Origin: a virus
Length of the DNA stretch: 37,995 bases
Direction: 5' to 3' (one strand)
IMG/VR virus record: IMGVR_UViG_3300045922_000127
Span: 1 to 37,995 of that record
Shown here: piece after piece, positions 1 through 37,995 of the stretch
How the letters are laid out: each line of letters starts with the position of its first letter
Position numbering within the stretch: position 1 is the stretch's first letter
Translations under genes and position numbers: made by a program
The notes under the pieces: generated by a model
Told to the model about the DNA's origin: nothing
Databases searched by the model: none
Seen by the model: the letters and a program-made list of their open reading frames with translations, nothing else

Positions 1-127
1 CCCCACCTACCACAGCATCCGATGGGTCGGGGATCGAACCATCGGCACGCTATGCGGTGCGTGGATCGAGCGCCGGATCATGGGCTGGTCGCATCTTCGC
101 CGTGACCACGCTGACCTGTTCGCCCGA
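1..127. repeat. Terminal direct repeat, copy 1 (identical to 37869-37995)
   Basis: Base-by-base reading: 1-127 equals 37869-37995. The match ends only because the window ends. Confidence 0.95.
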
Positions 128-166
128 CCGTGCCGCCGATGCTTCCCGAAAGGAGTGGGCCCATGA
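2..166 (+). CDS. 3' portion of the junction-spanning small ORF (same gene as 37819-37995 after circularisation)
   Basis: The frame of ATG 37819 runs through the repeat into position 2 and stops at TGA 164-166. The full product is 71 aa (MSDEPEWVFILSRRRNRPTYHSIRW...PCRRCFPKGVGP) with a C-terminal CxxC. Its stop overlaps the next start (ATGA at 163-166). Confidence 0.55.
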   Translation, partial: PTYHSIRWVGDRTIGTLCGAWIERRIMGWSHLRRDHADLFARPCRRCFPKGVGP

Positions 167-588
167 CCACCACCAGCAACTTGGAGTGGCCGCCGCCGAG
201 CGAGGTTCCGTCTCCGCTGCCTATCGCGTTGCATTTCCGCTGGTCCGAACTTCAACCGTCAAAGTTTCTCGCAGTCGACGTGACCTCCCTCGACTTCGTG
301 AGATACGCAACCTCTGTGCTCGGCCCGTCGGTTGTGTGCTTGACACAGTTCGTCGCCGCCGACCTTGTTCGCACGCATCGCCGTTCGTATCCCACATGGC
401 TTCTTGCCGAGTCGCTCGGAATGGGCTGCCCTGACGGTGAGCACAGGAAGCTGCGTCTCGTGTTGGTGCGGGCGTGCAAGTTCGGGCCGTTCGAGTTTGC
501 CGGCAACGAGTTCGTGTTGCGATCCCATTGGGTGTCGGACTGGTCTTGGTCTGAGCTGCTGCTCAACGGGGGGACCGATGAACGCTGA
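163..588 (+). CDS. hypothetical protein (141 aa)
   Basis: ATG 163 is preceded by GAAAGGAG at 148-155 and forms an ATGA overlap with the upstream ORF. It lies in the frame of track ORF 130..588. No recognisable motif. Confidence 0.65.
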   Translation: MTTTSNLEWPPPSEVPSPLPIALHFRWSELQPSKFLAVDVTSLDFVRYATSVLGPSVVCLTQFVAADLVRTHRRSYPTWLLAESLGMGCPDGEHRKLRLVLVRACKFGPFEFAGNEFVLRSHWVSDWSWSELLLNGGTDER

Positions 589-1342
589 GGAACTAGCCAA
601 CATTCTTGCCGCCCATGACCGGTGGCTCAGATCGAACGGCAAGGAAGGCGTCAGAGCCAACTTGGTTGGAGCCGACTTGGTTGGAGCCGACTTGGCCGGA
701 GCCATCTTGTACGAAGCCGCCCTGTTTGAAGCCGACTTGGCCGGAGCCATCTTGTTTGAAGCCAGCCTGGCCAGAGCCAACCTGTTCGCTGTCAACCTGG
801 TCGGAGCCAAACTGGTCGGAGCCAAACTGGTCGGAGCCAACCTGGCCGGAGCCAACATGGCCAAAGCCAACCTGGCCGAAGCCAACCTGGCCGGAGCCGA
901 CATGGCCGGAGCCATCCTGACCGGAGCGACCCCGACCGGAGCCATTCTGATCGCTGCCAACATGATCGGAGCCAAACTGGCCGAAGCCAACTTGGCTGGA
1001 GCCGACATGGCCGGAGCCAACCTGGCCGGAGCCGACATGGCCGGAGCCAGCCTGCTCGGAGCCAACCTGGCCGGAGCCAACTTGGTCGGTGCTGTTGGGA
1101 TCAAGTGGGGTGCCATTGGCCCTGTCGGCCAGGGCAGGCGGATGCTCACCGCGTGGGCGCATGACTCGCTGGACGAGCCGATGATCGGCGGCGGCTGCTT
1201 CATGGGCACGTTCGGTGAGTTCCGCGAGATGATCGCCGGTGTGCCGTGGGGATGGGGCAAGGGATCACCCGAGGATCAAGATCGTTGGCGGCAGGAGTGC
1301 GCCGATGCGGCTGATTGGTTGTGGCTGGCGGTGACCAAGTGA
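578..1342 (+). CDS. pentapeptide-repeat protein (254 aa) with a non-repeat C-terminal domain
   Basis: An internal ATG of track ORF 365..1342 gives MNAEELANILAAHDRWLRSNGKEG. This is followed by 29 uninterrupted A(D/N)LxG-type pentapeptides and an 84-aa C-terminal domain. It overlaps the previous gene by 11 nt. Confidence 0.85.
   Translation: MNAEELANILAAHDRWLRSNGKEGVRANLVGADLVGADLAGAILYEAALFEADLAGAILFEASLARANLFAVNLVGAKLVGAKLVGANLAGANMAKANLAEANLAGADMAGAILTGATPTGAILIAANMIGAKLAEANLAGADMAGANLAGADMAGASLLGANLAGANLVGAVGIKWGAIGPVGQGRRMLTAWAHDSLDEPMIGGGCFMGTFGEFREMIAGVPWGWGKGSPEDQDRWRQECADAADWLWLAVTK
656..1090 (+). repeat. 15-bp-period coding tandem repeat (29 pentapeptide units)
   Basis: ANLVG ADLVG ADLAG AILYE ... 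ANLAG ANLVG, counted from the translation. The repeat keeps several other frames open on both strands. Confidence 0.9.
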
Positions 1343-1381
1343 CTGTCATGCAAATCAAAGCGAGAGCGAAAGGAGAATCAG

Positions 1382-1588
1382 ATGAGTGAGCAGATGAACT
1401 CAGAGGATCGGCCATATCTCGGTCTGGCAACCACGCAGGAACTCTTGGATGAGTTGTTGGCGAGGCTCGGGCGGGTGCTGGACTACGAGGTGTCAGAGGG
1501 GCCTGCCGTCGAGAGGGCGGTGGCGATCACGAAGTTGAACTGCCGGTTGCCTCAAGTCGCCCTGGAGTACCGAACCGTCGATCAGTGA
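1382..1588 (+). CDS. hypothetical protein (68 aa)
   Basis: Track ORF. AAAGGAG at 1369-1375 sits 6 nt upstream of the ATG. High third-position GC. Confidence 0.7.
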   Translation: MSEQMNSEDRPYLGLATTQELLDELLARLGRVLDYEVSEGPAVERAVAITKLNCRLPQVALEYRTVDQ

Positions 1589-1590
1589 CC

Positions 1591-1674
1591 GTGTTCGTGT
1601 TGCTCGCAACAGTGGCGGTGTTCGTGGCGGTCGCCCGCCACCTGATGCGCTCCGATCGGTGGGAGGACCGATGA
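1591..1674 (+). CDS. possible 27-aa single-pass membrane micro-protein
   Basis: GTG 1591 lies 2 nt after the previous stop. Product VFVLLATVAVFVAVARHLMRSDRWEDR. Its TGA overlaps the RusA ATG (ATGA at 1671-1674). GC-rich third positions. Below the ORF-track size cutoff. Confidence 0.3.
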   Translation: MFVLLATVAVFVAVARHLMRSDRWEDR

Positions 1675-2090
1675 CCGCCGCACGGTCCCCTGTGGTGGTG
1701 TCGTTTCCGCAGCCGGCCCGACTGCTGTCACTCAACGACCGCCATCATTGGCGTGTCCGCGCCCGTCTCGTCGCGGCGTGGCGTCACGCCGCACACATGG
1801 CTGCGGTCGAGCAGATGCCACCAGGAAGGTCACGGCGTCGGCTGCCACCGTCGGTGGTGCGCTGCCATTTGGACGTCCCCACCCGCCGAGCTCGTGACCC
1901 GCACAACCTGTTCGCAACGGTGAAACCGATTGTTGACGGGCTGGTGGACGCCGGCCTGTGGCCTGATGACACCTCCGAGTGGGTGACCACGGTGGAGCCG
2001 GTGTTGCGTCCGGCTCCGGGTGTGGTGCGTGCCGGGGGCAGGTTGATGGTGACCGTCGAGATCACCGCTCGTGAGGGGGTGGGGTTGTGA
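1671..2090 (+). CDS. rusA: RusA-family Holliday-junction resolvase
   Basis: RDPHNLFATVKPIVDGLVDAGLWPDDTSEWV matches the RusA D-x-D/N ... K-x-x-x-D-x-L ... DD core. GGAGGA at 1662-1667. Alternative GTG start at 1659. Confidence 0.8.
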   Translation: MTAARSPVVVSFPQPARLLSLNDRHHWRVRARLVAAWRHAAHMAAVEQMPPGRSRRRLPPSVVRCHLDVPTRRARDPHNLFATVKPIVDGLVDAGLWPDDTSEWVTTVEPVLRPAPGVVRAGGRLMVTVEITAREGVGL

Positions 2091-2236
2091 GTGTTGGGCG
2101 GTGGCGGCGTTGGCGGTGCCCGGTGTGCGGGCAGACAGTGGACGTGTGGGCTTCGACCCAGCCGCCTGTCTGTCGTCATTGGGGGACGGGTTCGGGGCGG
2201 AAACCGTCGGTGATGGTGCAGGTGGAGGAGGGATGA
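2087..2236 (+). CDS. possible 49-aa zinc-ribbon-like micro-protein
   Basis: The GTG overlaps the RusA stop (GTGA) and its TGA overlaps the WhiB ATG (ATGA). Product VSVGRWRRWRCPVCGQTVDVWASTQPPVCRHWG... carries CxxC-x14-CxH. The alternative reading is a long N-terminal extension of WhiB from 2071. Confidence 0.35.
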   Translation: MSVGRWRRWRCPVCGQTVDVWASTQPPVCRHWGTGSGRKPSVMVQVEEG

Positions 2237-2520
2237 TGGCTAGCCAGGTGATGGTGCGGCGCAGACGTGAAGCGTTGCAGGTGTCGTGGATGTTGCGGTT
2301 CGCGATGGGGGAGCCGCGTCGAGGGTGGCATGAGCACGCGGCGTGCCGTGGTGGGGTCGCCACCGTCGACGTGTGCCAACACTGTCCGGTGCGTGTCGAT
2401 TGTGGCAGGGACGCCGCGTCGTTCGAGGTTGCCGACCCCCAGTTCTTGTGGGGTGTGCGCGGCGGGTTCGGCCCCTATGAGAGGGCAAGGATGTGGGCGA
2501 TGAGAAGCGACCACTGCTAG
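2233..2520 (+). CDS. whiB: WhiB-like transcription factor (95 aa)
   Basis: HEHAACRGG...VCQHCPVRVDCGRD (C-xn-C-x2-C-x5-C) followed by WGVRGG. GGAGGAGGG lies directly upstream of ATG 2233. Confidence 0.8.
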   Translation: MMASQVMVRRRREALQVSWMLRFAMGEPRRGWHEHAACRGGVATVDVCQHCPVRVDCGRDAASFEVADPQFLWGVRGGFGPYERARMWAMRSDHC

Positions 2521-2524
2521 ACGG

Positions 2525-2920
2525 ATGGAGGTTGAGGTTGTGAACCAGGAGTCGTTGTGGGGTGCGCGGGCGCGGGTGTCTGATCCGGTCACGTCGCATC
2601 TGGCTGCACGATCCGTGTCGAACACGATGCTGGTGCAGGAGCGCATCGTCGCGTTGTACCGCCGGTTCGGGGCGATGACCGACGAGGAGCTGTGCGCGAT
2701 GTTCGATGCGAGGCCGGTGTGGGCGTCGCCGTCGAGCATCCGGTCGCGGCGCGCGGAGCTGGTGGCGGCGGGTGTGGTGGTGAACACTGGTCGGAGGCGG
2801 CGCACCGTGTCAGGTCGGCAGGCGATCGTGTGGGATATCAGCGATACAGGTGCCGAGCCTGGTTCCCGTCGTGTGGATGACGGTTTGTTCGGTGATGGAC
2901 CGATGGATGGTGGCGTCTAG
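2525..2920 (+). CDS. winged-helix DNA-binding protein (131 aa)
   Basis: SDPVTSHLAA ... IVALYRRFGAMTDEELCAMF ... SSIRSRRAELVAAGVV resembles the MarR-like winged helix common in actinophage early regions. Alternative GTG start at 2540 with GGAGGTTGAGG upstream. Confidence 0.55.
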   Translation: MEVEVVNQESLWGARARVSDPVTSHLAARSVSNTMLVQERIVALYRRFGAMTDEELCAMFDARPVWASPSSIRSRRAELVAAGVVVNTGRRRRTVSGRQAIVWDISDTGAEPGSRRVDDGLFGDGPMDGGV

Positions 2921-3001
2921 CAGGCGTTACACCCCCACCCTATCCGCAGCCTGGCTGCGTTGGCGTGGCCGCGTGTTGCGCCGGCGATGCTGGTGCCGTG
3001 G

Positions 3002-3687
3002 TCAGGGTTGTGTCGGTGACGGTGAGGATGCGCCGCTGCGGGCCGTGTCAACGCCGAGCGCCTGACCGTACCGCCACGCCATCTTCGCGTTCACTTTCCG
3101 CCCGGTTCGGGCGGTGATCTCGGCGGCGACCTGCCGCCACGATCCACCGTGGGCGCGGGTGACGGTGAGGATGCGCGCCGCCTCGGCACCGAGCGGCGAG
3201 GTTTCCGGGGTGGCGTCGGGGCCGATGTGCTGCCACCAGGCGAGCCGGCCGCCGGTGTAGCGTCCGTCGCGTCGCGCTCGCTGTTTCCCGGCGACGGTGC
3301 GGGCCCGGATCATCGCCCGCTCGTACTCTGCGATAGCGCCCATGATCTGGCGTACAAGCTTGCGGCTGGCGTCGTGCGGGTCGAGGACCATGGCGTTTTC
3401 GGCGGCGTCAAGGATGGTGACGGTGGCGCCGCGCTGCCACAGCTGGGCAAGAATCCATTCTTGCAGCATGAGGTCTCTGGCGAGGCGGTCTAGTTTGCAC
3501 ACTGCCACGGTGTCGCCGGCGGTGACGGCGGCGAGGAGCGCGGCGAGGGCGGGGCGGGTGTCGATGCCTTCGGCTCCGGAGATGCCGTCGTCGGTGTGAA
3601 GGGTGATCCTCTGGCCGTTGTCTGGGTTTCGATGGTGCCGCGTTCCTGCTGGCCGATGCTTGATACGCGGGCGTAGCCGTGCAACAT
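3002..3687 (-). pseudogene. small serine recombinase (resolvase/invertase type), reading frame broken near 3607-3625
   Basis: ATG 3687 (AAGGAA 7 nt upstream) gives MLHGYARVSSIGQQERGTIETQ, which carries the catalytic Ser motif. That frame runs into Pro/Ser-rich nonsense. The -1 frame reads ITLHTDDGISGAEGIDTRPALAALLAAVTAGDTVAVCKLDRLARD...AIAEYERAMIRARTVAGK plus a C-terminal HTH (track ORF 3002..3508). Confidence 0.75.
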
Positions 3688-3710
3688 GGTCGGGTTTCCT
3701 TGTGGAATGT

Positions 3711-3755
3711 GAACGGCCCGCATCGTTGCCGTGGTGGCGTCGATGCGGGCCGTTC
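3711..3755 (-). terminator. perfect 15-bp stem hairpin between the 80-aa gene and the recombinase
   Basis: GAACGGCCCGCATCG (3711-3725) pairs with CGATGCGGGCCGTTC (3741-3755) around a 15-nt loop. There is no clear U-tract. Confidence 0.5.
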
Positions 3756-3766
3756 GGTGGACGGTC

Positions 3767-4009
3767 TTAGGCGGTGGATCGTGGCGGGTGGTGGTCGTCG
3801 AGAATGAACCGTGCCATCTGGTCGACCATCTCCAGCTCGCTTGCTCGCATGTCAATCTCGGTGCAGCCGATGGCTCGCAACCCGACACGGGTCAGGTCGT
3901 CGGGGGTGTGCGGGTCGTACGGCCATGCTCGCAGGTGGCCGCGGATGGCGGCGGCGATGGCGTCGAGGTCCGCGCCGGTGAGCCTTGACGTGTCCAGGTG
4001 TCGGGTCAT
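3767..4009 (-). CDS. hypothetical protein (80 aa)
   Basis: Track ORF 3767..4018. ATG 4009 makes an ATGA overlap with the upstream stop (alternative ATG 4018). No motif recognised. Confidence 0.6.
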   Translation of the reverse strand: MTRHLDTSRLTGADLDAIAAAIRGHLRAWPYDPHTPDDLTRVGLRAIGCTEIDMRASELEMVDQMARFILDDHHPPRSTA

Positions 4010-4350
4010 TCGGCCCATGCGTAACGCTCCACGAGCATATCGGCGGCGTCATCCGACAGTGGGCGGCGAACCTCGACACCGCCCCAGTATCCGACGATCT
4101 CCGCGTCACGGCCGGTCGCCTGCCATCCGTAGCCCTCGTGGACCACCGGAACCCTCGCTTCGATATGCGGGCCGCCGGTCGTGAACACGACTTCGAGCGT
4201 GTAGGTGATCTCGACGCTCAGCGGGTCGTGCTCGTCGTCGTGCTCGTGCTCGTCGTCGTAGGTGTCGGTGTAGCTGGTGATCTTGTCGAGCATGTCGAGA
4301 ATCGACGTGATGTGCGCCGTCAGCTCGTCCCTGGTCTCGTTGGTGTCCAT
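4006..4350 (-). CDS. small acidic protein, paralogue 1 (114 aa)
   Basis: MDTNETRDELTAH...DDEHEHDDEHDPLSVEITYTLEVVFTTGGPHIEARVPVVHEGYGWQATG is closely similar to the 5209..5520 product. GGGAAAGGA lies 8 nt upstream of ATG 4350. Confidence 0.75.
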   Translation of the reverse strand: MDTNETRDELTAHITSILDMLDKITSYTDTYDDEHEHDDEHDPLSVEITYTLEVVFTTGGPHIEARVPVVHEGYGWQATGRDAEIVGYWGGVEVRRPLSDDAADMLVERYAWAE

Positions 4351-4468
4351 CGTGTGCATCCTTTCCCTTTGGTGAACCGGCCCCGGTTGGGGCCGGTGGT
4401 GCCCCGCCTCGGTCGTGAACCGTCGCCCACCTGGCAGCGGGTGGCGGGGCGGACACTCTAGCCGAGTG

Positions 4469-5164
4469 TCACGGCAGCCTGATTGGCATGACGAGCGCCA
4501 GCAGATCGCAACCGGTGTCGACGCCGTGGGCGGTGAACAAGGTCGGTTTGCGGTTGTCGACGAGGCGGGCGAGCTTCACCCAGTCCGCCCCGATCGCTTT
4601 CGCTGCGGCGCAGATATCCGCCAGATAGGCGGGGTTCCACGCGACCGGCTCGGATTCTTCGAGCGGGAACCCGTCCCGATCCGGTGGGAACAGCTGCTCC
4701 CATTGCGGGTAGTCGCCTTCGAGCAGCCGCACCTGGGCGGTGGACGCCCCATCGGGGGTGATCGTGTCGATTCGCACCGACCGTCCGCCGGTCTCCAGCA
4801 CGAACCGGACCGCCGGTTCGGTGTCACCGCGCCGCACCCTGGGCGTGCCCTTCACGATCCGGACGAGATCGCCGGCGGGGATGTTCACCGGGGCGAACGG
4901 TTCACCGATGGCGACGCGTTCGGTGGTGATGGTGACGACGTGCAGCCGGTAGCTGTCGCACGCGACCAGCCGCACCCCATCGGCGCAGGTGTCGACCAGG
5001 ACACCGGTCAGCAGTGGCCGCGCCTGATCGGTGGACGCCGCCAGCGTGACCGCGTTCACCGCGGCGCGCAGTGTCGACGCGTCGACGGTGAACAGCACCC
5101 GTTCATCGTCGACGACGGCGGGGGTGACCGCCGCCGGTAGATGGTGAATCATGCTCGGATTCAT
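4469..5164 (-). CDS. truncated DnaN (DNA polymerase III beta sliding clamp)-like protein (231 aa)
   Basis: ARPLLTGVLVDTCADGVRLVACDSYRL, LLEGDYPQWEQLFP and C-terminal LALVMPIRLP match conserved DnaN blocks. GGAAGGGAAGGGA lies upstream of ATG 5164. The longer track ORF start (5320) is Arg-rich and overlaps the neighbouring gene. Confidence 0.65.
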   Translation of the reverse strand: MNPSMIHHLPAAVTPAVVDDERVLFTVDASTLRAAVNAVTLAASTDQARPLLTGVLVDTCADGVRLVACDSYRLHVVTITTERVAIGEPFAPVNIPAGDLVRIVKGTPRVRRGDTEPAVRFVLETGGRSVRIDTITPDGASTAQVRLLEGDYPQWEQLFPPDRDGFPLEESEPVAWNPAYLADICAAAKAIGADWVKLARLVDNRKPTLFTAHGVDTGCDLLALVMPIRLP

Positions 5165-5208
5165 GGTATCCCTTCCCTTCCTGTTGGTGTTTCTCGCGGT
5201 CACTCCGC

Positions 5209-5520
5209 TTACGCGTATTCCTCGACGAGCATGGCGGCAACATCCTGGGCCAGCGAGCCCGTCACTTTTTCGCTGCCCCACCAGCCGACGATCTCCGCGC
5301 CGTAGCCGGTTGCCTGCCATCCGTAAGCCTCGTGGACCATCGGGATACGTGCCTCGAGGTGAGGGCCGCCCGTGGCGAACACGACCTCAAGCGTGTAGGT
5401 GATCTCGACGCTCAACGGGACGCACTCGTCGTCGTAGTGGTCGCCGCTGAGTTTCCGCTCGAGCATGTCGCGGATCGACTCAACGTGCGCCGTGAGCTGG
5501 TCCCTGGTCTCGTTGTCCAT
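5209..5520 (-). CDS. small acidic protein, paralogue 2 (103 aa)
   Basis: MDNETRDQLTAH...DDECVPLSVEITYTLEVVFATGGPHLEARIPMVHEAYGWQATG. GGAAGGGAAGGA lies 7 nt upstream of the ATG. Confidence 0.8.
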   Translation of the reverse strand: MDNETRDQLTAHVESIRDMLERKLSGDHYDDECVPLSVEITYTLEVVFATGGPHLEARIPMVHEAYGWQATGYGAEIVGWWGSEKVTGSLAQDVAAMLVEEYA

Positions 5521-5646
5521 CGTTGCATCCTTCCCTTCCTGTTTCGCTGCTCGACACCGGTTGGTGCCGATGGTCCCCTAGCCACGCCGTGAACGTTCGC
5601 AGCCCGTGCGCTGCGCTAGGGGTGGGCCGGCTCAGCGGCCCGATGT

Positions 5647-5883
5647 TCACGCCACGCCATCACCCCCACCGGGCCGCTGGAGCTGCTCGGCTGCGTCTTC
5701 CACGTCCACCCGCCGCCAAACCCACGTCCCGCCAACTTTGCGGAGCGGCGGCGGCAGGATGGCAGCCAGGTTCGGATGCAACCGAGGCTTGGTGAGCGCA
5801 ACCCTGATCGACGACATCGCCACCCCGAGATGGGCGGCGACCTCGGCGGTGTCCATGAGGTCGCCGGGTTCGATCCGGTTCAT
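5647..5883 (-). CDS. Xis/MerR-like helix-turn-helix DNA-binding protein (78 aa)
   Basis: LMDTAEVAAHLGVAMSSIRVAL ... GGTWVWRRVDVE is typical of excisionase-type HTH proteins. ATGA overlap with the upstream gene. Confidence 0.6.
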   Translation of the reverse strand: MNRIEPGDLMDTAEVAAHLGVAMSSIRVALTKPRLHPNLAAILPPPLRKVGGTWVWRRVDVEDAAEQLQRPGGGDGVA

Positions 5884-6155
5884 GCCAGCACCCCCGCGAG
5901 TGCGTTCATTGCCTCAACCGCACGCTTGATCGTCGGACTGTAACGGTATGCGCCGTCGGTGAAATGATCGTATGGCGACACCCGATCCTCGGCAAACAGG
6001 TACGCGTCGGTCGCGGCGTCAATGTCGCCGGCTTCGATCAGATCGACCACCTTGTAGATGTTGTCGACGTCTCGCGCATCCCAGCGGTCGGCTTGCGCCC
6101 ACTGTGCGGCGGCGCACAAGGCGCGCACCACCTCGTCGGGGTCGATGCGGTTCAT
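5880..6155 (-). CDS. hypothetical protein (91 aa)
   Basis: Track ORF with ATGA overlaps at both ends. No motif recognised. Confidence 0.65.
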   Translation of the reverse strand: MNRIDPDEVVRALCAAAQWAQADRWDARDVDNIYKVVDLIEAGDIDAATDAYLFAEDRVSPYDHFTDGAYRYSPTIKRAVEAMNALAGVLA

Positions 6156-6490
6156 CGCTGCACCCCCGCCACGAGCTCATTCGCCAGCTGCACCGCCTGA
6201 TTCTTCGGCTGCGGCCCTTCGAGCAGGTCATACAGGTGGTCGACCAGACGGCAGGTGGTCATCACCACGTCGTAGCTGTCGTGCAGGTTGTGGGCGGCGA
6301 TCTCCGATTGCGCCAGATAGTCGGGGCACTGCACAAACACGATGCGGCTAGCCGGATGGTGGTAGGCGCGTGCGATGAGGTCGCGGAGGTAGCGGCGGTG
6401 ACCGTAGGTGTCACCTACCACGGCGATGCTGGTGCCGACGGCGGCGACGCCAGTGGCGGCGTTGCCGGTGCCGTGACTGCTGGTCGTCAT
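6152..6490 (-). CDS. hypothetical protein (112 aa), first gene of the leftward operon
   Basis: Track ORF. GGAAGGGAAGGGAAAC lies upstream of ATG 6490. Confidence 0.7.
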   Translation of the reverse strand: MTTSSHGTGNAATGVAAVGTSIAVVGDTYGHRRYLRDLIARAYHHPASRIVFVQCPDYLAQSEIAAHNLHDSYDVVMTTCRLVDHLYDLLEGPQPKNQAVQLANELVAGVQR

Positions 6491-6537
6491 AGTTTCCCTT
6501 CCCTTCCGTGGCCCACCCGTTGCGGGCCGCTGCCCCG

Positions 6538-6566
6538 ATGGTAACGCTAACGCTGACCCCTGTCAA
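6538..6566 (-). promoter_or_regulatory. leftward promoter candidate (TTGACA-N17-TACCAT)
   Basis: On the minus strand, TTGACA is at 6566-6561 and TACCAT at 6543-6538 with a 17-nt spacer, about 45 nt upstream of ATG 6490. Confidence 0.55.
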
Positions 6567-6637
6567 GCCATACGCGACACCGCCCGCCACCCGAACTAGT
6601 CGAGCAGCGGGCGGTGTGCAGTCAGTCAGTCAATCAT

Positions 6638-6718
6638 CTAGCTCACGCACGTAGCGAGCCGCCAATCAGCCCACTCGCCGAGCAGCTCCAGCACCTCGAT
6701 CTTCTTCGCCATCGTCAT
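6638..6718 (-). CDS. possible 26-aa leader micro-ORF
   Basis: GAGGAAGGA (6730-6722), then ATG 6718, giving MTMAKKIEVLELLGEWADWRLATCVS. It lies between two tandem promoters. Very short. Confidence 0.2.
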   Translation of the reverse strand: MTMAKKIEVLELLGEWADWRLATCVS

Positions 6719-6765
6719 GCATCCTTCCTCATCGAGAGCCTGCACCATACAAGCCACCACACCCG

Positions 6766-6795
6766 ATCATAGCGCCGGCGCTAGCCAAGCGTCAA
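6766..6795 (-). promoter_or_regulatory. leftward promoter candidate (TTGACG-N18-TATGAT) overlapped by a 14-bp palindrome
   Basis: On the minus strand, TTGACG is at 6795-6790 and TATGAT at 6771-6766. The palindrome TAGCGCCGGCGCTA (6770-6783) covers the -10 edge and the spacer. Confidence 0.55.
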
Positions 6796-6858
6796 GCACA
6801 ACCCCGAGCACCACGACGACGACCTCGACGACCTCGCCGAGCCGCGTCGAGGTGAGCC

Positions 6859-6959
6859 GTGCCGGCACACGGCACGACGTACCGCCACAAGGCACACCGC
6901 CGCCTGCCGTGCCACCACACGGCACACTGTGCCGCACCACGGCACACGGCACACGGCAC
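6859..6959. repeat. cluster of ten GGCAC/GTGCC pentamers including three tandem CACGGCA heptamers
   Basis: GGCAC starts at 6864, 6871, 6891, 6921, 6941, 6948 and 6955. GTGCC starts at 6859, 6909 and 6929. Palindromes GTGCCGGCAC (6859-6868) and GGCACACTGTGCC (6921-6933). Heptamer run at 6938-6958. Confidence 0.85.
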
Positions 6960-6970
6960 AGGCTGGAGTG

Positions 6971-7120
6971 CTGCTAACTACTGCTAGCAGACTGCTAACT
7001 CCAGTTAGCAGAGTGCGAACTCCAGCAAGCAGGCTGCTAACTACTGTTAGCACACTGCGAACTACCGCTAGCAGACTGCTAACTACAGCAAGCACCCGTC
7101 CTGCTAACTAAAGTTAGCAC
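6971..7120. repeat. seven tandem 20-bp imperfect palindromes, consensus CTGCTAACT-NN-AGTTAGCAG
   Basis: Units start at 6971, 6992 (perfect arms), 7013, 7034, 7055 and 7076 with an exact 21-bp period, then at 7101. Confidence 0.9.
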
Positions 7121-7418
7121 CCCTCGACGTGTCCAATGTCAAGACACCAGACACGCGCCGGCGCGTACAGGCTTGCCGCGAGTGCCACCACCACCACAAC
7201 ACGCCTGCTCAGCACACCTACGCCACCACCCGGGGCCATGCATCGACCTCGACGGGTCGAGGTAGGGCACTCCCGCCAGCCGCACACGAGCGCACGCAAC
7301 CGGGCAAGTGCCGAGGCACCCGGCGGCGTGTGTGTTGTGTCTCCTTCTCTGCTGTGTTCACTTTTCGTGGTGGGGTGTGTTGTGGGTGGTTTCGTGTTGG
7401 TGGGTTGGTGGTGGGGAT

Positions 7419-7466
7419 GGGGGCGCCGCCCGCTGTTGCGGGCGGAGGCGGCGCCCCCTTCGTTCT
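7419..7466 (+). terminator. strong GC hairpin followed by a T-rich tail
   Basis: GGGGGCGCCGCC (7419-7430) pairs with GGCGGCGCCCCC (7447-7458), with an inner CGC/GCG stem, followed by TTCGTTCT. Confidence 0.45.
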
Positions 7467-7528
7467 GGGGCGTTGGTTGCCTGGTTACGTGCCCCCCCTT
7501 CGGTTGCCGCACCCGAAGTCCCGACCGT

Positions 7529-7550
7529 TGTGGATATCTGTGTGGATATC
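7529..7550. repeat. direct repeat TGTGGATATC x2 (12-bp spacing)
   Basis: Copies at 7529-7538 and 7541-7550. Each contains the GATATC palindrome. Confidence 0.8.
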
Positions 7551-7856
7551 CGAGCACGGTTCACGCTCGTTCCCACCGTGCAGGTGGGGTGTTGTGTGTT
7601 GGTCGTCCCACGGCTTACACGCTGCTGGTGTTGCAGCTCGCGCCCGAGTGTCCTGACGCCTTCGGCGCTTCCGCGTGGGACCGGTCCCCGTTTCCGGCCA
7701 CTTTCCCCTCCGCTGGCTGACCAGGCTGATGTGCGGGTTCGGGGCTTGCTCCCTCACCTCCTGTCGTCCCGACGGTGGTGGGGCTGGGTTGTTGCGAGGG
7801 GATGATGGCATGGGGTGGGGGGCGGTGTCAAGCATCAGCGACGCTGGTTGGGTACG

Positions 7857-9800
7857 ATGCTTGTTGTGCCGCGGCGACGGATCGACCCTTCAGATGTGGC
7901 CCGCTACTGGGAGCTGCGAGCGATCGGGTGGAATATTCAGAACGCAGCCCGCGACGTTGGGATACACGTCAACACGGCGTCGAAGTGGGAGAAGAAAGCC
8001 CGCGACGCCCGCGAAGCGACGAAAGCGCACACGAGGGAGATCGCGGCGGCGCTCGAAGGTGGGATGCAACGCTCCACGGCGCGGCGGGAGGCGTTCAGCG
8101 ACGAGCTGAACGGACCCATCCCCCTCTCGGCGCTGTGCGCCGAGGCAAGGAAAGGGTTGGAGGACTTCGAATACTTCCGCAGGGTGTACCTGGGTCGGGT
8201 GCCGTCACCGTGGCAGGTCGAAGCCGCGTACAAGATCAAAGCGCTGCTGGAATCCGACGACAAAGAACGCGTCGTGCTGAACGTCGCCCCCGGCGTCGGG
8301 AAATCCACCCTGTGGCACGACATTGCGGTGTGGATGATCTGCCGCGACCGCTCCATCCGCATCCTCATCGGCTCCATCTCCGGTGTGCTAGCGAAACAGT
8401 ATTCGGATCGGATACGCAACACCCTCGAGCGCACAGAGCCGATCATGCCCTCCGACTACGAGATCGCGAAAGGGCTCGCCGTCCCCGCCACCCGCTGCCT
8501 CGCAGTTGATTACGGCAGGTTCCGCCCCATCTCGGCTGGCAGCTTGTGGCGCAAAGAGGAGTTCATCGTCGAACAGCACGGACAGCAGGCGATCAACAAC
8601 AAAGAACCCACCGTCTCCGCGTACGGGATGGACGCCGAGTTCATCGGCCACCGCGCCAACCTGTGCCTGTTCGACGACGTAGCCAACACTGAGAACGCGA
8701 AAGAATCCGCCGCCCGCGACCGCCTCATCGAAAAATGGGACGCGGTCGCAGAAGCCCGCGTCGAAGCCGGCGGCCTCCTCGCCGTCATCGGGCAACGCCT
8801 AGGACCAAACGACCTGTACGCCCACTGCTTGGCGAAGAAAACATGGGACCCCGACGACCCCGACGTCGAGCAGGAAACCCCCATGTACCATCACCTGGTT
8901 TACAAGGCGTACTACGAAGAGCTCGACACCGGCATCGAATCGAAACGCCCCAACGCCCCCGCCTGGCCGAACGGCCCCCTGCTCGACCCGAAACGCCTCC
9001 CGTGGAAAGACCTCGTGCAAATCCGCCAGGCGAACCGCCAAAAATTCGAGGTTGTCTACCAGCAGAACGCCAACACCGACACCAACGCGTTGATCTTGCG
9101 TGTGTGGGCCACCGGCGGGATGGGACCGGACGGGGTGCTGTACCCCGGGTGCATCGACGACGACCGCCAACCAGGGCACCCGCCACCAGACCTGAAACCG
9201 CCGGTGCTGTCCATCGGCACCATCGACCCGTCCCCCACCGAATACTGGGCTGTCGAATGGTGGCTGCACCAACCAGAAACCGGCCTGCGATGGCTGGTTG
9301 ACATGGAACGCCGCCGCATGACCGCCGAGGAAGTGTTGGGCTACGACACGATCACCGGCACCCACTTCGGGATCATGGAAGACTGGCAGAACCGCTCCGC
9401 CGCCCAACACTATCCGATCACCCACTGGGTGGTGGAAACGAACGCGGCGCAACGATTCCTCCTCGCCCACGACTTCGTGCGCCGCTGGCAAGCGAAACAC
9501 CGAGTCAACATCATCCCCCACCAGACACACGCCAACAAATGGGACGAACGGTTCGGCATCGAAGCGTTGCTCCCCCCGCTGTGGCGGTCAGGTGCGGTGC
9601 GAATCCCCACACTCCGATCCAACTGGAAAACGTTGGCGTTCATCGACGAGATGGTGTCATGGAAACCTGACAAGAAACGCGGCACCGACATGGTTATGGC
9701 ACACTGGTTCGCGGAGCTTCACTGGCCGAACGTCCAACAGATCAAACCCCCACCCCGCCAGTGGAGACCCACGTTCATGCAACCCGCGAGGAGCGCCTGA
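7857..9800 (+). CDS. terL: terminase large subunit with an N-terminal HTH domain
   Basis: N-terminal WNIQNAARDVGIHVNTASKWEKK (HTH), Walker A NVAPGVGKST and Walker B-like LCLFDD. It is the first gene of the late block. Alternative GTG start at 7815. Confidence 0.85.
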   Translation: MLVVPRRRIDPSDVARYWELRAIGWNIQNAARDVGIHVNTASKWEKKARDAREATKAHTREIAAALEGGMQRSTARREAFSDELNGPIPLSALCAEARKGLEDFEYFRRVYLGRVPSPWQVEAAYKIKALLESDDKERVVLNVAPGVGKSTLWHDIAVWMICRDRSIRILIGSISGVLAKQYSDRIRNTLERTEPIMPSDYEIAKGLAVPATRCLAVDYGRFRPISAGSLWRKEEFIVEQHGQQAINNKEPTVSAYGMDAEFIGHRANLCLFDDVANTENAKESAARDRLIEKWDAVAEARVEAGGLLAVIGQRLGPNDLYAHCLAKKTWDPDDPDVEQETPMYHHLVYKAYYEELDTGIESKRPNAPAWPNGPLLDPKRLPWKDLVQIRQANRQKFEVVYQQNANTDTNALILRVWATGGMGPDGVLYPGCIDDDRQPGHPPPDLKPPVLSIGTIDPSPTEYWAVEWWLHQPETGLRWLVDMERRRMTAEEVLGYDTITGTHFGIMEDWQNRSAAQHYPITHWVVETNAAQRFLLAHDFVRRWQAKHRVNIIPHQTHANKWDERFGIEALLPPLWRSGAVRIPTLRSNWKTLAFIDEMVSWKPDKKRGTDMVMAHWFAELHWPNVQQIKPPPRQWRPTFMQPARSA

Positions 9801-11602
9801 TGAGAACCGTCGACGAGATCGTGAACCTGTGGAACGAACGGGTGCAACGCCTCGGTCCCGTCCACTCGCGCATCCGCGAAGTTCGACGCATCGCAGACGC
9901 CGATATCATCCTCCCGCTCAACGAGCTGGACCGCAACGCCAGGGCGTCGGTTGCGAACCTGCTGCTGCAAGGCTTGGATCAGATGTCCGCCAGGGTGGCG
10001 TCGGTGATCCCCCACCCGTATTTCGCCCCGTTGAAACAGTCGGAGCGGGCACGGCAGGACGCGAGAACCCGCCGCAACACGGTGCTGTCGTGGTGGGATC
10101 GCAACCAGCTCGACCTGAAGCTCTCCTACCGGGCCAGGCATCTGCTCGCCTACTCGTTCTCCCCGGTGATCGTCGAACCGTGCTTCAAGCGGATGATCCC
10201 CAAGTGGCGGGTCCACAACCCGCTGGATGTGTTCCCCGCGGCGATGGACCAACCAGACGACATGTGGCCCGACGATGTGATCGTCGCATGGGAGGTCACC
10301 ACCCGCTGGTTGCTGCGCGAACACCCCGAACAAGCCCGCCGCCTCAACGTGCGCCCCAACCGCCCTGATGACCGCTGGCATGTGCTCCGCTACATCGACG
10401 ACCAGGAATCGGTGCTGTGCGTCGCCGGCACCGCCCAACCACCCACCGAAACCCGCATCGACTGGCCAGCCACCTCACATTCGGTTGCGGTCGAGCTGTC
10501 AAGAACCCCGAACCGTGCCGGGGTGCCGCTGGTGGTGATCCCGCAACGCATCACACTCAACCAGCCGCGAGGCCAGTTCGACGGGATGATGAACATGTAC
10601 TACACCCGCGCCCGCCTCCAAGCACTCAACGAGATCGCGATCGAACGCGGCATCTTCCCGAACGAATGGTTGATCGCCCGCCCCGGAGAGCACCCTGAGG
10701 TGATCGTCAACGCCGACGGCAGACAAGGGATCGTCGGTGTCGTCAAAGGCGGCATCATCGAGAAGATGGAAGTGAACCCCGGATACAAAACCGACACTGC
10801 CCTGGACCGGTTGGAACGCCAAGAACGCGTCGAAGGTGCGATCCCCCCCGAGTTCGCCGGTGAATCAGGGTCGAACATCCGCACCGGACGCCGCGGTGAC
10901 AGCATCCTGTCCGCCACCATCGACTATCGGGTGATGGAAGCGCAACGCCTGTTCGAGAAATCGTTGACCGTCGAAGATCGCATCGCCGTCGCCGTCGACA
11001 AAGCGTATTGGGGTTCGATCCCCAAGTCGTTCCTGATGCCCGGACGCGCCCCCGACGGTCGGATCGACTATGTGCCGAACAAGTTGTGGGAATCCGACGA
11101 ACATGTGGTCACCTACCCCGCTGCCGGTTCCGATATCAACAACCTGGTGATCGGGTTGGGGCAGCGGATCGGCACCGGGATCATGTCGAAAGAAACCGCC
11201 CGCGAATCCGACCCGCTGATCTCCGACCCGGAGCTGGAGAAAGACCGCATCGTGCGCGAAGGGTTGGAAGCAGCGTTCCTCGCGTCGATCCAACAACAAG
11301 CAGCCGACCCGAACGGCCCCTACCAGCCCCGCGACCTCGCCGCGATCGTCCGCAAAGTGCTCGACGAGAACAAACCGCTGTTCCAAGCAGTCGAAGAAGT
11401 CGACAACGAAGCCCGCGAACGGCAAGCCACCCAAGTACCAGAAGGGGACCCGATGACCCAACCAGGGTTGGCGACCCCCGGCATGGGAGCGGAAGCACCC
11501 GAAGCGGTGCCACCAGTGGAACGATCCGTCGCGAACCTCGGCACGATGCTCAACCAGCTGCGCCGCCCAGTCGCGGTGGCGAACACGATGAGCGGTGGTT
11601 GA
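9800..11602 (+). CDS. portal protein (600 aa)
   Basis: GAGGAG upstream and a TGATG overlap with the terminase stop. Size and position directly after the terminase fit a portal. No catalytic motif is expected. Confidence 0.7.
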   Translation: MRTVDEIVNLWNERVQRLGPVHSRIREVRRIADADIILPLNELDRNARASVANLLLQGLDQMSARVASVIPHPYFAPLKQSERARQDARTRRNTVLSWWDRNQLDLKLSYRARHLLAYSFSPVIVEPCFKRMIPKWRVHNPLDVFPAAMDQPDDMWPDDVIVAWEVTTRWLLREHPEQARRLNVRPNRPDDRWHVLRYIDDQESVLCVAGTAQPPTETRIDWPATSHSVAVELSRTPNRAGVPLVVIPQRITLNQPRGQFDGMMNMYYTRARLQALNEIAIERGIFPNEWLIARPGEHPEVIVNADGRQGIVGVVKGGIIEKMEVNPGYKTDTALDRLERQERVEGAIPPEFAGESGSNIRTGRRGDSILSATIDYRVMEAQRLFEKSLTVEDRIAVAVDKAYWGSIPKSFLMPGRAPDGRIDYVPNKLWESDEHVVTYPAAGSDINNLVIGLGQRIGTGIMSKETARESDPLISDPELEKDRIVREGLEAAFLASIQQQAADPNGPYQPRDLAAIVRKVLDENKPLFQAVEEVDNEARERQATQVPEGDPMTQPGLATPGMGAEAPEAVPPVERSVANLGTMLNQLRRPVAVANTMSGG

Positions 11603-11603
11603 C

Positions 11604-11978
11604 ATGGCGTACGGGAACCGCACCGACCTGAACAACGCTGTGAAACAAGCCGAGTTCACCGGCCAACCCTACGGGCAAGCAACCGCGCAACGCCGCGCGC
11701 AACGAGCCGTCCCACCAGGCCCACCCCCCACCGAAACCAACACGGCTGGTCCGGTCGCCGGCGGGTTGACCCCACTGGATGCACCCACCCAACGGCCCGC
11801 CGAACCGGTCACCACCGGTCTGCCGTTCGGAGCGGGCGCAGGCCCCGAAGCGTTGGGTGCGACCGGCATCCAACCAGGTTCCCGTGAAGATGTGATCCTG
11901 CGGGTGCGTGCGATGGCAGCCCGCTACCCGAACCCTGCGTTGATCGCGGTGCTGCAAGCGTTGGAGTCGAAACGGTGA
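11604..11978 (+). CDS. hypothetical virion-module protein (124 aa), Pro/Gly-rich centre
   Basis: The ATG lies 2 nt after the portal stop (alternative GTG 11595). The stop overlaps the next gene (GTGA). Confidence 0.6.
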   Translation: MAYGNRTDLNNAVKQAEFTGQPYGQATAQRRAQRAVPPGPPPTETNTAGPVAGGLTPLDAPTQRPAEPVTTGLPFGAGAGPEALGATGIQPGSREDVILRVRAMAARYPNPALIAVLQALESKR

Positions 11979-14900
11979 ACGACTACGACGAGATGCTCGC
12001 CGCGCACGCACGGCAGGTGGCGTTCCGACGCGAAACGGAACGCCGCGCCCGCGAAACCACCCCCCAGCAGGCAGCGACCGTCACCAAAGGCTGGTTAGCG
12101 AACCGGAACCTGAACGTCGAAGCGATGGTGTCGGCTGTGCTGGCCGGTGCCGACGAGCAGATGCTGTGGAACATGAACCAGGCGGCAACCAAACAGATGC
12201 TCCAGGCTGGTGTCGCCCCCGAATCCCCCGCCACGACCAGCCGGCGGCAGCTCGGGTTGAGCACCACAGTCGGAGCGAAAGTTGGTGCAAGCAGCGAACC
12301 CAACCCGTTGCAGCGAGGCGCGATGGCGGTCTCACGCGGCGTGTTCACCGGGCTCATGTCGTTCCCACAGTACCTGGAGAACCTCGCCGGGCAAGCTCTG
12401 CCGCTCCCCGGACAAGACGACTGGAAACCATCCGATCTTGTCAACCTCGTCACCGGCATCCCACAAGCGGCACGCGCCACCGAGCTCGGTCAGGTTGTGG
12501 AAACCGCGTTCCGCACCGGCAGCGTCGATCAGGGCTCAGGATGGTTCCCGCAAGGCCAGGTGCGCGAAGCGCAAGCCGAACGGCAACGCGACCTGTTGGG
12601 CACCGTCACCGGTCGCGACGGTCAACAAGTCGCGTGGACACTCGGACGTGGCATCGCCAGCGACCTCGCCAGCATCAACGTCATCAACCGGGACAGCCTG
12701 TGGTTCGATCTCGTCTCCGGAACCGTCGACGCAGTGATCGAGATGGTCACCGACCCCACCAACTACATCCCAGTCGCCGGGTGGGGTGACGAAGCGATCA
12801 AAGGGATGGCTGCGGTCGGCGGCAGAACCGGACGCCGTGTCGCAGAGCTCCGCCAGGCTGCGGTCGCCGCCGAAGCAGCAGGCGACACCGTGCTCGCCGA
12901 GCGAACGTGGCGGGCTATGGCCCAAGAGCTCGGTGCGCCACGACGCCTCCTCAACAACGCCACCACCCCAACCGATGTGGCGATCCGCGCCGCGCTCCTC
13001 CACGAAGCCGGTGTCGTCGGATCGAACGGGACGCGCACCATCCTGCTGCCAGAGTTCGCCCGGTTCCTCACCACCGGCAACGGTCGTCGCGTCGTGGAAC
13101 GCATGGTGGAAGAAACCAACGTGGCGCGCATCGCCAGGTTGCACAAGAACAAGGTGTCCGGTGCCGTCGCCCGCCAGCTCGCGGAAGCGAAAACACCGGA
13201 AGAAGTGATCGAAGTGTACGCGCGGGCGATGGCGAACCCCGGCGCAGATTTGGCGAACAGCGTCCAACAGATGCCGCACCTCACCCCGATGAGCCTGACC
13301 AGCATGGGGTTGTGGGTGCAAGACAAGCTGGCGTCCCGCACCCGACTGTGGAACCTGCGCCCCACCGACGCCGCCATCAACATCAACGACCCGTACGGGT
13401 ACACCAAGATCGACCAGCTGTATCGCACCATGCCGGTGGAGCCGTCGCTGGCTGTCGGCAGATACAACACCGAGCTGCGCGACCTGCGGATCAAACAGTT
13501 CATCGAAGCGCAAGCCACCGGCGACGAAGGCCAGATCAAGAACGTGGTGAACGCGATCGCAGATGATTTCCGCAGAACGTTCGTGAAGCTCGGGTTCTCC
13601 GAAGATCAAGCCACCCAGGCGACACGGTGGGCGACCGAAGAACAGATCGCCGGGTCGTATCGCACCGCGGACCTGTTGGGTGGCGGGCCGGTTGATGACA
13701 GCATCCTGTTGACGACACAGGTGCTGCAAAACGATGTGCACGTCATCGACCCGCAGATGTTCAACCAGATGTATCGGGAGATGACCCGGTTGCGTCAAGT
13801 GCTGCGCTCCAACCCGGCGTTCTCCACCTGGCAGCGAACACAACGAGCCCTGTACGACGCGGTGATCGAACGCGAAGCCGCCGAAGCCGCGCAAGATTGG
13901 GCTGCTGTCCGCAACCTCGACAAACAGGTGCGCTCCCTCGAAGCGAAACGGACACGTCTCATCGAGAAACAACGCGCCGGCGGCGACGCGTTGGCGGTGT
14001 CGCTTGTTCGCGGTGTCCAGATGATCGCAGACAACGCGATGGGGTTCCTGAAGAACATCATGATCCTCCGCGGCGCCTACCTGCCACGGGTCATCGGGGA
14101 GGAGATCGCCCGCACCGCAGGCGGCAACGTGTACGGCAACGACCCGCTGGAGATGATCGCCACCATGATCCGGTGGGCGTACAACAACGACGCCACCGGG
14201 CAACGGTTCGTGCGCGCCGTCTCCGACTACGACAGCCTGGCGTTGCTGCGCGACGACCGCGCCGCCGAACTGGCGATCCTGCGCCGCTCCGGAGCCTCAC
14301 AGAAACAGATGGATGAGGCGCAACGCGCTCTCGACGAGATCGACAACATGCTCGCCAACCTCGACGACACCGTGCAGTCGTCGATGGCGGAGTTCAACGA
14401 GGCGATGATCGGGCGGGACCGGTTCGACGCGTTGCGAACCGTCACGAAAGGGAACGCCGAATCGCAGATACGCACCGGTTCACGCCAAGTGGCTGATGTG
14501 CGAATCCCCGCCCAGCAACGCAACTGGGTTCGAGGCGTAGCCGACCGAGTGTCGTTCCTGTCCGGTGACCCGGTGATGCGCCGCCTCGCCAGAGGCCGCT
14601 TCGGTGACAAAGCGCTCGTCACCATCGACGGGATCACCGACAGCATCCCCAACCATCTCGCAGCCGGTCGCATCGTCGACCACGCCGACGCGGTGACCCA
14701 CTGGTTGCGGTCTGGTGGCGGCAGACCGTATCTGGATCGGATCGCTCGAGCCCGCGCCGCCGACAACATCCCGTTCGACCCGAACAGCCATGTGGCTGTG
14801 CGCGGCTGGGTGCAAGACATGTTGGACGAGCTGCAAACCGTCACCGGCGGCGACGAAACACTGATCTCCGCTGTCGGCACAGGCCGCTTCGACGGGCGAC

Positions 14901-17098
14901 AGCTCATGGCCAGGGACGCGAAAACCGGCAGATGGGTGCCGAACGACGGGTTGGTGAACCACATCGACGGGTTGAAAACGAACCCGAACATGCCACGGTT
15001 GATGTGGTACAAGACGCAGGAAACAGCCAGCCTGCCGCGACCGAAGATCATGGAAACGGTGGCGTCGGTGTTCTTCGGGAGCCTGTACGGCAAAGGGTCC
15101 GACATGCTGGCCCGCTCCCCCACGTTCCGGCGTGTGTATTGGAAGCACATGGAGACGTTGATCTCGTCCGCCACACCCGAGGAGGCGGCACGGATCGTCA
15201 ACAACGCACGAACCGCCGGCCTGCCAGGCGACGTGCTCCGCAACCTGGAAGCCAAAGCGCGTGGCGCAGCCGGACAAGCCAAGCTGGAAGATTTGGACAA
15301 GCTGGCGAAAGCCGGTGCCCTGTCGTACACCCGTGACCTGCTGTTCGACGCGTCGAAACGCGGCACCGGCATGGACATGCTCCGGTTGATCGTCCCGTTC
15401 GGTGACGCGTGGAAAGAAGTGCTCCTCACATGGGGTCGGCTGCTGGTGCAACAGCGCGGCCTCCCCGCCAAGAAGCTGTTGAAAGGGATACGCGCCGCCA
15501 CCGAAGCGCCGCTCGGACCCGACGTGTACGGCGTCGACGAAGAAGGCAACATCATCCCAGGCAGAGACGGGCGACGCGAAGGGTTCTTCCACCGCAACAG
15601 TGTCGGGGAATGGGTGTACACCGTGCCGTTCAGCGCGGAGATGTCCCGCTTGTTGTCCGGTGGGAAAGTGAACACCGCCCTGGATGCGCCGGTTGCCGGG
15701 TTGAACATCGCCGGGTCGATCTTCCCAGGGTTGGGTCCGGTGTCATCCGAGCTGGTCGCTGGTGCGCTACCTGACGACCCGCGGTGGGACAGTGTGAAAG
15801 CGATCCTGTTCCCGTTCGGCACCCCCGCCGACGCCGACACACCCGGTGGGCAAGCGAACGTGTGGCAACGCTACTTCGTGCCGCCTTCGGTGCGGAAGAT
15901 GGCCGCTGTGTTGGACCCGGAAGGCTGGCAAGGGTATCTGCGGAACCTGCTCAACGACTTCGACACCGACCCCACCTATCAGGCGACCGTCAACTACACG
16001 TACAAGCAGCTGCTGGCCGCCTACATGATGCAAGGTGTTGACGCTGACGCGTTCCAAAACCAGAATCAGATTCGCCGCGAAGCCGCAGCGATCGCGGACA
16101 CCATGTATTTCCTGCGGGGCGTCGGCCAGTTCCTCGGCCCAGCCACCCCCATGTCGAGGTACATGGTGGACACCGCGCAAGGGAACGTCGTCATCGGTCT
16201 GCTCATCGACGAGTGGCGCACCCTGGAGAAAGAGTACGAAGCGGCAGGCGGCGACCCTGACGACGCGATCTTCGACATGTTGGACCGCTACGGGCCGCAG
16301 GTGTGGATGACCGCCGCACCGAACACCGTCACCTTGCTGCAAGGAGCGGACGCGTCGAAAGAATGGTGGGACTGGTATCGGGTGAACAAGGACGCGATCA
16401 ACGCGTATCGGGATGTGGCCGCGTATCTCGGCCCGTCAGGCGAGTTCGACTTGGAGTCGTATTCGGCTCAGTCGTCGGCAGGGTTGCGGCGTGTCGCCAC
16501 CCCACAGGAGATGTACGAGCAGGCTGCGGAGGTGTTGGCGTGGGCGTATCTGGACCGGTTGAAAGAGTCGCTGCCACCGGAAGCGGAATGGGATCAGGAG
16601 ATTCGTGCCATGTTCAGCGACGAGCGGGCAGCGATCGAGCAACGCTTCTCGATCACGCTCGGTGGCACCGAAACCACGAACCGTCGCCGCGATCAGATCA
16701 ACCAGCTGCAAACAATGGTGGAAGCCGCCGAAGCAGGCGACCGCAACGCGCAGGCGCTTCTCGCTGGCGGCACCGGCGACGCTGTCCGAGTGTGGATGGC
16801 TGCCCGTGAAGCAGCGAACGAGGTGGTGCGGCAAGAGCTCGGTTTGACTGGGGTGAACGCGTGGGCGACCGCGGTGCGGGCTGCGCCGATCCGCGACCAG
16901 ATGCGCGAGCTCGGTGAGCAGCTGGCATCCGAAAACGAAGGGTTCGCCAGGTTGTATCGTCAAGTGTTGGAGCGTGAGATGCTGTCCGAAGAAACCGACG
17001 CCGACTATCAACCTTCGGCACGGTCATCTTCGACGCGCCCAGCGGGCACAGTGACGATCACCCCACCACGACGACAGCAGAGGCGGCGGGGGCGGTGA
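11975..17098 (+). CDS. giant virion-module protein (1707 aa), putative internal/ejection protein
   Basis: A single uninterrupted ORF with a GTGA overlap to the upstream gene. It lies between portal and scaffold and is largely predicted helical, with a basic tail RRQQRRRGR. No catalytic motif recognised by eye. Confidence 0.8.
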   Translation: MNDYDEMLAAHARQVAFRRETERRARETTPQQAATVTKGWLANRNLNVEAMVSAVLAGADEQMLWNMNQAATKQMLQAGVAPESPATTSRRQLGLSTTVGAKVGASSEPNPLQRGAMAVSRGVFTGLMSFPQYLENLAGQALPLPGQDDWKPSDLVNLVTGIPQAARATELGQVVETAFRTGSVDQGSGWFPQGQVREAQAERQRDLLGTVTGRDGQQVAWTLGRGIASDLASINVINRDSLWFDLVSGTVDAVIEMVTDPTNYIPVAGWGDEAIKGMAAVGGRTGRRVAELRQAAVAAEAAGDTVLAERTWRAMAQELGAPRRLLNNATTPTDVAIRAALLHEAGVVGSNGTRTILLPEFARFLTTGNGRRVVERMVEETNVARIARLHKNKVSGAVARQLAEAKTPEEVIEVYARAMANPGADLANSVQQMPHLTPMSLTSMGLWVQDKLASRTRLWNLRPTDAAININDPYGYTKIDQLYRTMPVEPSLAVGRYNTELRDLRIKQFIEAQATGDEGQIKNVVNAIADDFRRTFVKLGFSEDQATQATRWATEEQIAGSYRTADLLGGGPVDDSILLTTQVLQNDVHVIDPQMFNQMYREMTRLRQVLRSNPAFSTWQRTQRALYDAVIEREAAEAAQDWAAVRNLDKQVRSLEAKRTRLIEKQRAGGDALAVSLVRGVQMIADNAMGFLKNIMILRGAYLPRVIGEEIARTAGGNVYGNDPLEMIATMIRWAYNNDATGQRFVRAVSDYDSLALLRDDRAAELAILRRSGASQKQMDEAQRALDEIDNMLANLDDTVQSSMAEFNEAMIGRDRFDALRTVTKGNAESQIRTGSRQVADVRIPAQQRNWVRGVADRVSFLSGDPVMRRLARGRFGDKALVTIDGITDSIPNHLAAGRIVDHADAVTHWLRSGGGRPYLDRIARARAADNIPFDPNSHVAVRGWVQDMLDELQTVTGGDETLISAVGTGRFDGRQLMARDAKTGRWVPNDGLVNHIDGLKTNPNMPRLMWYKTQETASLPRPKIMETVASVFFGSLYGKGSDMLARSPTFRRVYWKHMETLISSATPEEAARIVNNARTAGLPGDVLRNLEAKARGAAGQAKLEDLDKLAKAGALSYTRDLLFDASKRGTGMDMLRLIVPFGDAWKEVLLTWGRLLVQQRGLPAKKLLKGIRAATEAPLGPDVYGVDEEGNIIPGRDGRREGFFHRNSVGEWVYTVPFSAEMSRLLSGGKVNTALDAPVAGLNIAGSIFPGLGPVSSELVAGALPDDPRWDSVKAILFPFGTPADADTPGGQANVWQRYFVPPSVRKMAAVLDPEGWQGYLRNLLNDFDTDPTYQATVNYTYKQLLAAYMMQGVDADAFQNQNQIRREAAAIADTMYFLRGVGQFLGPATPMSRYMVDTAQGNVVIGLLIDEWRTLEKEYEAAGGDPDDAIFDMLDRYGPQVWMTAAPNTVTLLQGADASKEWWDWYRVNKDAINAYRDVAAYLGPSGEFDLESYSAQSSAGLRRVATPQEMYEQAAEVLAWAYLDRLKESLPPEAEWDQEIRAMFSDERAAIEQRFSITLGGTETTNRRRDQINQLQTMVEAAEAGDRNAQALLAGGTGDAVRVWMAAREAANEVVRQELGLTGVNAWATAVRAAPIRDQMRELGEQLASENEGFARLYRQVLEREMLSEETDADYQPSARSSSTRPAGTVTITPPRRQQRRRGR

Positions 17099-17101
17099 GC
17101 G

Positions 17102-18442
17102 ATGGCACGTAGACCACCAAACAACAGGACACGAACCCCGAACACCCCGGATGACGCCGGCGCGCCGCCCACCAGGTCGGCTCGCACCGGTCGCCGCCCC
17201 ACCCCAACCACACCCACACGCACCACAACCGCAGACGCCGACGCGCCGTCCACCAGAACGGATCGCACCGGTCGCCGCCCTACCAGCACCCGCCCCCCAG
17301 CAGCCGACGCACGCGACGTGGGGCAACAAGCCAGGGTTCGCAGCCGTGTCACCCCACCACAACCTGACCGCCCGATCCTCGGCCCACCCGCACCTGATCG
17401 GGACCGTGAACTACAGAACCGTGACCAACTGAACCGCATCTTGGTCGACAAGTTCATGAACGCCATCGCGCCGTTCACCGAATCGGAGATGCGGTTCACC
17501 GACGTTCCGTTGGGGTTGGATGCGATCACCTGGTCCACCACACGCGATGTTGTCGTCGCCCCCGACGGCACGCTCATCGAATGGGACGACGCCGTGAAAC
17601 AAGGGATCGTCACCATTGGTTCGATGACCGGTGGCCCACGGTTGGCTTCAGGGTTCACGCTGCGTGAGATCACCGAATACTGGGTTGATCCCGAGCTGAA
17701 ACCGCGTGACCCGTTCGAGATGGCACGGATACAAGCCGCTGCAGAGATCGAAGCCCGCGGCTACGTGGCCATGAAAGACATGTGGACACACATGCAGGCT
17801 GTCACCGGTGAAGGCTACGGCCCCGAATACCTGTCGGAACGCGACCGGTACATGACCGAGCAGGACGCGCTCAACACGCTCTACAAGATGAGCGTCGACG
17901 AGCTGGCGTTGGTCAAAACGAACCTGATCCGGTTGGGTCTGCTGTCCGAAACACAAGCCGGTCTCATGTCGGTTCGGGATATCAACAAGAAGGTTGAGGA
18001 CGCGTTCTTGTCACTGGTGGGGACAGCGCAGCAGAACGACATGAAATGGGATGCGTTCATGGGGCGCATGTTGAACGACGGCACCTCGTTCGGCGGCGGC
18101 GGTGGCCGTGGCGGCGGTCGTGGTCGTGGTGGTGGTGGTGGGGGTGGTGGCTATCAGATCAGGTTGACGAACCCTGACGATCTTCGCCAAGTGGCGAACG
18201 CTGTCGCACAGCAGCGCATCGGACGCACCCTCGACGACGACACCCTCAACCGGTTCGTCGCCGCCTACCAGGACCTGGAACGCCAATACCAGACGCAGTT
18301 CCAGCAGGGGCAGAGCGAGGTTGTGCAACCCCCGGCGGTGGACACGTTCGCCGCCACCATGCTGTCCCAACAGTTCGCCTCCGAAGAAGATGTTTACAAG
18401 CTGGGGGCGACACTTGACATGTTCACGGAGATGATCCGATGA
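17102..18442 (+). CDS. hypothetical virion-module protein (446 aa) with a basic Thr/Pro/Arg-rich N-terminus and a Gly/Arg tract
   Basis: Track ORF. It carries RTGRRPT twice in the first 70 aa and GGGGGRGGGRGRGGGGGGGG near residue 335. Confidence 0.75.
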   Translation: MARRPPNNRTRTPNTPDDAGAPPTRSARTGRRPTPTTPTRTTTADADAPSTRTDRTGRRPTSTRPPAADARDVGQQARVRSRVTPPQPDRPILGPPAPDRDRELQNRDQLNRILVDKFMNAIAPFTESEMRFTDVPLGLDAITWSTTRDVVVAPDGTLIEWDDAVKQGIVTIGSMTGGPRLASGFTLREITEYWVDPELKPRDPFEMARIQAAAEIEARGYVAMKDMWTHMQAVTGEGYGPEYLSERDRYMTEQDALNTLYKMSVDELALVKTNLIRLGLLSETQAGLMSVRDINKKVEDAFLSLVGTAQQNDMKWDAFMGRMLNDGTSFGGGGGRGGGRGRGGGGGGGGYQIRLTNPDDLRQVANAVAQQRIGRTLDDDTLNRFVAAYQDLERQYQTQFQQGQSEVVQPPAVDTFAATMLSQQFASEEDVYKLGATLDMFTEMIR

Positions 18443-19431
18443 CCATGACAGAGAACCCGGTGACCGCCCCCCGGTTCGCAGCCGAATGGCGCGCCACCCC
18501 CAGGAAAGACCGCCAAGAGCTGGCGCGATGGCTCGGTCTGTCCGACCAGCAGGTGCAAGAGCTGGAGGAATACACGATCCGGTCGGTCATCACCGAGGAG
18601 TTCGGTTGGGCAGCCACCTTCCTCGATCACGCCGAGCTGGGGCCGCTGCTGCGGCAAGCCGCGTGGGAAGGGTGGACCGCGCAGAAGCTCCAAACCGAGC
18701 TGCGGAAAACCAGGTGGTGGCAGTCCACCACCGAGGCGCAGCGGAGATGGGAAACAACCACCGCTGAGGACCCGGCGACCGCAGCACGAACCGTGGAGGA
18801 GCGCGCCATCGCGTTGCAGCAGCAGGCCGCACAGCTGGGTGGCAACCTGTCAACCGCGCAAGCGAAAACGCTCGCTGAGATGGCGTTGCGGAACGGCTGG
18901 TCCGAGATCGACGTGTCGCGTGCGTTGGGAGCCGAGCTGGTTCGCTCCGGGCAGACCACCGCGCTGCGTAAGGGGATCATCGGCACACAGATCGCCGCCG
19001 CCGCCTCCACCTACGGTGTGCCCATGTCTGAGGAGACGATCAACGGGTGGGTGCGAGCGATCGCGCAAGGATCAGCGGTCGCTGCGGACTATCAGCGGTG
19101 GCTGGTCGATCAGGCGGTGTCCATGTTCCCGGCGTTGGAGCAGGATTTGCGGCGCGGGTTGACTGTCGACCAGTTGGCGTCGCCGTATCGGGAGGTGGCG
19201 GCACGAACGCTGGGTGTGAACCCGGCGACCATCGACTTCTCGGACCCGAAATGGAACGCTGCGCTGAACGTGGTCGACCAGTCCGGGAAACGGCGTGTCG
19301 CGACGCTGGCTGAGTGGGGTGACATGATCCGCCGTGACAGCCGCTACGGCTACGACCAGTCGGATGAGGCGGTGTCGAAGGCGTACACGGTGACGTCTGA
19401 GATCAGCCGTGCGTTCGGGAGGCTCGGATGA
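18439..19431 (+). CDS. hypothetical virion-module protein (330 aa)
   Basis: Track ORF with ATGA overlaps at both ends. Confidence 0.75.
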   Translation: MTMTENPVTAPRFAAEWRATPRKDRQELARWLGLSDQQVQELEEYTIRSVITEEFGWAATFLDHAELGPLLRQAAWEGWTAQKLQTELRKTRWWQSTTEAQRRWETTTAEDPATAARTVEERAIALQQQAAQLGGNLSTAQAKTLAEMALRNGWSEIDVSRALGAELVRSGQTTALRKGIIGTQIAAAASTYGVPMSEETINGWVRAIAQGSAVAADYQRWLVDQAVSMFPALEQDLRRGLTVDQLASPYREVAARTLGVNPATIDFSDPKWNAALNVVDQSGKRRVATLAEWGDMIRRDSRYGYDQSDEAVSKAYTVTSEISRAFGRLG

Positions 19432-20402
19432 GCAACGTGGAGCCAGCCGCCGTCACCACCCAGGGTGCGGTTCGTGGCGCTGCCACTGGTGGCGTATCAC
19501 CGCAACCACCACCGTTCACCCCGCCCCGCCCGGCACCCGCGCCGCGCCCGACACCCGCCCCGGCACCGTCTCAGTCGGCGCGGCGTATCGTCGAGAACAT
19601 CCTGGCCGAGTTCGGGTTGAACACCCCTGCTCTGGTTGATCTGGTGATGACCGAGATCACCGAGGACACACAGATCAACCGTGACCGGCTCATGGCGCAG
19701 CTGCGAGCCACCAGCGAATACCAGCAGCGGTTCGCTGGGATGAAACTGCGCCGCGACGCCGGCCTCCCGGCGATCACCGAAACCGAATACGTCGCGTTGG
19801 AGCGCATGTACGCCCAGTTCATGCGCCAAGCCGGCCTCCCGGCAGGGTTCTACGACTCCCCCGACGATTTCGCACGGTTCATCGGCGCGGACGTGTCCGC
19901 CGCAGAGTTCCAACAGCGCATCGCCAACGGCTACCGGGCGGTCGCTGAAGCCGACCAGACGGTGATCGACCAGTTCCGCACCCTGTTCGGTATCACCGAC
20001 GGTGAGTTGGCGGCGTACATGTTGGACCCCGACCGGGCGTTGCCGTTGATCGAAGAACAGGTGGCAACAGCCAGGGTGGGGGCCGCGGCAGCACGCGCCG
20101 GGTTCTCGAACGTGGTGGAACGCGAAACGTTGACCCGCATGGCGCAGCTCGGTGTCACCGAACAGCAAGCCAGCGAAGTGTTCGGGACCATCGCCCGAAA
20201 CCAGGAGCTGTTCCAACCGTTGGACCCAACCGAAACCGCGATCAGCGTCGACGAAGCAGCGATGGGTTTGTCAGGGAACGACGCTGCGGCTGCCCGGCGG
20301 ATCAGGCAACGGCAGGAGCGTCGCCGCGCCGAGTTCGCTGGCGCAGCCGGCGGGTTCGCCACACAGGGTTCGACCATCACCGGTCTCACCGAAGCCCGCT
20401 GA
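19428..20402 (+). CDS. hypothetical virion-module protein (324 aa), Pro-rich N-terminus
   Basis: Track ORF with an ATGA overlap upstream, followed by a hairpin terminator. Confidence 0.75.
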   Translation: MSNVEPAAVTTQGAVRGAATGGVSPQPPPFTPPRPAPAPRPTPAPAPSQSARRIVENILAEFGLNTPALVDLVMTEITEDTQINRDRLMAQLRATSEYQQRFAGMKLRRDAGLPAITETEYVALERMYAQFMRQAGLPAGFYDSPDDFARFIGADVSAAEFQQRIANGYRAVAEADQTVIDQFRTLFGITDGELAAYMLDPDRALPLIEEQVATARVGAAAARAGFSNVVERETLTRMAQLGVTEQQASEVFGTIARNQELFQPLDPTETAISVDEAAMGLSGNDAAAARRIRQRQERRRAEFAGAAGGFATQGSTITGLTEAR

Positions 20403-20406
20403 AAAA

Positions 20407-20451
20407 CAGAAACCCCCCGCTCACCCGTCAGCTGGGAGCAGGGGGTTTCTG
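20407..20451 (+). terminator. hairpin terminator after the 324-aa gene
   Basis: CAGAAACCCCC (20407-20417) pairs perfectly with GGGGGTTTCTG (20441-20451). It begins 5 nt after the stop codon. Confidence 0.6.
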
Positions 20452-20505
20452 CCTCTGGGTTGGGTGCAGACGATGGCTGCCTGCACAGCGAACACTACAC
20501 CATCG

Positions 20506-20534
20506 TTGCAACCCGTGCAACCCTGTGTCATACT
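20506..20534 (+). promoter_or_regulatory. late promoter candidate for scaffold/capsid (TTGCAA-N17-CATACT)
   Basis: The hexamers lie in the 257-bp intergenic gap, about 125 nt upstream of GTG 20660. The 5' leader contains a 9-bp hairpin, CTCACACGC...GCGTGTGAG. Confidence 0.45.
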
Positions 20535-20659
20535 GTCACCGATGCCGCACGGCAGAACCTCACACGCAACCCCCCGGCGTGTGAGAGAAACCTCGGGGTG
20601 ACCACCTGTGCCGCCGTTCTTCCTCCGAGACCGGCGAGAACTGTGAAAGGAGCGCAACC

Positions 20660-21121
20660 GTGTCCAACGACGACACCACCCCCCCCATCGACGAGCACGA
20701 CGACCTCGATGAGGTGCCCATCCCGAAGCAGATGCGGCAGCACATCAAGGCGTTGGAAGCCGACAACAAGGCGCTCCGCGAACAGGTCGCGGAAGCCGCA
20801 GCGGCCCGCCGCAAGCTGGCGCTCATCGAAGCGGGCGTCGACCTGAACACGCCCACCGGGCAGCTGTTCGCGAAAGCGTACGACGGTGAGCTCACGGTCG
20901 AAGCGATCAAGGCGCAAGCCGAACAGTATGGGGTGGTGGCGCCTCCACCGGCCACAACCGCGTCACCCGCCGAACAGCAGGCGTGGCAGCAGCAGACCAG
21001 AGCACAGTCGGAAGGTTCCGCAACTGGAACAGACTGGTTAGCCAGGTTCGCAGCGGCCAAAACCCCCGACGAGGTTCGGGCGATTCAACGGGAGAAGATG
21101 CAGGCCGAAGGACTCGCATAG
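20660..21121 (+). CDS. scaffolding protein (153 aa)
   Basis: GAAAGGAG upstream of the GTG. Acidic N-terminus, coiled-coil-like KALEADNKALREQVAEAAAARRKLALIE. Located immediately upstream of the capsid gene. Confidence 0.7.
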   Translation: MSNDDTTPPIDEHDDLDEVPIPKQMRQHIKALEADNKALREQVAEAAAARRKLALIEAGVDLNTPTGQLFAKAYDGELTVEAIKAQAEQYGVVAPPPATTASPAEQQAWQQQTRAQSEGSATGTDWLARFAAAKTPDEVRAIQREKMQAEGLA

Positions 21122-21185
21122 CGTCGCTAGGGGCACGGTGCCGATCAGCCAGTCACCGTAACCGTCTGAAAGGACACCCCTACAC

Positions 21186-22160
21186 ATGCCTGTCTTCAAC
21201 CCCACCGGCAACACCGAGCTCAACTCGATTCAGGAGGCGTTCAACCGTCTCGCCTACTTCGCTCTGCGACCCGAGCTGTATTTCGATCAGGTCGCGTCGG
21301 TGAAGCCCGCCGAGCAGGCGATGCCCGGCAACATCGTCACGTTCACCATCTACACCGACCTGTCCCCGGCGATCACGCCGCTCGGCGAGTACGCCGACGT
21401 GGACATGCAGCTGTTCAGCGACTCGCATGTGCAGGTGCCGATCGCTGAGTACGGCAACGTGGTCGGCACCACCGCCGTCGCTCGAGCGCTGTCGTTCCTC
21501 GACCCCGACAACGACGCAGCGAACCTGATCGGGTTCAACGCTGGCGTGTCGGTCGACACGCTCGCCCGCGACGCGATCGCCGCCGGAACGAACGTGTTCT
21601 ACGCGTCCGGTGGCGTCACCCTGCCAACCTCTCGTGGCACCGTCCAAACCGAGGACACGCTCGTGGGCAGGGATATCGCGAAGGCGACCGCGCAGCTCCG
21701 CACCGCGAACGTCCCACCCCTGCTCGGGGCGGACGGGTCCGCCACCGAGGGCTACTATGTCGGGTTCATCCACCCGAACGTGTCCTACGATCTGCGGATC
21801 GCGACGGGGGCCGGCAACTGGCGTGAGCCTCGCTCCTACTCCGATCCCGGTGGCATCTACCGTGGTGAGGTCGGCGCACACGAAGGCGTGCGGTTCGTGG
21901 AGACCCCCCGCACCAAGATCTGGACCGGATCGGGTTCCGGTTCGATCAACGTGTACGCCACCCACATCTGCGGGTTCCAGGCGCTCGCGAAGGCGTACGC
22001 GACGCAGGACGGCTACGGGGAGCAGCCCCGGTTCGTCATCATGCCACCCACCGACAACCTGGGCCGGTTCAACAAGGTCGGCTGGAAGCACTTTGTCGGG
22101 TACAAGGTGTTCCGTGAGGCGTCGGTGCGTCGCATCGAGTCGTCGTCAAGCCTCGGCTGA
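21186..22160 (+). CDS. major capsid protein (324 aa)
   Basis: Position after the scaffold, size, an own SD (GAAAGGA) and a strong terminator downstream. The HK97-like fold is inferred, not demonstrated. Confidence 0.8.
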   Translation: MPVFNPTGNTELNSIQEAFNRLAYFALRPELYFDQVASVKPAEQAMPGNIVTFTIYTDLSPAITPLGEYADVDMQLFSDSHVQVPIAEYGNVVGTTAVARALSFLDPDNDAANLIGFNAGVSVDTLARDAIAAGTNVFYASGGVTLPTSRGTVQTEDTLVGRDIAKATAQLRTANVPPLLGADGSATEGYYVGFIHPNVSYDLRIATGAGNWREPRSYSDPGGIYRGEVGAHEGVRFVETPRTKIWTGSGSGSINVYATHICGFQALAKAYATQDGYGEQPRFVIMPPTDNLGRFNKVGWKHFVGYKVFREASVRRIESSSSLG

Positions 22161-22182
22161 CCCGTCCCCCATCTCCCCCTGG

Positions 22183-22218
22183 AGCCTCCCTCGCCTGGTT
22201 CGCCAGGTGGGGGAGGCT
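22183..22218 (+). terminator. hairpin terminator/attenuator after the capsid gene
   Basis: AGCCTCCC (22183-22190) pairs with GGGAGGCT (22211-22218), enclosing CCTGG-TTCG-CCAGG. Confidence 0.6.
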
Positions 22219-22237
22219 GACAGGGTACGGTGCTGTC

Positions 22238-22531
22238 ATGTTGCACGCCCGCATCCATCCCACCCTGGACGTTCCCGGCTGTTTCGGTTGCCGGGTGGCG
22301 TCCGTGTCGTTCGCGCCGTCTGCGATGCCGTCCCGGCACGCTCAAGCGGTCGAAGCGAACGAGCGGGAAGCCCGCTGGAACCGTGACCTCCCCGCCTACA
22401 AGCGGCTGGTCGAGTCCGGGTTGCAGCCGCGACAGATCGACGGCGCACACCGCCTGGAGGCCACCGCAACAGAACGCCACCAGATCGAAGGTGGTATCGA
22501 CCCGAAGATTGTGGAACGGGTGATGGGATGA
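22238..22531 (+). CDS. hypothetical protein (97 aa) with N-terminal CxxC
   Basis: Track ORF. ATGA overlap with the downstream glycosyltransferase. Confidence 0.65.
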   Translation: MLHARIHPTLDVPGCFGCRVASVSFAPSAMPSRHAQAVEANEREARWNRDLPAYKRLVESGLQPRQIDGAHRLEATATERHQIEGGIDPKIVERVMG

Positions 22532-23712
22532 CCGGCAGGTTGTGTTTGGAGCATGTGCCCCGCCACCACATCGGCTATGGGCGTGCAGGGATGGAGCTGT
22601 ACGCGGCGTGTGAACGCGCCGGGCTGGCCATGTCGTCGTCCGCTGCTGTTGGTGACGCCGAAACGGTCGTGTCCATGATGAACCCGCCGATGGTGAAAGG
22701 CTGGCTGTCGGGGCAGCGGCGTGTGATCTTCACCATGTACGAAACCACCGACTGCCCAGCCCAGTATCGGGTGCTCACCGATTTCGACATGGTGATCGTG
22801 CCGTGCGACGCGAACGTGGAAGCGTTCTCCAAGTGGCATCCGAACGTGGCGAAGGTGCCATTGGGAGCGAACCCCGACCATTGGCGGTTCCAACCCCGAC
22901 CGGCGAGCGGGCCGTTCACGTTCCTGACGCGTGGCGCGGAACCCCGCAAAGGGGTGGACGCCACCTGTGCAGCATTCCAACAAGCCTTCCCCAACAACCG
23001 CGACGTGCGGCTGGTTGTTCACTTCGCGTGGCCTTCCCATGTGGTGGTGCCGTCCGATCCGCGCATCACCGTCATCACCGACAGGTTGTCGCTGGAAACC
23101 GAGATCGCCTTGCACGCGGACGCACACTGCTATGTCGGGTTGTCACGCGGCGAGGGGTGGGGGATGATGCCGTTGCAGGCGATCATGCAAGGCTGCCCGA
23201 CGATCCTCACCGACGCCCACGGCCACGCCGAGTTCGCCCATCTCGCTGTGGGGGTCGCCACGTCGCTGACACCCGCCGCCGACTACATGCGGTTCGGTGA
23301 AGCCGGCGACTGGTGGGAACCCGACGTGGAGGACGCCGCCGTGAAGATGCGAGACGTGTACGACCGCTACGACTCGTACCTGGAGACAGCCACAGTGTGC
23401 TCACGGGTCGCCCGCGACGAACTCAACTGGGATCGCGCCGCGCAACAGCTGATCGACGCGCTCGGTGGCATCGACAGCCTGGGTCCGTACACGGGGTCGG
23501 GTGAGTTCGTGCGACGCTGCGAACCGCTGGTCCCGATCGTCGTGAACCGGAACATCGAATGCGAGATCGCAGACGTGGCGTATCGGTTCGAGTGCGGCGT
23601 CGAGCAGTGGGGGCCGGCGGATGTGCGGCGTGTGCTGCGCGACGCAGGGTACATAGACGATGACTGTTGGAACGATCCACGGTCGCGACTTCCGGAGGTG
23701 GTGCCCCTGTGA
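22528..23712 (+). CDS. GT-B fold (GT1/GT4-like) glycosyltransferase (394 aa)
   Basis: RKGVDATCAAFQQAF ... YVGLSRGEGWGMMPLQAIMQGCPTILTD matches the E-x7-E region of retaining GT4-type enzymes. Confidence 0.7.
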   Translation: MTGRLCLEHVPRHHIGYGRAGMELYAACERAGLAMSSSAAVGDAETVVSMMNPPMVKGWLSGQRRVIFTMYETTDCPAQYRVLTDFDMVIVPCDANVEAFSKWHPNVAKVPLGANPDHWRFQPRPASGPFTFLTRGAEPRKGVDATCAAFQQAFPNNRDVRLVVHFAWPSHVVVPSDPRITVITDRLSLETEIALHADAHCYVGLSRGEGWGMMPLQAIMQGCPTILTDAHGHAEFAHLAVGVATSLTPAADYMRFGEAGDWWEPDVEDAAVKMRDVYDRYDSYLETATVCSRVARDELNWDRAAQQLIDALGGIDSLGPYTGSGEFVRRCEPLVPIVVNRNIECEIADVAYRFECGVEQWGPADVRRVLRDAGYIDDDCWNDPRSRLPEVVPL

Positions 23713-24590
23713 GCACCGCGAAACAGCTGATCCAACAGGCCCGACGGGAGCTGCTCGCCGGGATCGTGGAAGAACGCAACAGGTTGGCGCAACCCGTCGC
23801 CTTGTCGGACACGTCGATCACGTTGGTGTCGTCGCTGAACGGGTTGAAACCCGGCGCGATGATCGAAGTCGGCACCGAGATCATGTACGTCCACGACGTG
23901 GACGAATCAGCGAAAGTCGCCTATGTGGATCGCGGCGAATGGGGGTCAGGCAAGGGCGCCCACGACGAGGACGCTGTGGTGACGATCCGCCCCCGGTTTC
24001 CGATGGTCGCGTTGTTGGATCATCTGAACGACGAGCTGGTGTCGTTGTCGGGTGAAGGGCTGTTCGCGATGCGAGCGTTGGACGTGGAGTTCACCGCCGG
24101 CGACCGGGCGGTTGATCTGGCTGGGGTGACCAGGTTCATCTCCGTCTACGAGGTTCGAGCGAAACGCACCGACACCGACTGGCCGTTGATCCGCCGGTGG
24201 CGTGTGGCGTCGTTGCAGAACCCTGGTTCGTTCCCCACCGGCAGAGCCCTCATCTTGGATCAGGATGTGGGGACGCGCACGCTGCGGGTCCTGTACCGCT
24301 CAGAGTTCTCCCCCGTGTCCGACTGGGACGCGGATGTGCCGTTGGTGTCAGGTATCCCTGATTCGGCGCAGGACATTGTGCGGATGGGCATCCAGATTCG
24401 GGCCATGTCCGGTCGGGAAGCGAAACGCACGTTCCTCGAATCGCAGGGTGACACCCGCCGCCCTGATGAGGTTCGTGAAGGCGCGTCGATCAACAGCTGG
24501 CGGGGGTTGGTGGCGCTCCGACAGCAGCGCATCGCAGTCGAGGCTGCGAAGCTGAACGCGAAATACCCGCAGATGATCCGGAAGGTGTGA
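23709..24590 (+). CDS. putative head-tail adaptor or tail protein (293 aa)
   Basis: The GTG overlaps the GT stop (GTGA). The call rests on gene order. It contains an E.M.V...V.RG..GS...H..DAVV block similar to one in the fibre gene. Confidence 0.45.
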   Translation: MSTAKQLIQQARRELLAGIVEERNRLAQPVALSDTSITLVSSLNGLKPGAMIEVGTEIMYVHDVDESAKVAYVDRGEWGSGKGAHDEDAVVTIRPRFPMVALLDHLNDELVSLSGEGLFAMRALDVEFTAGDRAVDLAGVTRFISVYEVRAKRTDTDWPLIRRWRVASLQNPGSFPTGRALILDQDVGTRTLRVLYRSEFSPVSDWDADVPLVSGIPDSAQDIVRMGIQIRAMSGREAKRTFLESQGDTRRPDEVREGASINSWRGLVALRQQRIAVEAAKLNAKYPQMIRKV

Positions 24591-24594
24591 CCGG

Positions 24595-26439
24595 ATGGTT
24601 GCCACCCTGTCCGACCCGCTGTTCTCACCGGCACCAGCGTTGTATTCGGGTGCTGGTGACAGCGCGGTGCAGGTTCCGTGGGTGTACGACGTGGCGATCA
24701 ACGGTCGCCCGTACATGATCGACCGCAAATCCGACCAGTTCCAACGCGGTTGGGAGGCGCGCATCCGTGACAGTGTGGACATGGGTGCGCTGCCGGGTGA
24801 GGCGACGATCAACCCGCAGGGGATGTGGCGGCGTTCCCAAGCGACGTGGCATCTCGGGGCGGGCCAGGAATGGGCGGACGGGTTCGAGGCTCAACCAGGC
24901 CGGTTCTGGCGGTCAGTTGGGGTGGACGTTTGGACCCGCAACCAGCTGTCGCTGCTGCCGTCCACCACACAGCTGGTTGCGTCGTCCGCGACCACCATGC
25001 ATCTCATCTCGGATGGGGTGCGCCTGTATGTGTCGCACGGCCAAACCACCGTGTTCTACACCACCACCCTGTCGGGTGCCGGCACGGCGATCACGGGGAC
25101 ACCAGCGGCGGATGTGACGTCGGTTGCGACGAACGGGTACACAACGTGGTTGGCGTGCGGCACCGCCGGGGTGTATCGGGTGAACCGTGGCGGGACCGCC
25201 GCCACACAAGCAATCAACGGGACCGTCACCACCATCGGGTTCGCACGGAACAGGCTGCTCGGCGCACAAGGCGCATCCCTCTACGATCTCACCGCTGTCG
25301 CCTACGGGACAGGTGGCGCGTTGCCGACAGCGTTGTTCACGCACGCCAACACCGATTTCGTGTGGGTCGGGTTTTGCGCGGGGCCGGCGCATATCTTCGC
25401 CGCCGGGTATTCGGGGCAACGGTCGATCATCTACCGCATCACGATCACCGCTGAAGGTTCGTCGCTGACCGCCCCAACCGCCGCGTTGGAGCTGCCGATC
25501 GGTGAGAAGGTGCAGTCGATCAGCGAGTTCCCTGGCGGGTTCGTGTTGATCGGCACCAACAAGGGTGTCCGGTTGGCGGTCGCGAACTCTGATGGTGCGT
25601 TGACGGTTGGTGCGGTGATCCCGGTTGGGTCGGTGTCTGCGGCGGTCGCTGAGGACAGGTTCATGTGGTTCGGGTGGGCCGGTCACACGTCGGGGTCGGC
25701 GGGTGTCGGCAGGGTGGATGTGTCGCAGCTGACGGCGGCGTTGACACCGGCGTATGCGTCGGATGTGTTCGCGCAGGATGTGTCGGGGGCGGTGCTGTCA
25801 GTGGCCCGCCACAACGGGCGCACCCTGTTCGCCGTGGCAACATCCGGTGTGTGGGTGGAAGCCGCCACCCCGGTTGCGGACGGCTGGCTGGACACGGGCC
25901 GTTGGACGTGGAACGTGCCCGACCCGAAAGTGTTGGCGAAGGTTGATGTGCGAACGTTCCCGGTGCCGGCGCGGGATGTGGTGCGGATCATCGTGTTCCG
26001 CGACGAGGACACGGTGGGGAACGATTGCGGCTGCACGCAGGGTGCGGGGTCTGTGTCGTTGACGTTCAACCCGCAGCAAACACAGTTCGTGCAGGCAGGT
26101 GTTCGGGTCAAGCTGTTCGCTGACGGGTCGGTGTCGCCTGTGGTGACGCGTGTGAACCTGCGGGCGTTCGTTGCGCCTCGCCGGTCGCGTGTCATTCGGG
26201 TGCCGATCTTGTTGCACGACAGGTTGGAAGTCGAACACGGTGACGTTCACTGCGAACCCCAGAAAGAGCTGGTGCTGTTGGAGGAGCTCGTCCAGTCGGT
26301 TCGTGTGGTGCTGTACCGTGAAGGGTACGAGTCGTATCAGGTGGTTGTCGAAGATGTGCTGTGGGTTCCGTTGCATGACAGATCGTTCGATCGGCGTTGG
26401 AACGGGACAGCGGTTGTCACGATGAGAAGCGTCGAATAG
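24595..26439 (+). CDS. putative tail nozzle/tubular protein (614 aa)
   Basis: A large ORF after the adaptor-like gene. Repetitive beta-strand-rich blocks suggest a propeller. The call rests on gene order only. Confidence 0.45.
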   Translation: MVATLSDPLFSPAPALYSGAGDSAVQVPWVYDVAINGRPYMIDRKSDQFQRGWEARIRDSVDMGALPGEATINPQGMWRRSQATWHLGAGQEWADGFEAQPGRFWRSVGVDVWTRNQLSLLPSTTQLVASSATTMHLISDGVRLYVSHGQTTVFYTTTLSGAGTAITGTPAADVTSVATNGYTTWLACGTAGVYRVNRGGTAATQAINGTVTTIGFARNRLLGAQGASLYDLTAVAYGTGGALPTALFTHANTDFVWVGFCAGPAHIFAAGYSGQRSIIYRITITAEGSSLTAPTAALELPIGEKVQSISEFPGGFVLIGTNKGVRLAVANSDGALTVGAVIPVGSVSAAVAEDRFMWFGWAGHTSGSAGVGRVDVSQLTAALTPAYASDVFAQDVSGAVLSVARHNGRTLFAVATSGVWVEAATPVADGWLDTGRWTWNVPDPKVLAKVDVRTFPVPARDVVRIIVFRDEDTVGNDCGCTQGAGSVSLTFNPQQTQFVQAGVRVKLFADGSVSPVVTRVNLRAFVAPRRSRVIRVPILLHDRLEVEHGDVHCEPQKELVLLEELVQSVRVVLYREGYESYQVVVEDVLWVPLHDRSFDRRWNGTAVVTMRSVE

Positions 26440-26449
26440 GAGCGAGAGC

Positions 26450-27721
26450 ATGGTTGCAAGACGAGCGTTCGCTGGGGCTGCGGTCCAAACAACGATCACT
26501 GCTGGCATCAACTCGTCCGCGTTGACGATCAGCATCGCTTCTTCGACGGGTTGGCCGTCCGGAGCCGAGTTCTACTGTGTGATCGACCCTGGGTTGGCGA
26601 ACGAAGAAAAGGTGTTGGTGACCCGCACCGGGAACACGTTGTCGTGTGCGTCGACAGCGAAACGGGGTGTGGACGGCACTTCGGCGCAGGCGCATGATGC
26701 TGGTGCGGTGATCTACCCGTGTGTCGCCGCCGCCGATCTGGATGAGGCGAACGCGTTGACTTCGTTGATGACGACGCGTGGTGATCTGATCGTGCGTGGC
26801 GCGACGGTGGCGGAGCGGTTGCCGAAAGGCAGCGCAGGGTTGCCGTTGGTGGCCGGTGCGAACGACCCTGCCTACACCCAGTTGGGGACCGGCGGCATCG
26901 CCAACGGTGCGGTCACCGCCGACAAGATCGGTGCGGGTGCTGTCGTGGAAAGCAAGATCGCTGATGGTGCGGTCACGACAGGCAAGATCGCGAACGATGC
27001 TGTCGTGGAGAGCAAGCTGGCGGCTGGTGCGGTCACGGCAGGCAAGATCGCTGCTGGCGCTGTTCTTGAAAGCAAGATCGCTGATGGTGCTGTTCAGGCC
27101 AACAAGATCGGTGCGGGTGCTGTCACAGGGAACAAGATCGGTGCGGGTGCTGTGTCGTTGGTCAAGCTGGCCGACATGGGGGCGTGTTCGGTGATCGGCA
27201 GGTCAGCGAACACGATAGGTCAACCTGACCAGATATCAGCCGTGTCGAACGACACCGTTCTGCGCCGTGAATCCAACACCGTCAACTTCGGGAAAGTCAC
27301 CCCACCCATGCTGGGCGGACCCCGCGGCGGCGCGTGGCGACGGGCGGCAGCCGTCAACGTCACCTCCGGTTCCACAGGCAACAAGATCACCAGGGACACA
27401 ACCGACATCGCGTATGACGGGGTGTCAGTGTCCGGGCCGACGTTCACCATCAACTCCGGTTACGGCGGGTGGTGGGCGATCACGCTGATGGTCGAATGGT
27501 CCGCTGCGGCAGGCGCAAACGGGTTCGTTCAGATCGACGCCAACGGGTTCCTGTACCGAGCCCAATGCACCACCTCGAACGCTTCAGCGAACGCGACGGT
27601 GACAGCGGTGGTGCCGTTGGCCGCAGGCCAAACGTTCGAGTTCGCCGTGTTCCAGAACAGTGGTTCGACGATCAGCTACACGGCGAAGATGCACGCCGTC
27701 TGGTTGGGGCCGTCAGCGTGA
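26450..27721 (+). CDS. tail fibre protein (423 aa) with nine decapeptide repeats
   Basis: AGGAGCGAGAG upstream. N-terminal RGVDGTSAQAHDAGAVI block. Nine I-A-x-G-A-V-x-x-x-K units at 26897-27166. Confidence 0.65.
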   Translation: MVARRAFAGAAVQTTITAGINSSALTISIASSTGWPSGAEFYCVIDPGLANEEKVLVTRTGNTLSCASTAKRGVDGTSAQAHDAGAVIYPCVAAADLDEANALTSLMTTRGDLIVRGATVAERLPKGSAGLPLVAGANDPAYTQLGTGGIANGAVTADKIGAGAVVESKIADGAVTTGKIANDAVVESKLAAGAVTAGKIAAGAVLESKIADGAVQANKIGAGAVTGNKIGAGAVSLVKLADMGACSVIGRSANTIGQPDQISAVSNDTVLRRESNTVNFGKVTPPMLGGPRGGAWRRAAAVNVTSGSTGNKITRDTTDIAYDGVSVSGPTFTINSGYGGWWAITLMVEWSAAAGANGFVQIDANGFLYRAQCTTSNASANATVTAVVPLAAGQTFEFAVFQNSGSTISYTAKMHAVWLGPSA

Positions 27722-27855
27722 ATCGGGGTGCCGTGATAGCCAAGAAGGTGATCCTCGGTGTCGCGGCGTTCACGCTGGGTTGGGTGATCGGCGGTGTCGC
27801 GATCATCGTGTGGGCTGGTCGCGAAGTGACACGAAACATGGTGGCGGTCAGATGA
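27718..27855 (+). CDS. 45-aa single-pass membrane protein (holin-like candidate)
   Basis: The GTG overlaps the fibre stop (GTGA). Product contains VILGVAAFTLGWVIGGVAIIVWA. Its stop overlaps the endolysin ATG. Confidence 0.5.
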   Translation: MNRGAVIAKKVILGVAAFTLGWVIGGVAIIVWAGREVTRNMVAVR

Positions 27856-28673
27856 CTCGCCTGTACCTGTACGGCTATCAGGGTGGGCGGCGGTCGCTGG
27901 CGGAGATGGAGACACGCCCAGCGTGGAACCGGCTGCACCCGGAGCTGCGGCGGCGTCTGGTGGCGTTGTTCGACGCGTCGCAGGATGCCGGCCGCGAGGT
28001 CGGGTTCGGTGAAGGGTGGCGGTCATCGGCGCAGCAGGAGCAAGTGTTCCGCGCCCGCCACGTCGTGGTCGCCACGGGCGGCTGCTGCATGTGGGATGGG
28101 CGGCGGTGGGCGTTGCGGCCAGGGATGGCGCACGCTGCGCCGCCCGGTCGCTCGTTCCACGAAGAAACCGATGGCGACGGGTTCGCGTTCGCCGCTGACC
28201 TGGTAGGCGATCTCAAGTGGATGAACGCCAACGCTGAACGGTTCGGCCTGCGGCACTTCGCGAACGTGAACAACGAACCGTGGCATGTCCAGCCGATCGA
28301 GTTCCCGAACGCGCGCGCGTCGTGGCTGGGGCAGCAACCTGTTGTCTGGCAGCTACCAGGACACCCCACCCCGTCACCGCAAACGCCACCACCGCCCACT
28401 GTCACCCCGGAGGACGACATGATCTACCTGGCCCATCCGACCACGAACAATCCGAACGATCCGCGTCTCGCGATCTACGCGTGGTGCGGCGCATTCAAAG
28501 TGCATTTCGGGGATCAGGCGACGTGGCGGGCGTGGCGCACCGCTCAAGCCGCTCGAGGTGTGGTCATCCCGGCGTCCCCGCCGGTGTTCACCCGCGACCA
28601 GATGCTCACCTCGGGTGTGGTGCTACCGGAGCCGATCCCCGGCACCGACCAGTGGGGGCGGGTGATGCCATGA
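27852..28673 (+). CDS. endolysin, peptidase M15 (VanY/L-Ala-D-Glu peptidase-like) with a C-terminal domain
   Basis: GWRSSAQQ, SFHEETDGDGFAFAADL and NNEPWHVQP supply the H-D-H zinc triad. A Pro-rich linker leads to a C-terminal domain. Confidence 0.75.
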   Translation: MTRLYLYGYQGGRRSLAEMETRPAWNRLHPELRRRLVALFDASQDAGREVGFGEGWRSSAQQEQVFRARHVVVATGGCCMWDGRRWALRPGMAHAAPPGRSFHEETDGDGFAFAADLVGDLKWMNANAERFGLRHFANVNNEPWHVQPIEFPNARASWLGQQPVVWQLPGHPTPSPQTPPPPTVTPEDDMIYLAHPTTNNPNDPRLAIYAWCGAFKVHFGDQATWRAWRTAQAARGVVIPASPPVFTRDQMLTSGVVLPEPIPGTDQWGRVMP

Positions 28674-29065
28674 CGTTCCCGGCAAGCCGGATACCTGGCG
28701 TGTCAGCCCTCGCAGCGACATGCCTCATCATGTCGTGGTCGTGGTTCGACGACTCTGCGTTCCGCACCGCCCCACTGTTCCTCCACGCTCGGCAGCTTGC
28801 GCCGCTGTCGGTGTGGACGGCGGTGTGGGCAGTGTGCGCCGTCGGGTTGATGGCTGCGGCGGTCACACGAAGTGCTGTGCTGCTGCACATCTTCGGTGGG
28901 GTCGCGTGGGCGTCGTTCACCGCGCTGGTGGTTGGGGTGATGTGGACGGATCGCGTCGACAACACCGTGGACTTGTCACCGATCGCGCACGCGCTGTTCT
29001 TCTGGCTGCTCGCCGGCCCAGGTGTGCTGTTGGTGCCGCCGCTCTGGTCGAGGTGCCGGCGGTGA
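28670..29065 (+). CDS. four-TM membrane protein (131 aa), holin candidate
   Basis: ATGA overlap with the endolysin stop. Four hydrophobic segments are readable in the translation. Confidence 0.6.
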   Translation: MTFPASRIPGVSALAATCLIMSWSWFDDSAFRTAPLFLHARQLAPLSVWTAVWAVCAVGLMAAAVTRSAVLLHIFGGVAWASFTALVVGVMWTDRVDNTVDLSPIAHALFFWLLAGPGVLLVPPLWSRCRR

Positions 29066-29412
29066 ACTGGGGTGTGATCGTGCCGGCGTTGTCGGGTGCG
29101 GCGTCAGCGATCCTGGTCGCCTATCTGGCGTTGCGGTCGAAACGGGTGGAGACGGGAGCACCGGAGTCGGTGGCGGCAGGCTATTCGCGGCTGGTTGGTG
29201 ATCTGCGGGACTCCCTCGCGGAGATGCGCGCCGACCAAGCGCAGCAGCATGTGCAGATCGAGGAGCTGCGGTTGGCGTTGGAGCGTGCGATCTCCGCTGA
29301 GCAGCGGGCGCTGGAGGCGGAACGCCGGTGTATGCAGCAGATGGAAGCGATGCAGATCGAGATCGACGAGCTCCGCGCCCGTGTCGCAGAGCTGGAAGGC
29401 GGATCGTCGTGA
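29062..29412 (+). CDS. N-terminal TM plus coiled-coil protein (116 aa), lysis accessory candidate
   Basis: GTGA overlap upstream. VIVPALSGAASAILVAYLAL is followed by the heptad-rich QIEELRLALERAISAEQRALEAERR...IDELRARVAELE. Confidence 0.55.
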   Translation: MNWGVIVPALSGAASAILVAYLALRSKRVETGAPESVAAGYSRLVGDLRDSLAEMRADQAQQHVQIEELRLALERAISAEQRALEAERRCMQQMEAMQIEIDELRARVAELEGGSS

Positions 29413-29478
29413 CCTTCACCAGCACCACCAGATGGGTAGCATGAGGGACGCAACCAACCCGTTGAGAATCGAGGACCG

Positions 29479-29655
29479 ATGACCCCGCAACTGCGTCTCG
29501 CTGTCTACACAGTGTTGGCTTCGCTTTTCGCGTTGCTCACGGCGTACGGGTTCGTCACGCAAGAACAGGCGAGCCTGTGGCTTGACCTGTCGATGAACGT
29601 GGCGGCGGTGCTGGCGTTGGTGTTGGCAGCGAAACACGTTCCGAAGGTGGAGTAG
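29479..29655 (+). CDS. 58-aa two-TM membrane protein (holin-like)
   Basis: GAGGA lies 3 nt upstream of the ATG. Product MTPQLRLAVYTVLASLFALLTAYGF...MNVAAVLALVLAAKH. Below the ORF-track cutoff. Confidence 0.5.
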   Translation: MTPQLRLAVYTVLASLFALLTAYGFVTQEQASLWLDLSMNVAAVLALVLAAKHVPKVE

Positions 29656-29659
29656 CGCG

Positions 29660-31959
<2,300 letters not shown>

Positions 31960-31962
31960 CCG

Positions 31963-32307
31963 ATGGGACAGATTCGCTCACCTGAAGATTGGACCGGCAA
32001 GCAGATCGGCGGGGTGATCCTCGGGGAACCGATGTTGGTTGACGGCATGTACGTGTGGGACGGTGCGATCCCTGACGGCGACCTCGACGACGACGGGGTG
32101 CTGTATGTCACAGTCGACGAGCAGCGCACCGTCGCTGATGTGCAACCGGTGGACGCTCCTGTGGAGCTGCTGCCCGACGACATGCTCACCAAGCTTGCCG
32201 AGATGCGACCCCAACAATGGGCCGCTCCACTTGCGGAACGTCTCGCACCCGAAACAGCAACGCTCCCTGTGGACGCCCGCACCGTGCGACGCGACGCGAC
32301 GCAATGA
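31963..32307 (+). CDS. hypothetical acidic protein (114 aa)
   Basis: Track ORF. The ATG lies 3 nt after the fibre stop. Confidence 0.6.
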   Translation: MGQIRSPEDWTGKQIGGVILGEPMLVDGMYVWDGAIPDGDLDDDGVLYVTVDEQRTVADVQPVDAPVELLPDDMLTKLAEMRPQQWAAPLAERLAPETATLPVDARTVRRDATQ

Positions 32308-32314
32308 GGTCATA

Positions 32315-32380
32315 GGCCGTCCCGCTCGGCCGTTAGATGGCGGCGCGAGACCACCAGGATCGGGTGGCCTCGCCGCCATC
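32315..32380 (+). terminator. two consecutive hairpins after the 114-aa gene
   Basis: GGCCG...CGGCC at 32315-32331. GATGGCGGCG (32336-32345) pairs with CGCCGCCATC (32371-32380), enclosing CCACC...GGTGG. Confidence 0.4.
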
Positions 32381-32393
32381 GCCCCCACACCCT

Positions 32394-33368
32394 ATGCTGC
32401 CCTCTATGGGGATCACCGCCTGCCTTATCGTCCGCGACGAAATCCGCGTCATAGAACGCTGCGTCACCTCACTCGAAGGTGTCGTCGACAACATGATCGT
32501 TCACGACACCGGCTCCACCGACGGAACATGGTCATGGCTGGTTAACCAGGACTACCTGCCGTTCATCCTGCACAGCCAGCAGTGGGTCAACTTCGAGCAC
32601 AACCGCAACCTGCTCATGGAAACAGCCGCCGACGCGAACGACTGGCTGCTGCTGTTGGACGCCGACCACCAGATCGCCTGCGACCCGGACGAGTTGCGCC
32701 GCCTGCTCGCTGACACCCCCGACAACATCGACGTGTACCTGGTGCCGCACGAAACAGGGTGGCGGCACTACAACGCCCGCCTGGTGCGCGGCGACCGGGT
32801 GTGGCGCTATCAGGGTGTCACACACGAAACGCTCGTGTACGACCACGCTCGAGCGGCTCGAACCGATGTGCTGCGGATCATCGACCACGCCGACGGTGGC
32901 AGCCGCACAGACAAGCTCGAACGCGACCGCAAGCTCCTGACCGAGCATCTCGGGCAGCACCCCGACGACACGCGTGCGGTGTTCTACCTTGCTCGCACCT
33001 TCGAGGACATGGGCGACTGGGAAGCGGCGCTCATCTACTACCACCGGCGCGCGCAGATGGGCGGCTGGGAAGAGGAACGCTGGTGGGCGCAGTATCGGGC
33101 CGGGTGGATGGCGGCGTTTCTGCCTGGCGGGGTGAACACGGCGATGGAGGAGCTGATGGCCGCTCATCTTGCCCGCCCCGGTCGGGCGGAGCCGCTGGCC
33201 CGCATCATCGACTTGTGCCACATGAACGGCTGGGATCATCTCGCAGCGTTCTACACCGGCCATCTGCCGCAGCAGCCACCAGCCGAGGACATTCTGTTCG
33301 TGGAGTCCGCCGACTACCCAGCGTGTCGAGGCGTGAGCGAAAACCTCTTGACGCAACATACTGCGTAG
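32394..33368 (+). CDS. GT-A fold (family 2-like) glycosyltransferase with a C-terminal TPR-like region
   Basis: GITACLIVRDEIRVIERCVTSL...NMIVHDTGSTDGT and LLLDADH (DxD-type motif). The C-terminus has AVFYLARTFEDMGDWEAALIYYHRRAQ. Start uncertain (32394, 32406 or 32337). Confidence 0.75.
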   Translation: MLPSMGITACLIVRDEIRVIERCVTSLEGVVDNMIVHDTGSTDGTWSWLVNQDYLPFILHSQQWVNFEHNRNLLMETAADANDWLLLLDADHQIACDPDELRRLLADTPDNIDVYLVPHETGWRHYNARLVRGDRVWRYQGVTHETLVYDHARAARTDVLRIIDHADGGSRTDKLERDRKLLTEHLGQHPDDTRAVFYLARTFEDMGDWEAALIYYHRRAQMGGWEEERWWAQYRAGWMAAFLPGGVNTAMEELMAAHLARPGRAEPLARIIDLCHMNGWDHLAAFYTGHLPQQPPAEDILFVESADYPACRGVSENLLTQHTA

Positions 33369-33377
33369 CAGTAGAGT
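33348..33377 (+). promoter_or_regulatory. early promoter candidate (TTGACG-N18-TAGAGT)
   Basis: The hexamers overlap the 3' end of the GT gene. ATG 33385 lies 7 nt after the -10, implying a leaderless mRNA. Confidence 0.55.
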
Positions 33378-33384
33378 GCCTGTC

Positions 33385-33606
33385 ATGGAGTTGGGTGAAG
33401 CGCAGACGGCGCTAGCGGCACGCATCAGCCACCTGCGACGGCAAGCCGGATGGACCAACGAAGAACTCGCCGACCGCTCCGGGTTGTCGCCACGCACCAT
33501 CACCGCGCTGCAAACCCCCTACGCGAACCCCACGTTCATCACGCTGCTGGTGCTCGCAGACACGTTCGGTGTCACCCTGTCCGACCTGTTAGGAGACAAC
33601 CTGTGA
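33385..33606 (+). CDS. XRE/Cro-CI family HTH regulator (73 aa)
   Basis: LRRQAGWTNEELADRSGLSPRTITALQT ... LLVLADTFGVTLSDLL. It is the first gene of the early block. Alternative GTG start at 33376, inside the -10. Confidence 0.75.
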   Translation: MELGEAQTALAARISHLRRQAGWTNEELADRSGLSPRTITALQTPYANPTFITLLVLADTFGVTLSDLLGDNL

Positions 33607-34508
33607 CCGTCCGCACGATCCCGAAACCCGAACACGGCTCCCCCGAATGGCTGGCGGTCCGGTGGGCTGACGAGCACGGCCTGCGACGCATCCCAGCTTC
33701 CGCCGCCGCAGCGATCCACGGTGAGCACCGCTACATCAACCCCGGTGACCTCGCCCTGGAGATGCTCTCGGACAGCCCACCGCCACCAGGCGGCGAGAGC
33801 GCGGCGATGCGCCGAGGTGCGTTCCTGGAACCGTCGCTGTTGGCGTGGGCCGCAGCAGAGCTCGGCCACGACGTGTACGCACCCGACCGCATGTACGTCG
33901 CCGGACGGTTCATCGCCACCATCGACGGCATCAGCGGCGACGTGTCCGCCCCGACACTGGTGGTGGAAGCGAAAACCACCCGCGGAAACTGGACCGGGAC
34001 ACTGCCCCGCCAGTGGTATTGGCAAGGTGTCCAGCAGGCGATCTGCACCGGGCTGGATCGCATCGTGTGGGTCATCCTGGACGGCAACCTGGACCTCGCG
34101 TTGCACGAGCAGACCGTTGAGGCGTGGGAGAAACAGCACCACACCGAGAAAGCGGAGGAATGGTTGGCGGCGATCGACATGGGGATGATCCCCGCGTGGG
34201 TGGGGCTCAACGTGGAACAGCTCGCACGCCTGCATCCGCAACCGGAGGTTCCCACCGTCGAGCTGCCATCCCATCTGCATGAGGCGGTGGCGGATTGGCA
34301 GGCTGCGAACGCTCGGATGGCAGCCGACAAGAAGATCGTTGAGGACTGCAAGGTGAGGATCGCCAAGTTCCTCGCAGACGAAGGCGCGGAGGAAGCGACG
34401 ATAGACGGGGTGACCGTCGCCTCGTGGGCTCCGTACGACAGGAAGGGTTACACGGTGCCCCCGTCGCAGGGGCGGTCGCTGAAGCTGGTGAAAGGAGCCA
34501 GGCGATGA
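33603..34508 (+). CDS. YqaJ-type (lambda Exo-like, PD-(D/E)XK) recombination exonuclease
   Basis: GSPEWLAVRWADEHGLRRIPASAAAAI, ATIDGI and VVEAKT blocks. GTGA overlap upstream and ATGA overlap with RecT. Confidence 0.8.
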   Translation: MTVRTIPKPEHGSPEWLAVRWADEHGLRRIPASAAAAIHGEHRYINPGDLALEMLSDSPPPPGGESAAMRRGAFLEPSLLAWAAAELGHDVYAPDRMYVAGRFIATIDGISGDVSAPTLVVEAKTTRGNWTGTLPRQWYWQGVQQAICTGLDRIVWVILDGNLDLALHEQTVEAWEKQHHTEKAEEWLAAIDMGMIPAWVGLNVEQLARLHPQPEVPTVELPSHLHEAVADWQAANARMAADKKIVEDCKVRIAKFLADEGAEEATIDGVTVASWAPYDRKGYTVPPSQGRSLKLVKGARR

Positions 34509-35575
34509 CAGAGATGGTGCCCATCTCGGATTGGAACGGGATGATGCAGGTGGCGGGCACGTTGGCGAAATCGTCGATGGTGCCCGCCGCGTATCGGGGG
34601 AAACCGGAGAACGTGCTGTTGGCGATGATTGCCGGTCAAGATTTCGGTTGGTCGCCGGCGATGGCGTTGCGGTCCTTTCATATCATCGAAGGGGTCCCGT
34701 CGCTCAAACCGGAGATCATGTTGGCGTTGGTGCGTCGCGCTGGCCACTCGGTGTCGGGGGATGTGACCGATGAACGCGCTCAGGTTGTGGGAACACGCGC
34801 CGACACTGGGGACACGATGACTGTGATTTACAGCATGGACGACGCCCGCCGAGCGAACCTGTTGGGGAAACAGAACTGGCGGAACTACCCGCGGGACATG
34901 ATGTGGGCGCGGGCCGTGTCAGCGTTGTGCCGTCGCCTGTTCGCGGATGTGACGTTGGGGGTGGCGTACACCCCAGACGAGCTGGGGGCGACCGTCAACA
35001 GCGAAGGCGACGTGATCGACGTGCAAGAACACCCCCAGGGAGCGTTGCCGGCAGCCGAGCAGACAGCGGACCGGGAAGCGGAACGCCTGGAAGCCGAACG
35101 CCGGTTCCGCGAAGCATGTGACCGCAAAGGCGTCGACCCGGAGGAAGTGTTGCGGATCGCGCAGAAGGAACGGTTCGAGTTGGAGGACCTGCCGTTCCTG
35201 CGGGACGTGTTCAAAGGGATTGTGCGAGCAATGGACGCGCACCCCTCCACACTGGAACCTGTCGACGACACAGCAGGACCCGCTGACGTGGTGGACATGG
35301 GTGCGAAGCGGGCGGCGAAAACTCGCAAAACCGCTACGGCACAGCCATCAGACGAGGATGCGTCGGTGGGGATGACATTGGAGCAGCGGCGGCGTGTCAT
35401 GGCGCTCTCGAACGATCTCGGCTGGGATCGTGACACCCGGTTGAGGTTCTCAGCCGACATGCTGGGTGTGAACATCAAGTCGTTTTCGGACCTGTCGCAG
35501 TTCCAGGTCGATTACCTGATCGGGTTGATGACCGAACTGCGAGATTCAACAGACACACACAAGGAGACGGATTGA
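34505..35575 (+). CDS. recT: RecT-family single-strand annealing protein
   Basis: MVPAAYRGKPENVLLAMIAGQDFGWSPAMALRSFHIIEGVPSLKPEIMLALVRRAG ... NWRNYPRDMMWARAVSALCRRLFADV. Confidence 0.85.
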   Translation: MTEMVPISDWNGMMQVAGTLAKSSMVPAAYRGKPENVLLAMIAGQDFGWSPAMALRSFHIIEGVPSLKPEIMLALVRRAGHSVSGDVTDERAQVVGTRADTGDTMTVIYSMDDARRANLLGKQNWRNYPRDMMWARAVSALCRRLFADVTLGVAYTPDELGATVNSEGDVIDVQEHPQGALPAAEQTADREAERLEAERRFREACDRKGVDPEEVLRIAQKERFELEDLPFLRDVFKGIVRAMDAHPSTLEPVDDTAGPADVVDMGAKRAAKTRKTATAQPSDEDASVGMTLEQRRRVMALSNDLGWDRDTRLRFSADMLGVNIKSFSDLSQFQVDYLIGLMTELRDSTDTHKETD

Positions 35576-35577
35576 CG

Positions 35578-35787
35578 ATGGCAGTAGCGAGCAGGTATCA
35601 CCAGATGATCGACGGCACCGAGGTGTTGCGGGTGTGGATGGATGAGTCGACCGGCGTTGTGTACGCGCACGTGGAGAACGACGGCCACCATCTCACGTTG
35701 TCGGCGGCGTCCCGCGCGGCGCTGGCTGGCTGGTTGAGGTTGCTGGCGGATCAGGTGGCGGTGGCCGGTGCGAGGGTGGTGGCGTGA
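35578..35787 (+). CDS. hypothetical protein (69 aa)
   Basis: Track ORF 35572..35787. ATG 35578, or TTG 35572 overlapping the RecT stop. Confidence 0.55.
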   Translation: MAVASRYHQMIDGTEVLRVWMDESTGVVYAHVENDGHHLTLSAASRAALAGWLRLLADQVAVAGARVVA

Positions 35788-35942
35788 TGATCCCGCTGGA
35801 ACCCGTCGACCAGTTGCACGCCGACTGCCTGTATGTGTATGACCAGCTGCGACGCCAGTTCGAGTTGGTGCGGCGGCGTGTCGCCAGTTGGGAGCCGGCC
35901 CCATGCCCGGATCGGGGGGGCGAACCTGAGCAGGAGCCATGA
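35784..35942 (+). CDS. hypothetical protein (52 aa)
   Basis: GTG/ATG at 35784/35787 overlaps the upstream stop. Translated by hand to TGA 35940-35942. Below the ORF-track cutoff. Confidence 0.4.
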   Translation: MMIPLEPVDQLHADCLYVYDQLRRQFELVRRRVASWEPAPCPDRGGEPEQEP

Positions 35943-35960
35943 TCGAAAGAGGGGACTTCC

Positions 35961-36239
35961 GTGCTTGAGGTAAGTACGTTCCGCAAGAAGCCTGTCGTCA
36001 TTGAGGCTGTTCAGTTCAATGGCTCCAATGGAGCAGCCATTGCCGAGTGGTGCGGCGGACGGTGGCTGAAACGCCCCAAGCCCAGCGACCCGACAGACGT
36101 TCACGAGTTCATCCAGATTCCCACGCTTGAGGGTGTCATGGTGGCCGATGTTGGCGACTGGATCATTCGTGGTGTTGCAGGCGAGTTCTACCCTTGCAAG
36201 CCCGAAACCTTCGAGACCACCTACGAGCCGGTGACATGA
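35961..36239 (+). CDS. hypothetical protein (92 aa), conserved-looking small phage protein
   Basis: AAAGAGGGG lies 7 nt upstream of the GTG. KKPVVIEAVQF ... GDWIIRGVAGEFYPCKPETFETTYE. Locally lower GC. Confidence 0.7.
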   Translation: MLEVSTFRKKPVVIEAVQFNGSNGAAIAEWCGGRWLKRPKPSDPTDVHEFIQIPTLEGVMVADVGDWIIRGVAGEFYPCKPETFETTYEPVT

Positions 36240-36445
36240 GCAACATAGACTTCTACCTTCTTCTCGACCGGCTCGTTCAGGACCCGTCCGCGCGGTCTCA
36301 AGCGGTTGCCTGGGTTTGCACGGAGCCGGGGACGCTGGAGGTGCTGCTGTTCGACAGTGGCGGCAACCCGCAGCGGGTGACCGGAGCCGACGTGATCGAC
36401 GAGTGGATCGACAGCACCGACTTCCAACGTTGGAGCGAACGATGA
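36236..36445 (+). CDS. hypothetical protein (69 aa)
   Basis: ATGA overlaps at both ends. Lies in the frame of track ORF 36194..36445. Confidence 0.6.
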   Translation: MSNIDFYLLLDRLVQDPSARSQAVAWVCTEPGTLEVLLFDSGGNPQRVTGADVIDEWIDSTDFQRWSER

Positions 36446-37026
36446 CGAACGCCAGGGTCACCTTCACCGGTTGGAACTCAGTCGCCAACGGCCACGACGA
36501 CTCCTACGTTGCCACATACGGTGATTACTCACACGCCATGACTGCTGGCCGTGGCTCGCACGCCGCCGCTCACGCCAGCCGCTCGCACGCGTTCTCGGCG
36601 GAATGGGCCGCAGAGTCGCATCGTGGGGTTGCCGTGGGCCGCTGGGTGCGGCTGTGGCCGGACTCTTGCGATGCGCTGGTCCTACCCAACAACCCTGACC
36701 TTTACCACCCGTTCCTCGTGTCCGCGAAGCCTGGGCCAACCGACCACGACGGCTGGCCGGTGGGGGTGTGGATCACGATGGATCGTGGCCGGGTGACAAC
36801 TCGACCTGATGTGCTGCTGCCCGACGACGGGCGAGGCTACATGCTCAAGTTTGTCGGCAACTGCTATGTGGCTGGATGCCGCACGTTCAACACCGCTGAG
36901 GAAGCGATCGCCCACTGGACGAACCCCGAACATGACACCCCGTGGTCGGCGTGGCTGCTGGCCACCGAAGTCGCCCGACACGCCGGGCTGCCTCTGCCCA
37001 AGCTCAACCTAAGGAAAGCGAGGTAA
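36442..37026 (+). CDS. hypothetical protein (194 aa) with short SHA-type repeats
   Basis: Lies in the frame of track ORF 36316..37026. YSHAMTAGRGSHAAAHASRSHAFSAEWAAESH, then a Cys-containing C-terminal domain (YVAGCRTFNTAEEAIAHW). Confidence 0.65.
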   Translation: MTNARVTFTGWNSVANGHDDSYVATYGDYSHAMTAGRGSHAAAHASRSHAFSAEWAAESHRGVAVGRWVRLWPDSCDALVLPNNPDLYHPFLVSAKPGPTDHDGWPVGVWITMDRGRVTTRPDVLLPDDGRGYMLKFVGNCYVAGCRTFNTAEEAIAHWTNPEHDTPWSAWLLATEVARHAGLPLPKLNLRKAR

Positions 37027-37028
37027 GG

Positions 37029-37409
37029 ATGAGCGTCACACCGCAGGACTACTTCGACAAGACAGTTCGGCACCTGGCGTCCATGCGCCACCAGGCCACC
37101 ACCGACAGCGGCAGGTGCGCCTACCTCGCGCCGGATGGCGGTAAGTGCGCTGTCGGCTGTCACATCCCAGACGGGCACCCCGCACAGAGTTTCAAGTATG
37201 GCCTGAGCCAGCTGGCCGTCGTGCACCCCGATCTTGCAGGGGTCGCGTGGCCAACCGGGAGGCTCGACCTCGCCATCGCCTTGCAATACGCTCACGACGA
37301 TGGTGCCGCCTGGTCCGACGACGGGTTCACCGGATGGGATGCTCTGCGTAGACTGGCGAACATCGCTGGCCTCAACGCCGACGTGATTCGGGAGGTGGCC
37401 GGGCGATGA
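37029..37409 (+). CDS. hypothetical protein (126 aa)
   Basis: GGAAAGCGAGGTAAGG upstream of the ATG. GRCAYLAPDGGKCAVGCHIPD motif. Confidence 0.7.
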   Translation: MSVTPQDYFDKTVRHLASMRHQATTDSGRCAYLAPDGGKCAVGCHIPDGHPAQSFKYGLSQLAVVHPDLAGVAWPTGRLDLAIALQYAHDDGAAWSDDGFTGWDALRRLANIAGLNADVIREVAGR

Positions 37410-37822
37410 GCGACGGGACCAACATAGCCGACCAGGTGCTGGCGGACGCTGCGGCCGACATCGGTTACCGCATCGCGTCATCCCTCGAAGACATCATGCG
37501 CCGCCGAGTCTGCGACGGCGAGTTCGTCACCTACAGCGACACACCTGACAGCCAGTTGACCGAGTTGGCCAATCTTGCGTCACGGTTGGTCATCATCGGC
37601 GCAGACACGGGCGCGGCTGTCCGTGACGCCCGCCGCTGCCACCGGCTGATCGGCGTGTACCGGGAGGCATCCGACATCGAGTTGGGGCGCATCTACCACA
37701 CCACCTACACCGACAGCAGAGAGTGGCAGTTCCTGTTGGATGAGATCGACCGGCGTGGTCTCACCGACGAGTTCCTCGACGCCTGCTACCTCGACGGCAC
37801 CGATGAGGTGGCAGGGCGATGA
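37406..37822 (+). CDS. hypothetical protein (138 aa)
   Basis: Track ORF with ATGA overlaps at both ends. Confidence 0.7.
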   Translation: MSDGTNIADQVLADAAADIGYRIASSLEDIMRRRVCDGEFVTYSDTPDSQLTELANLASRLVIIGADTGAAVRDARRCHRLIGVYREASDIELGRIYHTTYTDSREWQFLLDEIDRRGLTDEFLDACYLDGTDEVAGR

Positions 37823-37995
37823 GCGACGAGCCCGAGTGGGTGTTCATCCTCAGCCGCAGGCGAAACCGCCCCACCTACCACAGCATCCGATGGGTCGGGG
37901 ATCGAACCATCGGCACGCTATGCGGTGCGTGGATCGAGCGCCGGATCATGGGCTGGTCGCATCTTCGCCGTGACCACGCTGACCTGTTCGCCCGA
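37819..37995 (+). CDS. 5' portion of the junction-spanning small ORF (continues at 128-166 after circularisation)
   Basis: ATG 37819 overlaps the upstream stop (ATGA). The frame is open to the window end and continues into the repeat. Confidence 0.55.
   Translation, partial: MSDEPEWVFILSRRRNRPTYHSIRWVGDRTIGTLCGAWIERRIMGWSHLRRDHADLFAR
37869..37995. repeat. Terminal direct repeat, copy 2 (identical to 1-127)
   Basis: See copy 1. Confidence 0.95.

Follow-up and report, generated by a model that had tools for sequence, protein, structure and literature searches.

Why would a phage that encodes no DNA polymerase keep a gene for about half of a sliding clamp? Sliding clamps are the hub around which bacteria organize their polymerases, clamp loader and repair enzymes; the pocket in which these proteins dock is an antibiotic target. 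The bacterial clamp, DnaN, consists of three similar domains in roughly 370–400 amino acids (aa) and dimerizes into a six-domain ring. The window analysed here is the whole of a 37,995-nucleotide virus record, a complete circular genome of 37.9 kb (127-bp terminal overlap) with terminase, portal and capsid genes. At positions 4469–5164, on the minus strand, it carries a gene for a short DnaN-like protein of 231 aa. The initial annotation, made from the letters alone, had stated that the genome encodes no polymerase, and this holds: no ORF of the complete genome matched polymerase, primase or helicase families. A clamp-loader gene was likewise not found in the complete genome, and the only replication or recombination genes are those for a YqaJ exonuclease, RecT and RusA.

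The ORF, read directly, runs on the minus strand from an ATG at 5164–5162 to a TGA at 4471–4469. A purine-rich, Shine–Dalgarno-like sequence, GGAAGGGAAGGG, lies 5 nt 5' of the ATG (5170–5181, minus strand) and favours this codon as the initiation site over two others, an upstream ATG at 5320 and the start of the JGI gene call, which begins four codons later at 5152 and gives 227 aa. The frame is open upstream to 5320, but the corresponding extension shows no similarity to clamps and runs into the preceding gene, whose stop lies at 5209. With a third-position GC content of 80%, the ORF resembles other coding sequence of the same genome, and comparison with the orthologue in a close relative (L006) gave a dN/dS of 0.40 (Fisher P = 2e-5). 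The gene is intact and under purifying selection; its product has a pI of 5.1 and an acidic N terminus.

Homology to DnaN was recovered by several profiles. Pfam family PF02767 matched at E = 5.7e-11 (43.2 bits; cutoff 27), PF00712 stayed below its cutoff (12.2 versus 24.4 bits) and covered the same residues as the PF02767 match, and no match to PF02768 was reported in the Pfam search of the window protein. TIGR00663 was matched at E = 2e-16 (59.9 bits, below the equivalog cutoff of 137.65), PHROG 947 at E = 1.2e-21 and solved beta clamps at E = 7.5e-10 for the best of them. An AlphaFold2 model of the protein (pLDDT 83.6, pTM 0.82) had mycobacterial beta clamps as its top PDB matches in Foldseek (E about 1e-9, TM about 0.68, query-normalized). 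The similarity is far beyond chance, and the protein is a true relative of DnaN. It had originally been called a DnaN homologue from three sequence blocks, all of which we located (RPLLTGVLV...DGVRLVACDSYRL at aa 49–74, LLEGDYPQWEQLFP at aa 147–160 and VMPIRL at aa 225–230), and the matches to PF02767, PHROG 947, TIGR00663 and solved clamps, together with the Foldseek result, confirm that assignment. PADLOC defence-system models gave no family match at E values up to 0.01.

Local HMM alignment defines which parts of the clamp are present. Residues 6–162 align with model positions 106–250 and residues 173–230 with positions 314–364, leaving 63 match states (251–313) unmatched. The AlphaFold2 model contains three ring-type helices and three beta-alpha-beta-beta-beta modules, equal to 1.5 clamp domains, in line with the one and a half to two domains first estimated. 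Domain I is gone, and of domain III the protein has lost the first beta-alpha-beta-beta-beta module (Escherichia coli residues 252–315) and kept the second; the I–II connector and domain II are retained.

The N-terminal segment (aa 1–21; 5102–5164, minus strand) is predicted to be disordered, with pLDDT below 50 for residues 1–18. Within it, residues 6–21 (IHHLPAAVTPAVVDDE) align with the connector between DnaN domains I and II (E. coli 108–123) and are a remnant of that connector, evidence of descent from a three-domain clamp. The domain II equivalent (aa 22–146; 4727–5101, minus strand) is complete, with two beta-alpha-beta-beta-beta modules (E22–28, H29–42 and E54–80, then E93–96, H97–106 and E118–146 in the model). 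It contains pocket residues R49, L52, C69, S71, Y72, R73 and L74 (R152, L155, T172, G174, H175, R176 and L177 in E. coli).

Next come the interdomain connector and loop (aa 147–173; 4646–4726, minus strand), with a conserved GDYPxWxxLFP motif and pocket residues P153 and L158 (E. coli P242 and V247). A short acidic loop at aa 163–172 stands in for the 64 residues of E. coli 252–315; this loop varies, and L006 and a second relative, P0002, have 11 aa inserted in it. The distance from the linker proline to the helix asparagine is 24 residues, compared with a median of 77 in 177 full-length clamps. The last segment (aa 174–231; 4472–4645, minus strand) corresponds to the second half of domain III and consists of one beta-alpha-beta-beta-beta module (H178–190, E197–200, E208–214 and E219–225). 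Its pocket residues N177, Y180, L224, M226, P227, I228 and R229 correspond to E. coli N320, Y323, V360, M362, P363, M364 and R365, and phmmer aligned aa 171–229 to positions 336–388 of PDB 2awa. Global hmmalign had matched the last helix to the one that opens domain III, an error due to the two being internal repeats and ruled out by the local alignment and by the NPxYL and MPxR motifs. The TM score of about 0.68 to whole beta clamps indicates that the two retained parts hold their native mutual geometry.

The missing half is not encoded elsewhere in the genome, where a six-frame search found no other clamp-like CDS. A 10-bit domain I match in a probable scaffold gene at 20660–21121 (E = 0.0085 among 729 segments) was judged to be chance. 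The initial annotation had allowed that correcting sequencing errors might reveal a longer, intact three-domain ORF; the six-frame result speaks against this, as does a layout common to dozens of independent relatives.

The two losses fall very differently on the functional surfaces of the clamp. The hydrophobic pocket that receives clamp-binding motifs, made up of subsites I and II, comprises 18 listed residues (PMC11139829), and all 18 positions map at the sequence level to retained segments and are occupied by conservative residues (R49, L52, C69, S71, Y72, R73, L74, P153, Q157, L158, N177, Y180, R205, L224, M226, P227, I228 and R229). When 75 short relatives are compared, the frequency of the most common residue averages 0.74 at pocket positions and 0.35 at other positions (Mann–Whitney P = 3e-8), and pocket positions account for 13 of the 25 most conserved. 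This is partly expected, because in full-length clamps, too, no region is more conserved than the pocket, and because the pocket anchors the alignment. The dimer interface of the E. coli clamp, in which I78, R103 and F106 meet I272, L273, E298 and E304 (PMC11139829), lies entirely in the deleted segments (seven of seven residues). That the protein cannot form the canonical dimeric ring had been argued earlier from its domain count, and the loss of every interface residue upholds the argument. We infer that the pocket would still bind ligands and that the protein is probably not a ring. Compared with bacterial DnaN (PF00712, PF02767 and PF02768; TIGR00663), it is alike in sequence and fold and shares domain II, the connector, the last module of domain III, the C-terminal MPxR strand and all pocket positions. 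It differs in having 231 aa and 1.5 domains rather than about 360–410 aa and three domains, in lacking domain I, the equivalent of E. coli 252–315 and the known dimer-interface residues, and in being encoded by a phage with neither polymerase nor clamp loader.

Among the 150 best relatives, about half are likewise short, and every one of these comes from a phage contig; the contigs of the relatives carry phage genes. The protein is far less of a rarity than the initial annotation implied: short phage clamps form a large class that had already been noticed, five short phage polIII-beta homologues having been noted by Kazlauskas and Venclovas in 2011 (PMC3201878). The window protein matches two PHROG profiles of short phage homologues end to end, PHROG 3007 (E = 1.4e-13, aa 25–230 on positions 3–186 of 190) and PHROG 12598 (E = 1.5e-12, aa 25–231 on positions 6–210 of 275); among 69 relatives, 55 matched the former and 37 the latter. 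The landmark distance is 20–24 residues in 37 of 50 members (median 23) compared with 77 in full-length clamps, and the short family thus shows a uniform deletion of about 54 residues.

An isolated-phage member is gp51 of Rhodococcus phage REQ2, a temperate actinophage without an annotated polymerase; gp51 matches PHROG 12598 over its full length (E = 3e-97). Its layout, domain II followed by the last module of domain III, was shown directly and is also found in 14 further loci. Layout and motifs are kept at 25–35% identity across many phage lineages, including isolated phages. Short proteins in BFVD from Gordonia phage Horus and Burkholderia phages BcepNazgul and AH2 have a matching fold (TM up to 0.77, normalized to targets of 178–266 aa). 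Of 75 relatives, 16 begin with a basic tail rich in K, A and P, and in gp51 the last 70 aa or so form a basic tail at the C terminus. Such tails suggest that some members of the family are tethered to DNA without encircling it; the window protein, unlike gp51, has no basic tail.

Short homologues of isolated phages show no BLAST-level similarity to the window protein, whose nearest relatives are metagenomic. BLAST searches of the DNA, the protein and four other short members against isolated phages recovered no short clamp, returning only full-length clamps (Arthrobacter phages, a Mycobacterium prophage and Microcystis phages), fragmentary unannotated fecal 'Bacteriophage sp.' records or contaminant-like records. 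A match from an Enterococcus phage, considered as a short clamp, is a full-length 376-aa DnaN in an unverified record. Across 185,579 species genomes the motif [VTI]A[TC]DSYRLH, a strict pattern with little bearing on prophages, was found only in two full-length DnaN genes from Acidimicrobiia. In the literature we found no paper characterizing any short phage clamp, and the window protein is a fresh example of an already noticed, uncharacterized class.

The gene is a stable, selected derivative of the beta clamp that keeps three of its six beta-alpha-beta-beta-beta modules. For its function, we give a probability of roughly 55% to a non-ring pocket module that captures host clamp-binding proteins, as opposed to a canonical DNA-encircling dimer. 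The two deletions strip away exactly the ring-closing parts (domain I, and in domain III the first module), and what remains is exactly what builds the hydrophobic pocket for polymerases, clamp-loader delta and repair enzymes. Such a module would bind the clamp-binding motifs of host replication and repair proteins, candidate targets in an actinobacterial host including DnaE1, clamp-loader delta, DinB or ImuB, and NucS, and their capture would divert them during infection. The phage, having no polymerase, would rely on host synthesis together with its own recombination module of exonuclease, RecT and RusA.

Capture could be inhibitory, the module acting as a decoy, or productive, the module acting as an adaptor or tether, and we rate the two about equally. 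Among the roles first proposed (a higher-order ring, a heteromer with host DnaN, or a decoy that redirects or poisons host replication), retention of the pocket favours the decoy or redirector. Delta binds monomeric beta about 50-fold more tightly than it binds the dimer (PMC11139829). Two full-length actinophage clamps, Waterfoul gp48 (PMC9339283) and Adephagia gp35 (PMC11373665), are toxic when overexpressed in Mycobacterium smegmatis, and the authors of the Adephagia work propose that gp35 interferes with host replication. The window protein may also share a purpose with Twort Gp168, namely to disturb the host clamp–polymerase network or to capture it. Gp168 is described as a beta-clamp inhibitor seated in the DNA sliding channel of the host clamp (PMC8565349), whereas the window protein would mimic the docking pocket and compete for clients.

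Some observations sit less easily with a pocket module. A solvent-exposed half domain is unusual and suggests an unrecognized partner or self-association, and by titrating the host polymerase or clamp loader, a decoy would harm the phage itself, which needs them. Clamp-binding motifs in the phage's own proteins were limited to loose matches, such as QFQVDY near the C terminus of RecT, none of them convincing.

The immediate neighbours are two paralogues that are 64% identical, one downstream (4006–4359, minus strand, 117 aa) and one upstream (5209–5520, minus strand, 103 aa) that is absent from L006. They have only five homologues, all in close relatives, and an AlphaFold2 model of the downstream copy (pLDDT 69) had no significant fold match in the PDB. 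Both were rejected as partners, being lineage-specific and without co-occurrence with short clamps elsewhere.

Modules inside one clamp domain are related by a pseudo-two-fold axis, so a symmetric dimer of half domains is geometrically plausible. The exposed half domain needs a partner, the monomer supplies three of the 12 modules of a ring, and the polymerase pocket is intact in sequence. On these grounds, two copies might pair their orphan half domains across a two-fold axis into a C-shaped dimer of three domains, and two such dimers might close as a D2 tetramer of 12 modules, encircling or cradling phage DNA as a processivity factor for the host polymerase. We consider a non-canonical clamp of this kind unlikely.

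The C-shaped dimers of herpesvirus UL44 and BMRF1 provide precedents (PMC3201878); like the monomeric UL42, they have a clamp fold without a closed ring, need no clamp loader and dock a polymerase. All three, however, have two complete domains, a strongly basic DNA-binding face and a virus-encoded polymerase, whereas the window protein has 1.5 domains, a pI of 5.1 and a phage without polymerase; the comparison made here is one of fold. The trimeric rings of T4 gp45 and PCNA are built from subunits of similar size (about 230–260 aa) and the same fold, yet each subunit has two full domains and four ring-lining helices rather than three helices and modules, and three copies of the window protein would provide only nine of the 12 modules needed by a ring.

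Further points count against encirclement. A search of the relatives for natural tandem fusions of two short units turned up none. At several sites where full-length relatives conserve a polar or basic residue, the short family has a small or hydrophobic one (for example, A for Q at HMM position 139, V/A for R at 178 and G for R at 197 in the window protein), a shift that would tell against encirclement only if these sites line the DNA channel. In a D2 ring half of the pockets would lie on the wrong side, and loading would require the host clamp loader to open an interface foreign to it. The fuller proposal, that three-module proteins are a new clamp construction in which swapped or paired half domains build a C-shaped dimer or a D2 tetramer (4 × 3 = 12 modules) surrounding DNA, is in our judgement quite doubtful.

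The clamp fold might instead be used outside replication, as a transcription co-factor in the manner of T4 gp45 or of the host clamp in Mu late transcription, or to give a phage enzyme, for instance a DNA methylase, a platform. Clamps are reported to serve late transcription in T4 and Mu (PMC7892883, PMC12867686), and the short-clamp gene lies in an early leftward operon alongside small DNA-binding proteins. Four locus groups have a DNA methyltransferase gene in the neighbourhood of the short clamp gene. The functions in T4 and Mu, however, employ a ring clamp, the methylase is absent from the window, and apart from it no conserved partner gene was found across 10 locus groups; we regard a role of this kind as improbable.

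A heteromer with the host beta clamp, poisoning or re-targeting the host ring, could draw on the shared fold and on relatives of host DnaN type, but both head-to-tail surfaces are deleted, that of domain I (I78, R103 and F106) and that of the first module of domain III (I272, L273, E298 and E304), so insertion into the host ring is disfavoured and hardly to be expected. A decaying, functionless remnant of a host-acquired clamp gene would fit the view of Kazlauskas and Venclovas that polIII-beta homologues in polymerase-less phage genomes are probable horizontal acquisitions, assumed to be dispensable for replication (PMC3201878), and the neighbouring serine recombinase gene is truly broken by a 28-nt deletion, but the intact ORF, its Shine–Dalgarno site, the dN/dS of 0.40 and the precise layout and motifs kept in very divergent relatives make decay highly improbable here.

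In many uncultured and a few isolated phages the clamp has been pared back to its pocket and the ring given up. If the pocket module does bind clamp-binding motifs, the host replisome would face a natural competitor or adaptor that is genetically encoded, and phage takeover factors would gain a new class; the module would also be a minimal scaffold on which pocket ligands could be studied or screened. Should a half-domain ring prove true instead, it would bear on the evolution of the clamp fold. A half-domain ancestor has been postulated for all clamps, of which the short form would be a living example, with a quaternary structure unlike the head-to-tail C2 (beta), C3 (PCNA and gp45) and hetero-trimeric (9-1-1) rings.

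Lastly, the family is mislabelled. Both PHROG 3007 and PHROG 12598 are labelled 'RusA-like Holliday junction resolvase', and REQ2 gp51 is likewise recorded as "RusA-like"; the label is wrong for this family and needs correcting wherever it stands, which includes PHROGs and one or more RefSeq records.

The clamp-like ORF lies at 4469–5164 of the window on the minus strand (ATG 5164–5162, TGA 4471–4469) and encodes 231 amino acids (aa). Its start codon is preceded, 5 nt upstream on the same strand, by GGAAGGGAAGGG; the preceding gene stops at 5209, and third codon positions are 80% GC, matching the other genes of the 65% GC window. The product matched Pfam PF02767 (43.2 bits, cutoff 27; E = 5.7e-11), PHROG 947, 'DNA polymerase processivity factor' (E = 1.2e-21), TIGR00663 (E = 2e-16; at 59.9 bits, far under the equivalog cutoff of 137.65) and solved beta clamps (E values down to 7.5e-10). 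JGI, the source of the contig, annotates it as 'DNA polymerase III sliding clamp (beta) subunit'. The motifs from which the initial annotation had proposed a half-size DnaN homologue are all present and, judged by these matches, the relationship to DnaN is statistically solid. Immediately past the stop lies a short inverted repeat able to form a hairpin (GACACTC ggctag GAGTGTC; 4440–4468, minus strand), with a second, GC-rich one after it; both were noticed by eye and may act as a terminator or a regulatory element separating the clamp-like gene from the small flanking gene termed paralogue A.

A confident AlphaFold2 model built with eight relatives (pLDDT 83.6, pTM 0.82) contains three beta-alpha-beta-beta-beta modules (residues 22–80, 93–146 and 174–229), with residues 1–18 disordered and a short low-confidence loop at ~164–167. 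Because two such modules form one clamp domain, the protein comprises 1.5 domains, at the lower end of the one and a half to two first suggested. The top matches of a PDB fold search with this model were all beta clamps, mycobacterial ones foremost, at a query-normalised TM score of ~0.68, indicating a DnaN-like placement of the half domain relative to the complete one. Local alignment to a profile of 60 full-length relatives plus E. coli DnaN equated residues 6–162 with E. coli 108–251 (I–II connector, domain II and II–III connector) and residues 173–230 with E. coli 316–366 (second module of domain III), and a 10-residue acidic loop stands where E. coli has 252–315. A global alignment that placed the last helix on the domain III internal repeat was rejected, as it is contradicted by the NPxYL and MPxR motifs and by phmmer, whose alignment to 2awa residues 336–388 fixes the C-terminal piece as the second module of domain III. 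Defining this precise layout, in which domain II is followed by one half of domain III, is a contribution of the present analysis.

The ORF is a genuine gene and no assembly artefact. Compared with its orthologue in L006, a closely related viral contig (75% identity), it shows a dN/dS of 0.40 (Fisher p = 2e-5). No longer, three-domain ORF is present: a six-frame search of the window found no further clamp-like sequence besides one 10-bit, chance-level match in a scaffold-like gene. From the connector Pro to the helix Asn, short proteins span a median of 23 residues (20–24 in 37 of 50), against 77 residues in 177 full-length clamps. The initial observation is confirmed and its overall interpretation of the gene is sound.

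In E. coli DnaN numbering, the clamp-binding-motif pocket comprises subsite I (R152, L155, T172, G174, H175, R176, L177, P242, R246, V247, V360 and M362) and subsite II (H175, N320, Y323, V344, M362, P363, M364 and R365), and the dimer is stabilised by I78, F106, I272, L273, R103, E298 and E304 (PMC11139829). The segments deleted from the window protein contain 0 of 18 pocket positions and all seven interface positions, so that, as already argued, the protein would be unable to form a canonical dimeric ring. By alignment, the deletions spare the whole docking pocket and remove the whole ring interface, a finding new with this analysis. In 75 short relatives, the pocket consensus reads, in order, R, L, T/C, S, Y, R, L, P, a variable position (S/Q/K/T, frequently unaligned), L, N, Y/F, L/M, L/V, M, P, V/I and R. 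The commonest residue has a mean frequency of 0.74 at pocket positions versus 0.35 elsewhere (p = 3e-8), and the pocket supplies 13 of the 25 positions that rank highest in conservation, which is partly expected since the pocket is also best conserved in full-length clamps.

An exact 127-bp terminal overlap (1–127 = 37869–37995), together with a start/end junction that L006 reads through, establishes that the window's assembly is circular and complete, at 37,868 bp; the junction falls within a 71-aa ORF that begins at 37819. No window ORF matched polymerase, primase, helicase or clamp-loader families, so the earlier statement that the genome encodes no polymerase holds for the complete assembly, and the phage is dependent on host DNA synthesis. 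The host is indicated to be actinobacterial because the window encodes WhiB.

The window protein derives from a clamp, is missing both surfaces that close the ring and retains a docking pocket that is conserved and natively arranged. From these features and the phage's dependence on its host, we infer a free module that would bind the clamp-binding motifs of host proteins; such capture could serve as a decoy or as an adaptor, neither of which we prefer. Effective competition by a free pocket module is consistent with the ~50-fold tighter binding of delta to monomeric than to dimeric beta (PMC11139829) and with the toxicity in M. smegmatis of two overexpressed full-length actinophage clamps, Waterfoul gp48 (PMC9339283) and Adephagia gp35 (PMC11373665). 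The main rival is that the protein assembles with itself through its orphan half domain, giving either a C-shaped dimer or a 12-module D2 tetramer; the pseudo-symmetry of clamps allows this, but no natural tandem fusion supports it, and we consider such a half-domain-swapped ring improbable. With both interfaces deleted, the protein is unlikely to enter a ring of host DnaN. Selection on the gene, together with its family-wide conservation, makes a dead remnant unlikely.

Searching 1.84 billion representative proteins with a profile yielded 16,085 clamps, and 72 of the best 150 were 188–279 aa long. All short members looked up derive from metagenomes, and, where context is available, they sit in the early region of a phage, close to genes for DNA methylases, AAA_24, VRR-NUC, HNH, portal and capsid proteins; terminase and portal genes and a divergent gene order are common to the window and some relatives. 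BLAST against 50,697 isolated-phage records found no similar sequence; by BFVD fold comparison, the short fold is also present in isolated phages, namely Rhodococcus phage REQ2 (266 aa), Gordonia phage Horus (238 aa), Burkholderia phages BcepNazgul and AH2, Serratia phage Rovert and Pantoea phage PSKM. REQ2, a temperate phage with no polymerase in its annotation, encodes gp51 (NC_016652, 36591–37391), which has the layout of the window protein plus a ~70-aa basic K/A/P-rich C-terminal tail and is labelled 'RusA-like Holliday junction resolvase' in RefSeq. Since gp51 belongs to PHROG 12598 over its full length (E = 3e-97), it explains why the window protein matches PHROGs 3007 and 12598, both wrongly given this same name, from end to end. 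The label is a spreading annotation error for what are really short DnaN-like proteins; the true RusA of the window lies at 1659–2090. The window gene is part of a large class, noted before and partly mislabelled: clamp homologues in polymerase-less genomes have been described as probable horizontal acquisitions (Kazlauskas and Venclovas, PMC3201878), and our literature search found no paper characterising any short phage clamp.

Of 75 relatives, 16 carry a basic tail, as does REQ2 gp51, suggesting that part of the family may be tethered to DNA without encircling it, as is herpesvirus UL42; unlike these relatives, the window protein (pI 5.1) has no basic tail. Other truncations include P0156 (322 aa), with domain II and a complete domain III, and five relative proteins (P0004–P0006, P0031 and P0081; ~295–306 aa) with an unrelated ~95-aa insertion at the site of the first module of domain III.

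Two paralogues, 64% identical, flank the clamp-like gene on the same strand (A, 4006–4359; B, 5209–5520), each with a long N-terminal helix, a D/E/H-rich acidic linker and a small beta-sheet domain. L006 has the downstream copy only, just 5 homologues were found among 5.8 billion proteins, and a fold search gave no match. Between its WhiB and RusA genes, L006 carries a 340-aa ORF (4477–5499, minus strand) without counterpart in the window, in whose translation C5 cytosine methyltransferase-type motifs were seen by eye. ORFs homologous to it adjoin the short clamp gene in three further locus groups, and methylases annotated by Pfam (PF01555, PF00145) are found close to that gene at additional loci.

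Elsewhere, the window encodes terminase, portal, major head proteins, tail fibres, an endolysin-like VanY protein, YqaJ exonuclease, RecT and RusA, and no tRNA genes. The early rightward region includes a pentapeptide-repeat protein (365–1342, plus strand; PF00805, E = 2e-34), a family in which some members are DNA mimics, such as gyrase protectors. A resolvase-type small serine recombinase (3002–3888, minus strand) has been disrupted by a 28-nt deletion that the intact L006 gene (249 aa, 2788–3537) lacks, leaving its N-terminal catalytic and C-terminal parts in separate frames; no other integrase was found in the window. A 1707-aa ORF (11975–17098, plus strand) between portal and capsid-region genes had no Pfam or PHROG match and is presumably a virion or ejection protein. 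Also on the plus strand are two glycosyltransferase-like genes (22528–23712 and 32337–33368) and a tail-fibre-like gene (29989–31959), whose product combines collagen repeats with a laminin-G/ConA-like lectin domain. Finally, an ORF-poor gap (6491–7814) contains a tandem array at 6971–7119, with about seven copies of the palindromic unit CTGCTAACTnCAGTTAGCAGa in a 21-bp register and a lower GC content than the genome. The array separates the leftward early operon from the large terminase gene and resembles a protein-binding array of the iteron, operator or pac type.

What the first reader, a model, noticed from the sequence alone, without database searches (positions are those of the whole stretch)
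6491..7856. 1.37-kb gene-free divergent control region in an otherwise overlap-packed genome
Seen:
- Almost all other genes are separated by 0-80 nt or overlap (ATGA/GTGA).
- This region has no ORF with a ribosome-binding site or normal codon bias.
- All three plus frames and two minus frames are open over 7129-7835 simply because stop-forming bases are rare.
- Third positions are T-rich, unlike real genes here.
- The region holds two tandem leftward promoters, a micro-ORF, three repeat families and several strong hairpins (6577-6617, 7242-7263, 7419-7458, 7498-7518).

Inference: this is the regulatory, packaging and/or replication hub of the phage, and it may encode non-coding RNA.
Basis: partly seen in the sequence, partly recalled or inferred. 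Interest (0 to 1): 0.6.

Follow-up and report, generated by a model that had tools for sequence, protein, structure and literature searches.

The report
Folded phage RNA beside genome end
The gene-poor gap in this hot-spring phage is most likely where its two genome ends meet, and it holds an uncatalogued, intricately folded RNA gene of about 300 bases that well over a hundred related phage contigs keep in the same place, pointing at the probable genome-end site; what the RNA does is untested.

Summary
The gap is real: the largest in a complete 37.9-kb actinobacterial podophage, and non-coding in its closest relatives. It is not fully gene-free (a 26-codon gene lies at 6638-6718) and has three leftward promoters, not two. 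The third (7831) drives a ~300-nt structured RNA gene (7795 to ~7489, minus strand). It has 1.3% substitutions against a close relative, versus 18% at terminase third codon positions. Homologues lie beside the terminase in at least 70 of 80 fully covered relatives, always opposite to it. They show strong covariation, GNRA loops, a pseudoknot (one subtype) and their own extended -10 promoter (68/79; 2.7 expected). No Rfam family matches; raiA was tested and rejected. About 170 nt beyond the RNA lies a single-copy motif (7297-7370) that changes with the terminase family and sits where cultured Streptomyces relatives have their terminal-repeat boundary: the probable end site. The repeat arrays are lineage-specific. 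The RNA also occurs with a second terminase family, arguing against a terminase-specific scaffold. Best guess: it acts in cis at the genome end (about 0.35). No RNA data were available. The scan had not noted this family on other DNA.

The parts
7489..7795 (-). Structured non-coding RNA gene, ~300 nt (subtype A). 5' hairpin 7783-7751; long stem with A-rich internal loop 7744-7705; GNRA core 7701-7682; 8-bp long-range helix 7681-7674 with 7612-7605; inner helix 7668-7664 with 7644-7640; three local hairpins 7588-7532; 3' hairpin 7518-7498; terminal G-run ~7497-7491. Both ends are inferred.
   Evidence: 4 substitutions in 307 nt against L003; covariance model built from 30 other phages hits 7682-7744 at E 2.5e-6, the only strong hit in the genome; covariation in the 8-sequence subtype-A alignment; element coordinates
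7682..7701 (-). Near-invariant core: 3-bp stem capped by a GAAA tetraloop, 3-nt G-rich bulge, 3-bp lower stem
   Evidence: Stem variants CCG/CGG, CCU/AGG, CCA/UGG and CUC/GAG with GAAA or GUAA loops; lower-stem G-C to A-U change in 8 of 30 sequences
7802..7831 (-). Promoter of the RNA (TTGACA, 18 nt, CATCAT, with TG before the -10)
   Evidence: extended -10 box 80-150 nt before the core in 68 of 79 distinct loci, 2.7 expected
7297..7370 (.). End motif: probable terminase-recognition site or terminal-repeat boundary (inferred)
   Evidence: Weight matrix finds it in 74 of 80 loci and once in the window (score 36, next best -13). Replaced by a different motif in phages with another terminase family. 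Strand-composition switch here in 59 of 82 loci. Layout resembles the terminal-repeat boundary of Streptomyces BF phages.
7419..7458 (-). GC-rich hairpin ~30 nt after the RNA's G-run; possible terminator or pause site without a U-tract
   Evidence: -33 kcal/mol; kept in L003; not family-wide
6970..7120 (.). Seven imperfect palindromes, six at 21-bp phase; lineage-specific array, probably protein-binding sites in or next to the terminal repeat
   Evidence: only one copy in L003; no other of 82 loci has two or more copies, although 58 of 82 have repeat-rich DNA of some other sequence at this position
6810..6960 (.). 9-bp and 7-bp (GGCAC-type) repeat clusters, lineage-specific
   Evidence: absent from L003
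6766..6795 (-). Early promoter 1 (TTGACG, 18 nt, TATGAT)
   Evidence: kept in L003
6638..6718 (-). 26-codon gene, a shortened homologue of a 102-aa gene in L003
   Evidence: RBS and codon bias; homology; no Pfam hit
6577..6617 (-). 18-bp hairpin after the micro-gene; terminator-like on the minus strand
   Evidence: -34.7 kcal/mol on minus against -25.6 on plus
6538..6566 (-). Early promoter 2 (TTGACA, 17 nt, TACCAT), upstream of the leftward operon that starts at 6490
7853..7868 (+). Probable -10 box (TACGAT) and leaderless GTG start (7866) of the terminase gene, back to back with the RNA promoter
   Evidence: a -10-like box 5-9 nt before a start codon in 41 of 127 relatives, 9.5 expected
7866..9800 (+). 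Large terminase (PHROG 38) with an N-terminal helix-turn-helix; context, outside the given coordinates

Best explanation
Anatomy (about 0.85): the gap is the junction of the two ends of a linear podophage genome with short direct terminal repeats. The right end carries two early promoters and variable repeat arrays; the end site lies at about 7297-7370; the left end carries a host-polymerase promoter driving a ~300-nt folded RNA outward, toward the end site, back to back with the terminase promoter. Function (about 0.35, inferred, not shown): the RNA acts in cis at the genome end. It folds as it is made, and its G-rich 3' part or its run-on transcript engages the DNA just before the end site, where it primes or licenses the DNA synthesis or cutting needed to replicate the genome or regenerate the terminal repeat. 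It would then work like ColE1 RNA II or the T7 right-end packaging transcript, without being homologous to either. Shown: conservation, covariation, promoter, orientation, spacing. Inferred: transcription, the RNA ends, the end site, and every functional step. The confidence given is for the function.
For: Orientation is fixed: opposite to the terminase and toward the end motif in 92 of 92 RNA-bearing loci with packaging genes in view. Spacing is tied to the end motif, not to the terminase: RNA 3' end to motif is 104-285 nt in 67 of 70 loci (many loci are near-duplicates; 174 nt in the window), whereas promoter to terminase ranges from tens of nt to 1.9 kb, with variable genes between. The same position and direction are kept in a second phage family with a different terminase (PHROG 979/2) and a different end motif. 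All subtypes end in a G-run, mostly without a classical U-tract terminator. No polymerase, primase or helicase was seen among the window genes scanned (not exhaustive), and the HTH_36 initiator of a few relatives is absent from the window. Nearest cultured relatives (Streptomyces cluster BF, Beephvirinae) are podoviruses with 253-276-bp direct terminal repeats, the terminase as gene 1 and non-coding ends. ColE1 RNA II as a pre-primer: PMC6380287.
Against: No expression, end-mapping or genetic data. A fixed place may only reflect a permissive spot next to the end. Many invariant unpaired bases, GNRA loops and a pseudoknot suit a compact stand-alone fold just as well. No plus-strand promoter for an antisense copy-number RNA was found in the window. 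Some relatives carry both the RNA and an initiator-like gene (L006, L090). One relative at 55% terminase identity (L001) has no model hit. The cultured BF phages have no detectable homologue, so their terminal repeats are made without this RNA. The pseudoknot is clear in subtype B1 but not resolved in the window's own subtype.
Confidence: 0.35

Rival explanations
1. The RNA is an abundant, diffusible folded RNA acting in trans early in infection (protein decoy, anti-defence factor or host modulator, like the orphan ROOL, GOLLD or raiA RNAs). It sits by the genome end only because that spot is free and read early.
For: Self-contained unit with a host-type promoter. Subtypes B0 and B1 are exchanged between phages with nearly identical terminases (13 changes on the terminase tree where 3 is the minimum). 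Shared by two terminase families. Conserved unpaired bases and tertiary-type motifs. ROOL and GOLLD are phage RNAs of unknown function (PMC12286853).
Against: Never seen away from the end motif or in the other orientation; not near tRNA genes in the window, which has none; no host-chromosome copy in the 141 genomes searched, a search without a positive control.
Confidence: 0.3
2. The RNA is a packaging-motor component like phi29 pRNA: it binds prohead, portal or terminase, possibly as a ring closed by loop-loop pairing.
For: phi29 pRNA is encoded at 147-320 bp from the left end, and leftward transcription there runs to the genome end (PMC11476376), which is the same geometry. The loop pairing seen in subtype B1 could be intermolecular. 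The window has no separate small terminase upstream.
Against: The same RNA subtype serves two very different terminases, one with its own small-subunit-like gene; subtypes swap without terminase change. pRNA is described only for protein-primed phi29-like phages, and no Rfam model matches.
Confidence: 0.15
3. The RNA is a ribozyme (self-cleaving or processing), with the GNRA-capped bulged hairpin as its active-site element.
For: A near-invariant 20-nt core across subtypes A, B1 and C; a bulged GNRA hairpin recalls group II intron domain V (own knowledge, a resemblance only).
Against: No Rfam ribozyme hit at E up to 5 (window) or 2 (relatives); no AGC/CGC triad; the core is altered in subtype B0.
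Confidence: 0.08
4. The structure acts in single-stranded DNA (a single-strand origin or packaging signal) and is not a functional RNA.
For: Watson-Crick covariation alone cannot tell RNA from DNA; the window's RNA does not fold better than shuffles (z -0.53); no RNA reads were available.
Against: A dedicated promoter at fixed distance (68 of 79); GNRA loops and many G-U pairs on the promoter strand, which would be A-C mismatches on the other strand.
Confidence: 0.1
5. The long ORFs across 7114-7835 are real protein genes (for example a hidden small terminase or initiator).
For: ORFs of 116-194 aa exist on both strands; automatic gene callers annotate some in relatives.
Against: No codon bias; no family hit for the three plus-strand ORFs; 1-nt indels against close strains throughout; conservation follows base pairs.
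Confidence: 0.02

Closest known systems
raiA motif RNA (Rfam RF03072)
   Same: About 200-300 nt, found in or on Actinomycetota, pseudoknot from a hairpin loop, A-rich asymmetric internal loop, variable peripheral hairpins; short look-alike words near the 3' end.
   Different: The raiA model does not hit the window or four relatives at E up to 10; our models do not hit the raiA loci tested. The conserved closing stem P1 and the raiA-comFC chromosomal context (PMC10861870, PMC12968392) are absent.
ROOL and GOLLD RNAs
   Same: Phage-borne, highly structured, function unknown (PMC12286853, PMC5737381).
   Different: Theirs are about 600-800 nt or more and often near tRNA genes; this one is 175-310 nt, tied to the genome end, and has no Rfam hit.
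phi29 prohead RNA (pRNA)
   Same: Small structured RNA gene near the left genome end, read toward that end (PMC11476376).
   Different: No sequence or model match; these phages have canonical large terminases (PHROG 38 or 979/2) and probably terminal repeats, not terminal proteins; the RNA is shared across terminase families.
ColE1 RNA II pre-primer; T7 right-end promoter and concatemer junction
   Same: A transcript aimed at a cis-acting DNA site that is needed for replication (ColE1, PMC6380287) or packaging (T7, own knowledge; PMC13236587 cites the T7 packaging signal).
   Different: No homology; no antisense RNA I promoter seen; T7 uses its own polymerase and needs no conserved fold. A working analogy only.
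Genome ends of Streptomyces cluster BF podophages (Beephvirinae: Manuel, FlowerPower, Abafar)
   Same: Closest cultured relatives by terminase (23-24%) and capsid (35-38%); terminase gene 620-670 bp from the left end; 253-276-bp direct terminal repeats whose inner boundary lies in a conserved G-run/CTC/C-run motif after an AT-rich patch.
   Different: Their end motif resembles ours in layout only; their conserved structured element lies on the terminase strand and is not matched by our models (E 1.1 or worse).

Membership tests
raiA motif RNA (RF03072) | Scores above the family threshold (101.3 bits) | tested here: not met
   No match at E up to 10 in the window or four relatives; true raiA loci score 112-172 bits
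raiA motif RNA (RF03072) | Conserved closing stem P1 with GU and GGU bulges, and the conserved linker after pseudoknot 1 | tested here: not met
   raiA consensus compared by eye with alignments A2, A3, A5; our models give no hit on raiA loci
raiA motif RNA (RF03072) | Single chromosomal gene between raiA and comFC | tested here: not met
   All copies with packaging genes in view lie beside phage terminase genes
ROOL / GOLLD / other Rfam families | Match to an Rfam 15 model | tested here: not met
   Only chance miRNA/snoRNA-type hits far below threshold, none on the RNA; none on 13 loci at gathering score or 7 loci at E up to 2
phi29-type prohead RNA | Gene near the left genome end, read outward | tested here: inconclusive
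   Geometry fits if 7297-7370 is the end site, which is inferred
phi29-type prohead RNA | Host phage is phi29-like, with a gp16-type ATPase and terminal protein | tested here: not met
   Terminase is PHROG 38 here and PHROG 979/2 in the second family
phi29-type prohead RNA | Binds proheads and is needed for packaging | not testable with these tools
   needs a cultured phage
ColE1-type primer RNA | Forms a persistent hybrid at the origin and is cut by RNase H to prime synthesis | not testable with these tools
   needs experiment
ColE1-type primer RNA | Overlapping antisense regulator RNA | tested here: inconclusive
   No plus-strand sigma70-type promoter in 5000-8200; the scan is crude
Structured non-coding RNA gene (general) | Compensatory base changes above controls | tested here: met
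   Subtype B1: 95% of cells paired, 23 of 39 pairs with two-sided change, slid controls 25-40%; 13 of the top 15 unbiased mutual-information pairs are helix pairs. Subtype A including the window: 96% paired, 9 of 22 pairs, only 8 sequences.
Structured non-coding RNA gene (general) | Own promoter and no conserved reading frame | tested here: met
Structured non-coding RNA gene (general) | Transcript detected | not testable with these tools
   No RNA run holds this DNA
Short direct-terminal-repeat podophage end (Beephvirinae type) | Physical ends and terminal repeat map to the gap before the terminase | tested here: inconclusive
   Shown for BF phages; for the window only assembled contigs exist, and the 127-nt overlap at the record's ends is an assembly overlap

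The most novel reading that the evidence does not exclude
A widespread group of actinobacterial phages uses a folded, host-transcribed RNA at the genome end to prime replication, regenerate its terminal repeat or assist packaging, independently of which terminase it carries. This would be the first such RNA outside ColE1-type plasmids and phi29-like phages, and would address how terminal-repeat phages without their own RNA polymerase process their ends.
Probability: 0.3. Interest if true: 0.88.

Novelty: new variant of a known kind. Interest (0 to 1): 0.64.

Why it matters
Non-coding genome ends are ordinary for these podophages. The RNA is not: it is absent from Rfam 15 and from the papers I could search, yet nearly universal in a common freshwater and hot-spring phage group, under stronger constraint than the terminase's silent sites, and present in at least four structural subtypes around a shared core. 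A conserved fold at a fixed distance from the end site gives a concrete, testable handle on how such phages start replication or process their ends. Even if it acts in trans, it is a compact new orphan RNA suited to structure probing and cryo-EM. Caveat: parts of it may be among the 10,006 unnamed candidates of Fremin et al. 2023 (PMC10690425), whose sequences I could not check.

Tried and rejected
Rfam scans of the window and of 13 and 7 related loci (one shared): nothing. raiA, suggested by remembered 3' words: tested both ways and rejected. blastn of the region and of two RNA subtypes against 50,697 GenBank phages: chance hits only. Hidden HTH_36 initiator, suggested by L002 and L006: not in the window by tblastn. 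Homology to the conserved element before the BF-phage terminase: two short words are shared with subtype C, but the model gives E 1.1 or worse; left open, not counted. Host-chromosome copy: none in 141 genomes of one class, without a positive control. Single-sequence folding is no better than shuffles on either strand, so the case rests on comparison. Expression: no RNA holder listed. End mapping: only contigs were available. One contig spanning 6952-7322 was deeper (11.2) than identical neighbours (2.3-3.5), and a related strain's contig starts at 7282; these fit a terminal repeat there but are not counted as evidence. Contig ends of relatives did not pile up at one position. DnaA boxes: two one-mismatch boxes at 7529 and 7541 are the arms of an RNA hairpin, and perfect boxes near the end motif occur in only 6 of 82 loci, so a DnaA origin is not supported. 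ORF 166-585 as a possible initiator: no Pfam, PHROG or Atlas hit. A subtype-A model could not be calibrated in time. The first tree run timed out; FastTree was used.

Full report
Context. The window is one complete phage record of 37,995 nt with a 127-nt assembly overlap, held by hot-spring mat metagenomes. A whiB gene points to an actinobacterial host. The gap lies between a leftward early operon and the rightward large terminase (PHROG 38, N-terminal helix-turn-helix) and portal genes. The nearest cultured phages by terminase and capsid are Streptomyces cluster BF podoviruses.

Observation. The gap is the largest in the genome and its long ORFs lack codon bias. It stays non-coding in relatives with 96% and 76% identical terminases. 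Three points need correcting. No frame is open over the whole of 7129-7835. The micro-ORF at 6638-6718 is a real-looking, shortened gene. There are three leftward promoters, not two.

The RNA gene. Comparing the gap with relatives showed a conserved block at 7631-7752. On the minus strand its 20-nt core reads as a GAAA-capped hairpin whose stem changes in compensating pairs. I collected 160 further loci by terminase alone. Of 80 with at least 3.9 kb upstream, 70 passed strict criteria for the element plus promoter, and most of the other ten (which include the window) carry it by model or inspection. An extended -10 box lies 80-150 nt before the core in 68 of 79 distinct loci, against 2.7 expected; the window's own -10 ends 101 nt before the core. 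Between the window and L003 the RNA has 4 substitutions in 307 nt (1.3%), against 18.3% at terminase third positions and 22.7% left of the end motif; three of the four fall in loops or linkers.

Structure. In 30 subtype-B1 sequences an unbiased mutual-information scan puts helix pairs in 13 of the top 15 places. For the named structure 95% of cells pair, 23 of 39 pairs change on both sides, no shuffle of 500 reaches this, and slid controls pair at 25-40%. Shuffles ignore relatedness, so the slid control and the many pair types carry the weight. The order is: optional 5' GNRA hairpin; long stem with an A-rich internal loop, whose apical loop forms a pseudoknot in B1; core hairpin; long-range helix enclosing a variable domain; 3' domain; G-run. 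G-U pairs and GNRA loops fall on the promoter strand. The window belongs to subtype A (8 sequences: 96% paired, 9 of 22 pairs with two-sided change); its pseudoknot is not resolved. A model built without any subtype-A sequence hits the window once, at 7682-7744 (E 2.5e-6), L004 at 1.6e-14, B0 loci at 1e-9 to 1e-23, and subtype C at the core only.

Identity. No Rfam 15 family matches. raiA was tested in both directions with real raiA loci and rejected. The literature searches found no description; the unnamed candidates of PMC10690425 could not be checked. The scan's own notes hold no look-alike, though other structured RNAs near packaging genes were noted in unrelated phages.

The end motif. 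About 170 nt beyond the RNA lies a second conserved element (7297-7370). It is found in 74 of 80 loci, once in the window (score 36, next best -13), and never in control DNA; more distant relatives carry it with shifted spacing. Strand composition switches there in 59 of 82 loci, and repeat-rich DNA of unconserved sequence follows it in 58 of 82. This explains the window's three repeat families as a local version of a family habit. BF phages have 253-276-bp direct terminal repeats in the equivalent gap, and the inner boundary falls in a motif of similar layout (PMC9753666). Searching by the RNA instead of the terminase found a second phage family with a PHROG 979/2 terminase and a separate small gene before it. 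It has the same RNA in the same orientation, followed by a different end-type motif. So the motif follows the terminase and the RNA does not. I infer that the motif is the terminase site or repeat boundary; this is not shown by end mapping.

Mechanism. The RNA points at the end motif in 92 of 92 informative loci. Its 3' end lies 104-285 nt from the motif in 67 of 70, while its distance to the terminase varies up to 1.9 kb. That favours action in cis at the end: priming or licensing DNA synthesis or cutting, as ColE1 RNA II does at its origin (PMC6380287) or the T7 right-end transcript does for packaging (own knowledge). I put this at 0.35. A diffusible decoy or modulator is nearly as likely (0.30), because subtypes swap between phages with almost identical terminases. 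A pRNA-like motor part has the right geometry (PMC11476376) but fits poorly with sharing across terminase families (0.15). A ribozyme (0.08) or a DNA-level structure (0.10) remain possible.

Verdict. The gap itself is an ordinary genome-end junction. The RNA gene inside it is very probably real and is uncatalogued; its function is open. Interest 0.64.

Noticed in passing
L012, L018, L023, L047, L092, upstream of the main RNA promoter: A second, short (~60-80 nt) conserved hairpin element with its own extended -10 promoter lies between the terminase and the main RNA in many relatives, in two sequence versions; absent from the window.
   Followed up: no
L169:425-650 and L171, L250-L255 (Streptomyces BF phages): Cultured BF phages carry their own conserved, partly covarying structured element between the terminal repeat and the terminase start, on the terminase strand; it shares two short words with subtype C and could be tested in the laboratory.
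   Followed up: partly
L172, L173, L199, L202, L208, L218, L221, L224: A second actinophage-like family with a PHROG 979/2 terminase, a 160-195-aa gene just before it, the same RNA and a different end motif.
   Followed up: partly
L006:5153-5896, L002, L089, L090: [quoted passage not shown]
   Followed up: partly
L005:2198-2563 and many relatives: Small lysine/arginine-rich genes of variable sequence are inserted just upstream of the terminase in many relatives; no PHROG or Pfam hit for the one tested.
   Followed up: partly
L004:5100-5200: Cluster of DnaA-box-like repeats just beyond the end motif in the 76% relative, where the window has its 21-bp array.
   Followed up: partly
window 7857-7868: The first ATG (7857) is not conserved in L003; the terminase probably starts at GTG 7866 as a leaderless message.
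   Followed up: yes
window 130-588: 140-152-aa ORF that from memory resembles actinobacterial winged-helix hypothetical proteins; no Pfam, PHROG or Atlas hit.
   Followed up: partly
L190:367-420 and L220:10709-10732: The RNA core occurs in two more distant contigs whose flanks differ from all four subtypes.
   Followed up: no
window 365-1342, 3002-3508, 4469-5161, 33450-35575: Pentapeptide-repeat protein, resolvase fragment, half-size beta-clamp homologue and a YqaJ/RecT pair.
   Followed up: no

Follow-up and report, generated by a model that had tools for sequence, protein, structure and literature searches.

A tandem array in an uncultured actinophage genome that probably represents an amplified operator of the host regulator MLDSR

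The main intergenic region of the phage genome analysed here (the window, the whole stretch of 37,995 nucleotides) contains seven tandem palindromic units, and this array is probably a tandem-amplified form of the operator of a host regulator of the MLDSR family, placed upstream of a leftward early operon, where it would act in cis and perhaps serve as a decoy. At the level of sequence, comparison with chromosomal loci demonstrates that the units and the MLDSR-type operator upstream of the regulator's own gene in Streptomyces and Acidimicrobiia are one and the same element. The array reads as about 3.5 host operators in tandem, with sites resembling motif 1 of the published operator alternating with sites resembling motif 2. 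Because the palindromes appear as tandem copies of an operator of this family, the array is best read as recruiting, or soaking up, a host regulator.

The window is a circular assembly, its first 127 nt being identical to its last 127 nt, and represents an actinophage-like genome of about 37.9 kb with 64% G+C, for which the nearest match among GenBank phages is a terminase at only 23–24% identity. Nearly all genes are on the plus strand, including those for terminase (7857–9800), portal, capsid, a collagen-like fibre, a Cro-like XRE protein of 76 aa (33376–33606) at the head of the rightward early operon, a YqaJ exonuclease, RecT, a pentapeptide-repeat protein and WhiB. Only a leftward early block departs from this; it is presumed to be governed from the side on which the array lies. 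As the initial annotation had it, the array is located in non-coding DNA between this block (end at 6490) and the terminase gene, a gap of 1.3 kb without credible ORFs in which a 26-codon remnant ORF is found at 6638–6718. This is the sole large non-coding region of the genome, and the array lies in it 740–890 bp upstream of the terminase gene. The features to which we refer are the following.

2525–2920: winged-helix protein
3002–6490, minus strand: leftward early block, with a split serine recombinase, a DnaN-like clamp, the 78-aa HTH_17 protein and small unknown ORFs
5647–5883: 78-aa HTH_17 protein
6766–6795, minus strand: putative sigma-70-like promoter TTGACG-18-TATGAT pointing left, a consensus match only, 175 bp from the array
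6856–6960, no strand assigned: second repeat block between promoter match and array, with CACGGCAC/GTGCCG words
6971–7120, plus strand: whole array, seven units with 14 phased hexamers; 6-4-6 sites within units alternate with 6-5-6 sites across junctions
6971–6990, plus strand: unit 1, CTGCTAACTACTGCTAGCAG, PWM score 33.4 bits
6992–7011, plus strand: unit 2, CTGCTAACTCCAGTTAGCAG, perfect 9-2-9 palindrome, 31.4 bits
7013–7032, plus strand: unit 3, GTGCGAACTCCAGCAAGCAG, the most degenerate of the units, 24.6 bits
7034–7053, plus strand: unit 4, CTGCTAACTACTGTTAGCAC, 32.6 bits
7055–7074, plus strand: unit 5, CTGCGAACTACCGCTAGCAG, 30.1 bits
7076–7095, plus strand: unit 6, CTGCTAACTACAGCAAGCAC, the unit type of which L003 and many relatives retain one copy
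7101–7120, plus strand: unit 7, CTGCTAACTAAAGTTAGCAC, at a 25-bp offset that is also kept in L158
6983–7083, plus strand: five junction palindromes GYWAGCA-N3-TGCKAAC, starting at 6983, 7004, 7025, 7046 and 7067

The units are found 40–180 bp upstream of a leftward −35/−10 match in the window, in its relatives L158 and L003, and in L231/L232/L229, and their orientation relative to the leftward genes is that of the host operator relative to mldsr. The second repeat block, which includes the palindromes GTGCCGGCAC (6859–6868) and CGGCACACTGTGCCG (6920–6934), is absent from L158 and L003. Closer to the terminase gene, at 7683–7701, is a 19-mer, GGTCCCCGTTTCCGGCCAC, present in at least 65 contigs of the phage family and far better conserved than the unit. 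Enrichment of the CTAAC pentamer relative to this 19-mer is weak, with three loci driving the signal. Scans of 6300–8000 with Rfam (E up to 1) and for tRNAs gave no candidate RNA gene, only sub-threshold miRNA-like noise on the palindromes.

The array is confirmed as real and non-random. Six 20-mers start at 6971, 6992, 7013, 7034, 7055 and 7076, each followed by one base to give a period of 21 bp, and the seventh starts at 7101 after five extra bases (CCGTC), a step of 25 bp. Tandem Repeats Finder reports 5.9 copies at 6971–7094 with period 21 and 77% matches. A scan with CTGCTAACTNNAGTTAGCAG at up to three mismatches recovers six of the seven units and nothing else in the 37,995 bp (0.00 expected from 100 shuffles), the unit at 7013 having four mismatches. 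For the half-site CTGCTAACT at up to one mismatch there are 10 matches where 1.85 are expected, and eight of these lie within the array. The junctions between units are palindromic as well (GCTAGCAGACTGCTAAC, five matches against 0.36 expected). Six palindromes at exact 21-bp spacing followed by a seventh at 7101, as first annotated, are thus borne out by the sequence, the repeat finder and the pattern scan.

Within each unit, the hexamer GCTAAC is followed at a distance of 10 bp by GCAAGC, GTTAGC or GCTAGC, and the next unit begins 11 bp further on, so that the array totals 14 hexamers at a phasing of approximately 10.5 bp. The units look like sites for a dimeric helix-turn-helix protein, as proposed earlier, and the hexamer spacing of 10 or 11 bp puts them in phase along one face of the helix, as was also proposed. 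Perfectly complementary arms are confined to the unit at 6992, as had been noted, and the unit is two hexamers 10 bp apart rather than a strict 9-2-9 palindrome. In a set of 18 units, drawn from eight phage loci (the window, L158, L003, L228/L230, L229, L231 and L232) and the non-phage metagenome contig L224, positions 3, 4, 6–9, 13 and 16–19 are invariant while the spacers vary, which indicates that the unit is under constraint. Resemblance to LexA, CIRCE, IdeR, KorB and SopB sites was rejected on the grounds that their spacing or half-sites do not fit.

In Rhodococcus jostii RHA1, the XRE regulator MLDSR recognises a 43-bp site in front of its own operon, mldsr-mlds, which it autoregulates, and is sequestered on lipid droplets by MLDS (Zhang et al. 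2017, Nat Commun 8:15979; PMC5504291). A 23-bp motif 2 and a 20-bp motif 1 make up the bound DNA, TCCGCTAGCTGGGTGCTAACAGAGTGCTTGCAATTGCTAGCAC, which was defined by EMSA/SPR with Kd values of 175 nM for motif 1 and 62 nM for the 43-bp site (PMC5504291). The MLDS protein coats lipid droplets and shields DNA under stress. When a PWM built from phage units only is run on the 120-bp R. jostii region, it selects exactly motif 1, with 20.0 and 17.4 bits, and no other match exceeds 5. The units of the window have 11–15 of 20 bases identical to motif 1 (GTGCTTGCAATTGCTAGCAC), and all seven display its architecture of two GYWWRC-type hexamers separated by a 4-bp spacer and flanked by (G/C)TGC and GCA(C/G). 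An adjacent second site with a 5-bp spacer, of the motif 2 type, is also present, i.e., the array alternates both site types: the junction palindromes GCTAGCAGACTGCTAAC and their variants have 11–14 of 17 bases identical to the motif 2 core GCTAGCTGGGTGCTAAC, with the same 6-5-6 spacing. The published 16-bp box, GNT(T/A)GCTNNTGCTANC, is matched with one mismatch by the core of unit 1, GCTAACTACTGCTAGC, and with two by units 4 and 6, no unit but the first coming closer than two. At up to two mismatches this box, which derives from the site of one species, gives five matches against 1.47 expected, a number reached in one of 100 shuffles and not clearly in excess of chance, and a 7-3-7 variant of it gives five matches with at most one mismatch where 0.36 are expected.

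The link to chromosomal regulator genes emerged from two scans with a 1.5-unit pattern, for each of which few chance matches are expected, and both of which landed directly upstream of homologous XRE genes, in a metagenome contig (L224) and in Streptomyces (L236). The matrix used for testing was made of phage units only (25 units from 16 loci). In all seven further XRE loci scored, three from Streptomyces and four from Acidimicrobiia, it locates a unit at −42 to −22 from the start codon with 21–29 bits; the test loci are L237 (identical in sequence to L238 and L239), L240, L244 and the pairs L241/L243 and L245/L246, each pair with one shared upstream sequence, which amounts to about five distinct sequences in all, L238, L239 and L242 not being scored separately. 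In the Acidimicrobiia loci the sole other match of at least 10 bits is the same site on the other strand; in the Streptomyces loci it is an inverted unit next to the first within the operator. In random sequence the phage-only matrix gives 0 matches per Mb at 20 bits or more, and with the cut-off lowered to 18 bits 0.5 per Mb on each strand. The closest correspondence is in L237, where 17 of 17 bases are identical to the phage unit GCTAACTATTGCAAGCA.

The XRE regulator gene is chromosomal and core. Its homologues number at least about 8,000 per search, in Streptomyces and Acidimicrobiia, and the contigs that carry it reach 11 Mb and include housekeeping neighbours. The gene located 3′ of it encodes a protein of 168–219 aa with weak apolipoprotein, DUF883 or YtxH-like signals, and an XRE gene followed by an apolipoprotein-like gene is the MLDSR/MLDS arrangement of R. 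jostii (PMC5504291). A homologue of the regulator was found neither in the window, by tblastn with either XRE protein, nor in approximately 230 phage loci, by tblastn with the Streptomyces protein. Given the breadth of the regulator in Actinomycetota, the host of the phage is presumed to carry an MLDSR orthologue.

The terminase of the window defines a large family of uncultured phages of about 38–40 kb, and the copy number of the unit differs within it. L003, with a terminase 96% identical to that of the window and a 700-bp non-coding stretch downstream in common with it, has one unit compared with seven in the window. L158, which is collinear with the window at approximately 75–91% nucleotide identity (about 84% over the longest block), has four units at 21 bp followed by a 25-bp step and the contig end, and hence at least five units. 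L158 and L001 both end inside repeat arrays, as expected for assembly breaks. Outside its training set, the PWM of 18 units identifies single or paired copies upstream of the terminase gene in further phage loci (L024, L060, L062, L064, L068, L070, L074, L085, L126 and L077), and in L077 an inverted pair of units forms a 42-bp palindrome. Many related uncultured actinophages thus have one or two copies in the same control region. Mycobacteriophage Wildcat has one copy, between genes 171 and 172, and L228/L230 have two, next to a whiB gene and about 45–50 bp from three DnaA boxes. Among the phages, therefore, the unit occurs in 1, 2, at least 5 (L158) and 7 (window) copies. Most of 85 relatives are without tandem arrays, as judged by Tandem Repeats Finder and 8-mer clustering, and arrays are therefore not a family trait. 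Because most relatives have 0–2 units, and the closest one a single unit, the seven-fold array should not be needed for the basic life cycle. The intergenic region has no blastn match in GenBank phages, and the array alone gives only a 31-nt match, in cluster V mycobacteriophages. No prophage relative was found in genome contigs with the terminase protein as query.

The candidate partners put forward in the initial annotation were four phage HTH proteins, namely the terminase N-terminal domain, the Xis-like HTH_17 protein, the winged-helix protein and the XRE protein, and this list has not found support, since the unit matches the operator of a chromosomal MLDSR-family regulator instead; the dimeric-HTH character of the sites, their phasing and the lack of a ParA/ParB-like gene did stand. 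That one of the smaller proteins (76-aa XRE, 78-aa HTH_17 or winged-helix) binds the array as an ordinary repressor or activator is a reading that we regard as unlikely; the likeness to the MLDSR operator would then reflect mimicry or convergence. The array is common to the window and L158, as are the HTH_17 (90% identical) and winged-helix (81%) proteins, and the Cro-like XRE protein is encoded at the head of the rightward early operon. Beyond L158, however, tblastn with the early proteins of the window detected no shared DNA-binding protein among the unit-bearing loci, and the XRE, HTH_17 and winged-helix proteins have no detectable homologue in the fetched DNA of L230 or of L231/L232 (5.8 kb of early genes), all of which carry the unit. 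The recognition helix of the phage XRE protein, SPRTITALQ, also differs from SNPYLSQIE in MLDSR. Since the unit is conserved across phages with unrelated early genes, the factor that all of them meet should be that of the host. Arrays of similar palindromes, GTTAGC-N4-GCTAAC, exist in the AT-rich phages L190 and L212, whose hosts may be without MLDSR, and phage-encoded proteins of similar specificity may therefore exist. For the terminase, whose large subunit has an HTH at its N-terminus, the units would be recognition sites in a cosB/pac-like platform on which it oligomerises at the packaging start, an assignment that we likewise hold to be unlikely. The position of the array upstream of the terminase gene in the sole large non-coding region fits such a site, as do the HTH conserved at the N-terminus of all family terminases and the failure to see a small-terminase (TerS) gene in the window. 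Furthermore, among some 75 distinct terminase N-termini the unit is found only with an NT[AG]S.W recognition helix (11 of 11 motif-bearing sequences), and in none of about 55 sequences with other helices, including L004 (NTALKW), and L231/L232 share unit and terminase with the window but, within 5.8 kb, none of its early proteins. This correlation is confounded by shared ancestry, and it is loose: about 10 NT[AG]S.W sequences are without the unit, among them L015, L051 and L057, which have an NTAS helix and 4 kb of upstream DNA. The L003 terminase N-terminus is 93% identical to that of the window, with a helix core NTASNW compared with NTASKW, yet it goes with one unit as against seven. The unit is present, moreover, in Wildcat, in host chromosomes and in L230, where tblastx revealed no relative of the terminase in the 8.4 kb fetched to the right, so that unit and terminase HTH do not strictly co-vary. 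There is no reason for a packaging site to be identical to the operator of a chromosomal regulator gene, and the conserved 19-mer is a more natural terminase target. The 19-mer was also considered as marking the physical genome ends, and this was discarded as only one of 65 contigs ends there. Streptomyces phage Manuel, whose terminase (gene 1) is 23% identical, is without the unit, and its 276-bp direct terminal repeat contains ACATGT-type repeats, a comparison that is suggestive as to packaging style and does not inform on the array.

Tandem phased repeats of variable copy number are iteron-like, and the array could in principle be the iteron part of a replication origin, bound by a phage initiator or host factors beside DnaA boxes; we consider this decidedly unlikely. 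L004/L005 (terminase 76% identical) have six DnaA-box matches, at up to one mismatch, within 90 bp at the position equivalent to the array, and the proximity of units and DnaA boxes in L228/L230 points the same way. Upstream of the terminase gene, L017, L018 and L021 likewise have clusters of DnaA boxes, and such clusters are found, regardless of position, in the family contigs L135 and L137. The window and L003 have a pair of ATATCCACA boxes 12 bp apart (7529–7549 in the window), a spacing shared by a similar pair in L017, TTATCCACA and ATATCCACA. In L002, an HTH_36/DnaD-like gene that contains three 22-bp repeats lies immediately before the terminase gene. The phage itself encodes a clamp homologue and no match to a polymerase, primase or helicase. 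In the window, on the other hand, no initiator gene was found, i.e., no Rep, O, DnaD or HTH_36 match and no homologue of the initiator-like protein of L002. The DnaA-like pair consists of one-mismatch boxes and is 410 bp away, no AT-rich unwinding element adjoins the array, a single unit in the closest relative does not suit an iteron origin, and a transcription-factor operator explains the sequence without replication. Because relatives carry DnaA-box clusters in the same intergenic region, an origin-linked role would nevertheless be inseparable from a transcriptional one. A centromere of a plasmid-prophage (parC/parS-like), served by a dedicated partition ATPase or GTPase, is extremely improbable. 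Tandem, helically phased dimer sites do resemble type II and type III centromeres, but no ParA, ParM, TubZ, ParB or ParR-like gene, and no Rep-like gene either, was found among about 40 ORFs of the window scanned against Pfam or PHROGs; the array has no match in 72,556 plasmids, and one unit in the closest relative is again at odds with such a function. The centromere, iteron and small-terminase-site readings are thus weaker than that of an operator array for a host regulator.

For the MLDSR operator array, the following sequence of events can be envisaged. During infection, dimers or oligomers of host MLDSR would settle on the phased sites along one side of the DNA. The bound regulator would determine how active the adjacent leftward early promoter is, and perhaps also the level of transcription that runs rightward to the terminase gene. 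Early gene expression would thereby be coupled to the level of free MLDSR in the host, and through it to the lipid-droplet or stress state of the cell. Amplification from one or two sites to seven should raise occupancy and cooperativity, and on replicating phage DNA the array could titrate the regulator away from the host operon; the added value of seven-fold amplification, whether as cooperativity or as titration, is speculative. There is a small chance that the array is more than a promoter-proximal operator and acts in trans or as a tether. As a sponge, seven units (14 half-sites) in hundreds of replicating copies would soak up MLDSR and reprogram the mlds operon. As a tether, the array would anchor phage DNA to lipid droplets by way of the MLDSR that MLDS holds there, and would then resemble a centromere, or direct the DNA to a compartment, without the need for a partner encoded by the phage.

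If host MLDSR does bind, a whole family of uncultured actinophages, together with at least one mycobacteriophage in culture, would read the level of a regulator whose free concentration depends on lipid droplets and whose mycobacterial counterpart is probably Rv0474/MSMEG_0918. This would constitute a new input, separate from that through LexA/SOS, to early gene control in phages of Actinomycetota. The range of copy numbers (1, 2, at least 5 and 7) would provide a natural experiment on operator amplification, with a sharper switch, titration or tethering as possible outcomes. The regulon motif of MLDSR is at the same time extended from one Rhodococcus operon to Streptomyces and Acidimicrobiia, with a PWM usable for regulon mapping. 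MLDSR and its operator, and the borrowing of host regulators by phages, are known already. A limited check of the literature, in which the motif string matched only unrelated primers, suggests that MLDSR boxes in phages are new, as is the amplification of a host operator to seven tandem copies. To our knowledge, and short of an exhaustive search, no phage has been described that carries the operator of a host regulator in seven tandem copies or that has a link to MLDSR.

Compared with the R. jostii operator, the array has the same hexamers (GCTAGC, GCTAAC and GCTTGC/GCAAGC), the same 6-4-6 and 6-5-6 spacings and the same (G/C)TGC...GCA(C/G) flanks. In the host operator a single motif 2 and a single motif 1, together 43 bp, immediately precede the regulator gene, whereas the phage has seven head-to-tail units (150 bp), neither the regulator nor mlds, and a distance of 175 bp to the nearest promoter match, with binding predicted here from sequence. 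Sites for host factors are well known from phage control regions, such as LexA boxes in CTXphi, coliphage 186 and GIL01, and sites for DnaA, IHF and CRP. As in the case of these co-opted sites, a phage control region with operators of a chromosomal regulator would allow host physiology to gate expression, but one or few sites are involved there and seven here. Titration loci or decoys, among them datA of E. coli, which titrates DnaA, and the Rep-titrating iterons of plasmids, are similar in that clustered high-affinity sites can lower the amount of free binding protein, an effect amplified by multi-copy replicating DNA, but for the present array titration is only one possible consequence of amplification. 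Tandem phased dimer sites are also a feature of type II and type III centromeres, such as R1 parC, pSK41 parC and tubC. With lambda ori iterons and the parC sites of R1 and pSK41 the array has in common tandem, dyad-symmetric or phased sites at approximately two helical turns, suited to cooperative binding on one face of the DNA; it differs in that the phage has no cognate O/Rep or ParR/ParM gene, and in that the unit is explained by the operator of a host regulator.

Upstream of the terminase gene, the window shares a non-coding block, nearly base for base, with L003, a relative with a 96%-identical terminase, and with L004/L005, in which the terminase is 76% identical. This block and four other features of the window are as follows:

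365–1342, pentapeptide-repeat protein (Pfam PF00805, E = 2e-34)
3002–3888, minus strand, small serine recombinase of the resolvase/invertase type with a C-terminal HTH
6638–6718, minus strand, 26-codon remnant ORF, the full-length version of which has 102 aa in L003
6856–6960, second repeat block, composed of CACGGCAC/GTGCCG words and adjoining the array of palindromic units on the left
7640–7760, conserved non-coding block, with the core GGTCCCCGTTTCCGGCCAC at 7683–7701 and the palindrome GGGACCGGTCCC at 7677–7688

The 19-mer core of the conserved block is present in at least 65 IMG/VR contigs, and in the relatives checked it precedes the terminase gene by 180–470 bp. A single contig, L034, starts exactly at CGGTCCCC. 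The block may be either a packaging site or the leader of a late operon. The large terminase itself carries a conserved N-terminal HTH of ~110 aa (window 7857–8200; GRRxIxxxDxAxFW...AGIHYNTAxKW), and no small-terminase gene was found in the window or across the phage family. Comparison of the two ends of the window shows that positions 1–127 and 37869–37995 are identical over 127 nt, which indicates that the assembly is circularised, that the genome is ~37,868 bp long and that the start point is arbitrary.

On the left side of the array, the second repeat block holds the perfect palindromes GTGCCGGCAC (6859–6868) and CGGCACACTGTGCCG (6920–6934), and is absent from L003 and from L158, a collinear, ~84%-identical relative that has the array. 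The strand composition flips sharply across the region, from C-rich at 6740–7300 (CCACCACCAC...) to G/T-rich at 7330–7420 (GTGGGGTGTGTTGTGGGTGG...), and GTGGGG tracts of a similar kind are found in L001, L002, L003, L231, and L232. An 18-nt inverted repeat (ACACCGCCCGCCACCCGA / TCGAGCAGCGGGCGGTGT, 6577–6617) follows the remnant ORF, and possibly acts as a terminator where two mosaic segments meet. Farther to the left, the serine recombinase is broken into two overlapping ORFs (3490–3888 and 3002–3508); the split reflects a frameshift or an assembly error, or else marks a pseudogene. No further integrase was seen in the window. The pentapeptide-repeat protein is encoded by a 15-bp tandem repeat in 29 copies (654–1089).

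Single units and similar palindromes also occur elsewhere. Two unit sites in bacterial DNA may represent further members of the host regulon: one immediately 5' of an acyl-CoA dehydrogenase gene in an Acidimicrobiia MAG (L234, ~3944–3970 in reverse-complement coordinates), and a perfect palindrome just 3' of tatD in Nocardioides antri (L235, 5355–5385). A cultured cluster V mycobacteriophage, Wildcat, has one unit in the intergenic space that separates genes 171 and 172, and MaryV, Cosmo, and Azrael100 also carry this unit:

L247 1347–1378 (Wildcat record 76919–76950), one unit, GTGCTAACAACAGCAAGCACC, preceded by GCGCTAACACA

In the unit-bearing phage locus L231, a perfect CRP/GlxR-type palindrome, TGTGACATTCGTCACA (~905–920), is situated between the unit and the leftward TTGACA promoter, and L232 and L229 have this palindrome at equivalent positions. 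Arrays of GTTAGC-N4-GCTAAC palindromes are present in two unrelated AT-rich viral contigs, with ~9 palindromes and variable spacers in L190 (9130–9400), and ~6 palindromes at a 22-bp period in L212 (68–195), the first of them 68 bp from the contig end that starts GTCCCCCC.

DnaA-box clusters recur in the phage family (L004 6747–6834, L017 3232–3333, L018, L021, L135, L137, and L228/L230), with six boxes in 90 bp in L004, and those in L004/L005, L017, L018, and L021 are upstream of the terminase gene. The window (7529–7549) and L003 keep a pair of ATATCCACA boxes 12 bp apart. This recurrence suggests a host-DnaA-dependent origin or a DnaA-regulated promoter in the region. Another relative has an initiator-type gene here:

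L002 ~115–886, minus strand, gene of the replication-initiator type, HTH_36/DnaD_N-like, adjoining the terminase gene on its upstream side

The linker of this gene contains three 22-bp repeats (TCCGCATCTGTGCGGCTACCCCC, 519–586), a layout like that of lambda O/ori. In Streptomyces phage Manuel (L086/L087), a distant relative as judged by its terminase, the genome has a direct terminal repeat of 276 bp (1–276 and 44902–45177), and terminase, which is gene 1, follows a 660-bp non-coding stretch in which ACATGT-type repeats abound.

Follow-up and report, generated by a model that had tools for sequence, protein, structure and literature searches.

A giant, predicted all-helical protein encoded beside the portal gene of a short-tailed phage belongs to a very large uncharacterised superfamily and may be an ejection-type virion protein

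The route by which the DNA of a short-tailed phage crosses the thick actinobacterial wall is, to our knowledge, not known, and the ejection proteins that we know of have been worked out for Gram-negative hosts only. A review states that such proteins are missing from the phi29-like podoviruses of Gram-positive hosts (PMC8954989). The locus described here raises the question of what is done by a 1707-residue protein whose gene lies between those for the portal and the capsid of such a phage. The window, i.e. the whole stretch of 37,995 nucleotides that was analysed, begins and ends with the same 127 nt, which makes it a circular assembly with 37,868 unique bp, so that the 13.5% of the genome ascribed to this gene is a fair figure. 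A first-pass annotation had taken the product to be a packaged internal or ejection protein, possibly multifunctional.

The reading frame is single and without interruption. Its GTG start shares bases with the TGA of the 124-residue gene upstream (GTGA) and is preceded by GGAG 8 nt to the 5′ side, while the ATG of the 446-residue gene, at 17102, lies 3 nt past its stop, giving translational coupling at both ends. The first-pass description of one uninterrupted, coupled ORF of 5.1 kb behind the portal gene and a 124-residue gene is confirmed. The GC content at the three codon positions (GC1, GC2 and GC3 of 0.66, 0.47 and 0.79) is uniform over five 1-kb slices and matches that of the portal and TerL genes. 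Against a 96%-identical relative (L016), dN/dS is 0.126 for the giant gene, 0.10 for the portal gene and 0.08 for that of TerL, and a full-length homologue of the protein is found at 34% identity. On these grounds the ORF is a genuine gene under purifying selection and not a high-GC shadow ORF. The small gene before it is counted as 124 residues from the ATG at 11604 (127 from the GTG at 11595), the length that the gene caller also gave it in L016.

Table 1. Positions of the giant gene, its conserved parts and its neighbours in the window
Feature	Position	Strand	Remarks
Portal protein	9761..11602	+	phrog_104
Small partner gene, 124 aa	11604..11978	+	Pro/Gly/Ala-rich; phrog_8200; always directly upstream of the giant gene, and coupled to it
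Giant ORF	11975..17098	+	GTG start, 1707 aa, 188 kDa; placed by sequence in a superfamily with Streptomyces BF-cluster gp9 and phrog_10618
Conserved N-terminal motif of giant	12644..12757	+	residues 224-261: G224 ... S248-G249-x-x-D252 ... D260-P261
Conserved C-terminal core of giant	15098..16987	+	residues 1042-1671; aligns with FlowerPower gp9 988-1589
Basic C-terminal tail of giant	17069..17095	+	RRQQRRRGR; clade-specific, in window and P0001 only
446-aa gene	17102..18442	+	disordered Arg/Thr/Pro-rich N-terminus, Gly/Arg tract
330-aa gene (w_330)	18439..19431	+	phrog_6654
324-aa gene (w_324)	19428..20402	+	phrog_8424; homologue of FlowerPower gp13
Probable scaffolding protein, 153 aa	20660..21121	+	coiled-coil-like; directly upstream of capsid gene
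Major capsid protein	21186..22160	+	PF13252, phrog_1357

As judged from profile searches, the protein is no orphan and belongs to a very large, uncharacterised superfamily of giant helical proteins. With clusters drawn at 50% identity, a profile of its C-terminal 1200 residues reached at least 3007, and for 1676 of these the E-value was ≤1e-30. Nearly all members are 1300–1900 residues long (median 1532; 10th to 90th percentile 1372–1725). The superfamily takes in gp9 of 29 Streptomyces cluster-BF podophages, phrog_10618 and the giants of phages E7 and F5 of ‘Ca. Planktophila’; the family HMM finds gp9 at an E-value of 1e-173 and the E7 and F5 proteins at 2e-27 and 2e-15, and a transitive BLAST chain also connects the window protein to gp9, a link that is firm. 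The function of phrog_10618 is unknown; it is matched by 16 of 30 aligned members and missed by the window protein itself. Exhaustive HMM searching revealed the family and word-indexed searching did not, the latter returning, from one single-protein and two alignment queries, seven relatives only (P0001–P0006 and P0154). In 50,697 phage records neither megablast nor tblastn found anything for the window protein, tblastn with four other members (P0005, P0016, P0033 and P0037) gave the same 29 Streptomyces phages or nothing, and scanning 185,579 species genomes twice for prophage copies brought up no relative.

Each position of the conserved N-terminal motif (Table 1) is 90–97% conserved among 146 family members, and AF2 confidence is low across it. 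The C-terminal core aligns with gp9 over ~630 residues (hhalign probability 99.6%, E 2e-23), is modelled as all helical with a pLDDT of 75, and carries the motifs R1047-x-P1049, Y1055 and R1137...P1141-F1142-x-x-A1145-W-x-E1148 in its first part and P1251-G-x-G-P1255, P1389, G1440, R1611 and F1657 in its second. The whole protein has a pI of 5.8, with neither Cys nor a transmembrane segment; its highest Kyte-Doolittle 19-mer scores 1.18 and those of the four cassette neighbours ≤1.0, so none has a hydrophobic segment. Its C-terminus, PPRRQQRRRGR, drew comment in the first pass, and the columns of this basic tail are 93% gaps among 146 relatives; being clade-specific, the tail says little about the family. 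Both halves of the protein are predicted by AF2 to be all-alpha and multi-domain, in models of moderate quality (pTM 0.58 and 0.36) with which a distant fold match could be missed.

Searches of the protein against Pfam, PHROGs, NCBIfam and PADLOC gave no match, phmmer against PDB sequences gave nothing significant, and a family profile of 30 sequences found only designed helical repeats among PDB sequences (E>0.06). Foldseek of both halves against the PDB returned nothing at E≤0.001: the best E-values were 0.37 for the N-terminal and 1.3 for the C-terminal half, and the top rows were unrelated helical or solenoid proteins with a TM of about 0.1. Matches in BFVD were solely uncharacterised protein halves that come from uncultured freshwater phages. 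These results bear on the idea that the giant is a packaged enzyme or polyvalent effector, such as an N4- or crAss-type RNA polymerase, a DarB-like anti-restriction protein or a MuF-type polyvalent protein. Its size and post-portal position resemble those of MuF/SPP1 gp7-type and polyvalent proteins, and it has a faint LPD22 match and a DFDTD sequence at residue 1328. The LPD22 match (E 0.074, 13.7 bits) is far under the gathering cut-off of 28.6 and, like those to DUF1932 and ATP-synt_D, was not accepted; moreover, 35 members, the longest (up to 2094 residues) included, contain no Pfam domain at 1e-3 to 1e-2. DFDTD was rejected as a polymerase motif as it is not conserved in the family, where the conserved residues are chiefly Gly, Pro, aromatic and Arg, with no His or Cys and none that look catalytic. 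A motif scan of the giant found no Walker A, HExxH, GDD, NADFDGD or CxxC, in keeping with the first-pass remark that no Walker or polymerase motif could be read, and Foldseek on the AF2 halves showed no RNA polymerase, helicase, methylase or nuclease fold. A packaged enzyme is thus very improbable; a kinship with the N4 RNA polymerase, which the first pass had cited, and polymerase-like folds, for which it had advised a check, did not materialise in the PDB-profile or Foldseek searches, and the suggestion of a multifunctional protein finds no support in the domain searches and conserved residues.

The giant gene lies in a cassette with the order portal, small gene or genes, giant, a gene for ~250–480 residues, a w_330-family gene, a w_324-family gene, scaffold and capsid. 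With small variations, this order is kept in the window, in loci L003, L005, L007 and L009 and in FlowerPower; E7 and F5, with only two genes after the giant, bring the number of diverse loci to eight. The Streptomyces phages with a homologue lie in cluster BF, FlowerPower among them (PMC9753666), and have their giant after the portal and small genes. The first pass had placed the gene between portal and scaffold, which holds, but the next gene, for 446 residues, has no scaffold signature and was rejected as scaffold; its C-terminal part is kept in L003 and L007. Three further genes separate the giant from the likely scaffold, which is the 153-residue coiled-coil ORF directly before the capsid gene, and which has equivalents of 156–162 residues in the same place in L005, L007, L009 and FlowerPower. 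The order had also been called atypical for T7-like phages; unlike T7 it is, but in this lineage it is the conserved order.

Residues 55–329 of w_330 are homologous to the C-terminal domain of FlowerPower gp11/gp12 and of L007 and L009 proteins. These homologues, annotated as ‘minor tail protein’ in FlowerPower by SEA-PHAGES annotators, carry an N-terminal SLT or NlpC/P60 domain that is absent in the window, and the w_324 homologue of L009 has LysM at its N-terminus. By Pfam and PHROGs the window's own cassette encodes no hydrolase domain. A separate VanY peptidase is encoded at 27660-28673, and its peptidase part gives the sole ‘tape measure’ PHROG match in the window. Profiles of w_330 and w_324 found no match in the PDB; nor did those of the putative tail-core proteins w_614 and w_307, and these searches picked out no adaptor or nozzle. 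Past the capsid gene come further genes that are conserved in FlowerPower as gp43-45; a fibre-like N-terminus and a collagen fibre are encoded among them.

As the first pass had noted, the structural genes of the window include no tape-measure, tube or sheath families. Cultured relatives with a homologue are podoviruses by EM, among them the Streptomyces phage Abafar with ‘a very short tail’ (PMC11536984), and the giant gene belongs to the virion module of a podovirus lineage. That the giant might be the tape measure of an unrecognised long tail, for which its length and helical content could be cited, is scarcely credible given that tube, sheath, tail-terminator and chaperone genes are all absent, that the protein has neither a tape-measure PHROG or Pfam match nor a hydrophobic segment, that its gene lies upstream of the capsid gene and that its relatives belong to podoviruses (PMC11536984).

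Our preferred reading, to which we give a probability of about one half, is that the giant is a packaged internal or ejection-type protein, analogous and not homologous to T7 gp15/gp16. In favour of this reading are its place in the late or virion module, coupled directly downstream of the portal and small genes, and the movable hydrolase domains on homologues of its partners; ejection-protein sets are described as having hydrolase domains that shift from one component to another (PMC8954989). We also counted for it the superfamily, the podovirus relatives, the conserved gene order, the E7/F5 exchange and the Burro gp27 precedent treated below. It is suggested further by divergence, the giant being 34% identical to its L003 homologue where the two portals are 55% identical, a pattern that matches the 34% versus 69% reported for gp15-like proteins (PMC8954989), and by the all-alpha, multi-domain prediction for both halves, as in T7 gp15/gp16. 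The first-pass proposal of an internal or ejection protein thus has circumstantial backing (virion module of podoviruses, cassette with hydrolase homologues, helicity, divergence), whereas a relationship to T7 gp14-16 is not borne out.

We infer that the giant is present in virions, lies inside the capsid, is ejected and takes part in DNA delivery. In the mechanism we propose, the 1707-residue protein would be a non-enzymatic, all-helical virion component that the procapsid takes up at the portal vertex and keeps inside the head. At infection it would exit via the portal and short tail together with the 124-residue partner, the Arg/Gly-rich 446-residue protein and the 330- and 324-residue proteins (the homologues of these last two carry SLT, NlpC/P60 or LysM domains in related phages), and the cassette products together would carry or guide the DNA through the thick actinobacterial wall to the membrane. 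The giant would so be a functional analogue, of unrelated fold, of T7 gp15/gp16, the P22 E-protein and the N4 ejection-protein sets. We counted against the ejection reading that all 29 cultured Streptomyces homologues are labelled ‘hypothetical protein’, that the giant has no detectable homology or fold likeness to any solved ejection protein, that FlowerPower's w_330 homologues are annotated as ‘minor tail protein’ and that the AF2 models are moderate. The lack of a hydrophobic segment in the giant and its four cassette neighbours was counted likewise, since the homologues of gp14 and gp16 are described as having membrane-spanning elements without exception (PMC8954989).

Phages E7 and F5 show how the cassette behaves between close relatives. 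Their TerL, portal, capsid and tail genes are 96–99% identical, and an 8.5-kb block without nucleotide similarity comprises the small-gene end, the giant and the two downstream genes; the two giants have no BLASTP match to each other at E≤1e-3. This block is the ‘8 kbp genomic island’ of these phages that was left unexplained in the original paper (PMC10202952). Since it is replaced wholesale in genomes that are otherwise 96–98% identical, the cassette works as one unit and demands little sequence-specific match to the capsid, portal or tail. The two phages are 97% identical and share a host strain, and the exchange offers a natural experiment on the role of the cassette in entry, host range or evasion of injection-blocking defences.

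The main rival explanation, which we consider rather unlikely, places the giant on the outside of the distal tail as a hub, knob or wall-drilling device that forms the host-contact end with its hydrolase-bearing neighbours in the manner of phi29-type tail-tip hydrolases. The known podoviruses of Gram-positive hosts place the wall hydrolase on the tail (phi29 gp13), and this placement agrees with the SLT or NlpC/P60 domains of the w_330 family and with its tail annotation in FlowerPower. Tail tubes, nozzles and fibres are, on the other hand, rich in beta structure, and the predicted all-alpha, multi-domain giant has no such part; the genes after the capsid gene (the FlowerPower gp43-45 homologues, fibre-like and collagen fibre genes) can account for the tail. 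The E7/F5 cassette is a hypervariable island (PMC10202952), as is typical of host-contact proteins, but the near identity of the tail genes while the cassette swaps is hard to reconcile with tight integration into the tail. A multimer of 188-kDa subunits would also make for a large tail, yet that of Abafar is ‘very short’ (PMC11536984).

Less likely again is that the giant stays outside the mature virion, either as an assembly factor, in the form of a giant core or scaffold-like chaperone that is lost before packaging or in the course of it, or as a late host-takeover or anti-defence protein encoded in the structural operon. Replacement of the cassette between E7 and F5 and the high divergence would fit an arms-race protein too, and the separate small scaffold leaves room for a second assembly factor. 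The protein, however, matches no defence or anti-defence model in PADLOC, no enzymatic or binding domain occurs in the 35 members, and to spend 13.5% of a 38-kb genome on an accessory function would be costly. The fixed place between the portal and capsid genes in eight divergent loci, together with the coupling, points to a stoichiometric structural role.

Going beyond the packaged, ejection-type reading of this one protein, we tentatively propose that the family marks a very widespread apparatus, so far unrecognised, by which podoviruses of Actinobacteria deliver their DNA, and in which a giant all-helical capsid-internal protein, a small partner and hydrolase-bearing proteins form an exchangeable ‘ejectosome cassette’; with the same reserve, the fold of the giant may be unlike any in the PDB. 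If true, ejection proteins would be known from Gram-positive-type envelopes too, for which the current review literature has them absent, and a hypervariable island that recurs in abundant freshwater actinophages would be accounted for. Should the giant not be in virions, the family would still be one of the largest uncharacterised phage protein families, with at least 3,000 clusters; its gene takes 10–14% of each small genome, and the family is without annotation, Pfam model or structural relative. It includes tractable cultured phages in the Streptomyces BF cluster and in E7/F5.

Among known systems, MuF/SPP1 gp7-type and polyvalent proteins agree with the giant in post-portal position alone, as it has no Phage_Mu_F or LPD/effector domain at the gathering score. 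The Bacillus megaterium podophage Page has the same capsid family and an unannotated giant, Page_20 (1679 residues), that adjoins a small ‘lytic tail protein’ (PMC3990757). Homology was rejected, none being detectable, and Page_20 differs in its position at the end of the tail module by the lysis genes, its lysine-rich N-terminus and its hydrophobic segment (Kyte-Doolittle 1.75). In the Microbacterium podophage Burro, gp27 (4491 residues) adjoins the portal gene, was found by SDS-PAGE to be associated with the virion and is no N4-like RNA polymerase (PMC7302621), which makes it a precedent for a portal-adjacent giant in the virion. Together with cluster EK gp31 (>4,400 residues) it is likewise a giant, fast-diverging, domain-poor and portal-adjacent protein of actinobacterial podoviruses. 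Homology to gp27 was rejected (none by hmmsearch; hhalign probability 0.3%), and gp27 has 2.6 times the length, with its gene upstream of that for the portal and two transmembrane segments predicted in the Burro protein.

T7 gp16 requires a positively charged C-terminus, to which the RRQQRRRGR of the window protein may be likened, although this basic tail is not kept in the family. T7 gp15/gp16 and their phiKMV, P22 and N4 counterparts are likewise large, mostly helical and faster-diverging than the portal, and the T7-type ejectosome is likewise encoded by a few adjacent genes and associated with a peptidoglycan-hydrolase domain that can move (PMC8954989). The window protein differs from gp15/gp16 in having no sequence or fold likeness to them and no transmembrane segment; its cassette lies between portal and scaffold, whereas the T7 ejection genes follow the tail genes, and its host, judged from the hosts of relatives, has no outer membrane, unlike that of T7.

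The closest likeness is to phages that carry homologues. In the BF cluster (Beephvirinae: FlowerPower, Immanuel3, Manuel and Abafar), gp9, of 1635 residues, is a homologue in the same post-portal position, too distant for BLAST (by tblastn on the 50,697 phage records), and gp11-13, the capsid protein and the tail genes gp43-45 are also homologous to those of the window, whose phage differs in having no tRNA array and a w_330 homologue without hydrolase domain. The E7 and F5 giants match in their N- and C-terminal regions only, and the GC content of their host is low; they are nevertheless family members in the same position, in cultured phages (OX376640/OX376641) of an actinobacterial host, ‘Ca. 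Planktophila’ of the Nanopelagicales (PMC10202952).

The giant ORF is a single unbroken frame of 1707 codons. Its GTG start and the stop codon of the gene before it share the tetranucleotide GTGA, preceded at 8 nt by GGAG; the ATG of the next gene lies 3 nt past the stop of the giant. Codon-position GC (0.66/0.47/0.79) is even over five 1-kb slices and the same as that of the portal and terminase genes; antisense ORFs of 500 aa were set aside as ordinary high-GC shadows. Comparison with the 96 %-identical metagenomic copy in L016 gave a dN/dS of 0.126, against 0.10 for the portal and 0.08 for TerL. The ORF scan, GTGA overlap, codon-position GC and dN/dS confirm the first-pass description of one uninterrupted, coupled ORF ending in RRQQRRRGR. 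Its product has a mass of 188 kDa, a pI of 5.8, zero cysteine and no hydrophobic stretch (Kyte-Doolittle 19-mer maximum 1.18).

Nucleotides 1-127 of the window are identical to nucleotides 37869-37995, so that the window is a contig assembled as a circle, the repeat being the k-mer overlap; its 37,868 unique bp are therefore probably a complete genome, of which the giant ORF takes up the 13.5 % first ascribed to it. No tRNA gene is present, unlike in the BF-cluster relatives. The longest TerL and portal ORFs share a 40-nt overlap, and because the portal has 600 aa in L016 compared with 613 aa in the window, its true start probably lies a few codons downstream of 9761. The gene following the giant had been taken for the scaffold; the late gene order places there a 446-aa gene without recognisable scaffold signature, and the likely scaffold, a 153-aa coiled-coil ORF, comes further on. 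Conservation of the 446-aa protein in the relatives L003 and L007 is limited to its C-terminal half, and a role as an internal protein that binds nucleic acid is possible. As stated in the first-pass annotation, the late structural genes yielded no tape-measure, tube or sheath gene. Two glycosyltransferases within the virion gene block suggest that the virion may be glycosylated; a GT4 gene likewise follows the capsid gene in L007.

Features of the window (late genes in map order, then early region) and w_330-family genes of related loci
Feature	Genome	Position (nt)	Strand	Remark
TerL	window	7815-9800		phrog_38
Portal	window	9761-11602		phrog_104
124-aa gene	window	from ATG 11604		phrog_8200; directly after portal stop
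Giant ORF	window	11975-17098	+	
446-aa gene	window	17102-18442	+	N-terminus of ~110 residues Arg/Thr/Pro-rich, apparently disordered; long Gly/Arg tract GGGGGRGGGRGRGGGGGGGG
330-aa gene (w_330)	window	after 446-aa gene		phrog_6654
324-aa gene (w_324)	window	after 330-aa gene		phrog_8424
153-aa coiled-coil ORF	window	20660-21121		likely scaffold
Capsid	window	21186-22160		PF13252
GT4 glycosyltransferase	window	22528-23712	+	'conflict-system' type; directly 3' of capsid gene
307-aa and 614-aa genes	window	after GT4		conserved
423-aa gene	window	after 307-/614-aa genes		fibre-like
VanY peptidase	window	27660-28673	+	VanY-type D-Ala-D-Ala carboxypeptidase domain; among tail genes
Collagen/Laminin-G fibre	window	after VanY peptidase		
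GT2 glycosyltransferase	window	32337-33368	+	
RecE/YqaJ exonuclease	window	after GT2		end of listed late genes
Pentapeptide-repeat protein	window	365-1342	+	early region; possible DNA mimic
Resolvase N-terminal domain, C-terminal part	window	3002-3508	-	early region
DNA polymerase III beta-clamp-like protein	window	4469-5320	-	early region
w_330-family genes	FlowerPower (L002)	12173-13474, 13475-14767		
w_330-family gene	L007	8912-10417		
w_330-family genes	L009	15784-18656		

In keeping with the earlier statement that the protein has no recognisable domain, it gave no match in Pfam, PHROGs, NCBIfam, PADLOC or PDB sequences, and megablast and tblastn did not find it in 50,697 phage records. 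AlphaFold2, run on two segments with 41-sequence alignments, returned nearly all-helical models with short beta hairpins for residues 961-1707 (mean pLDDT 75, pTM 0.58) and 1-1000 (mean pLDDT 68.5, pTM 0.36). The first-pass proposal to look in such segments for a hidden RNAP-like or transglycosylase fold yielded no PDB match (entries to 2026) at E ≤ 0.001 for either half in Foldseek, the best having E 1.3 and 0.37 with TM ~0.1; in a viral predicted-structure library the significant matches were confined to uncharacterised proteins of uncultured freshwater phages, and in these to the second half.

A word-indexed search recovered one 96 % copy, one full-length homologue at 34 % (P0002) and a few distant ones, and in all-against-all BLAST P0002, P0003 and P0004-6 formed a chain from the window protein to FlowerPower gp9, FlowerPower being a Streptomyces phage. 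Profile-profile comparison of the window and gp9 groups agreed (probability 99.6 %, E 2e-23, window residues 1042-1671). An exhaustive search with an HMM of the C-terminal 1200 residues matched 3007 clusters (50 % identity) at E ≤ 1e-3, 1676 of them at E ≤ 1e-30, with lengths of 1300-1900 aa in nearly all of the best 150. Cultured members comprise gp9 of 29 cluster-BF Streptomyces podophages, every one annotated 'hypothetical protein'; these and the 3007 clusters led us to reject an orphan gene. The family HMM also includes ORFs of about 1760 and 1720 aa in the 'Ca. Planktophila' phages E7 and F5. Among 30 sampled members 16 matched the functionally uncharacterised phrog_10618; a Pfam domain occurred in none of the sampled members. 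By sequence, then, the giant belongs, as a divergent member, to an existing gp9/phrog_10618 superfamily that has no annotation. A search of 185,579 species genomes yielded no prophage copy. The contig of one relative carries whiB.

At positions conserved in at least 80 % of 146 members, Gly, Pro, aromatic residues and Arg predominate; a few acidic residues (D252, D260, D865, D1125, E1148) are among them and no His or Cys, a pattern that reads as the mark of a fold rather than an active site. The basic C-terminal tail is limited to the window's own clade in this set.

The window, L003, L005, L007, L009, FlowerPower, E7 and F5 share the order portal, small gene(s), giant, 250-480-aa gene, one or two w_330-family genes, w_324-family gene, ~155-aa scaffold-like gene and PF13252 capsid, with two genes 3' of the giant in E7 and F5 and three or four in the other loci. 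The small gene also has 124 aa in the closest relative (gene caller). No other gene of the module differs as much between the window and L003 as the giant does (34 % vs 55 % for TerL, portal and small gene). The w_330 family, duplicated in FlowerPower and L009, has a shared C-terminal body of ~270 residues and an N-terminal domain that differs by phage, being NlpC/P60 in FlowerPower gp11 and L009 and SLT in FlowerPower gp12, L007 and L009; in L009 the w_324-family protein has LysM at its N-terminus. None of these domains is present in w_330 or w_324 of the window. Its VanY protein is either an endolysin or a virion-associated wall hydrolase, and in the latter case could make up for the absent hydrolase domain of w_330. 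Genetically, the giant goes with a small partner and with proteins that bear wall-degrading domains in other phages.

E7 and F5 infect the same host strain and are 96-98 % identical in DNA outside an 8.5-kb block (E7 8373-16921) that is exchanged for unrelated sequence in F5, their TerL, portal, capsid and tail proteins being 96-99.7 % identical. The block corresponds to the '8 kbp genomic island' that PMC10202952 left unexplained; it begins inside the small gene, whose 3' part it includes, and extends over the giant and two downstream genes; the two giants have no BLASTP match to each other and both match the family HMM. The cassette can be exchanged as a unit with capsid, portal and tail unchanged.

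The giant is a conserved, selected and stoichiometrically coupled virion-operon product of a podovirus lineage, predicted to be all-helical and without catalytic signature; Abafar, a Streptomyces phage with a family member, is a podovirus by EM (PMC11536984). Ejection proteins of T7, P22 and N4 are helical and fast-diverging, exchange their hydrolase domain mosaically, and correspond to one another in size and synteny more than in sequence (PMC8954989). By analogy the giant's properties match these internal virion proteins and fit tail tubes, nozzles and fibres poorly, which argues for a protein that would be stored inside the capsid, leave it together with the DNA and help the DNA across the actinobacterial wall, a reading to which we give a probability of about 0.5. 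Counting against it, the cassette has no transmembrane element anywhere. Gram-positive podoviruses known so far carry their hydrolase at the tail tip, and FlowerPower gp11/12 bear the annotation 'minor tail protein'; with the missing transmembrane element these points make a distal tail device the main rival, albeit a rather unlikely one given the poor fit to tail parts. That this operon product acts outside the virion, in assembly or an arms race, is improbable.

Sequence and fold tests for the defining features of T7 gp15/16, N4 vRNAP, MuF/polyvalent proteins and tape measures came back negative, and the giant is therefore placed outside all four families. The first-pass proposal of a packaged internal or ejection protein finds partial support, in the properties of the giant, and none in a relationship to T7 gp15/16 or N4 vRNAP; a packaged enzyme or polyvalent effector is very improbable, and a tape measure scarcely credible. 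The family draws interest by its size, its want of a fold relative and its exchangeable cassette, and may bear on DNA delivery into Gram-positive-type envelopes. The giant's likeness to Burro gp27 and to Page_20 of Bacillus podophage Page is one of analogy, with no detectable homology. Burro gp27, from a Microbacterium podophage, is a 4491-aa protein encoded beside the portal gene; SDS-PAGE showed it to be virion-associated, and it does not resemble the N4 RNAP (PMC7302621). Page shares the window's capsid family and has an unannotated 1679-aa ORF (L011 19786-24825) beside a 'lytic tail protein', where its tail module ends.
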